NCBI RefSeq assembly: GCF_001447785.1
Contig: NW_015165830.1
Span: 2,535,303 to 2,599,302 of the forward strand
Direction of reading: 5' to 3'
Origin: Gekko japonicus
Lineage: Eukaryota
Length of the DNA: 64,000 nucleotides
This document shows positions 1 through 64,000 of the stretch, piece by piece (position 1 is the first letter of the stretch; every line of letters begins with the position of its first letter). Position numbers and translations under genes: made by a program. A model generated the notes under the pieces. The model was not told where the DNA came from and searched no databases. It saw only the letters and a list, made by a program, of their open reading frames with translations.

Positions 1-53
1 TCCTGGAGTTTTGGCCCTGCTGGTGGACCTCCTGAGGGCACCTGGGTCTTGTC

Positions 54-206
54 CAGTGTTTCCTCTAAGTACAAGGTCGTTAACAGTTTTTTAGCCTCCG
101 GCTCATACATTTTTGTCTTAATTCAGGAAAGATGCCTCCAGAGCAAACTAATTTATGCAGTAGCCAAATTGCTCACTCATAGCTTTAATGCCAGTCGCTT
201 ACAAAG
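54..206 (+). mobile_element. Truncated copy of the ~206-bp hAT MITE family (CAGTGTTCCCTCTAAG termini)
   Basis: Starts cagtgtttcctctaag; internal ttagcctccggctcatacatttttgtctta...gagcaaactaatttatgcagtagccaaattgctc is shared with the copies at 1638, 36861 and 51573; right end missing. Confidence 0.75.
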
Positions 207-335
207 GAGCATCCCGGGATGCTCCTTTGGGGGAGAGCCTGGAAAGGAACATCACAGGAAGAGGTGGGGTTTTGGTGCAGTGTGCTGGAAGTGACATCAT
301 CGGAACGGGAAGTGACATCACTTGCCATTTGACCT

Positions 336-920
336 GGAAGTGACATCACAGGAAGTGACATCACAGGAAGTGACATCACAGGAAGTGACATCACAGGAAG
401 TGACATCACAGGAAGTGACATCACAGGAAGTGACATCACAGGAAGTGACATCACAGGAAGTGACATCACAGGAAGTGACATCACAGGAAGTGACATCACA
501 GGAAGTGACATCACAGGAAGTGACATCACAGGAAGTGACATCACAGGAAGTGACATCACAGGAAGTGACATCACAGGAAGTGACATCACAGGAAGTGACA
601 TCACAGGAAGTGACATCACAGGAAGTGACATCACAGGAAGTGACATCACAGGAAGTGACATCACAGGAAGTGACATCACAGGAAGTGACATCACAGGAAG
701 TGACATCACAGGAAGTGACATCACAGGAAGTGACATCACAGGAAGTGACATCACAGGAAGTGACATCACAGGAAGTGACATCACAGGAAGTGACATCACA
801 GGAAGTGACATCACAGGAAGTGATTGACCTGGAAGTGACATCACAGGAAGTGACATCACAGGAAGTGACATCACAGGAAGTGACATCACAGGAAGTGACA
901 TCACAGGAAGTGACATCACA
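336..920. repeat. Minisatellite, 39 x 15 bp (GGAAGTGACATCACA): 32 perfect units, 1 variant (816-830), 6 perfect units
   Basis: Directly visible; source of the repetitive SLPVM/DVTSC/EVTSQ ORFs; single precursor units at 287-300 and 308-321. Confidence 0.98.
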
Positions 921-1005
921 AAAGTCTCCTGGCTCCACCCCCAAAGTCTCCTGGCTCCACCCCCAAAGTCCTCAGATATTTCCGAATTTGGATTTGGCAA
1001 CCCTA
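921..1005. mobile_element. Right end of a non-autonomous DNA transposon (TGGCAACCCTA terminus, hAT/Blackjack-like) with a 22-bp duplication
   Basis: aaagtctcctggctccaccccc twice, then ...gatttggcaacccta; the same terminus occurs at 43343-43353 and 49808-49818. Confidence 0.6.
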
Positions 1006-1039
1006 GCAGTAATGATCATGGGGTACTCTGTGGACTGGT

Positions 1040-1420
1040 TAGAAGCAGAGAGGCTGTTTTAGATGAAGTCACACTCCACTTGAAAGGTCAGATTCAGATC
1101 ATGGAGGTGCTGCTCAACCTAGCCTGGCTCTTGGATTCCCAGGTGTTGGCTGTGGCCCAGATTGACAATGACTGGTTCTATAGCTTTTCACTGTCATTCG
1201 TACCCTAGTAACTGTTGCAGTGTGCTCTACAAGAGGCTGCTGATGAAGACAGATTGGGAATTATAACTTCTGCAAAATACTGCGGGCAGACTGACATTTA
1301 ACTCATCAAAACCATAGTATGCCTGTACCCAAAATAACTGCACTATCTACCTGTGCAGCTTTGGACCCAGATCTGTTGTATGTATAATGTCATTGGTGGT
1401 GACCTATGAGGCTGGAAGGA
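1040..1420 (+). mobile_element. Degraded L2-clade LINE fragment
   Basis: Decayed similarity to the L2 RT C-terminal region also present at 55374-55739. Confidence 0.45.
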
Positions 1421-1637
1421 AGGAATATCCTGGGAAATGTTAGCTCTGATCAAGGGCCTGTGGTTATTTTTATTTCTTGTTAGTACACTCTGTCCTGAAG
1501 ACACATGGCTAGATGCTGTAAAGGTGAAAGGAATCACAAATGTTTTCAAAAGACATACGTTAAGACATGAGAACTAAAAACTGGATGCAGCCCCAAACAG
1601 AACATCATCTCAAAATGAAAGTTGCAGGGGTTCAAGC

Positions 1638-1843
1638 CAAGGCTCCCTCTAAGCTGTGGAGTCCTGTGAGCAAAAATTCTACTTGGTGAGCTCCTGGCAT
1701 TAAAGTTGTGAGCGAGCGATTTGGCTGCTGCATGAATTAGTTTGCTCTGAAGCCCTCCTTCCTGAGCTAAGACAAAGATCTGTGAGCCGGAGGCTAAAAA
1801 ACCGTGAGCTAGCTCACACTAACTCAGCTTAGAGGGAACACTG
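1638..1843 (-). mobile_element. hAT MITE, 206 bp, 8-bp TSD gttcaagc
   Basis: TIRs caaggctccctctaagctg / cagcttagagggaacactg; gttcaagc at 1630-1637 and 1844-1851. Confidence 0.9.
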
Positions 1844-1982
1844 GTTCAAGCCCATCCGGAAGCTGCAATCGCTATCCTTCAGCATCATCGGTGTGTAGAC
1901 CAAGACATTGATTTCCTTTTGCTGTATTCCTCTAACCATCTAGTTCAGGTTGCTGAGACTGCATTTCTTTTGCATACTCCAG

Positions 1983-2111
1983 GTAGAGCAGGCAGCAACA
2001 GGGCTTCTGGCCCTTGGCTTGAAAAAAGGTGACCGACTAGGAATGTGGGGTCCGAACAAGTACGAATGGACCCTAATGCAATTCGCCACAGCTCATGCAG
2101 GAATCATCCTG
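1983..2111 (+). CDS. ACSF2: ACSF2 internal coding exon ([43 protein letters not shown])
   Basis: ccag|GTA...CTG|gtaag; 129 nt, phase 0/0; matches the ACSF2 AMP-binding domain segment [13 protein letters not shown]. Confidence 0.95.
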
Positions 2112-3145
2112 GTAAGTTGTTGTTGTTGTTTTTAATCCAAGGGCTGCCTACAGATGGGGAAGGGAGCCTGGATATGTAAAAAATGACCAGCCCCCAAAGA
2201 GGCTGGCCAGTCAGCCTGTTTCAAATGCCCCCTTTTCACCATCCTCTATCTTCCCCATCTACCCCCTCTCCATCCTTGAGCCCCCTCCTCCTCCTCCTCT
2301 CATAGCATAGTCCTGAGAAAAGCAGTTCCTTTCACCTGTTGCAGTTCCTCTGCCTGCTAATGAGCTGAGCATGTTTCCTTAGCTTGGTGCCATGTAAAAC
2401 ACTTCATGTGCTCAGGGCTTGTTGGGGCTGCTTATGCTCCTGGTGCTACCCCAGGGGGTGCTGGGTGGGTATGAAGTGAAGTTGTTTTGTTCCCCCCCCC
2501 CCGTCTGTAGCCCCTGTGGACTCTTCCTTCATCTCTGCTTTGTGTAGCACAGGTCAGTTTTCTTCCCTCCCTCAATTTCCTTCCTGACTCTTCATGTACC
2601 CAGATCAACTGGGTTGCACGGGCTGCTCCCAACCTCCTCCCCAGCTGATGTAGAGGCTGGTCTCCCTTCGTGCTTTCAGCTGGCTCAACCACAAAAAGCA
2701 CATAGGGAGAAAAGGTACCACACAGTGCTTCCAACCTGCAGTACTCAGCTAATGAAAGGCACAGCCCACTTGTTTCTCTCTGCAGGCTGCTGGATTAGTA
2801 GCCCACCCCCAGCAGAGCCTGCAAGTAATAGAATGGGGGCAACTTTACATACTGGTAAATTTTCATGTGAGTTGATGATGACACCCACACCCCTTTGTAA
2901 AGCCAAAAAAGTAAAAAAAGATTGCCTTCCTTTTGAGTAATATGGTATTAAAGTGTTTGCATTTTATAAAAAGTAATTGCATTCTTTGTATAGAGAGGAA
3001 TGATCTGGCTTTTCTTTTCCTCATGAAAAGAAACACAAAAAGTTGCATACTTTCCCACCAGTATGCATTGGTCCAACAAAAGGGAGTCTCCGACCAATTC
3101 CACACTGACATTGTTGCCACTCGTTTTTCCCTATTGCTTTGGTTC

Positions 3146-3416
3146 CAGTTTGGTGTAGTGGTTAAGTGTGCGGACTCTAATCTGGGAGAACCGGGTTTGA
3201 TTCCCCACTCCTCCACTTGCAGCTGCTGGATGACCTTGGGCAAGCCATAGTTCTATCAGAGCTGTTCTCTCAAGGGCATTTCTGAAAAGAGCTCTCTCAG
3301 CCCCACTTACCTCACAGGGTGTCTGTTGTGGGGAGGGGAAGGGAAAGGAGTTTGTAAGCCACTGTGAGACTCCGAATGAAGGGCGGGGTATAAATCCAAT
3401 CCCTTCTTCTTCTTCT
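3146..3416 (+). mobile_element. tRNA-derived SINE (Squam3/Ther1-like) with (TTC)n tail
   Basis: A-box tggtgtagtggt, B-box-like ggtttgattcc, core ctctctcagccccac...cctcacagggtg, tail tataaatccaat(cttc)n; 4 similar copies in the window. Confidence 0.85.
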
Positions 3417-3531
3417 CCCCCCTCCCTTTTTCCACAGGTGCTTTGCTCCCTCTGGGACTACTAGAGAGAGCAAATACTTTTTTGGGGGGGACCCTGAAGC
3501 AATAGGGACAAACAAATGACATAAATATCAG

Positions 3532-3899
3532 CAGGGCTTTTTTGGTAGAAAAAGCCCAGCAGGAACTCATTAGCATAATAGGCCACACCCAACAGCAGAA
3601 ACTCATTAGCATTTTAGGCCCCCCCCTGACAGCACACCTCATTAGCACATTATGCCACCCCCCCATGCTGTCCCTTGGCTTGCCCGGGCAAGCCGTCCCT
3701 TGGACAGGCTGGGGAAGGCATGGGGAGGTATTTAAATGCCTCCCCAATGCTTCCAGCCCCCCCCCGGCCCATCCGTTTCAGATTTGCCAGGGGGGGGTCA
3801 CTCTCCAGGCCTTCCCTCTGTAGCCACGCATGCAGAGGTTTTGGCTGCAGTAGGTCTGGCCAACTCTGGAGCCAGCTGGAACTCGGTTCCGGTGCATTC
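3532..3899 (+). mobile_element. hAT-like MITE family (CAGGGCTTTTTT terminus); right end lost in an assembly gap
   Basis: Homologous to the full copy at 53975-54352. Confidence 0.8.
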
Positions 3900-4101
3900 N
3901 NNNNNNNNNNNNNNNNNNNCAGTGTGGAATTGGTCTCCATCTAAGACAGCTAGATCTGAGACCAGTAGCTCCTTAGAGACCAACAAGATTTTCAGGGTGT
4001 AAGCTTTTGAGAATGCAAGCTCCCTTTGTCAGGTAGCACTTGAATCTAACTGTTCTACTGCAGACCAACACAGCAACCCTCTGATACTATCCATCTAAGA
4101 C

Positions 4102-4619
4102 TAGGTATGGGAACAAACCAAACCACAAAGCTAAATTCGTCATGAATGTTGCCGTTTGTGGTTCACAAACAGAAATTCGTGACAGGTCTACCATCACGAA
4201 CTTCCATGAACTTTCAAAGCAGTTTGTGGTGGTTTGTGGTGGTGCATGGATAGAGCAGAAAGCAGGGGTTTACAGTCCCTTTTAAACCCTGCTTTCTGTT
4301 CCCTGTGAAAGCTGCAAATAGAGCTGAGCAGCCGGGAGGTGCTCCCCACCTCTCTGCTGTTTCGGGCTGCATTCTGCAGTCCCATTAAAGTTTAACAGGT
4401 CTACAGAAGACAGTCCAAAACAGCTGTGGGGAGCAGGCTGGTCCCAGTCGCTCAGCTGTTTTTGGCTTTTTGCAAACCCTGTTTAAAGGGACTGCGGTCC
4501 CTTTCAATGGGGTTTGCAGGGCCAGAAACCACGGACTGGTTCAGTTCGCAAATGAACCTCCCAGTTCGATCTGGTTTGTGGTTCAGTTCATGGTTTGGCC
4601 CGGTTCGTGCCCATCCCTA
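4102..4619. mobile_element. hAT (Ac-like TAGGGATG terminus) non-autonomous element, 8-bp TSD tctaagac
   Basis: taggtatgggaacaaacc ... ggttcgtgcccatcccta; tctaagac at 4094-4101 and 4620-4627. Confidence 0.85.
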
Positions 4620-4969
4620 TCTAAGACTGATTTTGTAAGTGTCACTTGCAGTGCTTTTGTGTTTCTCTTCTCTATTGGTGATCATGCACAAAGGACAGAA
4701 ATATACTTTTAAATTTGTGTGTAAAATGTTATAGATTGATGCAAGAAAGTGGATATACAATTGCATTCTGGTGTGTCTTCAATTTTTGTGTTATCTTTGA
4801 ACACACAAATGCATTTTTGGTGCTCAGCCACCATTTTTTTCATAGATGTACAAGCATAATCCCATTATGAATGGGGTTTCTAACATTGGCCAAATTTGCA
4901 TGCTTCATTTTACAAACTCAGTAATATAGGATCTCTGACTTCTCGACCCAGCCTATCATTGTGTTACAG

Positions 4970-5388
4970 CAGAGGTCCCTAACCTTTTCAATCCTGTGGG
5001 AGCCTTTAGAATTTTGAGAGAGGGTAGTGAGCACTGCCCAAGAATGGGTGATACAGGAGGTGCAGCCAGATCTACAATGGAGCCAAATGCAATGCTTCTC
5101 TTCTTGCTTTGCAAAAGAATTTCAGAAGGGGAATAAAAAGAAGCAAAAGAAAGCCCAAGGGGAGAGGGACAAACATGAGGAGGAATAAAAAGAAGGAAAG
5201 CCTGAAGGGGGAATGAAACCACACACAGACTAAGGAAGGCCTGGGTGCTTACCAGTGTTCCTGATCCTCCAGTAGTTGTGGCTGTTGTTGTAACAGTGAA
5301 AAACCTCATTTGAATGAGGGCAGCCTGGTTTACAATGGCCCTGCCCACTTTCTAAAAAGCTCAGCCGAAGTCACATTGGGGAACCCTG
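4970..5388 (+). mobile_element. hAT-Charlie-like non-autonomous element
   Basis: cagaggtccctaaccttt ... ttggggaaccctg termini; related to the element at 13011; no clear TSD. Confidence 0.55.
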
Positions 5389-5452
5389 TCTTTCAACACA
5401 CATTTTGAGGATAAAATATTTGATTCCTTTTGCCATTTCTTCATTTTTCCAG

Positions 5453-5506
5453 GTTTCTGTGAACCCAGCATATCAAGCTAATGAGCTGGATTTTGTGCTG
5501 AAAAAG
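5453..5506 (+). CDS. ACSF2: ACSF2 coding exon (VSVNPAYQANELDFVLKK)
   Basis: tttttccag|GTT...AAG|gtatg; 54 nt, phase 0/0; VNPAY motif of ACSF2. Confidence 0.95.
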
Positions 5507-6249
5507 GTATGAAAAACCTACTGCAGTCACAGATTTTTGCAGTCTCTACAGCATTTCTGAAAGTGCTGGATGATTTGGCTATATATAGTGTTTGTTAGAG
5601 TAACTTGGTTTGGAAAGAGGTATAGAAAAATGAAACTCAGGTGAGCAGTAGGGAANNNNNNNNNNGCTAAAGTGTTTTGAGCATTTTAATATAGAAAAAA
5701 AAGATGATTAGGGGGTACAGGAGAGAAAGATTTACTTCACACTCCCACAAATGCGTGCTGGAATTTCTCAGCTACAAATTCCAGTATGGTAAGCCATGTT
5801 GTCCTATTTCAGCAAAAAGAAAATAAGAGATTAACAGGTTTCTTGAAATGAGTCCGCTTCACCAGATGTGTGAAGTGACTGAGACTTACATAGAAGAAAA
5901 AAACGTTGGGAAGAAAGGCTTAAAAGACCTTGTTTATGACATTTCTATGCAGAGTTTTCAGGAATAATCACTATGCTTATCTAAGTCCTTTTGAATTTTG
6001 TACAGAAGTGTCANNNNNNNNNNNNNNNNNNNNNNNNNNNNNNNNNNNNNNNNNNNNNNNNNNNNNNNNNNNNNNNNNNNNNNNNNNNNNNNNNNNNNNN
6101 NNNNNNNNNNNNNNNNNNNNNNNNNNNNNNNNNNNNNNNNNNNNNNNNNNNNNNNNNNATCTTGCCCGAGAACTCACTTCATGCATCTGATAAAGCAGGC
6201 TCAGGTCGATGAAAACTTATGTTGCAATACATTTTTAGTTTTGGTCTTC

Positions 6250-6620
6250 AGATGAAGTCCACTGGCAGCTGATGGACAAAAACACTTTTGCAGAATTCAA
6301 TACCTTATGATGTGGTGATGGCCATTATCTTAGATGACTATTTTTAAAGGAGCGAATTTAGAGTCCAGTGTCATTTAAAGGATTAGACAAATTCATCGGA
6401 GGATTGGTCCATCAGTGGCTATTACCGTGATACCAAAATGGAACTTCTTTGTTCAGAGATCGTATGCCTGCAAGTTCCAGATGCTGGAGACAAGCCACAG
6501 TAGAAGGCTGCCTCTATCATGCCGTATGTATGCTCTTCCCAGGGACAACTGGCTGGCAAATGTTGGGAGACAGACTGCTAGACTAAGTAGACATATGTTC
6601 AAACCATGCAAAGCAAAAGC
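6250..6620 (+). mobile_element. Old CR1 LINE 3' fragment
   Basis: gatgtggtgatggcc...ggattagacaaattcat resembles the CR1 3' ends at 43354-44278. Confidence 0.55.
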
Positions 6621-7598
6621 TTTTGCAATAGTTTGTATAGGACAGTACTTTGTATTTACAACCAGGAGGAAGGGAATTATTCTATACAGATCAAGCCTGA
6701 TCATCCACATCTAATTACTTGAATTGTCTGGGTTTACTGAATGACAATATTCTTTACATGCCCGAAGTCTTCCCAAGGAGGGCTCTTGAAGTGGAAAAGT
6801 CTGCAATGTCTCTTGATGTAGAAAAGTGAGAGGCTGCTGAGTAAAGACTAACAATCTAATAGCAAAATACTGTGCACTAGGAAAGACCGTATATTATCTG
6901 TAGTGCTAGGTGAAACCAAAGGTCTAGAAAAGGGAAATTCCACTCTGAGGTGTCTCTCATAGTAAAGACCGACATTAGCATGTGTTAGCAGAGTCTCCAG
7001 GTAGCATTTATCTGTCTCTACAGAGAGACACATCATTTCATGAGGCTGTATGAGCAGAACACAAATCTACATTAAAGGGAAGATCAAATGTTTGGTTCCA
7101 GTCAAGGCTGTGGTCTGTTTTGGCACAGCCAAATTATTTTCAGTGGAGGCAGAGACTCAGTGTCCCGTTTGGGAATCCTGCACCAGAAATAAAACTACAA
7201 TAAGCTGTGAGCAATCTGGCACAAGACTCCTGCTAGACCAGATGAAATATATATCTAGTAATATATTCTGTTTCCCAAGCTGTCTCTCCAGATGTTTTTG
7301 GAGCCAGCCAGGTCGGGATTCCACAAATGAGTCCAGAAGTACTTACTTTTGTTTGTCCTGAGCTATTGCCAATCAATTTCACTGGGTGATTGAGAACACA
7401 ATGCACAAAAGGGGACAATTTGTGATGCTAATACAAAGGGTTTTCCTTGATTATAACCAAACAGGTAAAAAAAGATTAAGGGTGAACTCAGGTTACTGAG
7501 CCCCCCCCCTGAAATTTGCTGAGAGTCATTCCACATGTCCCCAAGTTGTGATACAGCAGTCATTAACCCATTGAGTAGCTAATGCTGTGTCCCAAGAG

Positions 7599-8253
7599 CA
7601 GGTCTGTAGCCAGGATTTATTAAATGGGGGGGGGCTTTAAATAATTCAGGGGGCACTGAAATTAAAATAAAAAGGGTTTGAATCAGGGCCTTCCAAAGAG
7701 TTGACTTCCAGCCCCAACTGAGTCCAGGTGCACTCTGGGGGGGGGACAGTTTTGAAGTTCCCCTTCCCTTGCCCCCGCTGCTCAGACACAGGGCTGAAAC
7801 ATGAGTTGTCATCCTGGAGCCCCGGGATGAAGGAGCACGCCTGCCTAGTCTGTGTGTGGACACCCCGCCACCAGGGGGCCCGCTCCCTGCTCCAGAAAGA
7901 GGGTCTGCAGCCCCCACTGCGCCTCACCGTTGTGGTGGGCGGCAGGTGGGCGGGCAGGCAGGGGTGCTCGCTCACTCTGTCCAGCATGGGAGGGACTGGC
8001 TGGGGCTGGAGACAGTGAGGCGGCCACCAGGAGCAGCCTGGCCAGGGGCGGAGTGGAGCACCATGGGGTAAGGCAAGGAGAGGGAGGAGGGCTGCACTGG
8101 GCCACTGGGCACTCTGCCCACTGGCCAGCCAGTGAGCTCATCTCATCTGGGGCCCGCCTGGTTGCCTGCCTGCCCAGGGTAGTAAGTTGGGGGGGCTCTG
8201 ATGGAAAGTCGTGGGGCTGGGCCCAGAAATGATCCAATGTAGCTATGGGCCTG
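7599..8253. mobile_element. GC-rich hAT non-autonomous element, 8-bp TSD cccaagag
   Basis: caggtctgtagc ... gctatgggcctg imperfect TIRs; cccaagag at 7591-7598 and 8254-8261. Confidence 0.85.
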
Positions 8254-9599
8254 CCCAAGAGAGACAGAGAGCAAAACAAAATCCCAATATTTAATGTGGA
8301 AATTAGTAATTCAAAGCTTAACTATACAATACATTGTGTATGGGCTCACTCCATGTCTACCGTGAGTCCTGTCAACCAGACATGCAATAGGACATGAAAC
8401 TTAATTCTCAATTATGCAAAGGCACACTTCAGATTGGGGCTAAGGTGGTCAGGGAGACGAAGTTTATACTCCTCCCACTAGTTCCCCAGACTGAAATGGC
8501 TCCCAGGAGTTTCCATTTCCCCCTTTAATGAAACTAACATGTATCGATAGATTTTCATGTAAATTTCCCCAGCAGGGCAAATGGTGCCTCTCCAGGGTTC
8601 TTTCTATTCATAAAAATTGTATATGTGGAAAGATTTAAGTTTCCAGGCACCATGGTCCTGATCTGCCCAAAAACAATGTATTGTGTAGTTAGGCCCTCAT
8701 TTCCCTAAGCAATTTTGATCGTTGCCAGGCAGGGAAGATAGCATGGACTAGCCCAATCCAGTTTCTTTTGTTTAGTAGAGAGAGATTAAAACTCTTGTGT
8801 ATTTTGTGAATAAAATTAATCCTGCCAGGATGAAAAGGCCCTTTGTGCTTGTTTGTCTTGTTTAGCTTTAGAGCTCAGAACCTCAAATTCAAATACAATT
8901 CAGAGATCAAATACAAATGTGGCAGTTCATGTTCCCGTGCTATGTGCTGGCTGGCCTCCTTGCTTTCCCGCATGCTGTGGGAAACACTTTGGAAACTATA
9001 AGAAAGTCAGAATCAGTCCTAAATAAGCCTTTTGTTGAACAGGCAAATTTGTATAGTTCCAGTTTGACCTGTGAAATTTGTATCGTTTTTTTAGTTCATT
9101 TATGACTTCTTCCCATCAAGTTTTTGTTTAAACCAAGCATTTAATATGCACTGTAATGGTGCAATACTACTCAGTTATACCCTCCTAAACCCATTGACTT
9201 CAATGGATTTAGAGGGATACAATCTAAACGATCTGATATTTCCTAGCTTTAGAGTGCACACTTTTCACTTAGTTTTATTTTAAAATTTATTTAAAACACT
9301 TGTAATACACTGTTTTCTGGAAAAAGAGAGAATGGCTTACAGAGAATTAAGATTCGAAAACATGCCAATATGTTAAAACAACTACCCATTCAAATAACAT
9401 AAGTAATTAAAACACAGGACCTAAATAAAAACTCATCATAAAGTCAGACTTTACACTTACTACTTAACCACCCTTGAAAGCCCTCTTGAGCAGAGGACCA
9501 GTGAAATAAATGTACTAGACAGAACAACAATAGGATGGCAAATGAGGGGCATGTGTGGCGATTAAGGGCCCGAGGGAGGAGAGGGTTGCTGGAGATGTA

Positions 9600-10042
9600 A
9601 ACACATTATAGGTGTCTTTATACCAATGCTCTCTGAGCCAAGATGAGGGAGCTGGAGTGCTTGGTGCTTAATGCAAATTCAGATATAGTAGGTATTTCAG
9701 AATAAGGAAAATCTATGGGATACAATCATTCCTGCGTATAAACTCTATAGGCAGGACAGGGAGGGATGGGTTGGGGGGCGGTATTATGTTGTGTATCAAA
9801 GACGGCATAGAATCCAACAAGTTAGGAAACATCTGGGGAATTAACTCCCCAACAGACATGGGTGGAAATACTGGGCCCTAAGGGTTACTTAAATGTGGAG
9901 GTGTAATATCCCCCACCTGATCAAACTGTTGAGGCTGATCTTGAGATGGAGAAGGAAATAAGGGAGGTGACTAAAGGAAATAATGCTATTATACTATATT
10001 ATATTATACTATTATAATATTATACTATATATTATAGGCGAC
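9600..10042 (+). mobile_element. CR1 ORF2 endonuclease N-terminal fragment with an internal AT-rich microsatellite (9987-10035)
   Basis: Colinear with 40010-40430 (gagctggagtgcttg, gtaggtatttcagaa, cacctgatcaaa). Confidence 0.7.
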
Positions 10043-10198
10043 TACCTAACTGGCCTCTATGGTCGCATCGGCCCTGTTACCACACCTACCCCAGCGAGTC
10101 ATGAGGAATTCTGCTCACTGTTTTCTCTGCAGTATACTATTTTATAACCTGTTTTCCAAGATACTTTCTGTATCCTGATGTCCCTTCTGTTTCTTTAG

Positions 10199-10317
10199 GT
10201 TGGCTGCAAAGCAATGGTGTTTCCCACGCAATTTAAAACACAGAAATACTATGAGATCTTGAAACAAGTTTGCCCAGAGCTGGGACTGTCTAATCCTGGA
10301 GCACTAAAAAGCAAGAA
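10199..10317 (+). CDS. ACSF2: ACSF2 coding exon (VGCKAMVFPTQFKTQKYYEILKQVCPELGLSNPGALKSK)
   Basis: ttctttag|GTT...AAG AA|gtaag; 119 nt, phase 0/2. Confidence 0.95.
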
Positions 10318-10859
10318 GTAAGTGCTACTTGTGCCTCACCTCACAGGCCACTTCCAAGCCCAGTTCTTATGCACTGTTTTAACCATGGTAAGGTGCCACA
10401 TTTGTCAGGCATGCATCAAAGTAAATGTCAAGGTGAGGGTGATCAGGAGCCATGTGCTAAAGGGAAATTTGATGTTAGTAAAGCTTGCTCCAGTTCTGGC
10501 ACTGTTTCACTGCTTGCCACATTTTCTTCTATGCAGTTTTCAATAGTGCAGAAGACCTAAGTCAGTAAAGACTGGATATGTGAAAAATATGTAAATGTAT
10601 CCAGAACCACAGACCCATGAGAATGTTACAGAAAATATGCATAGCTGGAAACACAGATCTTAAAACCAAATTGTATTCAACACTCTCAAACTTCCACAAG
10701 TTAAACAAGTATATAAAACTAATCTGTATAATTGTATCAAGCGGTTCCCATAGCAGTAGAATTTCAGAGAGTTTGGTCCACACCCCAGCAGCCTGTTCCC
10801 AGACTATATTCCTGTTTTCTCTTTTCCTCTGCTATTGACCATTCTGTCCACTGTATCAG

Positions 10860-11022
10860 CCTACCAGAGCTTTCAGTTGTAATCACCCTGGACTCCAAGC
10901 TTCCTGGCGCATTCCAGATGGCTGATGTGATGCAGGCTGGAGACAGCAGCCACAAGAAGCAGCTGCAGGACATACGGAAGACGCTGGTCTGCCAAGAGCC
11001 CATCAACATCCAGTTCACTTCG
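10860..11022 (+). CDS. ACSF2: ACSF2 coding exon (LPELSVVITLDSKLPG...CQEPINIQFTS)
   Basis: atcag|C CTA...ACT TCG|gtggg; 163 nt, phase 2/0; begins the AMP-binding signature IQFTSGTTG.PKG. Confidence 0.95.
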
Positions 11023-11235
11023 GTGGGTACAGCATGCGCCATTTTGTCACCATTTGTATTCAGAAAATACAAGCGGTGATGTCAGGAATAGCATACTGTG
11101 TGCCGTAAGAACTTAGAATTTAGAAGCTAAAAAATAGTTGTACAAACCACATACATTTGGTTTATATTTATTTTGGGGGGACAATTTCTTTTCTTTTAGA
11201 ATAGTTGGGGTTTGCAGAATCTGGAATATCTTGAG

Positions 11236-11720
11236 ATGGGTGTGTGTTAAGTGCTGTGAAGTCACTTCCAGTTTGTAGCAACCCTATGAATTGACATAGA
11301 GTTGGACTCGACTGTGCGGCTGAACAACAACAACAACATGAATTAACAACCTCCAAAACATCCGAATTTTGAGAGCCTTGGTCAAGTCTTGCAAACTGAA
11401 GACCATGGCTTCCTTTATTGAGTCATTCCATCTCATGCTGGGTCTTCCTCTTTTCCTGCTGCCTTCAACTTTTCCCAGTATTTGTGTCTTTTCTAGTGAG
11501 TCTTGTCTTCTCATAATGTGACCAAGTTAAATAGCCTCAGTTTAGTCATTTGAGCTTCTAGGGAGAGTTCACTGATTTGTCTTTTTGGTGGTCCGCAGTA
11601 TCCATAAAACTTTCATCCAACACAGCTTTTAAAATGAATCTATTTTCTTCCAGTCAGTTTTCTTCATTGTCCAACTTTCACACCTGTATATAGTAATAGG
11701 AATACTAAGGCATGAATTAG
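11236..11720 (-). mobile_element. RTE/BovB-clade LINE 3' fragment
   Basis: Minus ORF MRRQDSLEKTQILGKVEGSRKRGRPSMRWNDSI is the typical RTE ORF2 C-terminus. Confidence 0.8.
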
Positions 11721-11997
11721 GAAGAAGAAGATATTGGATTTATACCCTGCCTTTCACTACCCAAAGGTGTCTCAGAGCGGCTTACAAACTCCTTTCCCTT
11801 CCCCTCCCCACAACAGACACCCTGTGAGGTAGGTGGGGCTGAAAGAGCTCTGACAGAAACTGCTCTTTTTCAAGGACAGCTCTTATTAGAGCTATGGCTT
11901 GCCCAAGGTCATCCAGCCAGGTGCAAGTGGAGGAGTGGGGAATCAAACTCGGTTCTCCCAGATTAGAGTCCGCGCACTTAACCACTACACCAAACTG
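11721..11997 (-). mobile_element. Squam3-like tRNA-derived SINE
   Basis: Reverse complement of the 3146-3416 family; gaagaagaag tail. Confidence 0.85.
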
Positions 11998-12589
11998 TGT
12001 AGGATGGGTCTTAAATGGAGCTATAAAAGGCACAGAAGTTCCATTTACAAATCTTACCAGGATTTGTCCAGATTTTCTTTTGTGTCTCAACATTTTCACG
12101 GATTAGTTGACATATGTCTTCATGCCATAGACATTTTGGGCTAGTAGAAGCTTCCCAAGAAGCAAGAGCAAGCAGCTTACCATTTGGTTACTTGGGAACC
12201 CTGTGGTATATCCTTCTACCTTTGAGAAATTTAAAACAGGGCCTTCTGGCCTGGTAGGCAAAGCGGCAAGTCTGATCATAGGCCTGGTCTACACATGCAG
12301 TAGAGTTAGGTAGTAGAATCCTAAGGCACTAGAATGGGCTGTACCACTTCAGACTATAGGTAGGNNNNNNNNNNNNNNNNNNNNNNNNNNNNNNNNCCTG
12401 CTAATAAACCTTTAGTATGTTTAGGGTGAAAGGATTGATGTGCAGGGCAGGTCTCCTGTTTTTTTGAACCACAAGTAGGTCTTAGGCTGTATTTTTAACA
12501 CAATGTTATGTGTTGGTTTTAAAGCACTGCTTGTAAGCATGGAACAGGGTGGGATTTCAATAAATAAATGCCTTTTCTCTTTCCTTCAG

Positions 12590-12685
12590 GGAACAACAGG
12601 AAGCCCCAAAGGGGCCACACTTTCACACAGCAACATTGTGAATAATGCAAACCTGATTGGTATAAGGCTGGGAGTCGATAAAATG
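12590..12685 (+). CDS. ACSF2: ACSF2 coding exon (GTTGSPKGATLSHSNIVNNANLIGIRLGVDKM)
   Basis: ttccttcag|GGA...ATG|gtaaa; 96 nt; P-loop TSGTTGSPKG of adenylate-forming enzymes. Confidence 0.96.
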
Positions 12686-13010
12686 GTAAAACAACTTAAT
12701 GTGTTGGTCAGTGTTGAAATCAGAGATTCTGACTAAAGAATAATGTCTCCTAAATAATTCATATATTTGTATGTTACTTTTATCCTCACTGAGGAGCCAA
12801 AGTGGCTTACAGCATCAGTCTCCCTAACTGTCTCCATTTTGTCCTCACAACAATAACCCTGTCAGTTGGGTTAGGTTGAGAAAGAGTGGCTGGCCCACGG
12901 TCACCCAACGAGCTTCCATGGCAGAGTAGGGTTCTTTATTATTGGATTTATATCCCACCCTCCCTGAAGGCTCCTAGCTAGATCCTTGTCCAGCCCACTT
13001 ATCACTACCC

Positions 13011-13980
13011 CAGGGGTCTTCAACCTTTTTAAGCTTGTGGGCACCTTTGGAATTCTGTGGTGGGCCCAACCACAAAATGGCTGCTGTAGGAGGTAGAAAC
13101 AGCCACAAATTGTCAGAGAACGAACTTAATGTATAACTGTAACTCTTCAACATTTCAGGCAGAAGCTGTGTTTAACAGGATGCCTTTTAAAATTAACATA
13201 TTATTGTCAAGCTCAGGCCTCACTTGTCATAGAATGTTGTCTAGCCAAACTCATGCTCTGTTGCATTAGGGGCTAACTACTTTCTCAGTCATGCTTATTT
13301 CACTGTTTTTGTCTACAAGTATTCTGGGCTTCACTGCTGTTTATCTTCTCTGCTAGGAAGGGGGGGAGTGGATGTGTGTGTGCATGTCTGCTTAAGCTTG
13401 AATACTGCCAGCTTGTAGCAGTCTGTGAGACCCTGGGAAGTGTATGATCTCAGTGTCCAACACGACCTTGTAACGTGGAGAGCTTCTAGATAATGTAACT
13501 GTTAGTTTGCAGGTGCTGGGGACGGCCATAAGGGCAAGCTTGGATCTTTGGTGGGCTGGATGAGAATACTGATTGGGTGGTTGGCATGGGGGGAGATGTT
13601 CTGCTTGCAGTATAGGGTCAAAACTGGCATCCGGAGGCCAGTTCCGACACAGAATCTGTCTATGCTTGGAATCTCTCTACCTCTCAATAAACATATCTTG
13701 CTGCTACAAGAGTGTTGTGGGAGTGATTGCATCCAGGACTTGACAATTATTTAAAAATGCTTTCTTGCATATACACAAGTTACCTTACACACAGAGAAGA
13801 TCTTTGTGCTGTGGTGGCAGCCACTGCTGAAGCAACATTTTTTAAAAATCTACGTAGCCAATTAGATTTCCAATGGCCATTCAGAAGTCCTGATGGGCAG
13901 AAGCCCCACCCACTTTCTAAAAGCACTTGGCAGGTGCCAGGAAAGGTGTCACCATGGATGGCATGCTGGAAACTGCCACT
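13011..13980 (+). mobile_element. hAT-Charlie-like element interrupted by a solo LTR
   Basis: caggggtcttcaaccttttt start as at 4970; homology resumes after 13750; right boundary approximate. Confidence 0.55.
13205..13745 (+). mobile_element. Solo LTR, 541 bp, 5-bp TSD attat
   Basis: TGTCAAG...CTTGACA inverted ends, AATAAA near the 3' end, attat at 13200-13204 and 13746-13750. Confidence 0.85.
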
Positions 13981-14412
13981 CTATGCCATGCTGACTGTCA
14001 TGCTATCTGAACATCTTCAGTATTTTCTCTATGAATTGAGGATTCGTAAATCTTATCTTTCCCCCACACAAAGTGCAGCAATAATGGTTGTGTACATGCC
14101 ACGAGGCTCTAGTTTTCTAGTTGCTTGGCTTATACAACTAACTTGAGTGCCTCATATTCATATCCTGTAGAAATTACAGATTGCCATGTTGATTTCTGCA
14201 TATGATTGTATAGTAATGAAATTTTATTATTATCAGAGAGGGATAGGTACTGAATAAGTATAGCTCTTCAATGTGCATTTTTCTCCTGATTTCCCATTCA
14301 TGCAACCCCAGTTCTTTTCCATTCACCTCTTGGTGGCCCCGCTTAATCTCTGTCATAATAAGATGTAGGAATGGTTAACACCAACACTGGAAGGTGAATC
14401 TATGATGACTAT

Positions 14413-14800
14413 TGTAGTGTATTCCAAAGCTGCCATGGAATGCATGATGTATGTGAAACATCTCATTGATTTGTAATGTTAAGCTTCATCCTGGGCTAGG
14501 ATCCAAATACATCCAATAGTATTGCTAGCCCAGGAAGTAACAAGCCAATCACTTCGCAGCAAGCTCCCTGAGCGGGAATGGCCGTGATTGGTCCTTATGT
14601 GAACAACCTTATTGGTTGGTATTTGTACAGTGGGTGTGGCTACATTAGCCGGGAATGTTTAAAAGCAGGACAGCAGCAATGTAAAGGCTGTTCTGGCTAT
14701 CAGATGTTGATCCGTGTTGGAGTTGTGTTTGAGTTGAAGAATAAAGTTGTGTTCTTGCTGAATCACTCTCCGACTGCTTTGTTAAGCGAGCGACTTAACA
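14413..14800 (+). mobile_element. Solo LTR, 388 bp, 5-bp TSD actat
   Basis: TG...CA ends, several CCAAT/ATTGG boxes, tttaaaa, AATAAA (~14739); actat at 14408-14412 and 14801-14805. Confidence 0.8.
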
Positions 14801-14822
14801 ACTATGTTTTCCTTGATCCTAG

Positions 14823-14971
14823 CAAGCCCGCTGTTGTCTTCCTGTTCCTCTCTACCACTGCCTGGGCTCTGTGGCAGGGTGCATGGTGATGGCAATTCAT
14901 GGTGTCTGTCTTGTCTTCCCATCTTTAAGTTTTGAGGCTAAAGCTTCACTGAAGGCATTGGAACAGGAGAA
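14823..14971 (+). CDS. ACSF2: ACSF2 coding exon (QARCCLPVPLYHCLGSVAGCMVMAIHG...KALEQE)
   Basis: gatcctag|CAA...GAG AA|gtaag; 149 nt, phase 0/2; PLYHCLGSV motif. Confidence 0.95.
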
Positions 14972-15587
14972 GTAAGTGACTCAAACATTAAAGGTTTGAA
15001 TACTGTCAGGAACAACACTCATTTTGTGCTTCTGGTGCCACTCATCCTGGGCTTCTGTGCTGTTCATGTCTCTTTTGAGGCACAATGATCTTTCCATTGA
15101 CCAGTGGCAAAAGAGATACCTGATGCTTGTTTTCTCTGTCCCCTATGAATGTAGTAACAAATCACAAATGGATGCATACTGTGTAACGTCTAAGGCTTGT
15201 GACTGGGATTTGATACGATATGGAAACTATTGTGCCTCAGTAAGGATGTGACAGCCTTGAAACTAGGACCCAGCAGTTCCTTCAGAAAAATAAAAATAAA
15301 AAGAACAGTTGCCTGTAACTATCCTCCCTTTGCCCATGTGCTTATGGAAAGATAGTTGGATTTGAATGTCATGAAATCACTCTGAATTTTTACAGTGTTT
15401 AGTTATTTCAGGCATTTGCTGCTTGCCCCAGAGCAAGCAGCAGAGCAGCTGATATGCAGCCAGTGAACATTTTTAAAACAGAAAAAGCACCTTGTTTACC
15501 CTAGGTGTTCTCCTCTCTGGGAGCATCCAAAAAAGCAAGAGAGGGTAAATAGTAGTGCTAGTCTAGTTATGCCACTTCATAGTCCTT

Positions 15588-15750
15588 AAAGGTAAAGGTA
15601 AAGGTTCCCTTGCTCGAAAGCCAGTCGAATCCGACCCTAGGGTTGCGGTGCTCATCTCTGTTTCAAAGCCGAAGAGCCAGCACTGTCCGAAGACATTTCC
15701 GTGGTCATGTGGCCGGCATGACTAAACACCAAGGCACACGGAACGCTGTT
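15588..15750 (-). mobile_element. Sauria (Squam1) SINE 3' part
   Basis: (ACCTTT)n tail on the minus strand; homologous to 37474-37738. Confidence 0.8.
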
Positions 15751-16212
15751 CAATCTAATTTTGGTGTGATACTGCTGGACTCTGTCAATAGATTCCATTC
15801 ATATCCGGTTGTTGCTCTCCCCCCCCCCCCCCCCCCCCCAGCTCCAAATCAGGCCTTTATTTCTACCACAGGTTTGAATATAGTGTAGCTTCAGATTGTC
15901 TTCATAGTATCAGACAGCACCATATCAGAGGGTTCGGGGTTCTTCTTGTATACTTCTGGAAACGAATAAAGAGTTGAAGGTTTTTTGGAGATGGGCTGGG
16001 TCAGTTGATGAGATGTGTACGGAACCTGAATGCTCATTTGCCTTTACACTTTGGAAANNNNNNNNNNNNNNNNNNNNNNNNNNNNNNNNNNNNNNNNNNN
16101 AGGCAACATTGAAATATTATACCCAAACTCCAGATTGGGTGGAGGACATACTTGTGCTCACGTGCGTGTCCCAGCAAACTGTAATTTGTTTGTCTTTATT
16201 CTTCCTTTGAAG

Positions 16213-16304
16213 ATGCACCCATGTATATGGCACTCCAACCATGTACATAGATATGCTAGGACAGCCTGACTTTGATACCTATGATCTCTCAAGTGTTCGG
16301 GGAG
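16213..16304 (+). CDS. ACSF2: ACSF2 coding exon ([30 protein letters not shown])
   Basis: ctttgaag|A TGC...GGA G|gtaag; 92 nt, phase 2/1; YGTPTM motif. Confidence 0.95.
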
Positions 16305-17120
16305 GTAAGTGTGAGGATACTAAGCCTTTAAGTGGGTAGAGCTTAACATAGATCCTACAGGGCAGATGAGCAGAGTCATGGCTGAAGTAGCAAGTCAGTC
16401 TGCTCTTTCTAATAGTGATTTCTAAGTTATGTAAATAGTCAGTAAAGTTTATCTTATTTTTCATCCTGAAAGTTATTCATAAAGAATGTGACAGTAAGCA
16501 CAGAATCAGACATTTCGATTGATTTTGAAAATTCAGCTGCTTAAATGTCATTTCTGCTAACCAATTAATGTAAATTTGAAGACATTGATATGTGTTGATT
16601 AGTACATTACCCAAACCACAATGCATGTGCCTTTTTGAGCTGTTGAAGGAAGTGTGAAATGGCTAGCAATCTAACAAACATAAGCTACCATTTATGATTA
16701 GAAAGAAAGATTGTCTATAAGTTTAACTTTTTTCAGTCTCTATTACAGGAACTAAAACTTGAACCAAAATAGCTTTCAAAATAAGGAAGTATAACCATAT
16801 AGCACAGTCTCACTATTTAAAATCTCCCTTCACCCAACTAAAATTAGTCCTGACTGATCAAAGAGTTACAGCTCAAACAATTTCAATGATCAGAAGGTTG
16901 CAGGGATGGGAAGCTGCCACCATGCCTGTCACTTTAAGATCTTAGGCAAAATCTGATAGACCCACCTCTGCTACTGTCTGTCATGCACACACATCCTTCA
17001 TCCAACTCAATAGGCAACCTAGCCCAATTGAAAGCCAACCTACACATGACGCAGTCCTTTTGCACCTGAGCCTTCTGAGGAGAACGCAGGCTCTCTTAAG
17101 TATTTGGAAAACTGGAAAGA

Positions 17121-17223
17121 GGGAAGTTGCATATACCATGTAGAGGCAAAGAAGAGTTGCATATAACTACATGTAGAGGCAAAGGGAAGTTGCATATAAC
17201 TACATGTAGAGGCAAAGAAGAGT
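17121..17223. repeat. Three tandem 30-33-bp units (..agttgcatataactacatgtagaggcaaa)
   Basis: Units at 17121-17150, 17151-17183 and 17184-17216. Confidence 0.9.
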
Positions 17224-17235
17224 AGAGTAGAAGAG

Positions 17236-17428
17236 TAAACCATAGAGTTTTCCCTCGGATGACCGTGGCCCCACCCCAAGCGTGCCCGGCGTGGCCGCAT
17301 CACTTCCGGGTGACGTGGACGTTACGTACTTTGGGGGTGGGGTTCCCCCGGGGCCCAATCTGTGCCAGCGGGGAACAGGCCTCTGGGGTGGGGGTTTCCC
17401 CGCCACCCGGGGGGACTTGGGAAGCCTA
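17236..17428. mobile_element. CpG-rich DNA-transposon remnant (Blackjack-like end)
   Basis: aaccatagagtttt...catcacttccgggtgacgt...cttgggaagccta, a degenerate TGGCAACCCTA-type end. Confidence 0.45.
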
Positions 17429-17961
17429 CTTATCAATGTTGCTAAAATGATCTCCCCCACCCCCCGCTAATGACAACTGGAAAAGGCAGTACTAGTAACT
17501 CCTCAGAGTTTTATCAGTTTTTTTATAATCATGCCCCCTTGCATGGATATGTGCTGTTTTCTGCTCTGGCTGGTGCTATATCAATTTGGTGATGCCTTTT
17601 GGAGGAGAATCCCTATCCTCCTCTCTGGGGCTTTATGATTCACTCTTGTGTTCCTGCTGTGACTAGAGACACTGCCTGAAACTTCGACATAGGAAAAGCA
17701 TGGGAACCAGGGTGAGTCTCATGACAGGATAGCACTGTTAGGCAGCTAAACCCTTTCTTGTTGGCTTAAGCTGATGATTAAGGACACAAATGTGTGTTAT
17801 GTATTCTTTCCACTTACACTTTGGTTTACACAGGCTGTATTTCTCCATGCAGTTGCTCTTAAAATGTTTTTGAGTACATGATCAATGAACAGTAGCTTCC
17901 TTACCCCAAGTGGCATTTTAAGAACAATTGAAATAATGGGAATAGTAGGCCTATGTGCACA

Positions 17962-18149
17962 TGAAGCTGCCTTACGCTGATTCAAACCTCTGGTCTATCG
18001 AGATTAGCACTTTCTGCTCTTAACTGTTGGCTCTTCAGGGTCTCAGGTGGTGGTCTTTCATATCACCTGATACTTTTTAACTGGAGATACCAGGGATTGA
18101 GCCTGGGACCTTATGCTTGAAAAGCAGGTGCTCTGCCACTGAGCCATGG
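17962..18149 (-). mobile_element. tRNA-derived SINE with CR1-like tail (Squam2-like)
   Basis: Minus strand: tggctcagtggcagagc (A box) ... ggtcccaggctcaatccc (B box); family name is an inference. Confidence 0.65.
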
Positions 18150-18469
18150 GCACACCCTGTCTTGTTTGCTGAGATCTGAATAATCAGATTCTCCATTATG
18201 TTTCTTCACTTATTTGTATGAAAGAGCAGTAAAGTGGAGGGAAGCAATCAGCAGGATGTGTTTGTGTGAACCAGCCCCCAAGTAAATTGATGGCAAGCAA
18301 TCCTCATCCAAAACGTGTGTTTCTTTTTTGTTGTTAATCATTTAAGGTTTCCAGGATTCCCCCCCTGCCCCTCTAGTTGTTGCTGAAAGCACAAGGAGGA
18401 CAATGTTTTCTTCTTCATTATGTTGTATGCTAATACACTCCTACCTATATGTATGGACTGGTAACTTCC

Positions 18470-18710
18470 ATTTCATTGTATCTGAAGAAGTGTGTGTGCA
18501 CACAAAAGCTTATACCTTGAATAGAACTCTCTTGGTCTTAAAGGTATCACTGGGCTCAAACTTTGTTCCAATGTAGATCCAGGTAATCAGCTGTGTTGGT
18601 CTGAAGCAGTAGAACAAATGTAGACCCCAGTGGCACCTTTAAGACCAACAAAGGTGTATTCAAGGTATGAGCTTTCGTGTACATGCACACTTCTTCAGAT
18701 ACATTGAAAT
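18470..18710. mobile_element. Penelope-like terminal repeats in inverted arrangement
   Basis: 18470-18570 and 18585-18710 are reverse complements (ttggtcttaaaggt / acctttaagaccaa); each carries a hammerhead-like core. Confidence 0.75.
18665..18702 (-). ncRNA. Minimal type I hammerhead ribozyme motif, intact core
   Basis: Minus strand: GUAU-CUGAAGA-A-GUGUG(CAUG)UACAC-GAAA-GC-UC-AUAC; stem I GUAU/AUAC, stem II, palindromic AGCU stem III. Confidence 0.7.
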
Positions 18711-19142
18711 GGGACGTAAGGTTCAATCTTACAGACAGGCTGAACAGTAAATCAACATGTAACATGATGAAGATGTTTTAAGATATGCAAAACCAGAATT
18801 AAATAACAAGCAAAGGTTATAAGGTCAACAGTTGTAAAGCAATAAATATGTTAAAATAAGTCTGAGACTCTCCATTCACTCCCAGAGCGTGTTCCAATGT
18901 TTTATTCTGGTTTTATTCCTACGTCTACCAGCATGTGGCAGCAGATGTTACGTGCACTGTGATGCTGCATTCTGTATCCATCCTTATATCAAAATGAATG
19001 GAAGTCGTTCAAAAGAAGTCTTTGCAAACAGACATCATGCTAACAAATTGTTGATGTTATGTTAATAATAATATAATTATCAGTGTTAATTAAAAATGAA
19101 AGCTGACAGCCGTGAGCTGCTAGCAACAACGAACAAACTGCG

Positions 19143-19312
19143 CTTTAAGACCAACAAAGTTTTATTCAAGCTGTAAGCTTTCGTGTATCTGAGGAAGTGT
19201 GCTTGCATATGAAAGCTTATACCTTGAATAAAACTTTGTTGAACTTAAAGGTGCCACTGGACTCAGACTTGGGTTCTGCTCCTTCAGACCAACGTGGCTA
19301 CCCACCTGAATT
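19143..19312. mobile_element. Second Penelope-like inverted repeat remnant
   Basis: ctttaagaccaacaaagttttattcaag ... cttgaataaaactttgttgaacttaaagg inverted pair. Confidence 0.7.
19185..19222 (+). ncRNA. Minimal type I hammerhead ribozyme motif, sense to the ACSF2 pre-mRNA
   Basis: GUAU-CUGAGGA-A-GUGUG(CUUG)CAUAU-GAAA-GC-UU-AUAC. Confidence 0.6.
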
Positions 19313-19537
19313 TATCAAATTCATTGAGACTGTTTATACTGATGCCAACTTGGTTGTGTCAAAAACTCAGTTAACTTGGGAAATTTCCAGGCTCAGATTG
19401 AGGTTTACCTTTTAATGGAAGAATAAGCATAAAGACCATACCACATATTGAAAATGTAAAATGATAATTTAAAAAGGGCCCTTTAGAAGGTTGCAAAGAA
19501 GACATCTTTCTTTTTGTTTTGTTTTTTTCATTTTCAG

Positions 19538-19614
19538 GAATCATTGCAGGGTCACCAGCACCTCCTGAAATTATTAAGAAGATCATGAAGAAGATGAACA
19601 TGTGGGAAATGGTG
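19538..19614 (+). CDS. ACSF2: ACSF2 coding exon (GIIAGSPAPPEIIKKIMKKMNMWEMV); last ACSF2 exon found in the window
   Basis: ttttcag|GA ATC...GTG|gtaag; 77 nt, phase 1/0; AGSPAPPE motif. Confidence 0.95.
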
Positions 19615-21389
19615 GTAAGTCAATTTCCATCTTTCCTTTAGTGCAATGATCTTTGGTGGACTTTCTTTGTGTGCCTCTCATGGTCAGAAATATTGTGTGA
19701 AGGTCAGGACTTCAGTGACTTAGAAGGATGTAGCTCTACTTAGGATTGCACTGTAGATCTCCCTCCCAAGGGAAGTTTGCTTCATTCTGTTTCTGGTGGT
19801 GTTTTGGCATGACCACTCCAGGCAAAATTGGAGCTTTTAGGCGCTACTTTTATTTTTGGCTTCTGTTCTTTGCTATGGGATTCTTGGGGCTTAAACAGAT
19901 GAACTTTGGGAGTTCTGTGTCCAGAGATCCCTGCATTTTTATAAGCTCAGTTTTCACGTGTGCAGAAGCCTGATTTTGATTGGGGCTGTGGCATGAGGGC
20001 AGGCCTTTTAAAGCCTTCCTCCTCACTGTTTTCCTGATCTAAAATGGCCCCAAGGGGTTGCTTTGGGGACAAATGTAGGTATATCTGTATCTGTACTGGT
20101 GTGTTTCCTAAGTGGGGGAATGAGGAGATCCTTGGGGTGATTTTAGAATCTAGAAATGGTGTGTGGGGAGGGTCTGGACTGGGCCACTTCAGGCCTGATA
20201 ACTTTAGACGCTCTGAGGCTCTGGAATTGCAGCTCACAGCACACATCTGCAGTGGCTCTCAGCTTGCATTCTACTGTTGTTTTGGTTTTGTTTGGATTTT
20301 AATTGCCATTGTTTGTTTTTTATTGGCTATCGTCAGGCTCCTTGGGGATGTTATAAAAGTTAGAAAGTGGGATGTAAATATTTTCATAAATAAATAAAGA
20401 ATAGCATAAGGATTTGGACTCCCTATTTGATTTGTAAATTTCCACTAAAAATACCAAGTCACACATCTAGTTTGGGAAATGAATATCCAGCTGAACTCTG
20501 AAGGAATGCAGGAAATTCTAGGAACAGCAACAGATAACTTGGGGCGGGGGGACATGGGACAGATACTGTACAAATTGTCAACGTTTTGGAGAATTTTCTT
20601 GAAACTCAAGCTGAGCATTGTTTACATTTATTTTCTGGTTATACTGGACTTTTCCCCCCGTCCATCGGAATATGCTACTTCAAATTTTCATGCCTCAGTC
20701 CCATAAGGATAAGTCCTTACTAGGAAAAGTGCTTAGATGTTTTCATGCAAATCCAGCCAAGTTGGTGGCGTTCATACTTGCATTGAGCCCCCCCCCCCCC
20801 CCCCCCGCGCGGGCAGATACAAATACATACTTCTGTTTACTTTTCTTGCTTCTGAGTGTGTGAGTTTCTAATAGAGCAATCCTGGGTGGGGGGAATCATT
20901 ATAGGGAGCCAACTGACCCCAACACCAGTGTAAGTATGGGTTACATTGGAACAAGGGTGGTTTATCCTGGAATAGAGCACCAGTGGCACCAAGTTCCACT
21001 GGCGCAGGAGTGCCGCAGCAGCATGCCAGCAGAGGAATGGCATGAACCCTGCTGCTGGCATAGATGTGGGCATGCCTGGGGGTGTGGAAGCAGTTAGGCA
21101 GCTTCCGAAGCATTTTCAGCATGGGAATGCATCCCTGGGCAGGCACAAAGTTGTGCCGGCAAAAATGGTGTTGCAGCCCATTGTCAGTCATTGTAACTCC
21201 ACATTCACTCCCCCCCCACACACCTGCCGCCATGCCCACAGGACCCCAAACAGCTCAGGGTACTGACTCAGGTCATGCTCCCCTGCTCCAGCTGTGCTTC
21301 CCCTCAGGACCCAGTCACAGTGCCCCCCCCCCAAATGGTTTCAGGAGGATGCCCCTGAATTCTGTAGGTAGGGCATGAAAAGCTGTCTG

Positions 21390-21600
21390 ACAGCTCCCTG
21401 CTGTGTGGACTGATGGTGAGTACACTGTCCACAACACAGACAGGGCACCTAGCACTGTGGGGCGAGCCCCTGGAAGGGTATACACCACAGGGAGAGCAAA
21501 GTACACACTTCATTGGTGAGCTCTCCCAGTTTTTGGTCCATACAGGTTCAGCTTGCCCTCTGCTGGGAGCCCAAGGGAAGCCAGGTGTAAACAGGTAAGC
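21390..21600 (+). pseudogene. Myb/SANT-like (trihelix-type) DNA-binding ORF remnant of the Harbinger element
   Basis: Frameshifted PAVWTDGE...LALWGE...ELSQFL resembles the W.....E...L..LWGE pattern; inference. Confidence 0.4.
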
Positions 21601-21899
21601 AAGGGTCTCAGTCCACGGCCCCCATACCTCCCCTGGGCCTACCACATTGGCAGCACGCAAGAGCGGACATGGCGTCACCACCTCCTGATGGCTCCCAGCC
21701 CCATGGTGGTATATGGCCATCACAGAAGGGGCACCAGTGAGTGCTTCACTCCCTGCCTGGGCTCAGGTGAGGAGAGACCTCTCAGCTGCTGGGGGCCACT
21801 AGGATCCCTCTGGCACCTGATGTGTTCCCACACATGCTCCCCACTCCTGATGGCCCCTGAGGTCCTTCCTCCCATGAGCTGGCAGTGATGGCATAGGGT

Positions 21900-22800
21900 C
21901 CCATTCCTCGGTTCAAGGAACCCTCCACATTGGCCACATCAAGTGGAGGTGGGAGGCGCTGGTGCATGGCAATGTTGTTGTGGAGCACTGTACACACTGC
22001 ACACAGCCTTGCCATTGCTAGGGGTTGCATGGCTCTGCATTTCCCTGTGTAGTGGAGGCATCGGAATCACATCTTCAACTGGCCAAATGCCGGCTTTATG
22101 ACTATGCGTGTTTGGTTGTGGGCTTGGTTGTAGGCTGTGTGGTCCAGCAGGTCATCTTTGGGGTACGGCATCACCAAATAGAGCAACAGAGGATACCCAT
22201 GATCACCTGGAGGGAATGGCATGTTAGGTGTCAGGGGTGCTGTCTGCTACTGAATACCCACCCTGGAGATCCAAGAGGCAGTTGTGGCTGGATACTGTGT
22301 AGATCTGGGCATCATGAATGCTGTCCGGGAACTTGGCCACGAGGTCCGTGAAGGTGCCCTGGTGGTCACAGGAGGCCTGAACATTAAGGATGTAGAATTG
22401 GTGGTAGTTACAGTAGACCTGCAGGTCCTCCTGGGAGGCTATGAGGGCTATGCGTGTACAGTCAGCCCCCAGTACCTTGGAGAACCACCGAATGAAGTGA
22501 ATCCTCCTCTGATGCATGCGAGGTTGGCCTCCTCAGCGAGGAAGTGAACATGCTCCTGGAGGTGTGCCAGCATGGCATCCAGGAAACCATGTAGTCAGTG
22601 GCTAGCTGAGGACTGGGAGACCTCAAGCGCCTAAGTGACTACCTCCTGAAAGGATCTGGTGGCCAGGAACCTCAGGGATATCAGGATCTTCTGCAAGACT
22701 GGGATGGCACAGAGAGCAGGGGCTTGGCCCTGGAGGGCTTGCCCGAGCTCCTTGCAGGGGAGCTAGACGGTCGCTCTGTCTAGGCGAGACCAATCAAGGC
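21900..22800 (-). pseudogene. Harbinger/HARBI1-like DDE transposase pseudogene
   Basis: Minus-strand motifs AIPVLQKILISLRFLATRSFQ, YCNYHQFYILNVQASCDHQGTFTDLVAKFPDSIHDA, LFGDA, AFGQLKM*FRCL and CTVLHN, with stops and frameshifts. Confidence 0.85.
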
Positions 22801-25120
22801 AGGTTGGTGGTGAAGCATGTGAGCATTGCACTCGCCACCACCAGGAGCAGCTCAGCAACCTCCCGCTGCCGTGCCTTCTGACGCATAGCAGCAGGACAGG
22901 TGTCTGTGCTGGGATATGCTGTCCGGACAGAGATGCCTACTCTGAAGAGCTGGAGCGATTCCTTCAGGCCCGCTCGGAAGCGTCTCCAAGCCTTCATGGC
23001 CAAAGGTGCTCCCTATGAGCGTGCGGTGGGGGAGGGTCTGCCAAGGGCAGAGGCCGTCACGTGGTGGGGTGGCCATGGCATGGAGGTTTTGTGTGGTGAG
23101 TGCCATGGCCGCTGCAACCACCTGGCCCCAGCTGTGGGTCCTGATCCTGTTGCCCACCATCTTGCACCGACCCCACTTCCCTGACCTATGCCCCTCCACT
23201 CTGCATGTGATCTGCAGGGTGGGGATGCTGCTGCGGGCCTCTGAGAGCAGCAACAAGGGCCCAGTAGCAGCCAGAGCACCCCGGTGCCAACCCCCGCCCC
23301 CACAGAGGAGGGTGACTCCACCATTGCCATGCCCCCATATCCACAGCCAGGGCACACCCATGACATCCCCCAGGGCCTCTCGCCAAGGATCCTGCCCCCA
23401 CATGCCTAGCAAGGAGGAGATGGAGCTGAGCAACGTGGAGGTGGACCAGAACAGCCAGGCTCCCCGGCTGGGAGGTGAGGCACCTCCAGGGGGGGAGTGG
23501 GTGTACAGCCTCAGTGGTCACCTGGGAGCTCCCCTTGACTGCTGCATTTCCCCCCTGTGCCCAGGTCCTGATTGACGTTTGCAGCTGATGTGGTGGAACA
23601 ACTATGCACCCGAGCAGATGCATGGCAATGGCAGTCTCTGTGGTCTTGTGGACGCTTGGCATCCCAGAGTCCCTGGCACCTGGGGAGGAGGGCAGGGTCA
23701 GTGTCTTCGGATGACAGCTGCTGTGTCCCCGCAAACATGGGGGGGGGGGCAGCTGGGCTGTGGCAGCTGTACCTGGGCTAGATGTTGTAGATGCTGGTGG
23801 CCCAGAGGAAAGATACTGGCTGTTTACCACAAGGCCATGTCTGGCATAGCCCATCCCGCCCACCCTTTCCTCCATGTGGGCAGCCATCAAGAGGGAATGG
23901 CTGGAGAGCCATTGCAGGTGACAGGAAGCCTGTTTGAGGGGGCAGCTATGGATGGAGGGGCTGGCAGCCTCTGTGATGGTGGCTGCTGGACATCTGGAGG
24001 AGATTCTTGCCCTATCAGGGGATGCGGGTGAGGGATAGGGGTGCATCAAGAGGCTGCTGGGGGACCTGTCTGAGACTCTCCGGGGGCCCAGCACCCACTG
24101 CCCCTCCTCCTGCAGTGCTTCCGGGTGTGTGTGTGTGTTGAATGTGGGTTAGCATGGGAATACCCTCAGCATCGTGGACGCCTGTCCGGGTGCTGTGACC
24201 ATAGGTGAGTGGAGGGTACCCACAAATCCACATTCTTGTCCCTCGTCACCTTAACCAAGAGGGTTTCCATATAAATGTGTGCATTGCCTCATAGTCCTGT
24301 GCCATTAGTAATGGGGAGCTCTCCGTGTTCAGGGATTGCTAGCACCTGGCCTAGCGGGTACTGGGCTAGCATATCTATAGGCCTGGTAAATTCTCTGGCT
24401 CCCACCTATTTGAGTGGCAACTATAGGATGACTCAAAGGCAAAAGAGAATGAAAAAATCGTTGGTTTCTCCTAATGGCATTTATGGTTCTGTGGCATAAT
24501 ACCTGTGAGAAGTTAGCTGGTAAATATTACACATGCTTCTTCATCTTAGGCCAGACACTGTCTATCAGCCTAGCCTACATTACAGGGTTGTTGTGAGGGT
24601 AAAATGGAAGAGGGGAGTACCATGGGGGAAAGGCAGGATAAAAATGAACTAGATAGATGGATGACTGTACACAAAGTCCACTGCACTGGGATCCTACAAT
24701 TAATATTGGAGTTGCACAACAATCATCACATAGTTCACACATCACCACCTTCTGTAGACAGAGCCATGAATATTAGTGCAGGGTCTTGGGAGGCATTATG
24801 CTATACACTACCACCACCACCAACAGCGTGGGTAAAAACTGGGTAAGAGGATGGCCCTTGAAGATCTGCCATGATACCGCGCTGGGTGGGTACCACTGGA
24901 CTGGCTGTGTACCAGCTACAGGACACTATCTACCTCCAATGAAAGATCTGGCATTTACCGTTGGAAAACCATCTGGTTCTTTATTGAGCACCTTATTTTT
25001 GTGATTCGATAATTTTATTCTGTTTTAAGCTTGTTTTATATGTGGGCATTGTTGCCCTCTTGTAAGTCGCCCTGAGCCCGCTCGCGGGGAGGGCGGGGTA
25101 AAAATACTAATATAAAAAAA

Positions 25121-25400
25121 TAGAATCATAGCATTGGAAGGGACCTCCAGGGTCATCTAGTTCAACCCCCTGCACAAGGCAGGAAATTCACAAATTCCTC
25201 CCCCTCCACATCTGCAGTGACCACTGTTCCACGACCAGAAGATGACAGAAAACCTCCAGGATCCCCGGCCAAACCGGCCTGGAGAAAAGTTGCTTCCTAA
25301 CCCCAAAGTGGCCATCAGCATTTCCCTGGGCATGTAAGAAAGGGCCACGAGAACTAAGCACTGAGGCAACCCTTCCTGCCCTCCCTCTCATGAGCTGCCT
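25121..25400 (-). mobile_element. CR1-family 3' tail fragment
   Basis: Reverse complement of 30680-30951. Confidence 0.75.
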
Positions 25401-26059
25401 ATATATATAACTCAGGGTTATAGATATATAACTCAAAGTTGCTATTCTGACATACCATACAGCTTCTAGCAAGCTTGAATACCACACACAACTTTTCTCA
25501 GTGCAATGTTAATATTGTACAACATGTATGAATGCGGTACCATATTGTTTGGGTCCTTTGGGGCATGTTTGTGTCATTCGTGCCGTTTCTATTTGCAGCC
25601 CTCAGGCAATTGCTTGCAGTAGGGATGTGCTGTACTCCCACACTGATTACTGATGCTTGCATATTGCATAACTGCGCAGCCCCCAGAGTACCTATNNNNN
25701 NNNNNNNNNNNNNNNNNNNNNNNNNNNNNNNNNNNNNNNNNNNNNNNNNNNNNNNNNNNNNNNNNNTGGAGCGATAGGCAATGCTCCAAATGAATGAGGT
25801 AAAAGATTCTGGTAAAGAGATGAGGCCATTTCCCCAAAGTTATGCAGGCTGAGGCTATACTTGTACCACAGTGTGTACATGTGTATGTGCACAAACACAC
25901 ACACACGTGAACCCTGGAATAAAAAGTCTTTTTTCAAAAAATTTCAACCTGTGAGGCAACAGTGGGGCATGAAAATCCATAGCTCAGCTGTACTCATTAA
26001 GTCATTGTACCTGAACCTTAATATGTGCCACACGGAGGAGACAGAGGGGTGCATGAAAA

Positions 26060-27087
26060 CTTGGTCACTACATCTTTGCAGCAAGAGCTTTATACAGAAG
26101 TTGTACATAAGAAAATATACAATTTGTTTTCTACTTAGGAATAGGAGGACATCTTTGCTTATTTTTGAAAACATCCTCCTAGGAGTCATTTACACTCGGT
26201 TACAGGAATAAATATATATTTATATAAACTTTCAGTATTAAAAAATGCAGTTAACATGAAATTGTGGTACTTTAAATCCATTATGATAAATCACAGTCAT
26301 CTTGCTGCTTCCTGCTGTGCATTATGGTACTAAGATGGTGGTGATTTTCCAGGGTGTCAGAGGTAATCTCTCTCTCTTCCTTGTTTTATACATGCATACT
26401 TGGTGACGTTATAGGGCAGAGGTTTTTCAACTTCCTGTTCTTGGGAAACCACATTCCACATCACTGTAGAAGGTGTTCCCTCTGCTTTTAAACCAGCTTA
26501 AGATCTGGTGCTCTGATCCTTCTTTTCCCTCCACCCCAAGTCTTTCCAAAAGTTCCCCTAATATCTGCATTACCTTGTTCTCCCATGCTAACAGTCAAAT
26601 CTTGGCAACCTTTGCCAACTGATAGATAAGATATCCTAATTTCCTGAAGGTCAAATCTGTGTACAGAATTTAAATGTTGGTGCTTAAAAACTTGAGTGCT
26701 AGAGAATTTTGAATTTCTAATGCCAACCACCAATTTGCAGGGCTGGGAATATGGATAAACTTTTTTTGTTTGCTAGTTGTTTCCATAAACCTCAGGATAA
26801 ACTGACTGGCTTGAATTAAGTCTAGGCAGGTGACTGTAGTTTACCAGCAGGATCTAGTTTAGCTTGTCTTAGCATTGTCATGCATAAGTTATAATATATA
26901 TAATATCAGGAAAAACAAATGAATGGTGGATTCCATCCTATCATCTGCATTCGGCAGGAAATGGATGTAACTGGATCTGTTTCTTGGAGGGAAGGAAGGA
27001 GATGCTTGTGGTGAAGGGCTTGGAAGAAGTCAGTAGTTTTCTGATTGGTTAAAGCCGCCAGTCACCAGGACTAGCTTTTCCTGGGTC
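26060..27087 (-). other. CHAD: CHAD predicted non-coding exon 4 (3'UTR); 3' end uncertain
   Basis: Minus-strand acceptor ccccccccttctttttcccaatcacag|GACCCAG at 27088/27087; AU-rich tract ~26200-26240; variant polyA signal TATAAA at 26089-26094 with upstream TGTA. Confidence 0.55.
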
Positions 27088-27464
27088 CTGTGATTGGGAA
27101 AAAGAAGGGGGGGGACAGACCATAAACAACAGAAAGGTCTTCCAAGCAGATGAAGTGGTGACTGAATAAGTGTCTTCATGCAACCTAGCCCCTACTAAGT
27201 ATTTGTCTGGATTCTCATGGAGTTGCTATATATTGCTGAGAGGGGGGGGGGGAAGCTTCCTTATTTAAAACAATTGGGAATTTATGTTGCCAGTCTAATA
27301 TTTCCCAAGTGACTACAACATAGCTGCTAAAAGTGATTAGAAGCAAGTGAACAAAAAGAAATTGTACCATAATTGCATAATTGTTAATGTTATGTGTGGC
27401 AAAGAGGCATTTTGGCCAGGATGTGTGGCTTTTAGTAGAAAGGGAAAACCTCTCAATTACCTGT

Positions 27465-27606
27465 TTAATGGCGACTTCCCTTCTTGGACCTCTTTGTGGG
27501 GAGCCTGCAGCTGCGGAGTGCAGCAGCGTCTCGGATCTGCTGTCCTCGAGCTGCAGAAGGTGATGCGCAAGCTGCATCAGGGCGTGAGCGAGTGGATTCC
27601 AGCCAC
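27465..27606 (-). CDS. CHAD: Chondroadherin coding exon 3 ([13 protein letters not shown]...[14 protein letters not shown])
   Basis: ttctctag|G TGG...CAT TAA ACAG|gtaatt; LRRCT cysteines and the basic C-terminal tail of CHAD. Confidence 0.95.
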
Positions 27607-27626
27607 CTAGAGAAGAACGAACAAGC

Positions 27627-27850
27627 AGCCATTGTGGTATAGTGTTTAGAATGTTGGATTAGGATCTGGGAGACCCAGGTTTGAATCTTTGCTCTGCCAG
27701 GGAAGCCTACTAGGCGACCGTGGGCCAGTTACAAACACTCTCAGCTCAACCTACCTTGCAGGGCTGTTGTGAGGATCAAACGGGGGCATGGAAAATAAAG
27801 TTGTAAACCACTTGAGGTCCCCATTGGGGAGTAAAGTGAGGTATAAATAG
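27627..27850 (+). mobile_element. MIR/Ther1-like SINE in CHAD intron 2
   Basis: tggtatagtg A box, caggtttgaatc B box, core ctctcagctcaacctaccttgcagggctgttgtgaggat. Confidence 0.7.
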
Positions 27851-28043
27851 GTTTTTTTTAAAAAAAATTATAGGCAGCCAGAGGGCACTTGTTAGGTCAG
27901 ATCTCCTGGGTAAGAGTGAATTACTACAGCCTCCTGCCCTGCACTGGCATTGGTGCCTTAACTAACCAACTTTCCCTCCTCCCCACACACTTTTCTCTGA
28001 TCAGAGGAGTCAGTGCACTCAGTGAAACATAGCCCTTCTTTAC

Positions 28044-28207
28044 CTGCGCAGAGGTGCTAGCTGACAGGAACAATGCCAGGGATTTTTAGACAGGGTGAGT
28101 GTCTCAAGACCGCTGAATGGGAAGTTACCAGGAAGATTGTGAAGTTTATTGTTCTCAATGTGAACAGTCTTCAGTGTGGTTACACCAGCAAATGCTTTAT
28201 CTGAAAA
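28044..28207 (-). CDS. CHAD: Chondroadherin coding exon 2 ([22 protein letters not shown]...[14 protein letters not shown])
   Basis: tttcag|TTT TCA...CGC AG|gtaaag; 164 nt, phase 0/2; NPWxCxC start of LRRCT. Confidence 0.96.
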
Positions 28208-28425
28208 CTGAAACAGAAGAGCAAGCAGTGATCACTAGGAACCCACTGAGTTAAGCCAATGCTTGTTTTATACGGACATCTCAATTTGTTTTCATCTTTT
28301 AAAGCCGGTGAATTTAAGGTATGGGCAACCACCACTTGTACCTCTTTACATCTGGAGAATATATGGGTATTTCTCAAATAAAGATGCATGTCCTTTAGAA
28401 CTTAGAGGAAAGGTGTGCTCTGGCC

Positions 28426-28632
28426 CAGGGCCTATTTTGGGGAGGGGGGGTCCATTTGGCCTGAGAGTCACATCCACAGAGGGCCTCAACTGTATATACA
28501 ATTATTTAGCTGCTGATAAATTTTACAACTTGTTTTTATGTGCATCGTATGTCATTTAAAAAAAAATGTTATGGCTAGGGGCCTCAAAATCTACAAGTGG
28601 CCCAAGCATTTCTGGGCCTCTGAAAGGGCCTG
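28426..28632. mobile_element. hAT MITE, 8-bp TSD ctctggcc
   Basis: cagggcc...gggcctg ends; ctctggcc at 28418-28425 and 28633-28640. Confidence 0.7.
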
Positions 28633-30432
28633 CTCTGGCCCCTCTAGTCTCTTTCTAGGCATTTCTTCACAACTAGTACAGATATTTCTAGGGTGTTCAG
28701 AGCTGAAATCTCTTCTTGTGCCCTGTTGCCACATTCACGGAACTGTTCTCAGAGAGGAGTATTTGTGGAGACTCAAGGACCTGTAGACTTTGCCAGAGCC
28801 CTGTGGCCTCTTAATGACAACTTACACTTGGCACTCAAGAACAGTCAAAACAACAAGACAGATTTCCAGCTCCCCGGGTTCTTCACCCCTTTCTCTCTTT
28901 CCCCTTGCTTGGGATGCGGCAGAATTTATACCTTATAGGCTTGATTAGAACGTAGCTGCTTTACAAAACTCTGAAACGAGAAAGAACTAGAACAGCTCTT
29001 CTTGCTGGTTTTCTTCCTCTCTTAATTCCCATTGTCATTGCTTAGGTGCTTTGGAAGGATTCTTGGAAACATAAACCTATCACCACAAACCGCCTTAGAA
29101 GCCATCGATTAGATTAAAAACTGTTGACTGTACTTTCAAAGAGCTCATTTTGTCCATCAACACTCACCATTCCCATTATAGTCATTCCTTCCTTCCTTTG
29201 GGGGGAATGAGGAATTTACATACCACATCCAACTAGAACGTTTTCCAAGTCATCACAATATTTCCACAACCTACTATATCACCTAGGCATGATTGCTGTT
29301 GGATGATTCTGGATACTAGCTACTGAGTATCCACTCCTGCCCATGTGGTGCTTTTGCAATGGAATAGCCTACTCTTTCATTTTAACTTCAGTGTTGTCAG
29401 TAACTGTGCAGTAAACAACATTGGGCTAGGCTTATATTTGAATGAATTACCACTGTGTACTGTCTAAATGGTATAGACAACTATGGATGGGAATTCTTCT
29501 GTGGACCATTGCTAAATGAAGCCCAGCAGATTCTGCTTTAGTTATTGGCAAGGCTAAATTTCACATGGGATGTGAAGGCAAGAAACAAGCCACCTGTGGT
29601 ACTCCAAATAGTCTTTAATGCTTGGAAGGGATGAGCTTCCTCCTGGAGATCCTTACATTTCACAGGCAGGTAGTTGAATTCCTAACACCTTTGTGTACTT
29701 CAGTTGTATATTCTCTCTTGGGTGTAGCGCCTCTTGATGCTGGGTTTCCTGGTGTGGTTTGTGGTCTCTTCATGCCATTTCAAAAATAAAATAGAGCATT
29801 TTATTTCATGACTCAGGACATTGTATGTACAGGACAGAAATTCTCTGTGTGTGAGTATACGGCTGTGTGCTACAAGTTGTACAGGTCACAAAGAAATCAT
29901 GTATGGGTCCTTCCTTTGTGAATGTGTAGCAAGCCAAGTGGATTTGCTAAAACAAAAGAGAACAATAGACCACCCATCAATGATTAAGCGAAGAGGAAAA
30001 TAATTAGAAAGGAATTTTGTGTGTGTGTTGCAAGTGTGGGGTGGGGTCACGTTATGCCAGTAGCTGTGCTGGTATAGGGAGAGGCTACAGCATGGGCTGC
30101 TTTTATGTGGCCCAGCACTTCTTATTTTACACCAGTGGCATGTGAGGGAACCATGCTACAGCAGCTTATATGCCACCAGCATAACATAAGAAGGAAGCTT
30201 CAATTTTATATATGGAAGTCAGTGGCTGGGATTCCAAAGCAGACTGAGTTGACTTAGTTGGGCTTGAATAGATACAAGACTAGCTATTGAAGAAGCAAGA
30301 AGAATCAAGAGGTTTTTTACTGATGGGAGTAGGATGAAGAATAGTACTCTGTCAAGAACACTAGATGGTGGAAGATGCGTCTTGGATATGGTGCTGTGGA
30401 CAGCTCCCTCATGGTCTTCACCATTATGACCA

Positions 30433-30951
30433 TGTACTTGAAGGGCTGTCTTACAGAGGATGGTATGGAGTTGTTTTCTGTTGCCCCAGAAGGTCAGACC
30501 AGAACCAGTGGGTTGAAATTAAATCAGAAGAGTTTTTGGCTAGACATTAGGAAGAACTTCCTGACAGAGCAGTTCCTCAGTGGAACAGGCTTCCTTGGGA
30601 GGTGGTGGGTTCTCCTTCTTTGGAGGTTTTCAGACAGATGCTAGATGGCCATCTGACAGCAATGCTGATTCTGTGAACTTAGGCATATCATGAGATGGAG
30701 GGCAGGAAGGGTTGCCTCAGTGCTTAGTTCTTGTGATCCTTTCTTACATACCCAGGGAAATGCTGATAGCCACTTTGGGGTCAGGAAGCAATTTTTCTCC
30801 AGGGCAGTTTGGCTGGAGATCCTGGAGGTTTTTTGTCTTCTTCTGGGCATGGAACAGTGGTCACTGGAGGTGGGAAGGAGGTATTTGTGAACTTCCTGCA
30901 TGCAGGGGGTTGGACTAGATGACCCTGGAGGTCCCTTCCAATTCTATGATT
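30433..30951 (+). mobile_element. CR1 LINE 3' end
   Basis: YLKGC..EDG.ELFS...RTSGLKL...LDIRKNFLT CR1 ORF2 C-terminus; tail ggtcccttccaattctatgatt. Confidence 0.85.
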
Positions 30952-32741
30952 CAGCTGACAAATCCAGTTTCTATTTATAAATTTGAAGAGCAGTGTTCAT
31001 ACTGTGATCCAGGATTTTTGGCTGAAGGAAGACACCATGACTTCTAGGGGTATTTTAAACATGTAATTCTTTTAACATTTTTAAAGTCTTGGCTCCAGAG
31101 CATCTGCTTAGAAGCGTATCATTCCTGCATCTTTTGTCTGTCCATGGCATATCTAGATGAAGCCTAGAGGAAATGCATGGCTACTTCAAGATTCTTCTTA
31201 TCCATCAGCCACATGACAATCTCTTTGCGGAGTTAATGCTGAGCCTTTTGAATATTACTGAGGTACTATTAAGATGGAAAATATCTCTAGCATTATTACA
31301 AGGGGTTCATATTACTTCAGTCTTGAATAAATCCACCTTTTTATTCTTTAGCTCTAGCATCAGAGTCTTCTTTGTAACCTAACAACCTATGTCAACATCT
31401 GATCTCAGTGGAATTTTTCATGAATTTTAAGGTCATTTATTTAATTTTGTTCGCCAGCACCTCAGAGGTTTCCCCATGTTGCTGCGATCTGTTTTTCTCT
31501 TTTCTTTGGCCAGTCTTCATCTCTTTGGTGAGCTACCATCTTGTTATGAGCTGCTGTGTTGATTCACCTGGGAAAGAGGGGTACCAGAGCACACTGAGAT
31601 CTGTACTCTTTGTACACCTGGAAGTCTTCCATTCTGCTGCTCCTCTTTGATGTGGCCTCCTTTCCCACCCGGAGCAGACTTCATCCAGTGTGATGTCACT
31701 GCTGTCTCCTGTTTACAAGTAACATCTCAAGCATGATGCTTTTACCTCAGGGTCATCATGACTCATTCAGTGAGAAGAAGAGAAGCTTTTTGCTGCATTT
31801 CTTGAATGTCCCTTCAACTCTCAGGATTGGAACAGAGCATCTTTGTGGAATACTGTGAGGGTTTCTCTTGAGAGATAATCAATAAACAAATCCTTCTTTA
31901 TAAAGTGTAAGGTTCAGGAGGAGAAGGGCAAACGTCCTTATGTGAGCCCAATGTACCTTTCTGCGGTATACTCACTAGTTACTGCTACTAATAATCTCTT
32001 CAGTGGAGATCACTGCACTCGCCCACTCCAAAATCTTACCAGGAACAGATAACTAGTTTGGTGCTTAGAAATGGAGCATTGCTGTGCCCTCTTGAGTTAG
32101 TGCCCGTCTTGTCTGAGTGTAAACCAGCTACTTTTCTCTCACAGTCCCCTCGTCTGGTCATCCCTGTGTCTGTCTTTCATACATACACGTATGTTTTCAT
32201 TGCATCATTTTTTTCTATGGTGGTTCAGAATTAGACATCTTAATTGTGGTTATTACTATAAACAACTATTTACTCGTTCTGGCATGTCAGTGAACAAAGG
32301 ACCTGCGAACTACATTAGATATAAGGACGAAGTGAGGGAGGGAACAGGGATTTCAAATTGATAGCAAGGAGGGCTAGAAGAAAGGCAGATAGCTGATTTA
32401 AGGATAGTGGGGGGGCAACAGTAAAGGCTTTAGGTGATAACGAGAGGGAACTTGAAGGAGAAAAGGACCCTGAGGCTTGGTAAGTAGAGGGGGTGATATT
32501 TCAGAATAAGTCATTTCAAATCTAGGGAAGTAAAATGTAAGTGATCAGAACTTATATAAATCAAATTACTTTTTCAACTTTTTAGTGGCATCTGAAATGC
32601 CATTTTACTAATGACTGATGATGTGCTTTCCCTTTGCACAGTCTTATGGAATTTGGAAGAATAAGAAAAAGGCTGCATTTTCAAAGCTATTTTATCTTCC
32701 AACAACAATAAAAAAATATTCAGCTGGGCACTCAGTAGTCT

Positions 32742-33012
32742 CTGTTTGGTGTAGTGGTTAGGACTGCAGACTCAATTCTGGGAGAACTGGGTTTGATTCC
32801 CCACTCTTCCACATGCAGCTGTTGGTGTGACCTTGGGTCAGTCATAAGTTCTTTCAGAGCTGTTCTCTCAGGAGTAGTCCTCAAAAGAGCTCTCTCAGCC
32901 CCACCTACCTCACAGGGTGTCTGTTGTGGGGAGGGGAGGGGAAAGGAGATTGTAAGCCACTCTGAGACTCCTTTGGGTAGTGAAGGGCCGGGTATAAATC
33001 CAATCTCTTCTC
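32742..33012 (+). mobile_element. Squam3-like SINE in CHAD intron 1
   Basis: Same family as 3146-3416. Confidence 0.85.
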
Positions 33013-34446
33013 TGTTGTAACTTTGGCCCTTTTCTTCTTTGTAGAGCCACTGTAGTCAATGTCTTTGTACTGTAACTGACTAGCTCACACAGTGAATGCC
33101 TTTCTGGGGTTATTTTAGGTGCTCAGCCATTTTGCAGGCTTTGTGAGGTTTGCCCTTCTTCCTTAACATCAGCAGAAAGTCAGGAGACATGAACAAGAAG
33201 AAAATGATGTTTATGTCAAGCAAAATGATGTTGCCAGGCATGTCAAGTGAGGGAGAGGAACGGAGGATTCCACTCCTTTTCTCTACCTGTGTTCCACTAT
33301 TCCTACTCCTCTGCTGACATTGAAGCCATTGTCTCAAACACAGCAAGGTTTTCCAAAACTGGCACTGTGCTTTCTTCCCCAGCTGAACAAAGCTATCAGG
33401 TTGTGAGGAGTAGATAACCAAACCAGAAGTTCTGCTGGGACTGTGCACTTTTGGGTAGCTTCCCAGTGTCAGGGGTGGTGAGTGGGGCTTGCTGTATCAC
33501 AGTATTGTTCCTATGTGCAGAATTTTAATTTTGCTTTCTAGGAATACATTTTATGGGAGAATTTAAAGGTTTGCACTTGAGGAATGCCATTGGGGTGGGG
33601 CTTAAACGTGTCCCCTGCTACTAGCTTTTTCTATTTCTGGAGTTAGGAACCAGCTGTGTCCCAGATTACAGCTTTTACCTGTGGAACTTGGTGGCAGCAA
33701 CTGAAAACCATGCCAGCCCTGTATTCTAAATACTGTAGTAAATTGCTAAATGCCTGTCGTCATAATAGTTGGGGCATGTGTGAAGACAGAGTTACGGTGT
33801 CAACATGCAGCACTTTCCCCCGTAGAAATAACTTGCAACTTAATTATTTGGAAGACAGTGAATGGGTGCATTTGGGAACTATTTTTTGGGGGGGAGGGGT
33901 AAAATCCTGTCCCTGATGAACCCAGCATTGAGAATTTGCTCCTATCTCCTTAGTCTTACCCCTAATTTCTGTATCTTGATCAGTATGATGGAATGCTGGA
34001 AGAATGGGATGGAATGTTGAAACCTGGCATATATGTGGGTTGGTCCCTGTGAGGAATGGGAGGGATGTAAACAGTTGGGAAAACTCTCCCAGTCATAAAT
34101 CTTTCAAAATACTATAAGCCCTAAAAGGCTCAAACAGGCTAGTTTCTCCTCCCTGTTTTGTTTCCCTTTATATTCTGTGCTTCCTAGAAGGCAGTGAACA
34201 TGCTCGGTTCTTATCAGGACAGGTTAGAGGCTTTGTTTCTTCTTATACTTCATTTGAATTGCCAAAATAATTCTTTGTGTTCTCAGGAAATCCCCTAAGC
34301 ATTCAGGGACTCCCGTCTTTTCTGTGGGTAGCCCTGTTTTATTGCCTCACTCGTAGACATACAATATGAAATTTTGTTATTGGAGAAAATGAACAAATGG
34401 ATACATAATTCTAGGAAGACTAAAAGGAATGCCAAGGAGCTCTTAC

Positions 34447-35232
34447 CTTTTCAAGGCTCATGTTCTCCAGGCTGAGGGTCTCCATATATCGCCCAAAAGA
34501 TTGGAAGGCGAAATCAGGGATGACCTTCATAGGGTTGTATGAGAGCTTCAGGTCCTCCACCACCCTTAGTTTACTCATTGCAGCCTGTGGGTATGTGCTT
34601 AGTTGGTTCTTATCCAGGTGGAAGATAGCTAAGTTTTCCACATCATCCAGAGCCCCAGGCTGGATGGAGGAGATGGAATTATCTGAAAGATAGAGCCAGC
34701 GAAGGTCCTTAGCACCATGGAAGGCTCCTGCTCTCAACTCTCGGAGCTTGTTGCTACCCAGCTGCAGGATGAAAAGGTTAATCAACGGTGAGAGGACCCC
34801 CTTGGGCAGGTCAGAGATCTTGTTGTGGTCTAGGTAGAGGTAGGTAAGTTCTGTCAGGTCATCAAAGGCTCCTGGCTTTATGATGCTGATGTCATTATTG
34901 GACAAATAGAGGTAAACCAGTTGCTTCAGGCCCCGGAAGGCCCCACTGGAGATCTCCTTGATGTGGGAATGTTGAAGATGGAGGGAAACAAGATTTTTCA
35001 TCTCCCTAAAGCCATTGGGTGGCAGGACAGGGAAGTTGTTCCTTTGCAGATTGAGGAGCCTTGTCTGCTCAGCCACCTTAGGGATCTTTCTCAGTCCAAC
35101 GTTATCACAGATGACATGCTGCAGGTCTCCTCCATGGCAGTGACAATTTTGGGGACATGCTTGAAGAATGGGCAGGAGACACAGCAGTAAGCCGAAGAGC
35201 TTGATTAAGAAGCCTGACCGGTCCATGTCCAT
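34447..35232 (-). CDS. CHAD: Chondroadherin coding exon 1 (signal peptide, LRRNT CPQNCHC..C, LRRs); 262 codons; alternative ATG at 35226
   Basis: [18 protein letters not shown]...[13 protein letters not shown]; donor GAA AAG|gtaaga; spliced CDS 363 aa; nesting antisense in an ACSF2 intron matches known ACSF2/CHAD synteny. Confidence 0.97.
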
Positions 35233-35336
35233 AGAACTGAAATGGATGTGTAGGGAAGAGGAGGAGCAGCAGCAAAAGGAGGAGGGAGAAAGGGACGTGA
35301 AGGAGAGAGTGAGTCTGCAGCAAGCTGAACACAGCC

Positions 35337-35346
35337 CTATTTATAA
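35337..35346 (-). promoter_or_regulatory. CHAD TATA box (TATAAATA, 35338-35345) overlapping a MEF2 consensus
   Basis: About 105 nt upstream of the ATG; Inr-like TCACTCT 31-35 nt downstream; CTATTTATAA fits YTAWWWWTAR. Confidence 0.7.
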
Positions 35347-36567
35347 TGCTATTAAAAAACAAAATCCCTTCCCTCTAACCGCAGCCAGCAGGCAGACTCT
35401 GACTTGGAAGGAACTGGCTTCAGGAACTCAGTGTGAGTTTAACCCCTTGGCACCAAGCAGAGGTGGATCCTCCTCCCCTCCTGGCTTTGATGCCAGGATT
35501 ACATTCCCCTCTAGCAAATCATCAGACAGGACAGCATTTGCATGTGTGTTGTGGGAGAAAGTTCTCTGTGTCCCCTAAGTGGTGTGAAAGAAAAAACAAA
35601 ATGTGCCAAGCATCTTTAGAATTATGATGGGTACTGTTGCAGCCTAAACAGTGGCCGATGGAACAGGCCTGTTGGTGTGACTAACATAGAACCAGTGTAT
35701 AACCCTGGTTCACTGCAGATAAGCCACAACAATAATGTTGAAGATTACACAGCAAAGTGAAAGGGCTAGGACTGTGGACCATGAATTCGGAAGCCCTTGG
35801 TTCAAATCTTGCCTCATTCATAAACTCTTTTAAGTAGCTATAAGCTCCGCATTTCAGCTTCCTCATCTGAAATATGTGGGTAATGATACCAATCTACTTT
35901 CCAGGGTTGGTGGGTAAAGTTTTGGCCATATTGCCATGTGTAAAGCGCTTTGAATGATTGCTGTATAAATGCAAGGTCTTGCCTTGAATCACGGTTCTCA
36001 ACTAGGATTCGGGGTCCTGAACTAGAAAATCAACATTAGTCATGTCTATAGGCTGATCACACACTGTGATTATCCTTAAGAGAATACCTGACTCACAGTA
36101 GCCTCTACTTTTAGGTTCCAACAGGCACAAGACTGCTGCTCATATGCTTATCTGGTCTTTGCTCACCCTTCCTTTCCCCCATTTGCATGCTGCTGACTTC
36201 CTTTAAAGACAATCTTCTAGATGTATGTACCTACAGATTAAGGGCTAAACTACATTTGATATTAAAAATCCATGACTGGCTCTCCAAATGTGTTTTTGCC
36301 CCTTGAAAGTAACCTCTAGGAAAGAGATTCAGATCAGGACCATGGGGCTGTGCAATGGGGGGGGGGCAGGTATTCTCCTTCATGCCATTTTCCCAGTCAA
36401 ACTACTCCCTTCTAGGCTGTTAGCTCATAGGGAAAGGAAACAAGCAAAGACAGATCTGCTTGCAGCTGGAACCTCCCGCAGCTGCTTTTTAGGGCCAAAA
36501 CACATTGGGAGATCCAATCAAGGATCTTTCATGTAATCTGTAGTTTGACCCTGATTTTAGCAACTGA

Positions 36568-36655
36568 CAGCGCATTCCTAAACTGAGTTACACCCTTCTA
36601 AGCCCATTGACTTCAGCTGACTTAGAAAAGTGCAACTCTGCTTAGAGTGGCTCTG
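36568..36655. repeat. Short palindromic MITE (related copies at ~9158-9225 and ~19706-19752)
   Basis: gagttacacccttctaagcccattgacttcagctgacttagaaaagtgcaactct hairpin. Confidence 0.65.
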
Positions 36656-36783
36656 TAACCCATGTAAAAATATTTCCTCTGGCCTTACCCTTGACACTAA
36701 AAATTGCCGTTCATACTATCCCACGATAGCAGAATTTGATTAGGAACACAGAGCTCACTCCTTGCCTAGTGGCTGTGCTCTGA

Positions 36784-37318
36784 CCTGGATAACCCAGGCT
36801 AGTCTGATCTTATCAGACATTAGAAGCTAAGTGGGGTCAGCATTGGTCAGTACTTGGAAGCAGTGTTCCCTCTAAGCTGAGTTAGTGTGAGCTAGCTCAC
36901 AGTATTTTAGCCTCCGGCTCATACATTTTTACCTTAGCTCAGGAAGGATGGCTCCAGAGCAAACTAATTTATGCAGCAGCCAAATTGCTCGCTCACAACT
37001 TTAATGCCAGTAGCTCACAAAGTAGAATTCTCCACAGCTAAGAGGGAACATTGCTTGGAAGTAGACTTCTATTAGACTTAATATGTTTTAATGTGATTTT
37101 ACTCACCTGAGATTTTTATTCTTTTGATGTTTGTAAGCTGCTTTGAGTCCTGTGTTCCAGGGAAAAAGCAGCATATAAATATGCTTAATAAATAAATTAA
37201 TAGTAAGGAAGTCTAGGGTTGCTGCACAGATGTAGGCAGTGGCAAACTGCCTTTGAACAGCTCTTGCTTTGAAAGCCCTATGAGGTCACCGTAAGTTGGC
37301 TGTGACTACATGATCACT
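36784..37318 (+). mobile_element. 5S rRNA-derived SINE split by a MITE and an L2-like tail insertion
   Basis: gaagctaagtggggtc...gtacttgga 5S head; tail resumes ~37205 and matches the 50975 copy. Confidence 0.65.
36861..37053 (+). mobile_element. hAT MITE (206-bp family, small deletion), TSD cttggaag
   Basis: cttggaag at 36853-36860 and 37054-37061. Confidence 0.9.
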
Positions 37319-37473
37319 TTTATTTTAATGATCAGGTCACAACTGTCTCCTAAATTGATCTGACATCTACATTTGTCACCATATATCCATGGTATGTGGT
37401 ATTCCACATGGAATTCCTTCCCTTCTACATACTTTGTATATTGTGGTCCCCAGCTTACCAAACAAGTGGAATT

Positions 37474-37738
37474 AGAGGATGGAGTGAGCTCCCATCTCTA
37501 GTTCCAGCTCCTGCCAACGTAGCAGTTCGAAAGCAAGAAATTGCAAGCAGATAAATAGGTACCACTTCGGTGGGAAGGTAACAGCGTTCCGTGTGCCTTG
37601 GTGTTTACTCATGCCAGCCACATGACCATGGAAACGTCTTCTGACAGCGCTGGCTCTTCGGCTTTGAAACGGAGATGAGCACCGCAACCCTAGAGTCAGA
37701 TTCGACTGGTTTTCGAGCAAGGGAACCTTTACCTTTAC
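37474..37738 (+). mobile_element. Sauria (Squam1) SINE, 5'-truncated
   Basis: ctcctgccaacgtagcagttcgaaagc...ggaacctttacctttac tail. Confidence 0.85.
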
Positions 37739-39444
37739 ACTAAAAGAACTGTGCGAAGATGGGGGTTCCCTCCTTCTCCAGGGTGTAATTTGGAAAGTTA
37801 GAGGGATCCATCTGCTCGAGCATTCACGTCTGTTTACATGGCCAGGCAAGCACTCTAAGAAGAGTTCTCACCTTTAATGCACCCAAAAGAACCCAGGTCC
37901 TGCTCCTTTGCATACTGTGTGGGGAAGAGGGAGACTAGGGAGGAGCTGGAGCTGGAACATTTTGAGCTGGTTTCTAGCCAGGTGTTGGCTGCAGCAAACA
38001 GCTGGGAGCTAGACATATAANNNNNNNNNNNNNNNNNNNNNNNNNNNNNNNNNNNNNNNNNNNNNNNNNNNNNNNNNNNNNNAGGCGAGACAGTCTCAAG
38101 AAAGGGAAGGGGATCCAAGGACTGATTTAGGACACAGAGGAGAGATTATTCACAGGGCTGTCTGGCTTTTTCCATTGTTGAGAGGAGGTGTGGCTGAGCA
38201 TGCACAGTGAGGTGTTATGATTAGCCGGATGACAGTGGCCGATCCTCTGTTTTGCAGATGTGCATTTCAAAGGGGCTTTTGACTGGAGTTGGGGTTGGAG
38301 GGTATTTTTATGTTTTTGGAGTGTGTGTTAATTTTAGGTTAAGATTCTGACAACTTTTAATGTTGACAAAAAAATAATGTAATATTTTAAAACCTTCCCG
38401 TAGAGCTGGGGCAGTGGAGAACTCAGTCCTGGGAACTCAGCCCAGCCTTCAGCAGTGCCACTGGATCTCTTAACTCTCCTGACCCTCTGCTTCTTCGTGT
38501 TCCCCATGCTCTTTTCTTCGGTGAGTTTCCACCTCTGCTGTTCTGTCTACTCCCCTTCTGCAGGCTGCAAAGTCTGGCTGCTTCACCCCCCCCCCCCTTT
38601 TCCCCCCCCCCCTGTTTTTTAAATAGAGATTGGGTTGCGTTGTGACGCCCCGTCCACTGAAACGCCGATTGGTCCCTTTAATTNNNNNNNNNNNNNNNNN
38701 NNNNNNNNNNNNNNNNNNNNNNNNNNNNNNNNNNNNNNNNNNNNNNNNNNNNNNNNNNNNNNNNNNNNNNNNNNNNNNNNNNNNNNNNNNNNNNNNNNNN
38801 NNNNNNNNNNNNNNNNNNNNNNNNNNNNNNNNNNNNNNNNNNNNNNNNNNNNNNNNNNNNNNNNNNNNNNNNNNNNNNNNNNNNNNNNNNNNNNNNNNNN
38901 NNNNNNNNNNNNNNNNNGGCTGCAAATGCTGGCTTCCTCCCCCCCCCCCCCCATATGCCAGCCCTCCTGTCAGTCTTTACAGTCTCCTTTGATCACCTCA
39001 CACCTTCTCTGAGTTCCTGCTCTCTGATGCCAGCCTCCACAGGTTCTCTGCCTTTGCACTCTTTTCAGCTGTCCTCATGAACGGCAGTCCAGCCTTGAGA
39101 TCTTTCTTCTTCTGCCACCCACCAGTCTCTTTTGGCTATGAGGCACTTATTTATCTTTATAGCCATTTAAAGTCATAATGTGGTATTTCCCCCAGCCCTG
39201 TGCACCGTAGCCCCCACCCCACTCGCAAAAGGGGTCTTTAAAGGGTCTTTTTGTGAGCCAAGCATGCAGCCTGTGACCGCCCCTCTCCCTCCCTTCTGCT
39301 AGATTTAAAGGGCCCTCCAGCTGGTCCCCGCCGATCAGCTGAATCCCTTTAAATCAGGCAGGAGGGGAAGGAGAGGGGTGGCCCGGTGGGTGGTTGCTCT
39401 TGGGGGCATTGTTATCCAAACTGTCTTATTTTTATTAATAAACT

Positions 39445-39900
39445 TGGGGAATTATGAATCTTAAATGGCAATAGGCATAAAATATGGGACCATAACCGGT
39501 GTTTATGGGAGTTCCCAGGATGCAGGAATAGATGCTGAGGCTAGATTGCTAAAGTAATTATTTCTTTACTAAAGGTTCTTCAAGCATACAAACAAAATCA
39601 AGCATGCACACACACAATACAGGGCTAAGAATACAGAGTAGAAAGTATAGAGATGTTTGTATGAGTAGGAAATATCCAGTGAGACGCTTGGATCATGCAG
39701 TGAAAAATAACACAATAAGGGAAAAGGGATTGTGACTTGACCAGCAACACATGTAGACTGATTCCAAACTGGCCGAGAATGGAACCAACAAGGTAGGGTG
39801 GGGTCAGGAGAGGAAGAAGCAAGAGAGAGAGCGCAATGGCATAAAGCTCTTCTTTTATACCCATCTCGGAGAGATGAGGGGGTAGCTGTTGCTTTTCTAC
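39445..39900 (-). mobile_element. LTR-like fragment, truncated by the CR1 insertion
   Basis: Minus strand: TATAAAA (39853-39859), pyrimidine-rich R-like region, AGTAAA, ...CA end; no TSD seen. Confidence 0.4.
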
Positions 39901-42424
39901 AGGGAGGTAGATTGAAATTGTCCATTGAGACTATGGCTAGTGATATGGACTGCCTGACAAGGTCTCAAGAGAGCAAGAGGAAAGTTGCAGGCTTAACATG
40001 TATGGGAAATTATAGGTGTTAGAAGTGCTAGAAGTGTCCGAGGTAAAACTGGGGAGTTGGAGTGCTTGCTGTTGTGGGGGGGGGGGAATAGACATTGTGG
40101 GTATTTCAGAAACTTGGTGGGATAATGAAAATCAGTAGGATACGGTGATTCCTGGTTATATATTATATCGAAAGGATGGGGGGGAAGGGCTGGAGGTGGG
40201 GTGGCTCTGTATGTCAGAGAGGGTATACAGTCCAGTAAGATTGAGAGGGTAAGTGAACTGGATTTGCTTCTGGAAATGCCATGGGTTGAAATAGTGGGCC
40301 CAAAAGGAAGCTTAACACTGGGAGTTTGTTATCGCCCACCAGATCAAAAGATAGAGGAGGATTATAAAATGATGAATGAATTAAAGATAGTGGCTAGACA
40401 AAAAAACTGTGTCATAATAGGGGATTTTAACTATCCACACATTGATTGGGTCAATATGTGTTCTAGTCGGGAAGAAGAGATTGAGTTTCTAGACACTCTT
40501 AATGTCTGTGCTATGGAGCAGATGGTCACGGAACCTACCAGGGGAGAGGCGATCCTTGATTTGGTCCTAAGTAACACTCAAGACCTGGTGAGAGATGTAA
40601 AAGTGATTGCACCGCTTGGGAACAGTGATCATAATGTTGTTGAGTTCAACATTTGTACAAATAGGGAATTGGCCAAAAAGACTCACACAACCACTTTTAA
40701 CTTTAAAAGGGGTAATTTTTCTGATATGAGGGGACATGTGGGGAGGAAACTGAAGGGAAAAGTAGAAAGGGTCAAAACCATTGGGGAAGCTTGGAAACTG
40801 TTTAAAACTACAATTCTAGAAGCTCAAATAAAATATATTCCGCAGGTTAGGAAAGGCACAAACAGGTATAAGAAAAAGCCTACATGGTTAACAAACAAAG
40901 TAATGGAAGCTGTAAAAGGTAAAAAGGATTCCTTTAAGCGGTGGAAAGCTAGTCACAGTGAGGCTGATAAAACAGAACACAGGCTATGGCAAATAAAATG
41001 CAAGTCTGTGGTCAGGCATGCAAAAAGGGAATATGAGGAGCATATAGCAAAAAACGTAAAAACCAACAATAAAACTTTCTTCAAATACATTAGAAACAGG
41101 AAACCAGCCAGGGAGGCAGTGGGGCCCTTGGATGACCAAGGGGTAAAAGGAGTACTGAAGGATGATAGGGAAATGGCTGAGAAGCTAAATGCATTTTTTG
41201 CCTCCGTCTTCACTGTGGAAGATGAGAGGTGCTTGCCCACTCCAGAGCCGCTGAGTTCGGGAGGGGTGTTGAAAGACCTGAGTCAGATTGAGGTGACGAG
41301 AGAGGAGGTCCTAAAACTGATAAACAACTTAAAAACTGATAAATCACCAGGCCCAGATGGCATACATCCAAGAGTTCTGAAAGAACTCAATTGTGAACTT
41401 GTGGATCTCCTGACAAAAATATGTAATCTCTCCTTAAAATCAGCCTCCATTCCTGAGGACTGGAAGGTAGCTAATGTCACTCCCATCTTTAAAAAGGGTT
41501 CCAGAGGAGATCCGGGAAATTACAGGCCTGTCAGTCTGACGTCGATACCGGGTAAATTGGTGGAAACCATTATTAAGGAAAGAATTAGTAGGCACATAGA
41601 TGAACAAAACCTATTGAGGCAGACTCAACATGGGTTCTGTAAGGGAAGATCTTGTCTCACTAACCTGTTAATGTTCTTTGAGGGGGTGAACAAACATGTG
41701 GACAAGGGGGATCCAATAGATATTGTTTACCTTGACTTCCAGAAAGCTTTTGATAAAGTTCCTCATCAAAGGCTCCTAAGCAAGCTCAAAAATCATGGGA
41801 TAAAAGGACAAGTCCTTTTATGGATCAAAAACTGGCTAATTAATAGAAAACAGAGAGTGAGTATAAATGGGCAGTTCTCCCAGTGGAGGGGTGTAAGCAG
41901 TGGGGTACCACAGGGATCAGTACTTGGTCCACTGCTTTTTAACTTGTTCATTAATGATTTGGAGTTGGGAGTAAGCAGTGAAGTGGCTAAATTTGCGGAT
42001 GATACGAAGTTGTTCAGGGTGGTGAAAACCAGTGAGGATTGTGAGGCACTCCAAAGGGATCTGTCAAAGTTGGGCGAGTGGGCGTCAACATGGCAAATGG
42101 GGTTCAATGTGGCCAAGTGCAAGGTGATGCACATTGGAGCCAAAAATCCTAACTATAAATACACGTTGATGGGGTCTGAACTGGCAGAGACAGATCAAGA
42201 GAGAGATCTTGGAGTTGTAGTAGATAACTCACTGAAAATGTCGAGACAGTGTGTGACTGCAATAAAGAAGGCCAATGCTATGCTGGGGATTATTAGGAAG
42301 GGTATTGTAAACAGATCAGCCAATATCATAATGCCGCTATATAAATCAATGGTGCGACCTCATCTGGAATACTGTGTGCAATTAGGAGGTGGTGGCGGCT
42401 ACAAGCATAGACAGCTTCAAGGAG
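39900..42424 (+). mobile_element. CR1 LINE, ORF2 region; 5'-truncated, 3' internally deleted
   Basis: APE endonuclease plus RT; N-terminus disrupted at 40010-40200; deletion junction at ~42381. Confidence 0.95.
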
Positions 42425-42429
42425 GCTGA
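40201..42429 (+). CDS. CR1 ORF2 endonuclease/reverse transcriptase, 742-aa open segment (incomplete; likely non-functional)
   Basis: Motifs GDFNYP, LDLVL, SDHN, KSPGPDG, YRPVSLTS, DFQKAFD, GVPQGSVLGP, FADD. Confidence 0.85.
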   Translation: MALYVREGIQSSKIERVSELDLLLEMPWVEIVGPKGSLTLGVCYRPPDQKIEEDYKMMNELKIVARQKNCVIIGDFNYPHIDWVNMCSSREEEIEFLDTLNVCAMEQMVTEPTRGEAILDLVLSNTQDLVRDVKVIAPLGNSDHNVVEFNICTNRELAKKTHTTTFNFKRGNFSDMRGHVGRKLKGKVERVKTIGEAWKLFKTTILEAQIKYIPQVRKGTNRYKKKPTWLTNKVMEAVKGKKDSFKRWKASHSEADKTEHRLWQIKCKSVVRHAKREYEEHIAKNVKTNNKTFFKYIRNRKPAREAVGPLDDQGVKGVLKDDREMAEKLNAFFASVFTVEDERCLPTPEPLSSGGVLKDLSQIEVTREEVLKLINNLKTDKSPGPDGIHPRVLKELNCELVDLLTKICNLSLKSASIPEDWKVANVTPIFKKGSRGDPGNYRPVSLTSIPGKLVETIIKERISRHIDEQNLLRQTQHGFCKGRSCLTNLLMFFEGVNKHVDKGDPIDIVYLDFQKAFDKVPHQRLLSKLKNHGIKGQVLLWIKNWLINRKQRVSINGQFSQWRGVSSGVPQGSVLGPLLFNLFINDLELGVSSEVAKFADDTKLFRVVKTSEDCEALQRDLSKLGEWASTWQMGFNVAKCKVMHIGAKNPNYKYTLMGSELAETDQERDLGVVVDNSLKMSRQCVTAIKKANAMLGIIRKGIVNRSANIIMPLYKSMVRPHLEYCVQLGGGGGYKHRQLQGG

Positions 42430-43353
42430 AGTTGGTTCCTTATTCACACTTCCTTATTCATTCCTTATTCGTTACTTATTCGTGTAGTCAGAAACACTAA
42501 GGAGAGTGAGTCGGAAAGCTAAGGAGAGTGAGTCTGGACCACCACATATCATATACCCTCACATTCACAGGACTCTCCCCTTCGAGGGGACATATGCTGT
42601 ATCCTGGTCCAAAGCACGGTTCTGGTGCCAGCTGCTCCAAAGTGCAGTGCCCCTAGGACAATCACACAAGCAGACACTGGGGCCAGGCAGCACCCCAAAA
42701 GTGGTCCAGACCTTATTTTGGGGTTCAGAGCTTTCCAGCACTCGACTGGATGCTTGACTGCTGCGTTATCTTGATGGGCAGCAGGAAGGCTGGATCACTG
42801 CTTATTGTATTATGCAGAGCACAGCTCTTTGTCCTAGGCTGGAGAGGAATGTGTGTTTTTCCAGGTGAACTTAACACATGAAGGTGGTGGTGGGGGAATG
42901 CCTGTGTGATGGAGAGGCGCTTCCCTTATGACTTCTACTCAAGAACATCTGTCTTTTAGCAGAGCATGGCTTCCTTCTCTGGTCTGCTGCTGCATGCGTG
43001 CATGGAGGTCAGGGCTGCTGGTCTGCATCCTAGTGCTGGTATGGTTGCAAAGTTGCAAGGGCAGGAGGCTTCTGTTGTCGGTGGGTCCATATCTGGCTTG
43101 GCATGCTGCTTAGGCACAAGGCTTCCCTTGGCCAAAGAACATTCCATCATCCAGTATCAGGGCACTGCGCTTGGACTACAGTTCTGTCCATTGCCCTGAC
43201 ACACTCCTTTCATAGTTCAGCAAAGCAGTCATATTTAAGAGTATTTAATAATGCAGCCATTTGAAATGGGTGCATGGCAACAACATTCCCACCCACCCCC
43301 AGAACGCCCCCCAAATCCCCTCGCCAGAGTGACGAGGGGACCTGGCAACCCTA

Positions 43354-44278
43354 GTAGTGATGACCACAGGACTAAACAGCTTTAAAGGGGGATTAGATAG
43401 TGTCCCGGTTCCGGGGCCCCAATGACCACCAACTCACCCAACAGACCCACAGACCAAGAAGACCTTGCAATGCCAAATCCCAGCAACACTGCCGAGGCAC
43501 AACAGTCCGGGCAAGCCCAACCGCAAAGCGAAGAGTTGCGGGAAGCAGCAAATGAAGCCAGCGATGCCAAGGAGAAGCTGATGGCGAATACTCAAGCACA
43601 TGAGACCCTGCATGCCGGCGCTGGCGGCGCGGCCTCCAGCCGACAAGACCACCACCGGCACAGCTCTGACCACACGCCAGGCCATGGGGGCAGTGTCGGA
43701 GCTTATCAGGGGGGCGGGGCTAGGAGGAATGAGTGGGAGGCAGGGACGAGAGACCGTGCTGGGAGTGGGAGCTGGGTATAAAGGAGAGGGAAGCGAAGGG
43801 TCCGGGGAGCAAGGACGTGCTCGGGACTACCTGACAGAGGCTGAGAGAGAAGGAGTCCGGGAAGGACACTGAGGATCCGAGGAGCCGATGCACAGAGGTA
43901 GAGGGTACGGAGTGTCGTTAACTCCGTCCCCTACCTATCTGAAGCCCAAACGCTCCCCCTCTTCTTTAACAAGCCTCAACTTCCAGAGCCGTCGGACCTC
44001 CCCCCCCCCTTAAGCCATCACAGCAACGGGAGGGTCGACGCCAAAAGCACAAGACGGGCGTGACAGATATATTCACAGAGGATGAGTCTTATCTAGGGCT
44101 ACTAGCCATGGTGACTGAGGGGAACCTCCATATTCAGAGGCACTAAATCAAGGGAAGACCTCAGCCTCTATGCCCTGTTGTTGGCCATGCAGAGGAACTG
44201 GTTGGCCAGTGTGTGAGACAGGATGCTGGACTAGATGGACTATTGGACTGATCCAGCAGGGCTCTTCTTATGTTCTTA
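43354..44278 (+). mobile_element. CR1 3' end interrupted by a solo LTR
   Basis: ggattagatag|...|attcacagaggat; tail gctcttcttatgttctta. Confidence 0.8.
43401..44065 (+). mobile_element. Solo LTR, 665 bp, CpG-rich; TSD gatag/gatat
   Basis: TGTCCCG...CGTGACA ends; TATAAA at 43777; cleanly interrupts the CR1. Confidence 0.8.
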
Positions 44279-45009
44279 AAAGTTTATGGAATGGTTAATT
44301 TATCTGAGTTATGCTTATGGTCAATGTCAGTTGTTAGGGAGAAGGTCATGTAACAACTTCTTGTGATATTTGTAGGAATATTTCTGATAGGGTATACCCA
44401 AATGACTTACCTACATTCGGGCCATTGGCGTATCATATGTCTTACAACACTGAACTGGCAAAGACATGCCTTCCCATTTCAGATCCCCTTGGTCTCCCCT
44501 TGACAATTAGAGCTTATTTAGAAATGTACTCAGTGAGTGTCAGCCTCAGCTGCATTTCTGTTTTTGCACAAATCCTACCAGTCCCCATGCTATATCAAGT
44601 TAAGGAAAAGCTGTTGGAAGGGGATAGCCATGCTGTAGTTTGCCTAGTAAACAGCTCACAAAGAAGTTTTTAATGGGCTTCACAGATTTTAATTTTTGAA
44701 AAGATGGACAAAAGCTAGAATTTTAAATGGTCATAGAATAGTACAGTGGTATGTGTGAGAGAGTTGTGTTGCTTGTTATAATTCAGATCACAGGTGATAC
44801 CCAGTGGGCACCTGGGGCACTCATGTTACCCCAGTCCACATGGCAATCATAACATGCTAAGAGCATATGGTTCAAAGAAAATGAGACCTCCTACCCACAG
44901 AAATGCAACCTTGAGGGAAGGTGTCTGAACTGCTCATTACAATGTGGTGGTAACTGTGCCCTTATTGCATTAAAAACCAGTTCTCTGGAAAGAGAGTCTG
45001 GTCTGGAGC

Positions 45010-45440
45010 CTTTAAAACAGAAGTCTGGTGGCACCATAAAGACTAACAGCGTTTAGCTTGCTTGTGGGGAGGGCAGGGTACAAGTCCAATAAAATAAATA
45101 AAAATAAATACATTATCCAAACATGAGCTTTTGTGAGTCAGAGCTCACTTCTTCAGAAACGTATTGGAAGGAAATAGTTTTGCACACATTTTTAAGGAAA
45201 ATTACAGAGGGGAGAGGGAGGATTAGACAGAGAATTACGCCTGAAAAAATTATAATTTGATCCATGTCAAGCCTCGCTCTATCCCAGCTCCTCCGCCCTC
45301 ATCCTCTGTAGTTTCCTTATAAATGCACACAAAATTATTCCCTTCCTTCTGAAGAAGTGAGCTCTGACTCACGAAAATTCATGCTGGGATGAATGCTGTT
45401 AGTCTTTAAGGTACCACCGGACATCTATTTTATTTTGCTA
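45010..45440. mobile_element. Palindromic Penelope-like element with a hammerhead motif in each arm
   Basis: Arms ~45010-45230 and ~45285-45440 are reverse complements. Confidence 0.75.
45349..45384 (+). ncRNA. Hammerhead core, second family; stem I not formed locally
   Basis: CUGAAGA-A-GUGAG(CUCUGA)CUCAC-GAAA-AU-UC. Confidence 0.5.
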
Positions 45441-47979
45441 CAATAGACTACTGCTCTGGAGCATTTAAACCTACTGTAATTGAAGCAAACAATTCTCCAG
45501 AGCCAGGGAACAGCAGAGTTGCAAACAGTTTCTGTCAGGTTAAAGCAATAAGGTTTTTTTGCATTGCAGATTAAAACTACAGACATAGGCATATGGATAG
45601 ACATACTGGTTGTGCTATGCATGACACATTTTATATTTGCTCCTTACTGTCTCAGTTTAATTTATCATTTTCTAATCCCACCCTTTCTCCAAGGAGTTTA
45701 GGGCAGCATAGATCAGTCTCTTCTTCCCATTTTATCCTCCTAACAACATTGTGAGGTAAGTTAAGCAGAAAGAGAGTGGCCCAAAGTCACCTGATGAGCT
45801 TTGTATAGTGTGTGTGTGTGTATGTGTGTTTGTGTGTTTGTGTGTGTAAGGCAGGGGTGGCCAAAACTGTAGCTCGGGAGCCACATGCAGCTCTTTCACA
45901 CATATTGTGTGGCTCCCGGCAGGGTGGCTGGGGAAGCAAAGGGGAGGCATGTCTCCCTGATCGGTCTTCCCTTCCCCAGCCAGCGTTCCCCTTCCTGGGT
46001 AGGTTTGAGGTGGGGGGAGCAGAGAAAGAAAGCAACTTTAAATGTGTTCCCAAAGTGCCCCCCCCCGGCCGGCTTAGAGAAGGCATCGGTTCATACTTGC
46101 CTGTTTCCAGAAGTCTTGTCTGTTGCAATGAAAAATAAAGGGACAGAGAATAGTGTCTAGAAGTTTACCTAAATCACACTGTTCCAGAACCAGCCGGTCA
46201 AGTGTGTGTGTGTGTGTGTGTATCTCTTTAGCTGCAGTCCAAAGAGATCCATAATAGACCGAAAGGATTGTTGCATAGCAAGAAAGGAATTCAAAATATA
46301 AAGGAGTTGATGAGAGGAGAGGTGGCTAGCCTGAAGCATGGTCTTTGCGTTGGTGGTAGAATGTGGCTAGCCCAGGACCTAAAGCATGGTTTTTGCGTTT
46401 TATAGTTGAATCTCCAGGTGGGTGGCACCTTGCCAAACTGCAATCCCACCTACTTACAAATCCATACTATCACCTCCCTCATTGGTGCATGTAGAAGAGG
46501 GGCAGGTATTCTATTTGAAACTACACTCTATCTCATGGAATAACATCTGGCCAAGTGTGAAGCCTCGGCTTCCTGTATCCTCTTTGAAGTACAGATAAAT
46601 CTTGGCTTTCCCAGGTGAACAAGGTACCATCAACAGGAAACTGCAATTCAAATGCAGATCAGGTCCCTGTTCTGCGTGACATCTCGTCTCTCCAGCAATG
46701 GGGGAATTTCTCCTTCTTGGTTGTTTTCTCTGCTCACAATGGCTAACATGTGCTTCTTCTTCCCATGAGCCTTTGAGCTGAATGTGTGCAAGCTACATTA
46801 ACATAAAATGCAGGCAAGTGTTCCCTAAGTGAATTCTCTCACAGTAGGTGATGCAAACAGCTTCCTTTGGCCCATGGTATACAGATATGTGTGCACAGTC
46901 CATGTGTTGCGTGTGTAGCAGATATAAAACCATAAATTAGTCCATTTCTCAACACGGGCTTTTAGTCCCACTTTAACTGAAGGGGAATGCTTTCTTTTGA
47001 AAATATTTTGGGCTCCCCCTGTTACCTCTAGTAGGCTGCTGGGGTCATTTGGTTCTTGCCATGGGTTGGCATTATGCCTTGAGGGAGGGACTGTGGAATC
47101 TCTGCTGTTTGTCTTTGAACGTCTTGATGGCACCCAGGCAGGATTTAGTATTTGCCCATTACATTTCACAGCTCTCTGCTGGGCAAAGAGCAGGCAGTGA
47201 TCCTCACAAGTCCACAGTTTACCCAGTTTGTGCCAATGCCTCCTGGGTGGCATGTGGTAAGTCAGTCACAGTGCCTCCAGTGTCCATACGCTTTCTACTG
47301 CAGGGCAACAAATACCACAGTTTACTGGGCCTCTATCCAGTCCTTCGTCTTGGACGCCTCCTGAGGCTAGCATCCCTAGGACGTCTCAGAAGAGGCCGGG
47401 ATTATCCTGCAATTCCCCTCTTTCTTAATTGATTAACAGTTCTTCAAACATTCACTCCTGTGCAAAGCGTGTAAATCAAGTGGTTAGTAATTTATGAAAA
47501 CTGGACTCTCCTCTGCGTCTCCACAGAGACTCTTGTAGGCTAAGCTAATAAATATGCCATTTTCAAAACAAGCATAAATATAGAAGTTAGGGTGTTTCAA
47601 TGGTGTCACCACTTCAGGACTGTTTTGGTACTTACTAGTTTTGGATGTACCCAGTTCTTATTACCACATCCTCTATGTTTTTGTTTTCATTAAAGTTACC
47701 TTGTCAAGCCCTGAGGTGACAGAATGCAGCACTATCTGAACATCATTAAATTCTGGATCCCAGCCTCTGGTTTAGATCCAGATTGATGGCTAAAACCTGT
47801 AGACAAGAATCAGAAACAATGGCTTGTGGACAATTCACCCCCATTTTTGGTGAGTTGTCTAAATGTATAGAACCCACCTTGCGGACTGATTGGATCAATA
47901 GCAATAGGTCTCCCTCCCTGTTTCTCTTAAATCTATGTGACTATTGAAGGGCAGCAATAACTAGAAAGCTGGAATAATT

Positions 47980-48210
47980 TATTTATTTACTTTATTTGTA
48001 CCCTGCCATTCTCCCCAGTGGGGACCCAAAGTAATTTACACCATTCTCCTCTTCTCCATGTTGTCCTCATAACAACCCTGTGAGGTAGGTTAGGCTGTGA
48101 AAGTATGACTGGCCCAAGGTCACCCAGCAAGCTTCCATGGCATGAGTGGGGATCTGAACCCAGGTGTCCCAGATACTAATCCAACACTCTTAACCACTAC
48201 ACCACACTGG
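47980..48210 (-). mobile_element. MIR/Ther1-like SINE
   Basis: cctcataacaaccctgtgaggtagg...cccaaggtcacccagc...taaccactacacca; similar copies at ~12765-12930, 45650-45800 and 50744-50960. Confidence 0.75.
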
Positions 48211-48306
48211 GTGTTCCTGCTTTTAATGACCCTTTGACCATGCCGTTTACAATTTATTTTCAGTACAACCTTGTTTGTGTGTGTGTTTGTCACACAAGGG
48301 CATACT

Positions 48307-48667
48307 TAGGGCTATTTTTGGGCAGGAACGCACAGGAACGGAGTTCCGGCTGGCTCCTGAGTGGGCCACACCCAGCAGGAACTCATTAGCATAATAGGCC
48401 ACACCCAATAGCAGAGACTCATTAGGATTGGCTACAGTAGGCGTGTGTGGCCTAATATGCAAAGGAGTCCCTGCTACAAAAAAAGGCCCTGGGTTTTGAC
48501 AACCAACAAGGTAAACAGAATAAGAAGGAAAAGGTGGGTGTGGCTGGATGACCACACTTCTGGGAACATGGGAATGCGGCCTAATATGCTAATGAGCTGT
48601 GCTGTCAGGGGTGTGGCCTAATATGCTAATGAGTTCCTGATGGGCTTTTTCTACAAAAAAAGCCCTG
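48307..48667 (-). mobile_element. Composite hAT MITE, TSD ggcatact
   Basis: tagggctattttt...aaaaaaagccctg; ggcatact at 48299-48306 and 48668-48675; extra internal terminus at ~48478-48491. Confidence 0.85.
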
Positions 48668-49410
48668 GGCATACTATATGCATTAAAGGACGTAAACTCT
48701 AATCTACACAAACTGGTGCTAGAATAAAAATGCGTTAGTTTTATAGGTGCCTCAAGGCTCTTGTTTGTTTTTGCTGCTGCCCCTCTGTCCTCTGGTCGCC
48801 TTTGCATTGCTGCACAGGCATGGGACAGAGAACCTGTTGTATATCCTTCAGAAGCATTCAGGAACTGGATGGCCTGTGCAGCTCTTCCGCCTTTACTACT
48901 GCTGTATGGGAAGCAGGGATGCAACAAGTGAAGCTTTTCCTGGCTCAGACTGGTGAGGATAAGAGCTTCATCGGCTGAATTTCTGCCTTGTGAGCCCTGT
49001 CAAAGACACAGGAGCCCCACTAAGAAAGAAAGTTGACAACACTTTAAGGGATATGTAGTGACTCAGTAGAACTGTACAGTCCAGCTTCCCCAGGACATGC
49101 GAGGGTAGGCAACAGTTGCAATGGCTTTAAGACCAGCAGCAGTGTCCATTGAATGCCCTGGAGAGATGGGGAAGGACAGGATTGGTCCACTGGCTTTAGA
49201 GGCACTGGCTTCTATAGATTTATTTTACTGCAGGATACCAGCAATTCAGACAATTCACAGCCCCATCCAATCATTATTTCCATGACCTATGAAACCACCT
49301 CTCCCCATATGAGCCCCAGAGGGTACTGACTCAGTACTACTGAGGTCCACAAATCAACATCTGTTAGTGATTCCTGGCCCCAGGGACGTCCAGCTAGCCT
49401 CAAACAGGGC

Positions 49411-49818
49411 CAGGGTTGCCAAGTCCATCTTCCACCCCCAGCGGGGGACTTTGGGGGCGTTCCTGGAGGGGGCGGGGCATCCCCGACGTGATGATGTCAG
49501 GTTGGGGACGTCCACCCACCCCCCGCCCGTGTGCCGGATCTCCAGAAACGGCAGTTCCCTGCACTTAAAGGAGCCGGCGTTTCCCTTTTAAATGCAGGAG
49601 CCGGTGTTTCCCTTTTATATGCAGGAGCCGGGATTTCCCCTAAGAGCAGCGTGAAGCTGGCATTTCCCTGCAAGCTTGCGGAGATTGGGCTTGGGAGGAA
49701 ACACGGGTTCCACACACTTAAAGGGAGAGAGATGGGTGGCTGTAGGTGTTGGGGGTAGAACCCCCCCAAACCGGGGGACCCCTGGCAAACCAGGGGGGGG
49801 GGGGGTTTGGCAACCCTA
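49411..49818. mobile_element. MITE with AGGGTTGCCA/TGGCAACCCT TIRs inside an L2 3' fragment; internal 3 x 27-bp repeat (49567-49640)
   Basis: TIRs visible; the period-27 repeat gives the GAGVSLL peptide repeats. Confidence 0.75.
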
Positions 49819-50974
49819 GGCCCCTGCCCGGTGGAATGATCTCCCATGTGAGATCAGGGCCCTGCAGAATTTACTGCAGTTCCTCAGGGCCTGCAAGACG
49901 GAGCTCTTCCGCCAGGCAGTTGGTTGAGGCAGCAGGCGTCCCCCCTCTCCCTCCCTCCAGCTTTTCTGGCCCTATGTTTTTCAGCCCAATTGTCCATCAG
50001 GCCTGTTTTGACTAGTCATCTGACAATTTTTACAATTATACGGTATTTTATTATTTCATGTGTAAATGTCATTTTAATACTGTTTTAATTGTATATTTAA
50101 CTATTGTACACCACCCTGAGCCCATTGGGGAGAGCAGTATATAAATCTAATGAAATAAATAAAATAAAATAAATAGGCTTTTCTATCCTTCTGAGTGTCT
50201 GTGCCCATTTGGCAAGCGACCCTCTCTTCTCCGCCCTCCACATGGTTGTCTGTCTTCCTCCCAGTTTCAGACAAGTACATCAGCGAAGGTATTTTTGAAG
50301 GCATTGATAAAATAGCAAGTCAGTGCCACATGCCTCTTTGTGATGGCTGCCAAGCGGCAATTCTGAAGCTCAAGTAGCACTGGAGAAATGCTTATGAACC
50401 ACAAGATGCTAATCGTCCAGAAAAGAAAATGTAGCTCCAAACCACCAAGACAGAAAAAAATAACAGGAGGCTGCAAAAAAAAACCCCAAAACCAGCCCCA
50501 GATCTTTGGTGGTCTAGCCAGGTATGTGGCAAATGTGGCATGAAGACATAGTATTGGCCTGTGCTGTTGCAAAGGTCCTTCAAATACTCTTTTTCAGAGA
50601 CAACTCTGCTAGCATTCTGATAATATAACATACAGACTCTTTTAGACAAAACATCATGTGCATAGTCCTATATTTTTCACATGGATGCTTATACATTCAA
50701 CTGTATATCCATCAGCTCTTTTTTAGCACTAATCTTGTCAAGCTGGTGATGTAGTGGTTAGAGTTTTGAGTTGGGATCCTAGAGACTCAGGTTTGAGCTC
50801 ATGTTTTGTCCAGAAGCTGGGTAATCTTGTGCCAGTTATTCTCTCTCAGCCTAACTGACCTCACAGTGTTGCTGTGAGGGTAAAATGGAGCATGGGAGAC
50901 CAATGTATGCTACTCTGAGCTGCTTGAAGAATGGGCAGGATAAAATTGTACAAAATAAATATTCCCTATATTAA

Positions 50975-51177
50975 GGCTAGCCCGATTTCATGAGATCTCG
51001 GAAGCTAAGCAGGGTCTGTCCTGGTTAGTATTTGGATGGGAGACCACCAAGGAAGTATAGGATCAAAACACAGAGGCAGACAATGGCAAACAACCTCTGA
51101 ACACCTCTTGCCTTGGCAACCCCATGGGGTTGCCGTACGTCAGCTGTGACTTGATGGCAAAAAAAAGAAAAGAAAAA
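50975..51177 (+). mobile_element. 5S rRNA-derived SINE with RTE-like tail (5S-Sauria-like)
   Basis: gatctcggaagctaagcagggtc..cctggttagtatttggatgggagacc is near-identical to the vertebrate 5S internal control region; a non-5S tail and an A-run follow. Confidence 0.85.
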
Positions 51178-51572
51178 AATTAATCTTGAGGTGCTTGATC
51201 TCATAGTCATGAATACTCCACACAACCACTTCAAGACTGAGATTCATTCTTTGAGCCCTTTCTTCCAATGCAAGACACAGAGTCTAGCACGGGGATATAA
51301 TAACATTCCAAACAATTGGTTTCAGACCCTTTTCATGTCATAATAGGGTTGTAGATATGAATCGACAAAACCACTTCATGAGGAACTTTGTGTCCAAAAC
51401 TGTGCATACCATGAAAGCTCATTCCTGCATGAGAGGAAAGTATTCAGATAATTACTTCAGAACAACAACACAGACCAACATGGCTCAGAACATTTATAGA
51501 CCTTTTTTTTTGTAATTTAATGTTAATATTATAGTCTCACCCATTTTTGTCTACTTGTACATATCCAGGTAC

Positions 51573-51778
51573 CAGTGTTCCCTCTAAGCTGAGATAGTGT
51601 GAGCTAGCTCACAGTTTTTTAGCCTCCAGCTCACAGATTTTTGTCTTAGCTCAGGAGGGATGGCTCCAGAGCAAATTAATTTATGCAGTAGCCAAATTGC
51701 TTGCTCACAACTTTAATGCCAGTAGCTCACAAAATAGATTTTTTGCTCACAGGATTCCACAGCTTAGAGGGAACATTG
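51573..51778 (+). mobile_element. hAT MITE, 206 bp, TSD ccaggtac
   Basis: ccaggtac at 51565-51572 and 51779-51786. Confidence 0.9.
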
Positions 51779-52608
51779 CCAGGTACATATCCAGGCTACT
51801 ACCACCAATGGTTACAAATGGATAAAAGAAAATATGGCAAAATTCCTGTCAATAATATAAATGACAAGTAAACAGTGGTATTGCTACTTTGATTGTATGT
51901 ACCTTGTGGAAGATCTGTCGTATTTTTAGCTGAATCTTGCCGTAGAAAGATAGAGTTTTAAATGGATTTCCCCTCATCTTGAGTAACCTAAGTCTAACTA
52001 ATATTTAAGAAGGGGTTTCAGTCATGTTTGAGCTATGGTAGCCTATCCTTTTAAGAAATTAAACTCTGTTGGGTCTACAAAACCTTTTTCTCAAAAATCC
52101 CAATCAGTCCTTTCAAATTTAGGGTGAAAGGGCAAACCCTTATGGACTTGTACACAACCAGGTCACTACAGGGACTCATCTAGGAACTGGTTTGTTCCAT
52201 GCACACAAGGACAAAAGTACTGGGGAAAATCCAGAGCAAATTGCCAAGGGAGGGTCTGGAAAGAACTTCAGTGGTGATTTCAAGTCTAGACAAAATACCC
52301 GGTGTTACTAGAGGGATAATTAAATCCATCCTGTAGGGCGAAGGCAGATAGGGATTGGTAACTGGCTCCTTCATACGAAGTACTTCCTTTGGTTTATTAT
52401 TTTATTCCCTACTGTTTGTTACATTGCCTTTGAAGCTGAGAAATGACTCTTGTTTTTGGCCAGTTTTGCCCTTTCCTCTCAGTCCAATATTGCTGTATTT
52501 TCTCCCTGGTATTCTGAATGGAATTTAAATGTGGCTCTTAAAATAAATATTATTTGTGTTATGCTGGCATGATACAGGCCTAGTAATAAAAGACTAGCTT
52601 CTCTTTTA

Positions 52609-52627
52609 TAGCCAGCAGGGGGAGCAC
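52609..52627 (+). promoter_or_regulatory. Candidate CTCF site
   Basis: tagCCAGCAGGGGGAGCac, one mismatch to CCAGCAGGGGGCGC, in AT-rich sequence with no recognised repeat. Confidence 0.45.
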
Positions 52628-53974
52628 AAAGATTTATAGTACAAAGATTGTCAGAAATTGTTGTAGGGACTTTTTATGTACAGTGATAGTTTATGGAGAG
52701 ACTTAAAGGGTGGTTCCACCTGAGTCTGTTGGGGCACAATTGCCATCAGCCATATAGTCAGCTACAACGGTGGTTCCAGATGACACTTGAAACAAATTGC
52801 AGTTCTTCTTCTTTCCCTGATACAATCTGATTAAAATGATTTCTTACAGCTTGTTTGGTTGTGAAACACAAGCACAATTTCTTTTCTTTTTTTATTAATG
52901 AATTTTTATTAATTTTCCAGAAAGAAAATACACCATAAAAAGAGCTTGGTGCCTTGAATTACAGCAATTCAAATCTTTCCTGTATATCTTAACTAATATA
53001 CTTTAACTAGTAAACTAATATTTTGCAACCTTAAATGACAAATAATACATTTATAAATTAATTTAAAAGTCATCTAAACATCCTACAGTTAATATCCTTT
53101 AATAATATAACATCAAAAGCTCTACTACAAATGTTCCATGTTTTTTCATTTGATCTGAGATTTGATATAATTATTTCCTTTTCCATTGTTTTTGCCCATT
53201 CATTTTACTTCTAACACATAAACACACCTATTTTCATTCTGACTTGCTGTTTAATTATTAGTGAAAAAAGGCACTTGGAATCCTTCTTTGTAGTTTAGCA
53301 CCTCTTGGCCTATCACTAAATTTGTATTAATTTTCCCACAGGAAAGATACAACATAAAAAACCCCCATGATATCTTGTATTACTTCAGTTCAAATCTCTC
53401 CTATTTCTTCCACCTCTTAGCCTAACACTTCATCAAATTTAATTTCTTAACTAAATACAAAGAAAACAAAAAACAAAAGACACATAAATCTATTTTTTAT
53501 TCTAAAGTACTAATTTATTAGTAATAAGAATAGGTTTTATGGATCCTTCTTGGAGGATTAGATTCACCTAATATTCTATCTTTCCTAATTTTACTCAAAA
53601 TACTTACTCTATCACGTGGCTCAATTCAGTTTCCTAGCAACAGGGGTTCTTCTATTTAACTGGAACAATACATTTCTAGGTGGAACTTTCCCTCAGTGGA
53701 ACTGGGATGAAATTCTCAGGAATTGTTCTCCTCTCCCAAGGGATCTTGCCTCTCAAATTTCAGGTTAATAAGAAGAAATGTCCTCATTCAGCAAGAAAAT
53801 AAAGTTCTTGGAGCAAGCACAGGGACATGTAACCCCCCTAAGAACACCTTCAGGACCACAGCAAGGGAGGGAAGTCTTTATTTAAAATAAAAATGGAGCT
53901 TGTTTTTTTCTCCTAGCTCAGTTGACTGGCAGTGTTGAATTAAAAAATGTACAAAAAAAGCATAGCAAGATATT

Positions 53975-54352
53975 CAGGGCTTTTTTTGTAGAAAAAGCCA
54001 AGCAGGAACTCATTAGCACAATAGGTCACACCCCTGACAGCAGCTCATTAGCATATTAGGCCACACCCCATGCCTTCCCTTGGCTTGCCCGGGTGCCCTG
54101 CGACTGCGGGGAGCCCGTGCAAGCCGACCCTTGAACAGGCCAGGGAAGGCATGGGGAGGCATTTAAATGCCTCCCCGATCCTTCCAGGGGCCCCCCTGGC
54201 CCGCCTGCCTTGGAGTCACCGGGGGTGTGTGTCACTCTCCAGGCCTTCCCTCTGTAGCCACGCATGCAGAGGTTTTCGCTGTAGTGGGCGTGGCCAACTC
54301 TGAAGCCAGCCGGAACTCCGTTCCTGTGCGTTCCTGCCCAAAAATAGCTCTG
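53975..54352 (+). mobile_element. hAT MITE, 378 bp, TSD aagatatt
   Basis: cagggcttttttt...aaaaatagctctg; aagatatt at 53967-53974 and 54353-54360. Confidence 0.9.
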
Positions 54353-54474
54353 AAGATATTGTGGTGGGAAAGAGTTTAGTTAGGTCCTCCCTCCCATTTA
54401 TTCCAGTTTCATTTAAAAATGAGGCCGGGTGGGGGGAGGAAACTGTGTTCTACTTTTAAGTATGGTAAAGATGC

Positions 54475-54570
54475 CCCTGGATAGCACAGACTAGTCCAGG
54501 CTCATCAGATGTAGGAAGCTAAGCGGGGTCAACCATGGTTAGTAGGAGACCTCCAAAGAAGTATTGGGAT
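54475..54570 (+). mobile_element. 5S-derived SINE head fragment
   Basis: ggaagctaagcggggtc...ggttagta. Confidence 0.55.
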
Positions 54571-54829
54571 ATTTGGTTAACATAACAGAGTTCTGCCCAG
54601 TCATAGGGTGTGCTACTGAGTGCAGTAAATAAATCTCCCATGAAGTATATTGCAAAAACGGTAAACTTACATTTATTCAAGTAGATAACAGTTCACATTC
54701 AGGTTTCAGTCAAATGAAGAGAAAGAAGCCTAATCTAAGGAGTACTTTCCCTGTCACAAATGGCCAACTTGTCCAGCATCATGTGTGGGAGTATGAAGGC
54801 ACTGTATTATTAATAATAATTATTATTTA

Positions 54830-56445
54830 ATTCGACTTTTGACTCACCCTTCCGTGCTACTGCAGGCTTCAGGGCAAGTAACAACAGATGTATAATACAA
54901 TCCGAAACCAATTAAAACAATTTAAAACGTCACAGCAGTCAAATGGCACAATTAAAACAATTTAGAACACAAGTCACAACAGTCAGGTGGCACATAAACA
55001 ATGCAGTCTCATTGGGGAAAAGCTTTGACCACATCAAAAGTTTGGGGGAAAGTCCACAAGGGAAGAAGCAGGAGGAGGCTCCATCGGGTAGAGTTTTTCA
55101 CCTCAACCAGGAGCCTCCGCCTCAGGCCTGGTGGAACAGCTCTGTTTTACAGGCCCTGCAGAACTGTAAAAGATCTTGCATGGCCCTGATCTCAGCTGGA
55201 AGAGCATCCCACCAGGTTGGGGCCAGGACCGAGAAGGCTCTGGCTCTGCTCAAGGCTAATCAGATGCTCCTTGGTCCAGGAACCACTTTATCCTGCAGGT
55301 GTGGAGCTCTTGGGGGGGCAATACCAGCAGAGGTGATCGTATGTTGGTCCCAGACCTTGTAGGTCTTTAAAGGTTAAAACCAACACCTTGAACTTGATCT
55401 GGTGTTCAATCTGGAGCCAGTGCAGCTGGCGGAGCACTGGCTGAATATGCGCTCTAACTGAAGTACTGGTAAGAACTTGTGCTGCTGCATTCTGACCAGC
55501 TGACGCTTCCGGGTCAGTCTCAAGGGTAACCCTGTGTACAGCGAGTTACAGTAGTCAAGTCTGGAGGTGACCAGTGCATAGATCACTGTGGCTAAGTCAG
55601 AGCGAGACAGGAAGGTGGCTAGTTGCCTGACTTGGCATAGATGAAAAATGCCAGTCTGGCAACATTTGTGATCCATTGAAAGGGAGGCATCCAGAATCAC
55701 CCCCAGACTCTTCACCATTGGTGCTGGTGTTAACTGCACTTTGTCAAGAGTTGGGAGTTGGCACCCTAAACCCGAGTCTCCCTGACTCAGTCTCTGTCTT
55801 TGATGGATTTCGTTTCAGCTGGCTTTGTTTCAACCATCCAACCACAGCTCCCAACCGCTCTGCCAGATTTTCAGGGGCGGAGCCCATCTGTCCATTAACA
55901 GATATAGCTGTGTGTCATCAGCATACTGGTGGCAGTCCAGCCCAAAGCACCGTACCAGTTGGGTAAGGGGGAGCATATAGATGTTAAATAACATTGGGGA
56001 GAGAAGAGCCCCCTGGGGGACACCACATAGCAATGGGTATCGTGGTGAAGCTCTCCCCCCCAGCACTACCTTCTGTTCCCAACCTTGGAGAAATGAGATG
56101 AACCACTTCAAGGTTGTACCTCATATCACCATGTTGGCAAGGTAGTGAGTCAATAGATCATGATCAACCGTGTCAAATGCTGCCATCAAATCAAGTAGTA
56201 ATAGCAGTGCTAACCTGCCTCAATCCAGGTGTCTGCAAAGATCATCTGTGAGGGTGACCAATGCCATCTCCGTCCCATGGGTCCAGGGCTGATGTGTCAT
56301 CCAGTACAGCCTGGAGCTGTTCTGCTGCCACTCTCTCAACCACCTTGCCGAGGAATGGAAGGTTGGACACTGGGCGGTCGTTGGTCAGATCTGAAGGATC
56401 TGAAGATGTTTTCTTTAAAAGTGTCCATACCACTGTCTCCTTTAA
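54830..56445 (-). mobile_element. L2-clade LINE (RT to 3' end), degraded
   Basis: RPVSNLPFLGKVVE, GVPQGALLSPMLFNIY, HQYADDTQLY, VKSLGVILD, SRLDYCNSL. Confidence 0.9.
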
Positions 56446-56758
56446 ACGTCTACAAGAGAAACTTGCAGAGACATGTGTCTCCATGGAAGGCCATGCAGAG
56501 TGAGTGATAGGACAAAGTGAGAGAGGAGGGGTCAGAGGACAGCTCCCAGGTTAACACAAAGAGAGGCATCCTATTCAAGGAGGTAGCACCTATGCACCCT
56601 TACTGTGATGTAGCGCCCCCCCCCCCTCATGTCCAGGCACACTGAGTTGCTCAGTTCAACATTCCCTCTCAATTCTGTATGCCTTCAAGGTTCATAATGT
56701 TCAGGTTGTCCTGCAGGCCTTGGTATTTGTCTCTTGGTAGCGGTTTGGTAAATATGGC

Positions 56759-57517
56759 TGTGACAACCCCTTAACTGGGGAAGTCTGGTTTTACTTTAAA
56801 GTGTTCTTTTTATTTTGTTCAACTGGGTATATCCGGCTGCCACCAGGAAATTTAAGGCTTTCCAAACCTTTATACTATAACATTTCTATCACTGGGTAGG
56901 TAGGTCGGTTTTTTAGGCTTTCGAGGTTCTAATGTGGTGCCTGAGGAAGTATGTCTTTCAGAGCTGATATCTTAATAAAAGTAGATTTATTGATATAATT
57001 CGTAAATAACAGGATAGTAATCTGTATCTAGGAATGGGTAAATACTGAACAATTCCAACTGGGTTTTCACACACTTTTCTCTCACACTGTCAGGGATTTT
57101 GGCATGTAACTTTGTAACACTTTTCCCCTTAGGCCATATATGTTTACTGTTTCTTTTTATCCTGTCACTCAGACTTTTTTTATAACTTTTCTTCTTCTCT
57201 GAACAACATCAACAGACAGCTTAAATGTTTTCACACAGAACTGCTTCTCACTTCTTTCATACACAGAGCTTAACTGAACTCCTGCTTCTCTCACAGAACT
57301 CAGAACTTAACTTATCAACTGTCATCCTCAACTGTCAAACCTCTAACTGTCACTCCTGATAGACATACATATTCATCCACACAGCAGCACTTCCAAAACC
57401 CCTCCCCCTCTCTGTCACTCACCAATCACACCACACTTGCCTCTTCAAGCACTCTAGACTATCACATGCAACCAAACTTTTAAAGAGACACACACCCATA
57501 AACAAGGAATCGTTACA
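56759..57517 (-). mobile_element. Solo LTR, 759 bp, TSD atggc, inserted in the Copia RNase H region
   Basis: tgtgac...gttaca ends; atggc at 56754-56758 and 57518-57522. Confidence 0.88.
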
Positions 57518-60234
57518 ATGGCCACTGTCATTTTCTCAGTGGGACAGTAGTGTACCTTGACAACTCCTTGCCCCTGCAGGACCCTCACATACTGGTTTCT
57601 AATTCCAATTAGCTTTATCGGTTTGCTGTTCCTTTCTGAAAGAGAGAGGGCTATACAACTCTGGTTATCCTCTAGCAGTTGAGCTGTTGACCTGGGAAAG
57701 GTTCCTTAATACCAAAAGCCTCCACTTTAAGCCACTCTGCACACTTCAGAAACAGATACAATTTCTTGTTTATGACTTGCCCAACTTATAGCACCACCCG
57801 CATAGAAAAATACATAACTGATCTTAGGTCTGATCTTTCTCCAGCCCAGTCTATATCAGTGTATCCCAACAGTGTGGGATTATTAGTTGCTGTTTCAATT
57901 TAAAGTGTTGGGTCATATGGTAGCAATGTCTTTGTGAGGTAGGTTAGTTTCTCAGCTGGAATTCCCTGGTTGGCCTGTGATGAGCATCTGAGGTCCAGGG
58001 TCTTGTCTACCTCCACAGTGGTCTCCGGCTCCTCTGGTTCACCTGCTGGTTCAGGAACTTCCGCCTTCACCTCCTCTTCTGGTTGACCATCTGGTTGTGT
58101 CTGCATAGTGACTGCATCTGTTGGCTCTGGGTGATATGCCAGCAGCTGGTTGTTGTCACTGCTTCCCTCTGGGCAGTCATCTATTGCAGCAGCCTGATTA
58201 TTCCTTGGTTGCTCATTGAACTGCACCACTTCACTTGTAGTATAATTTGGTTAGTGTTTGGGTGTAGAATTCAGTAACCCTTGCTGTCTGTAGAATAGCC
58301 TACAAAGATTCCTTCTTCAGCTCTGGGTTCTAGTTTGGATCTCTTTTCTTTTGGTATATGAGCATAGGCTTTGGATTCAAATATCCTAGTGTGTTCTATG
58401 CTTGGCTTTCTGTTATGCTATAACTCATGAAGAGTTTTCTCTGTGGCTTTCTCTGTGGCTGTTGGCAATCTGTTTTGCAAGTAAGCTGCAGTCATTGCAG
58501 CTTTTCCCCAGTGCCTGTAGGGAAGGCCTGAGTGAATTAACATGCATCTGACCATGTCCATTATAGAGTGATTCTTGCTGTCATCAACCCCATTCTGTTC
58601 CGGTGTGTAGGGTACAGTAAGTCTGTGCTGGATTCCATATTCCCTTAGGAATGCCTGCACTGATCTAGATGTGTACTCACCACCACGATCAGGTTGGATG
58701 GCTTGGGGTTTTCTGTTGAACTTGTTAGAAACCATGGCAATGTAGTCTTCAGTTTCCAATTTTTGTTTCAGCATATAAGAACATAAGAGAAGCCATGGTG
58801 GATCAGGCCAATGGCCCATCCAGTCCAACAGTCTGTGTTACAAAACCCAGGTGCCATCAGGAGGTCCACCAACGGAGCCAGAACTCCAGAAGCCGTCCCA
58901 CTGTTGCCCCCCATACATCAAGAATACAGAGCATCACTGCCACAGACAGTGTTCCATCTATACCTTGTGGCTAATAGCCGCGGATGGACCTCTGCTCCAT
59001 CAGTTTATCCAATTCCCTCTTGAAGCTGTCTATGTTTATAGTCACCACCACTTCCTGCGGCAGTGAATTCCATGTGTTAATTACTCTTTGGGTGAAGAAG
59101 TATTTCCTTTTATCTGTTCTAAGTCTACTGCTCATTAATGTCATGGAGTGCCCATGAGTTTTTGTATTGTGAGAAAGGGAGAAAAGTACTTCTTTACCTG
59201 CTCTTTCCCATGCATAACCTTGTAAACCTTGATCATGTCACCCCTCAGTTGTCGTTTCTCCAAGCTAAAGAGTCCCAAGCGCTTTAACTTTTCTTCATAG
59301 GGAAAGTGTTTCAACCCTTTTATCATTCGAGTGGCCCTTTTCTGCACCTTTTCCAATGCTATAATATCTTTTTTGAGGTGCTTTGATCAGAACTGTACAC
59401 AGTATTCCAAATGAAGCTGCACCATAGGGGCATTATTATACTGGCTGATTAGTTTTCAGTCCCCTTCCTAATAATCCCCAGCATAGCATTTTCCTTTTTT
59501 ATTGCAGTTGCACACCGAGTTGACATCTTCAGTGTGTTATCTACCACTACTCCAAGATATTTCTCCTGGTCAGTTACCGCCAGTTCGGACCCCATCAACA
59601 TATATTTATAGTTAGGATTTTTGGCTCCAATATACAGTAGTTTGCACTTGCCCATGATGTACATCATTTACCACATTGATGTCCACTTGCCTAGCCTCAA
59701 CAGACCCATCCAAAGCTTCTCACAGTCCTCCTTGGTTCTCACCACTCTGAACAATTTAGTATCATCTGCAGACTTAGCCACTTCATTGCTTATGCCCAAC
59801 TCCAAATCATTAATGAACAAGTTAAAAAGCACCGGACCTAGTACCGAGCCCTGTGGTGCCCCATTGTTTACCACTTTCCACTGTGAAAACTGCCCATTTA
59901 TACTCATTCTCTGTTTCCTGTTAATTAACCAGTTTTTAATTCACAAGAGGACTTGTCCTCTTATACCATGACTGCTAAGTTTACTTAGGAGCCTTTGATG
60001 AGGAACATTATCAAAAGCTTTCTGGAGATCTAGGTAGACAACATCTACTATGTCACCCTTGTCCACATTTGTTCACCCCCTCAAAGAACTCTAAAAGGTT
60101 AGTGAGACAAGATCTTCCCTTACAGAATCCATGCTAATTCTTCCTCAATAGTTTTTTCCATCAATGTGCCTACTAATTTTATCTTTAATAACAGATTCCA
60201 CCACCTTACCTGATATGGAGGTTAAACTGACTGG

Positions 60235-60830
60235 TGTGCTGGCTCTGGCCGGTTGCCACGAATACAATATCCTGAGCTAGGTGCAAAGTCCAAATTAAGC
60301 CAAGAAACAGTGCCAGGGGTTGGAATGCCAGGAGATCAGAGTTCTCAGGAGTGATGAGCGGAGGCTGGCAGCCGGAACAAGCTTCAAGATTGCACAGTTG
60401 TGTCAGCACCAAGGCAGGTGAACATGGCTGCTTATAACCGAATCCTCCCTTCCCTGGGAGACGACCTGCAAAGACTCACAGCCCCTCACGTTGCCTTTGG
60501 AACAGCTGAAGTCTGGCACTCCTCCTCTCCTGCACATCCAGATGCTGGTGTACCCTGCATCTGGGACATTCAGGTGAGCTAGGTGGGGACTCTGGCCTTG
60601 AGGTGTCTCCAACTGGGGGTGCTGGGCCAGGCTTTGGACCAGGCTCTTCCTCCGACTGCACCTCAGGCTCTTCACCTAGCTGCACTTCCTGTGCAGATGC
60701 TGGAGCCTCTTCACCCTCAGGGGCTGGCAAAAGTTCCTCTTCTGGGCTGACTCCAGAGGAGGCTGGGTTGCTCCATGCCTCTTCCTCATCTGAGGAATAG
60801 TCAGCCTCGGCTGAGCCAGGACCCATGACA
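60235..60830 (-). mobile_element. Solo LTR-like insertion, 596 bp, 4-bp TSD ctgg/ctag
   Basis: TG...CA ends; interrupts the CR1 exactly within the YRPVSL codons. Confidence 0.75.
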
Positions 60831-61486
60831 CTAGCCTGTAATTTCCTGGATCTCCTCTGAAACCTTTTTTTGAAGATGGGGGTTATATTAGCTACCTTCC
60901 AGACCTCGGGAACGAAGGCAGATTTTAGTGATAGATTCCATATTTTTGGCAGGAAATCCATAAATTCACATTTGAGTTGTTTTAGAACTCTTGGATGTAT
61001 GCCATCTGGGCCTGGTGATTTGCAAGTTTTTAATTTGTCTTGTCAGTCACAAAAACCTCCTCTCTTGTCACCTCAATCCGATTCAGGTCTTTCAATATCC
61101 CACCTGAAATCAGCAGTTCTGGAGTGGGCAAACACCTCCCATCTTCAACAGTGAATACAGAGGCAAAAAATGCATTTAGCTTCTCTGCCATTTCCCTATC
61201 ATCTTTTAGTAACCCTTTTACCCTTTGGTCATCGAAGGACCTCACTGCTTCCCTGGCTGGTTTTCTGCTTCTAATGTATTTGAATACATTTTTATTGTTG
61301 GTCTTTATGTTTTTTGCAGTATGTTCCTCATAGTCCCTTTTTGCCTGTCTGATTACCGACTTGCATTTTATTTGCCAAAGCCTGTGCTTACTTTTATTTA
61401 CCTCATTTAGACGAGCCTTCCATTGCTTACAGAAATCCTTCTTACCTTTTACTACTTCCATTACTTTGTTCATTAACCAAGCAGGC

Positions 61487-62192
61487 TGTGACGACCTCTT
61501 ATTTGGGGAGGTCTAGTTTTACTTTAAAATGTTTTTTTCAGTTTTACTCTGTAGAGTATTCTGGCTGCCACCAGGGAAATTTAGGCTTTCCCAACCTTTT
61601 TCTATAATATTTTTCCTTCTGGTTTTGGTATTGTGACCCAGGGTCTGGGCTTTCGAAGGACTATGTGTTTCCTGGGAAGAATTTCGTTCAGAACTTGTGT
61701 CTTAAATAAAAGTAGATTTATTTGATGTTCACACACTCTTCCCTCTTATTGACAGGGATCAGGGCATGTCACTTTGTAACAATATTTTCCTTAGGCCATA
61801 TATGGTTACTGTTTCTTTATGCTTTAACTTTTCATAACACACACAAGACTTCTCTCTCTCAGACCTTAAAACGAACAAACTGCTTAACTCTTTTACTACA
61901 CAGAACCCAATCTTTCCCTCACAGGGATGAGTCTCCTTCAACTCCGAGACAGAACTTAACTCATAGCAACTGCTTTTACACAGCACACTCTTCTGACTGA
62001 CTAACTGTTTTTATCAACTGTCATACCTAACAGACACACCAGATAGACATTCCAATCATCCACACAGCATCCATTCCAAACCCCCTCCCCCTCTCTGTCA
62101 CTCACCAATCATATCACTTGCTTGAGTCCAGCACTCTAGATTATCCTCACACAGCCATGCCAACCAAACTTTTAAACACACACACACACACA
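61487..62192 (-). mobile_element. Second, truncated copy of the 56759 LTR family, inside the CR1
   Basis: tgtgacgacc...ttttactttaaa...aataaaagtagattta...aaccaaacttttaaa shared with 56759-57517. Confidence 0.8.
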
Positions 62193-62612
62193 GTAAAATA
62201 CTTATTTGTACCTTTCCTAACCTGTGGTATACATTGTATCTGAGCTTCCAGGATTGTAATGTTAAATAGTCTCCAAGCTTCCTGAAGGGATTTAACCCTC
62301 CTTACCTTTCCTTTCAGTTTCTTCTTCACAAGCTCATTCATTTGAGAGAAGTTACCCCTTCTAAAGTTAAATGTGGTTGTGTTGGTCTTTTGGGGAAACT
62401 CCCTGTTTACATAAATGCTAAATTTAATAGCATTATGGTCACTGTTCCCAACCGGAGCTATCACGTTAACATCTCTCATCAGGTTTTCAGCATTACTTAG
62501 GACCAAGTCCAGGATTGCCTCTCCACTGGTAGCTTCTGTGACCATCTGCTCCATGGCACAGTCATTGAGAGTATCCAGAAACCCAATCTTTTTTTCCTGA
62601 CGAACACATATT

Positions 62613-62858
62613 GAGCCAATTTGGTGTAGTGGTTAGGAGCACAAACTCTAATCTGGAAGAACCAGGTTTGATTCCCCCCCTTGGGTCAAGTTCTTCCAGA
62701 GCTGTTCTCTCAAGGGCAGTTCTCAAAAGAGCTCTCTCAGACCCACCTACCTCACAGGGTGTCCATTTTGGGGCGGGGAAGGGAAAGGAGATTGTAAACC
62801 GCTCAGAGACTCCTTCAGGTAGTGAAGGTCGGGGTATAAATCCAATCTCTTCTTCTTC
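62613..62858 (+). mobile_element. Squam3-like SINE inside the CR1
   Basis: Same family as 3146-3416. Confidence 0.85.
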
Positions 62859-64000
62859 AATGTGTGGGTAGTTAAAATAATCTATTATGACACAGTTATT
62901 TTGTCTAACTGCTTTCCTTAATTCTTTTAAAAACAGCAGTCATCTTCTAACCTTTGTTCTGGTGGGTGATAACATACTCCCAGAGTTAAGCTTCCTTTTG
63001 GGCTCACTATTTTCACCCATAGTGTTTCCATAAGCTAATCTGTTTCTCTTACATTCTCAATTTTACACATGGTATATCTTGAAAAATCATCAATAAAAGA
63101 TAATAGATGTGTTATTTCTGGTTGATGCTGGTTTGATAGGCTCACATAAATTAGTGTAAATTAGCTAAATTGGCTGCTTAGAGCATCTCTGACTTTGTTT
63201 GGGAATAGAAAACCAAGCTGCCTTTCCCTTTATAGAATGTACATACAATTGATTTATAATTGGCTCACTCGCTTATATTGATACTTACTACCAAGTCCTT
63301 TGTTTGTAGTTTCAAGATGGCTTCTGGGTCACAATGAGCAAATCTCCAGTACCAGAGCTCCAGGGACTTCTGGTGAGCAATTGACTTCGCTGTACAGGCC
63401 TTTCATTCCTGGAGGTCTAGTTCAAAGATTCAATTTCTGAGAACACCTGTGGAATATAGCTCACCTTGGTATGAGACAGTACACGTTATTGTCAAAGTGT
63501 ATGGCAAATCCTTTTTCTGAGAGTGTGGGCATGCTTAGCAAATTTGCCCTTAAATCAGGAATGTATAAAACATCATCTGCAGTAATCTCAGTTCCATTAT
63601 CACCTATATGGAAATTTAGTGTAACTTTACCTTTTCCTTGTATGTCTACTTGATCTCCATTGGCTAGGTGTGATTTCCTGAAGCATTTGTGTCCAGTTTA
63701 TCAAACAAATTGATATCTGATGTCATATGCATGAAAGCACCACTATCAATTATCCAAGGCTTGTGATTTTCATTTGTTTGTGCTAAATTAGATATGCAGT
63801 AATTAAATTGCTTTCTTTGGGAGAAATCCTTCCACCTCTGTGTTTGAGCGTGAGGTTGCTTGCTGGTATTTGCATTTCTATTGATCAAGCACTCCCTCTG
63901 GATATGACCTGCCTTGTTACAATTGAAGCAGTGAGGGACATTTCTTTTGTCTTTCAGGTTGGGCTTTCTGTGGTCAATTGGCTTAGCTCCTGCCCCCCCT

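Follow-up and report, generated by a model that had tools for sequence, protein, structure and literature searches.

The tandem array at positions 336 to 920 of the stretch of Gekko japonicus DNA analyzed here (64 kb in full, hereafter the window) probably arose, in the absence of selection, by expansion of a short motif close to the end of a decayed non-autonomous DNA transposon; the 39 units of the assembly are likely an unreliable measure of its length. It is best described as a minisatellite embedded in a transposon, its length being uncertain. Loci of this kind are known, and this one is probably ordinary.

Tandem Repeats Finder reports the array on the forward strand with a period of 15, 39.0 copies and a score of 1133, by far the highest among its 16 rows in the window, and cutting the interval into 15-mers gives 38 of 39 units identical to GGAAGTGACATCACA, which agrees with the 38 identical units and one variant of the original prediction. 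With a head-to-tail unit in the 10- to 100-bp range, the array is a minisatellite. The lone variant, GGAAGTGATTGACCT, departs from the others in its last seven bases: it consists of the unit’s first 8 nt followed by a copy of the 7-nt left flank, with no microhomology at the join. The locus therefore reads as a first block of flank, 32 units and 8 nt and a second block of flank and 6 units, and deleting 329 to 823 (495 nt) in silico leaves a clean array of flank, six units and right flank with no scar.

336–920, forward strand: 15-bp minisatellite, 39 units as assembled, no CpG (repeat finder and unit count).
816–830, forward strand: variant unit 33 (direct reading of the sequence).
329–335, forward strand: 7-nt left flank of the array, recurring only at 824 within the interval 300–1000 that was searched.
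824–920, forward strand: second block, made of the 7-nt flank copy and six units, 97 nt (sequence comparison).

The units comprise 570 nt without any substitution, an outcome with a probability of 0.003 even at 1% divergence. Since the MITE copies nearby are 8 to 19% diverged, the array is very young, homogenized or made by the assembler.

The evidence for a transposon origin comes from the surroundings of the array, which on the minus strand lies 85 nt inward of a terminus, a 22-bp doublet separating the two. The features on which this reading draws are as follows.

995–1005, reverse strand: terminus TAGGGTTGCCA, oriented toward the array, of a MITE-like repeat with dispersed copies (repeat comparison).
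921–970, forward strand: 22-bp repeat, 2.3 copies, part of the element end (repeat finder).
248–322, forward strand: three dispersed, partly degenerate copies of the unit (250–261, 287–299 and 308–321), likely seeds, in what is presumably the element interior.
202–229, no strand: perfect 28-bp palindrome where the upstream MITE homology stops.
54–207, forward strand: decayed copy of a second MITE family, 14 to 19% diverged from three full copies with 8-bp target duplications.
49411–49818, forward strand: sibling element bounded by two inverted termini, which carries TGATGTCA at +82 from its end and contains a 27-bp tandem repeat of its own.
17250–17428, reverse strand: end of a more distant element, in which an intact CCGGAAGTGA and an ACGTCA lie some 113 to 130 nt inside.
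43264–43353, reverse strand: further element end with the same terminus and no unit-like motif in its first 200 nt.

Matches to the 11-nt terminus with at most one mismatch number six in the window, against a shuffle mean of 1.98, and six were reached in 1 of 100 shuffles, although two of the six (at 11276 and 51114) look like tails of another repeat, which weakens that count. Positions 49411 and 49818 form an inverted pair that bounds an element of 408 nt, and the ends at 1005, 49411 and 43353 share, besides the terminus, a G-rich block resembling GG-ACTTTGGGGG 33 to 46 nt inside. The unit core TGATGTCA first occurs at +88 from the end at the array and at +82 in the sibling at 49411, a coincidence of offsets expected by chance in about 0.5% of cases (apart from the array, the two strands, 128 kb together, hold 7 occurrences; 21 positions at 4 ends). 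It is present in only one of the four other ends, and the remaining three examined lack it in their first 200 nt; the end at 17428 has ACGTCA at +113 and its intact CCGGAAGTGA at about +120. Clusters that match the circular unit at 11 of 12 positions or better are concentrated beside the array, with three in 230–335 and seven in the other 63 kb. Because this segment has no second copy in the window, we infer, rather than observe, that it belongs to the element.

Short terminal inverted repeats and dispersed copies characterize the family as a whole (the pair 49411/49818 and the single ends at 1005 and 43353), the array-bearing copy itself showing one end. The termini of this family are putatively of hAT type. 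The host element of the array is nevertheless called MITE-like and not classed as hAT, because the window yielded neither its far end nor a target duplication for it, and no 8-bp target duplication was seen at the one sibling with both ends (0/1); nor was a hAT transposase seen among the window’s open reading frames, of which six translations were scanned with Pfam. The neighboring MITE family has terminal inverted repeats and 8-bp target duplications in all three of its full copies (1638, 36861 and 51573), while the copy at 54 lacks a recognizable matching duplication. Other short tandem repeats in such elements lie at 921, 3557, 49569 and 51604.

Several further repeats were recorded in the window. 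The neighboring MITE, about 200 bp long, is present in four copies (54–207, 1638–1843, 36861–37053 and 51573–51778), the three full ones mutually diverged by 8 to 10%. Elements related to the one that bears the array seem often to contain short tandem repeats, and those of 33 bp (17125–17223) and 27 bp (49569–49639) lie 200 to 300 nt inward of, or inside, such elements. A third MITE-like family, with CAGGGCTTTTTT ends, occupies 3532–3899, 48308–48667 and 53975–54351, and its copy at 3532 holds a 36-bp internal tandem repeat (3557–3662). The palindrome at 202–229 may have arisen by templated insertion where an old deletion occurred, or it may mark an assembly join; the repeat tail ahead of position 54 is not taken up again after 1005. 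Two LINE fragments with endonuclease and reverse transcriptase domains (40129–42429, forward; 59424–62611, reverse) are inverted relative to each other and 80 to 86% alike over several hundred bases each. Fragments resembling an LTR retrotransposon lie at 57900–58837 and 63664–63999, both on the reverse strand, with a Pfam integrase core and, by eye, a zinc-knuckle-like stretch, and are interrupted by other repeats. A weak, partial Rfam tRNA match at 18089–18147 on the reverse strand (37 bits) is probably the head of a SINE.

What distinguishes the array is its unit. Read in the context of the array and without gaps, it differs from the published ETS-CRE 16-mer, (C/G)CGGAAGTGACGTCAC, at only 2 of 16 positions (2 and 12), so that 14 of the 16 positions and the exact overlap of the ETS and CRE halves are preserved. 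Among random tandem 15-mers of the window’s composition, taken in any phase and on either strand, 51 in 3,000,000 come within two mismatches of the 16-mer, whereas a plain GGAAGT core arises in 0.7%; the resemblance to ETS-CRE pointed out in the original prediction is thus real and not due to chance, and it needs explaining. The unit was also said to keep an ETS site, and ACAGGAAGTG has indeed served as one in enhancer constructs, according to the available part of that report (PMC5295818).

The two CpGs of the ETS-CRE motif are, in contrast, gone from the array, in which no CpG was counted, as the description of it as CpG depleted had it. The further statement that both CpGs were changed to CpA holds for the CRE half, where position 12 went from CpG to CpA, but not for the ETS half, where position 2 reads ApG at 37 of the 39 sites (C to A, a transversion) and TpG at the remaining 2 (C to T). 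These two TpG sites are the ones that directly follow the flank 7-mer. As assembled, the array thus contains 37 CAGGAAGT sites, a number that falls to 5 if the six-unit version is the true one. The copies in flank context, at 287, 336 and 831, read CTGGAAGT...ACAT, the ETS half having TpG and the CRE half CpA. TpG and CpA are the two products of methyl-CpG deamination, which leaves unexplained the dispersed copy at 308, where C has become G. Since the observed-to-expected CpG ratio is 0.22 over the whole window, CpG loss is the default here; the ratio is 0.31 in the segment 230–335, 0.48 in the sibling element and 0.65 in the end at 17428, which keeps CCGGAAGT. With the window-wide depletion and the ordinary deamination products in the flank copies, the idea that CpGs were lost by design, as a “methylation-proof” platform, finds no support. 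Judging by the repeat terminus, the sibling element and the degenerate copies in the left flank, the motif was likely inherited from the transposon and its CpGs lost passively.

These observations suggest a course of events for the proposed transposon origin. The element would have carried several CCGGAAGTGACGTCA-like subterminal motifs, which, after insertion, would have been methylated and would have lost both CpGs by deamination, so that the ETS half was left with TpG and the CRE half with CpA. One decayed copy may then have been duplicated by slippage between similar motifs near by, the new junction creating the CAGGAAGT sites. The occurrence of CATCACAGGAAG in the flank at 250–261 indicates that the CAGGAAG context is perhaps older than the array and not just a product of the junction. 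The array would have reached at least six units in this way, and a further block of 495 nt would stem from a duplication and expansion that took place very recently or, alternatively, from gap filling at assembly. Minisatellites born in transposons are well known, slippage between similar neighbors being a described route (PMC6947457), and hAT elements carry short subterminal repeats (PMC10368747), as far as the available text of these two papers goes. An origin of this kind is compatible with a later function.

How much of the array is real bears on everything that is read into its copy number. It is quite conceivable, if somewhat short of an even chance, that the real locus, or one of its alleles, has about six units and that 329–823 stems from a gap-filling loop joined to an extension from the right side; such inflation would be compatible with the transposon origin. 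The scar-free excision, the internal join that lacks microhomology and the 570 nt free of substitutions all fit this account. The window moreover contains 8 N gaps of 10 to 234 nt, a pattern that seems typical of paired-end scaffolding, and short reads cannot resolve repeats that exceed the read or the k-mer (PMC6868369, available part). Against it, no N lies in or near the array, the nearest gap being at 3900, and duplicated flanks were found at none of the 8 gaps, where the longest shared word measures 6 to 12 nt. Only two other exact local duplications of at least 20 nt (within 1.5 kb) occur outside the array, both in short tandem repeats, so artefacts of this sort are uncommon in the window. 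In addition, collapse and not inflation is the usual assembly error in the available text of PMC6868369, and young minisatellites can be perfectly homogeneous. A locus heterozygous for a long and a short form, or a real recent duplication, could also give the duplicated flank and the blunt join. The gaps lie at 3900, 5656, 6014, 12365, 16058, 25696, 38021 and 38684, and repeat lengths throughout the window need caution. A long-read assembly of Gekko japonicus, with PacBio reads, exists (PMC10776941).

The gene in which the array lies is ACSF2, a fatty-acid gene. The translation of the exon at 10861–11022 (54 residues) is 100% identical to ACSF2 of Gekko japonicus and 89 to 98% identical to that of six other geckos. 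Eight exons from 1983 to 19617 match ACSF2 residues 98 to 391 exactly, bar residue 198, which falls on a split codon; residues 1 to 97 and 393 to 600 had no credible match within the 64-kb window. The array sits in the intron before codon 98, and the next exon begins 1062 nt after its end.

1983–2111, forward strand: internal coding exon of ACSF2, from codon 98, with AG/GT borders (protein match).

A position about 1 kb upstream of an ACSF2 exon had thus been given correctly, but the regulatory link to the gene implied by it does not follow: the exon is internal, and because codons 1 to 97 are not in the window, the annotated start and promoter of ACSF2 lie outside it. The array is accordingly intronic, not in a proximal promoter as expected of ETS-CRE, although an unannotated internal start could exist. 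Beyond the last ACSF2 exon found (at 19617), and opposite to ACSF2, an exon of a leucine-rich repeat (LRR) protein of secreted type (Pfam LRRNT and LRR_8) occupies 34420–35340 on the reverse strand; it is likely CHAD, nested in ACSF2 as in mammals. No ACSF2 exon was found between 19617 and 64000, an intron that would exceed 44 kb, and a GC-rich stretch in it (59%, 22001–24200) holds several overlapping open frames of 130 to 320 codons.

It is unlikely that the array is a real, long, CpG-free ETS/bZIP cluster through which ACSF2 or the nested LRR gene is controlled, be it as a copy-number-dependent enhancer or, above a threshold, as a repressed element. Its two mismatches from ETS-CRE (the 51 in 3,000,000 above) and its 37 CAGGAAGT sites would favor such a role. 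So would the binding data in the available part of PMC4555227: single changes in the CRE half reduced CREB1-aided binding of GABPA slightly at 8 ng and clearly at a lower dose, ETS variants that alter the CG were often found in GABPA peaks, and a sequence printed as “CAGGTTGT”, probably a misprint for CAGGAAGT, was enhanced about 7-fold by CREB1. Precedent comes from the accessible text of PMC13373173, according to which intronic tandem repeats rich in ETS-family motifs can act as copy-number-dependent elements; one of them, the IFNB1-MRE, is an intronic VNTR with 45 PU.1 sites, such repeats being weakly activating at low counts and repressed by MORC3 above 15 motifs.

Several observations weigh on the other side. 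The double variant in the array falls outside the probe classes of the microarray as listed in the available part of PMC4555227 (single changes, or both CGs kept), where no variant surpassed the CpG form in binding. Of 88,465 CAGGAAGT sites in human A549 cells, GABPA occupied 1406, an enrichment of 8.8-fold against 96-fold for CCGGAAGT (same source). The MREs are positionally conserved across mammals (PMC13373173, available part), and the true copy number of the array may be about 6. Adjacent 16-mers in the array overlap by one base. This overlap also leaves without support the argument that the 15-bp period staggers sites around the helix, as does the geometry: the stagger is 154 degrees per unit, yet any period that is not a multiple of 10.5 produces one. 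The notion of a copy-number-tunable platform keeps its precedent in the intronic ETS-family repeats of PMC13373173, as far as that text is available, while the copy number underlying it is doubtful. ETS proteins could probably bind the naked array in vitro, to judge from its motifs; control of ACSF2 by the array would be a candidate role at most and is not needed to explain the array. A broader scheme, in which a gecko MITE-like family with an ETS-CRE motif near its end lost CpGs after insertion and expanded into methylation-insensitive ETS/bZIP clusters that serve as MORC3-type copy-number switches, strikes us as improbable. If it were true, the 39 units would lie above the published threshold of 15 motifs and a six-unit allele below it.

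It is similarly improbable that the unit came from a regulatory element of the host, such as an internal promoter or enhancer of ACSF2, with the transposon end as a chance neighbor. The segment 230–335, with its several ETS-CRE-like motifs and no second copy in the window, would suit such a source, but repeat fragments enclose it on both sides, its CpG ratio of 0.31 is unlike that of a CpG-island promoter, and the 8-mer recurs in the sibling element at almost the same distance from the end (+82 versus +88). That the array belongs to an exon coding for a pentapeptide-repeat protein is very improbable indeed, for although four of the six frames are open across the unit and the GSDIT frame matches Pfam Pentapeptide with an E value of 1e-27, any 15-nt period yields a five-residue period, the exons of ACSF2 can be explained with no contribution from the array, the EVTSQ word appeared in none of the 150 best matches counted and the indexed search gave no candidate.

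We accordingly rejected the Pfam match as a by-product of the 15-nt period. The EVTSQ frame, compared with 1.84 billion representatives, retrieved generic five-residue repeats, with three or more EVTSQ words in none of the best 150; a three-frame profile of the array gave no candidate, and the translated element end gave 26 candidates, none of them scoring. Introns being rarely translated in protein sets, such translated searches are weak tests for other arrays. Expansion driven by hairpins was also set aside: eight units fold at −19.2 kcal/mol (z of −3.8 against dinucleotide shuffles), but 217 of 1000 shuffled tandem units do equally well. A prokaryotic or plasmid origin found no backing, two units having 0 matches in prokaryotic genomes and the interval 200–1010 no match in plasmids. 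No structured RNA was detected at the array, the sole Rfam match in the window being the tRNA-like one at 18089. A full-text literature search with the 13-mer core returned one paper, on an unrelated subject, and a search for published accounts of such a gecko element led to general reviews only; in the literature searched, which leaves out most subscription journals, the locus appears undescribed.

Most likely, then, the array matters little, as another minisatellite in a dead transposon. It does carry a caution: where a scaffold has gaps, the copy number of a long perfect array should be interpreted only once long reads are at hand. What seems worth keeping is a unit unusually near a real composite ETS-bZIP motif, together with the published threshold of about 15 motifs between weak activation and repression. 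If the long allele were real and polymorphic, the locus would put that threshold to a natural test, with two states, in an animal other than a mammal, and would illustrate how transposon ends can seed such clusters.

Among known systems, the IFNB1-MRE is, like the array, an intronic tandem repeat with dozens of ETS-family motifs, and, if the assembly is right, the 37 to 39 motifs of the array compare with 35 to 45 in the MORC3-repressed repeats (PMC13373173, available part). The array differs in having one motif per 15-nt unit, where the MRE has five per longer unit (same source), and in its overlapping bZIP-like half. With the ETS-CRE promoter motif (PMC3464117 and PMC4555227, each in its available part), the unit shares 14 of 16 positions and the exact ETS-to-CRE overlap; the published motif, however, is defined with two CpGs, conserved and mostly unmethylated in promoters (PMC3464117), of which the array has none, and is a single-copy motif of proximal promoters, not an intronic tandem array. 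Non-autonomous hAT elements, as portrayed in the accessible text of PMC10368747, have short terminal inverted repeats and motifs repeated near their ends, as does the array-bearing family, and the neighboring MITE family adds to the likeness with its 8-bp target duplications (3/3 full copies), whereas the array-bearing family differs in that no target duplication or transposase was found for it. A further parallel lies with the transposon-derived minisatellites borne by Alu, B1, MaLR and MITE elements (PMC6947457, available part), in which, as here, a short unit is amplified within a dispersed repeat with similar copies near by, the unit measures 10 to 100 bp, the copies number fewer than 100 and the location is intronic. 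What sets the gecko array apart from these is its host, a MITE-like DNA element, and a unit that matches a composite transcription factor motif.

Follow-up and report, generated by a model that had tools for sequence, protein, structure and literature searches.

A sense LTR at the predicted branch point of an ACSF2 intron in Gekko japonicus, and the likely use of its 3' end in splicing

Introduction

Branch points supplied by transposons are already known for new exons. According to the accessible parts of PMC7951965, the pseudoexon of F8 intron 18 has a predicted branch point in LTR78 (LTR78 and AluJ), and a GPR143 pseudoexon takes a partial branch point from L1 (L1MD3). Both are cryptic exons activated by mutation, whereas the ACSF2 exon described here is old and constitutive. 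In addition, LTR78 in F8 is an old antisense element that supplies the tract and the AG as well, while the ACSF2 LTR is apparently young and sense, and the host tract and AG stay. Exonised inverted Alus, with 154 mapped branch points in the portion of PMC4315302 searched, offer a likeness, as the element consensus likewise carries a ready-made branch motif. However, those cases concern new exons, an antisense SINE and lariat-mapped sites, and the present one concerns an existing exon, an LTR terminus and a site that is predicted only.

Reporters of OGDH intron 4a with MIR insertions provide another parallel, since nearby insertions can add or remove branch points, and the Alu consensus has roughly one URA motif every 30 nt (PMC7969005, in part). 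The OGDH work used an engineered reporter and distant branch points, whereas ACSF2 presents a natural insertion at canonical distance. Zones in which elements are under-represented near acceptors have also been described, and the ACSF2 LTR falls in the most depleted class (LTR, sense, acceptor-adjacent); those are mammalian statistics from a paper whose searched parts lack the word "branch" (PMC3088655), while the ACSF2 locus is a survivor with a testable reason. The literature searched, largely outside subscription journals, yielded no natural case of a constitutive exon whose branch point an LTR has replaced, and the supplementary tables of PMC4315302 may hold human cases.

Materials and methods

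The window is the whole 64,000-nt stretch of Gekko japonicus DNA analysed, and negative positions count back from the first base of the exon at 14823. It was compared with eight of the 24 sequencing runs listed, namely DNA runs X1 (organism A, which carries the window's allele), X10 and X11 (organism B) and X16 (organism C), and RNA runs X4, X21, X22 and X23; X4 was taken as RNA by guess, and the read share of X21, X22 and X23 was about 3, 12 and 12 in 100. The difference listing appears to omit letters about 30 nt from a piece end, where both the ancestral U at -2 (14406) and the terminal letters of other LTR copies fall. Branch-point candidates were scored by their possible pairs to the U2 hexamer, using a hydrogen-bond count of our own and distance rules established for human, not gecko; an A qualified for scoring if it lay between -18 and -40 and no AG occurred more than 10 nt 3' of it. 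ViennaRNA gave mostly positive duplex energies for the hexamer, and pair counts were used instead.

Results

The ACSF2 locus

The 50-residue peptide of the 14823-14971 exon is 100% identical to residues 285-334 of P0002, which is Gekko japonicus ACSF2 by its NCBI name, the product of a fatty-acid-activation gene, and at least 25 proteins match it, all reptile among the matches listed and most named ACSF2. By tblastn, eight exons of P0002 lie on the + strand, covering residues 98-392 at 1983-19620. Against Pfam AMP-binding the peptide reached 21.2 bits, under the curated cut-off of 29.9; a PDB sequence search with it gave 0 matches, as did an Rfam scan of 12400-16400. The features around the acceptor are collected in Table 1.

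Several observations concern the wider gene. Exons past residue 392 were not found in 19620-64000, the remaining 44 kb, for which a very long intron or an assembly break could account, and the Gekko kuhli model P0003 likewise stops after residue 392. In the Paroedura picta model P0008 the exon upstream of the 12686-14822 intron is absent, and the previous donor is joined to the orthologous acceptor. An AATAAA at 12559-12564 lies 30 nt 5' of the upstream exon's acceptor, inside the branch-point zone of that intron. At 34423-35250 on the - strand there is a leucine-rich-repeat exon with a signal-like N-terminus (Pfam LRRNT, LRR_8), which we take to be chondroadherin nested antisense in an ACSF2 intron, as in human.

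The window also holds a pair of oppositely oriented LINEs with about 80-86% similarity, at 40129-42426 (+), with a 766-residue open frame for endonuclease and reverse transcriptase, and at about 59424-63066 (-). Diverged direct repeats at 56756-57434 and 61484-62117, about 4.7 kb apart, surround an integrase fragment at 58421-58837 (-) (Pfam rve), and may represent an old LTR element that the LINE interrupts or with which it is nested. At 336-920, within a dispersed repeat, a 15-bp unit is tandemly repeated 39 times with 98% similarity. A short repeat at 15583-15750 shows very high RNA depth, with thousands of reads in both X21 and X23, that stems from other loci.

Table 1. Features around the 14823 acceptor of ACSF2 (positions in the window)
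Feature	Position	Strand	Remarks
Upstream ACSF2 exon; residues 254-284 region, AMP-binding loop TTGSPKG	12590-12685	+	tblastn, RNA contig
2137-nt GT-AG intron, donor GTAAAA, major-spliceosome type	12686-14822	+	joint in 4/4 RNA runs
Predicted ancestral branch site TGATGAC, A14408; now 393 nt farther from the acceptor; 26 AG dinucleotides after it, the first at 14416	14403-14409	+	
5' TSD copy ACTAT	14408-14412	+	single copy in X10, X16
Solo LTR of a high-copy family, in sense orientation to ACSF2	14413-14800	+	TG..CA; family contigs in X1
TATA-like TTTAAAA, 3' of two CCAAT and two ATTGG boxes	14658-14664	+	motif scan, predicted
AATAAA then GU-rich run, LTR polyadenylation signal	14740-14756	+	motif, predicted
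Possible 8-bp hairpin in which candidates -38 and -25 would pair	14779-14801	+	-5.5 kcal/mol in isolation (37 C); with flanks, probability 0.1-0.54 depending on the window folded
Branch candidate -38, TGTTAAG, A14785, score 10	14780-14786	+	
Branch candidate -25, ACTTAAC, A14798; sole yUnAy from -18 to -45	14793-14799	+	
3' TSD copy; A14801 (-22) at the old distance, without U at -2, 4 Watson-Crick pairs to U2 via LTR bases	14801-14805	+	
Host pyrimidine tract and AG; contains TCCTTGAT at 14810-14817, A at -7	14806-14822	+	
149-nt ACSF2 exon, residues 285-334; skipping shifts the frame	14823-14971	+	
Next ACSF2 exon	16213-16304	+	

The solo LTR and its empty site

A first-pass annotation had described a 388-bp TG...CA element with an actat target-site duplication (TSD) close to the exon. 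The element indeed measures 388 bp (14413-14800), starting with TG and ending with CA; the ACTAT copies at 14408-14412 and 14801-14805 are exact with no extension to 6 bp, and 22 host nucleotides lie between the LTR end (14800) and the exon. Among the X1 contigs, 4528 align to 14300-14900, and 148 depart at exactly 14800 into unlike flanks (agreement 0.33), with depth steps at both LTR ends; the LTR therefore belongs to a high-copy dispersed family that ends at 14800, although there is no second copy within the 64-kb window. The annotation's reading as a solo LTR agrees with this dispersed family, with the TG..CA ends and 5-bp TSD, with promoter-like boxes followed by a polyadenylation signal, and with the missing internal region, the flanks joining directly in relatives. 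A full-length element would have recombined to a solo LTR.

Contigs of X1 reach over both LTR junctions with only 27 and 28 LTR letters, the bridging rule being 31. The ACSF2 copy departs from more than 90% of the family depth at four positions (14579, 14581, 14675 and 14730), about 1%; none of the four is within 14731-14800, where letters about 30 nt from aligned-piece ends are outside the listing. At 14675 the X1 depth without the majority letter is 68, against 64 and 69 in the unique flanks, so this letter marks the ACSF2 copy. The absence of X10, X11 and X16 depth over 14699-14782 hints that the 3' part of the family is rare in organisms B and C. In their runs, many contigs match only 14623-14665, the TATA-region stretch of the LTR, which suggests a related family sharing it.

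The empty site that had been reconstructed on paper exists as DNA. The site is covered by X10 and X16, not by X11, and one contig in each of the two joins 14407 to 14801, skipping 393 nt and retaining the 5-mer once, so placed that its 5 letters could be assigned to either flank; the insertion is therefore real and lineage-specific. These contigs also settle the order of events, since CTTAAC arrived with the element and did not predate it. The piece covering 14801-14900 in X16 carries a single difference, at 14832; this being exonic, the last 22 intron bases (14801-14822) are identical. The same piece of X10 has three differences, one listed at 14846, and the other two are probably exonic because X11 has two in 14853-14900. 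The left flank differs from each relative at 8 of 108 nt (about 7%), 2 and 3 of these being listed. As the copy differs from its family by about 1% and its flank from B and C by about 7%, we infer from these sequences that the element inserted recently, in the lineage leading to organism A. No empty contig was found in X1, one DNA run of organism A, which stands for one individual and not for fixation.

Branch-point candidates in the two alleles

It had been suggested that the ancestral branch A likely lay at -22, as the first TSD base, and lost its U at -2 on insertion. The first part stands as a prediction: in the empty allele the A at -22 (TGATGAC) is the top candidate, with a score of 11 against 8 for the next, and our scoring model makes it the inferred ancestral branch A. 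The insertion point is exactly this predicted A, which became the first duplicated base. The second part holds for A14801, the A now at -22, which has no U at -2, but not for the displaced upstream site, which is intact and keeps its U. This displaced TGATGAC is likely unable to serve the acceptor, as 26 AGs lie between them.

In the filled allele, the scores are 10 at -38, 9 at -22 and -25, 7 at -26 and -30, and 4 at -19. For every candidate scoring 7 or more (-38, -22, -25, -26 and -30), the bases at -5 to -1 relative to the A are all LTR, and the only A in -18 to -40 with host-derived bases at -2 and -1 is that at -19. This is largely geometry, because 22 host bases remain and branch points lie mostly at 19-37 nt (90% of human ones in the part of PMC7951965 searched). 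Since all the good remaining candidates (-25, -38 and -22) use LTR bases, branching likely depends on the LTR end.

The yUnAy match attributed to the LTR terminus is present, with A14798 at -25 within TTAAC, and is weak as such (38% by chance); a second yUnAy occurs at -7 in both alleles. A14798 is in the 19-37 nt zone with no AG between it and the acceptor, the nearest upstream AGs being at -33 and -37. In score it ties with -22 and ranks below -38, and its predicted accessibility varies with the folded window: under six of the nine folding conditions its probability of being unpaired is just 0.08-0.13, and under the other three it reaches 0.39-0.68. The hairpin of Table 1 was rejected as a special structure, the region folding no better than shuffles (z -0.48). 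Among the best 15 of 30 joints, from cDNA libraries at a depth of about 10, no back-joint of a lariat is shown. Mixed branch-point use is plausible by analogy, because about a third of human exons (32.4% in the accessible text of PMC4315302) use several branch points. Taken separately, pairing of U2 with LTR bases is highly probable, and a branch A located within the LTR itself is favoured with less assurance; A14798 as the dominant candidate is tentative, at somewhat less than even odds, with -22, -26 and -38 likely being minor or alternative sites.

The strongest competitor is that the old A, now A14801 in the 3' TSD, is still the main branch nucleotide and that the LTR changed only the bases before it. 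Its distance is unchanged, and TAACAAC keeps 4 Watson-Crick pairs, tying with -25 at score 9; it is also unpaired more often than -25, in 6/6 folds at the shortest and longest windows and 3/3 at the middle one, and splicing is described as resistant to branch-motif changes in the part of PMC4315302 searched. However, A14801 loses the U at -2, which together with the A is the most conserved position (same source, in part), and two central pairs are mismatched. This alternative is unlikely, and even with A14801 as the branch nucleotide, LTR bases do the pairing.

Splicing and polyadenylation in RNA

The filled allele is still spliced normally, as the inclusion joint 12685 to 14823 appears in 4/4 RNA runs, with 1, 5 and 3 reads in X21, X22 and X23 and one 2408-nt X4 contig that spans three exons unbroken. 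Depths over the three exons are 10.3, 12.0 and 13.5 in X22, 8.3, 2.3 and 9.3 in X23, and 1.0, 1.2 and 0 in X21; the X23 dip at the 14823 exon counts against full inclusion. Since the joints listed are the best 15 of 30 and joints of 3-4 reads are among the remainder, there may be minor skipping or cryptic acceptors, and exon-skipped RNA would be subject to decay. An AG at 14416-14417, 8-9 nt past the displaced ancestral branch A, is a possible weak cryptic acceptor, and other pyrimidine-rich AGs end at 14572 and 14786; among the joints listed (15 of 30) none of the three is used.

A sense AATAAA about 80 nt before the acceptor was confirmed at 14740-14745 (-83 to -78), and it is followed by a downstream GU-rich element, the combination looked for in a polyadenylation signal. 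The seven introns of ACSF2 hold 16 AATAAA in 16,753 nt. The suggestion of competing intronic polyadenylation found no backing in X22 and X23: reads over the LTR without the majority letter at 14675, that is, with the copy's private letter, number 0/3 and 0/232, respectively, where the ACSF2 exon depth is about 8-13. If an LTR-ended isoform made up 20% of ACSF2 RNA, about 5 marked reads would be expected in the pooled data and the probability of none is 0.006, while at 10% that probability is 0.1, compatible with the data; this bound is rough because coverage drops near RNA ends and library selection is given only as cDNA. In X21, 5/296 LTR reads are without the majority letter, at an exon depth of about 1. 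The RNA-run listing has no place of many molecule ends at the LTR, in a stretch swamped by other LTR copies.

These data bear on a second alternative, in which the insertion does mild harm by provoking partial skipping, or cleavage, in certain tissues, while drift keeps it in place. The best score with U at -2 falls from 11 to 10 or 9, the 14823-exon depth is low in X23, and the marked X21 reads point the same way. On the other hand, X22 shows no drop, the 3 inclusion reads of X23 account for the depth of 3.8 at the upstream exon's end, and the X4 contig is unbroken. We consider mild harm rather improbable.

Chance versus selection

When random window DNA was placed before the same 22 nt, 38% of 19,679 valid draws contained a yUnAy and 82% contained an A with U at -2, and the best filled-allele score was equalled or beaten in 22% of 20,000 random draws. 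At the seven other ACSF2 acceptors, the best candidates with U at -2 score 11, 8, 11, 13, 6, 6 and none, so ACSF2 tolerates weak sites, 3/7 scoring 6 or none. Family copies align through the last base, 14800, in X1 and also in one X4 record, which suggests that the LTR end is the family's ordinary end. With the element reversed, every A between -18 and -45 would lack a U at -2; the sense orientation is the rescuing one here. Because the predicted site of the empty allele scores higher, no gain over the ancestral allele emerged, and the host gained nothing evident. The random rates, the weak sites elsewhere in ACSF2, the seemingly ordinary family end and the better empty-allele site thus argue for chance rescue rather than selection, and the exaptation that the first-pass annotation had proposed is, in the sense of selection, not supported.

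True exaptation would mean that the LTR end is kept by selection, or that it tunes ACSF2 via a weaker branch site, the hairpin or polyadenylation. The material on selection or post-insertion change consists of four near-private differences and one organism-A DNA run, with the LTR-end letters outside the listing. The absence of an empty contig from that run, the location of 0/4 near-private differences within 14731-14800 and the depletion in mammals of sense LTRs and of elements near acceptors (PMC3088655, searched in part) would fit. However, a single individual does not establish fixation, a total of 4 differences over 388 nt has no power, the last 30 nt are outside the listing, the LTR-ended transcript is undetected in X22 and X23, and the empty allele holds a better site; exaptation is accordingly given little credence.

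A U12-type motif at -7

A perfect match to the U12 branch motif, UCCUURAY in the accessible part of PMC4315302, was observed at 14810-14817 despite the major-type donor, and it is unchanged in organism C; it may be chance or a relic of intron-type conversion. A U12-type intron was rejected, the donor used being GTAAAA and not RTATCC and the A lying only at -7, and ACSF2 is not mentioned among the matches listed in the literature on U12-type introns. Branching on host bases common to both alleles (-7 in TCCTTGAT, maybe a U12 relic, or -19), with the LTR irrelevant, is the least probable alternative: the motif has just 7 occurrences on the window's + strand and 14801-14822 is unchanged in X16, but the donor is of the wrong type, zero differences in 22 nt has a probability of 0.18 at the flank rate, -19 scores just 4, and, since the AG is chosen more than about 8-12 nt past the branch point (PMC7969005, in part), branching at -7 would lead to use of the AG at 14825-26, which is not seen among the joints listed (15 of 30).

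Discussion

The insertion, its empty site in two relatives and the continued inclusion of the exon were directly observed. The reading preferred here, to which a probability of roughly 0.7 is assigned, is that a sense LTR inserted at the predicted branch A, that the exon is still spliced, that U2 likely works on the LTR 3' end, and that the rescue was by chance. Under this chance-rescue reading, the LTR would have entered the ACSF2 intron at its predicted branch A, U2 now likely pairs with bases of the LTR 3' end, and the chance rescue probably made the insertion tolerable. The host would have gained no new function, and its dependence on the LTR end would last no longer than the LTR itself.

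A broader idea is that the terminal TTAACA of the LTR family is a portable branch point, so that sense copies landing 18-25 nt before an acceptor both overwrite and replace the host site. This generalisation is doubtful; if true, such copies would survive in a zone that purges most insertions, and the gecko genome would hold a set of old constitutive exons spliced from LTR ends, with ACSF2 as the worked example.

As it stands, the locus is a tidy case study with no new mechanism, since branch points derived from transposable elements are known and the motif is easy to obtain by chance. Should lariats confirm the chance-rescue reading, the locus would provide a natural before-and-after pair, in which relatives retain the ancestral branch site and an essential exon of the gecko is spliced from retrotransposon bases. 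It would show that an insertion can bring about branch-point turnover, and would help to explain the survival of some sense LTRs next to acceptors.

Follow-up and report, generated by a model that had tools for sequence, protein, structure and literature searches.

One intron of a Gekko japonicus gene that we identify as ACSF2 contains a cluster of minimal hammerhead ribozyme motifs, which are very probably four decayed ends of Penelope-like elements (PLEs), likely brought in by three insertions, and two predicted pre-mRNA hairpins between them would block cutting. The motifs themselves are real, and the cluster is ordinary genomic debris, not a gene switch. Its class, its layout and the weak activity of such ribozymes are already in print. 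All coordinates below refer to the window, the whole 64,000-nt stretch of DNA that was analysed (Table 1).

Hammerhead motifs in the ACSF2 intron

The original prediction described three hammerhead motifs in this intron, and all three are present where it placed them; it overlooked a fourth, inverted half-copy (D), which brings the cluster to four pieces. Motifs A, B, and C share a 5-bp stem II, a short helix I, an additional A following position 9 and, as described, a loopless AGCU stem III, with no helix III stem beyond these four letters. The CUGANGA and GAAA boxes with a UH site are present in B and C, while D comprises the 3′ half only. Copy A, with the core CUGAAGA, indeed carries AAAA in place of GAAA next to a preserved CUU site. 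Because G12 is the general base of the hammerhead (PMC6155905), this G12A change predicts that A is dead as an enzyme. Copy B, on the minus strand, retains the core and GAAA as claimed and has a CUC site. Copy C had likewise been called intact, which is true of its core letters (CUGAGGA, GAAA, CUU) but not of its stem II, where two of the five pairs are G-U. These include the usually conserved pair 10.1-11.1 that closes helix II, which is G-C in A and B and G-U in C, and motif C folded alone is predicted not to adopt the hammerhead shape.

Table 1 Coordinates of the cluster and of its host intron in the window.
Feature	Position	Strand	Remarks
ACSF2 intron with the cluster	16305-19537	+	GT..AG; 12 spliced reads, in 2 of 3 RNA runs
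Target-site duplication of insertion A, 9 bp	left 18401-18409, right 18895-18903		Shared letters
Insertion A	18410-18568	+	5′-truncated PLE pLTR fragment without terminal tail; homology to genome loci spans about 18410-18568
Hammerhead A	18478-18515	+	CUU at 18509-18511; G12 to A at CpG
Target-site duplication of insertion B, 11 bp	left 18564-18574, right 18890-18900		Shared letters
Insertion B	18575-18889	-	Longer 5′-truncated pLTR fragment with tail; 309 nt at 84% to locus L128
Hammerhead B	18665-18702	-	Best preserved copy; CUC site; antisense to ACSF2
Piece D	19143-19187	-	3′ half of the motif region in inverted orientation, lying head-to-head with C and adjoining hammerhead C
Insertion C	19184-19319	+	5′-truncated pLTR end with tail; begins just before the motif
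Hammerhead C	19185-19222	+	Core letters intact; two G-U in stem II; CUU at 19216-19218
ACSF2 exon after the cluster	19538-19614	+	Sequence and spliced reads

An Rfam scan of the whole window returned no hammerhead model at the gathering score, its sole match being a tRNA. The canonical CTGATGA...GAAA pattern gave 0 matches, since the cores read CUGAAGA and CUGAGGA. The tRNA-like match (18029-18153, minus strand, 37.3 bits) is highly repeated in DNA contigs, matches loci L125 and L138, and is likely a tRNA-derived SINE. When exact patterns built on the gecko motifs were searched in the genome, the intact-core form had 1,424 matches and the G12A form 1,187, compared with 0 for the reversed-pattern controls, so the motifs are not chance occurrences. 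A first look at the genome with a 108-nt query yielded 2,206 candidates. Scaling from the 14 of 59 sampled copies that match either pattern puts the number of motif-spanning copies at ~11,000, a rough figure because the sample is not random. More diverged relatives of the repeat also occur elsewhere in the window, at 45014-45439, 3948-4035 and 48719-48773, with opposite-strand pieces near 45.0-45.4 kb.

The Penelope-like element family

The Penelope origin proposed for the motifs is borne out by family loci that carry both a reverse transcriptase (RT) and a GIY-YIG endonuclease domain, with the motifs as pLTR ends. At locus L169, RVT_1 (49.4 bits) and GIY-YIG (26.7 bits) both exceed their cut-offs, and the motif family lies downstream on the same strand. 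Locus L145 has a GIY-YIG match of 27.3 bits, and at locus L120 the hammerhead repeat lies ~300 nt downstream of a GIY-YIG match, again on the same strand. Two pieces of locus L165 give no Pfam match and match a PLE RT by tblastn. A DNA query from locus L003 that spans the endonuclease end and a pLTR copy picked up 29 loci, and a family match is present in 26 of them. Endonuclease remnants are present at 8 of 88 loci picked by motif, and a GIY-YIG search of the genome gave 141 matches. Judged by sequence, the motifs are the standard minimal hammerhead of the pLTR of an endonuclease-positive PLE.

Such minimal type I hammerheads are known from metazoan PLEs (Cervera and De la Pena 2014, PMC4209133), and among reptiles the motifs have been reported in turtle and snakes (PMC4209133). 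The gecko copies share with those described there the CUGANGA/GAAA boxes, the extra base between positions 9 and 10.1, the loopless palindromic stem III, the 4-5 bp helix I, the pLTR location and the occurrence as dispersed, truncated copies. Set against the features in the accessible part of that paper, they differ only in their ACSF2 intron location and in their decay (G12A in A, the G-U pair 10.1-11.1 in C). A literature search for ACSF2 together with hammerhead found no report.

The family also resembles the endonuclease-positive PLEs of the Neptune/Nematis type, in which a 5′-truncated inverted copy adjoins the 5′ end (Craig et al. 2021, PMC8557442). Family members show the RT followed by a C-terminal GIY-YIG domain upstream of the pLTR with its hammerhead, and family translations contain a cysteine finger (CX2-5CxxC) in the RT-endonuclease linker, a feature attributed to Neptune and Nematis and not to Penelope/Poseidon (PMC8557442). 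The adjacent inverted 5′-truncated copy (D/C) and the presence of a tail on some ends only are further points of likeness to the elements of PMC8557442. Unlike the elements in the available portion of that account, the ACSF2 locus has no open reading frame, and its tail-to-tail A/B pair appears to have been produced by nested insertion and not by a single event.

The long-frame GIY-YIG elements recovered from the genome mostly belong to other PLE families. Examples of these other families are found at loci L121-L132 (e.g. L126:1651-5040, L129:1251-3179 and L127), where RT-GIY-YIG frames are long and open and copies are near-identical, some of them in inverted pairs; they are apparently much younger than the hammerhead-motif family.

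Probable order of insertion

Two nested target-site duplications point to separate insertions of the 18478 and 18665 copies, with the 18665 copy landing in the end of the 18478 copy. The left 11-bp duplication of B spans the end of A together with A's own right duplication, a nesting in which A would have inserted first and B then in reverse orientation at the junction between A's 3′ end and its duplication. Shared stretches of this length are rare by chance: among 2,820 trials with random pairs of 40-45 nt windows from the ACSF2 intron, 16 pairs shared at least 9 nt and three shared at least 11 nt. We reject a single insertion giving rise to both A and B on account of the two nested duplications and the different upstream sequence. 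B now lies tail-to-tail with A, and the two form a 106-bp inverted repeat at 83% identity. A, B, and C are mutually 80-84% identical, about the expectation for independent decay of 10% each. D and C can be recognized as the head-to-head inverted pair typical of PLEs, and no target-site duplication was found for D/C. The history we propose is that A preceded B, that D/C would represent one insertion and that all copies would since have mutated neutrally.

Clusters of this kind recur in the genome. We surveyed 88 other loci, leaving out L001 and L031 (the ACSF2 locus itself), and found two or more copies within ~1.5 kb at 48 of them. An opposite-strand copy lies within 800 nt at 39 loci (39 divergent, 4 convergent), both same- and opposite-strand neighbors occur at 12, three or more copies at 17, and four or more at 6. 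The tail-to-tail layout of A/B is uncommon (4 of 88 loci), and with four pieces within 1 kb the ACSF2 cluster falls in the top tenth of loci. Opposite-strand hammerhead pairs 100-700 bp apart have already been reported (PMC4209133).

Contigs of two related organisms end near the outer edge of B (18857 and 18870; 18862 in the same species) and near the outer edge of C (19289 and 19301; 19286 in the same species). These break points give a weak hint that both B and C are present there. Beyond 19136-19144 the contigs contain unlike sequence for 57-68 letters, and their breaks at the repeats leave the orthologous cores unread.

Predicted folding and the proposed cleavage switch

The predicted fold of the region 18400-19350 is built from the A/B and D/C hairpins and has an energy of -324 kcal/mol (z -14.8); the D/C hairpin (~50 bp) alone has -54.7 kcal/mol (z -10.4). 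Sequestration of the motifs by adjacent inverted copies, as anticipated, is what the fold predicts: the site of A and the GAAA-AGCU segment of C are paired to these copies with a probability of about 1. The cluster holds two sense and two antisense copies, and a swap of partners (B with C, A with D) still hides A and C.

The original prediction went on to suggest that, in ACSF2 pre-mRNA, the core at 19185 could pair with the 18478 copy and cleave it, in competition with the hairpins, which would make a potential folding-dependent switch. We consider this extremely improbable. The pairing is topologically possible, through AGCU/AGCU in stem III and GUAU/AUAC in helix I, with an intact core in C and a CUU site in A, and conserved intronic hammerheads are known in amniotes (PMC6155905). 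In vitro, monomers of the minimal PLE hammerheads are inactive and dimers cleave to some extent; this activity is low and was seen mostly at non-physiological Mg2+ in the experiments covered by the accessible part of PMC4209133. However, forcing the active dimer (C core, A site) costs +90.6 kcal/mol relative to the hairpin ensemble in a model that ignores tertiary contacts, proteins, helicases and editing. With 18575-18759 and 19140-19183 kept unpaired, so that B and D cannot compete, the cost is still +23.6 kcal/mol, an overestimate, since the tertiary core of the hammerhead is not represented in the model. Every alternative pairing of the four copies also hides A or C, stem II of C is weakened, A and B arrived as separate insertions, and the copies show no excess conservation.

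The order of synthesis would likewise favor the hairpins over the dimer. A would pair with B ~470 nt before transcription of C begins, and D, transcribed just before C, would capture its GAAA-AGCU-site half. With the hairpins formed first, the intron would be spliced uncut.

Another reading gives the inverted repeats a function as double-stranded RNA that is edited by ADAR and measurably alters splicing or circularization of nearby ACSF2 exons. The editing of long intronic duplexes is established, the 106-bp and ~50-bp hairpins have the strong folding score given above, and the C/D hairpin ends ~290 nt from the 3′ splice site. Nevertheless, the RNA reads list no splice joint besides the normal one, both hairpins lie wholly within one intron and flank no exon, and the locus is not distinguished from the 39 of 88 with a similar arrangement, which leaves an effect of this kind on ACSF2 very unlikely. 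By analogy with inverted SINE pairs, the hairpins are plausible ADAR substrates as a by-product.

Decay and selection

The original prediction took conservation above that of neutral PLE copies as a mark of function, and within the genome the copies are no better conserved. For this comparison 59 motif-spanning copies, chosen without regard to core letters although not a random draw, were kept out of 212 aligned, after removal of rows that scored below 70 bits or failed to span the motif. Over 89 nt, each of A, B, and C has 89.9% identity to the family majority; the median of the 59 copies is 92.1% (IQR 89.7-93.3), which makes the window copies slightly less well preserved than the median family copy. 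The core letters are intact in 26 of the 59 copies, nine of which have also kept all stems. That two of the three window cores are intact is unremarkable beside this fraction, but does not speak against function.

Changed letters make up 5.4% of the non-CpG core (32/590) and 5.9% of the downstream flank (133/2,265), a comparison tilted toward equality because part of the sample was chosen by flank likeness, which hides an excess in the core. G12 is changed in 18 of the 59 copies, and C11.1T, also a product of CpG decay, is found in 18. G12 follows a C, which makes G12A a case of CpG decay. Genome-wide, G12A exceeds C11.1T by ~1.5-fold (1,187 vs 776) among copies with an intact G8. We considered whether the excess of G12A reflects purging of active ribozymes and rejected this, as the same skew is present in copies with a dead G8 (89 vs 52; Fisher p 0.59 for a difference in ratio). 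With the same ratio in G8-intact and G8-dead copies, the skew does not track catalytic state. It may be a context or subfamily bias that favors G-to-A over C-to-T; in the 59 copies, two further probable CpG sites of the repeat show a similar tendency. Overall, the copies appear to have mutated neutrally.

Host gene and transcription

We use the name ACSF2 on the basis of a weak Pfam match to AMP-binding (E 1.4e-4, below cut-off), of peptide motifs in the exons that we take to be those of ACSF2, and of a nested antisense CHAD, presumably the arrangement found in human. The exon said to follow the 19185 motif by about 315 nt begins 316 nt past its end. The next exon of the host gene lies ~50 kb on, beyond the window (locus L141), and CHAD, whose identity is confirmed by a match to PDB chondroadherin (E 8e-128), is antisense inside that intron. 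The same intron contains a 766-aa open frame (40129-42429, plus strand), presumably a CR1-type LINE reverse transcriptase, with further fragments at 60.4-62.9 kb. A short frame at 58418-58837 (minus strand) resembles what we take to be an LTR-retrotransposon integrase core. At ~316-1000 there is an extended tandem array of 15-bp units in which several reading frames are open.

The minus-strand copy was placed ~7 kb downstream of CHAD, which is roughly right: B lies 8.8 kb from the CHAD stop codon (27465-27467) and 6.3 kb from the first downstream A(A/T)TAAA signal, at 25019. As the best preserved copy, on the CHAD strand and 6-9 kb downstream of the gene, B might be imagined to cut CHAD read-through RNA as a fail-safe terminator, to which we attach virtually no probability. 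A minimal hammerhead requires a partner on the same strand, and B has no other candidate there than D, which mismatches at two of four positions in its half of helix I. In minus-strand RNA, 35 of the 38 positions of the B motif are predicted to pair with antisense A, and several A(A/T)TAAA signals already intervene between CHAD and B.

RNA data came from three raw-read runs of one study, with 3-12% of each read. The intron is normally spliced, and the only listed splice joint is the normal one. Unique bins of the intron show no or near-zero RNA depth and no pile-up of read starts or ends, at an exon depth of only ~1-8 that would miss rare cleavage products. Between 77 and 94% of the RNA reads placed on the locus continue into other sequence; reads over the repeat therefore derive from other copies and are uninformative on editing or cleavage here. 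At 18441-18473, ~250 reads of run X21 exit the repeat at 18472-18473 into one common other sequence, which suggests that a single well-expressed transcript from another locus contains a piece of the hammerhead repeat.

Discussion

Two further classes of hammerhead RNAs invite comparison with the ACSF2 cluster. Like the amniote hammerheads of RECK, CTCL and DTNB (PMC6155905), the ACSF2 copies are of type I and lie in an intron of a reptile gene. In the available part of that paper, the RECK, CTCL and DTNB hammerheads show conservation between groups of amniotes and are depicted with tertiary contacts, whereas the ACSF2 copies belong to a repeat of thousands of copies, lack helix III and have no excess of conservation. 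Animal non-LTR retrozymes (bioRxiv 10.64898/2026.07.22.740005) are likewise pLTR-related hammerhead repeats, present in reptiles, and more than 40% of the Xenopus retrozyme copies are intronic. According to the portion of that preprint available, retrozymes consist of head-to-tail tandem units, in contrast to the dispersed, truncated and inverted copies of the ACSF2 intron.

A role selected in the lizard lineage, in which a helicase, a splicing factor or ADAR opens the hairpins so that 19185 cuts 18478, or in which the hairpins tune ACSF2 splicing, is highly improbable. If such a regulated cut were true, minimal PLE hammerheads would here have been put together into a host switch, of which we found no example in the literature examined.

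Read as the remains of decayed PLE ends, the cluster illustrates how the nesting of one PLE insertion in another creates long hairpins within an intron, which would keep the ribozyme of the element itself silent. The genome-wide counts of intact and changed motifs provide a simple test for selection, and they give no sign of selection for or against the catalytic letters in this hammerhead-PLE family.
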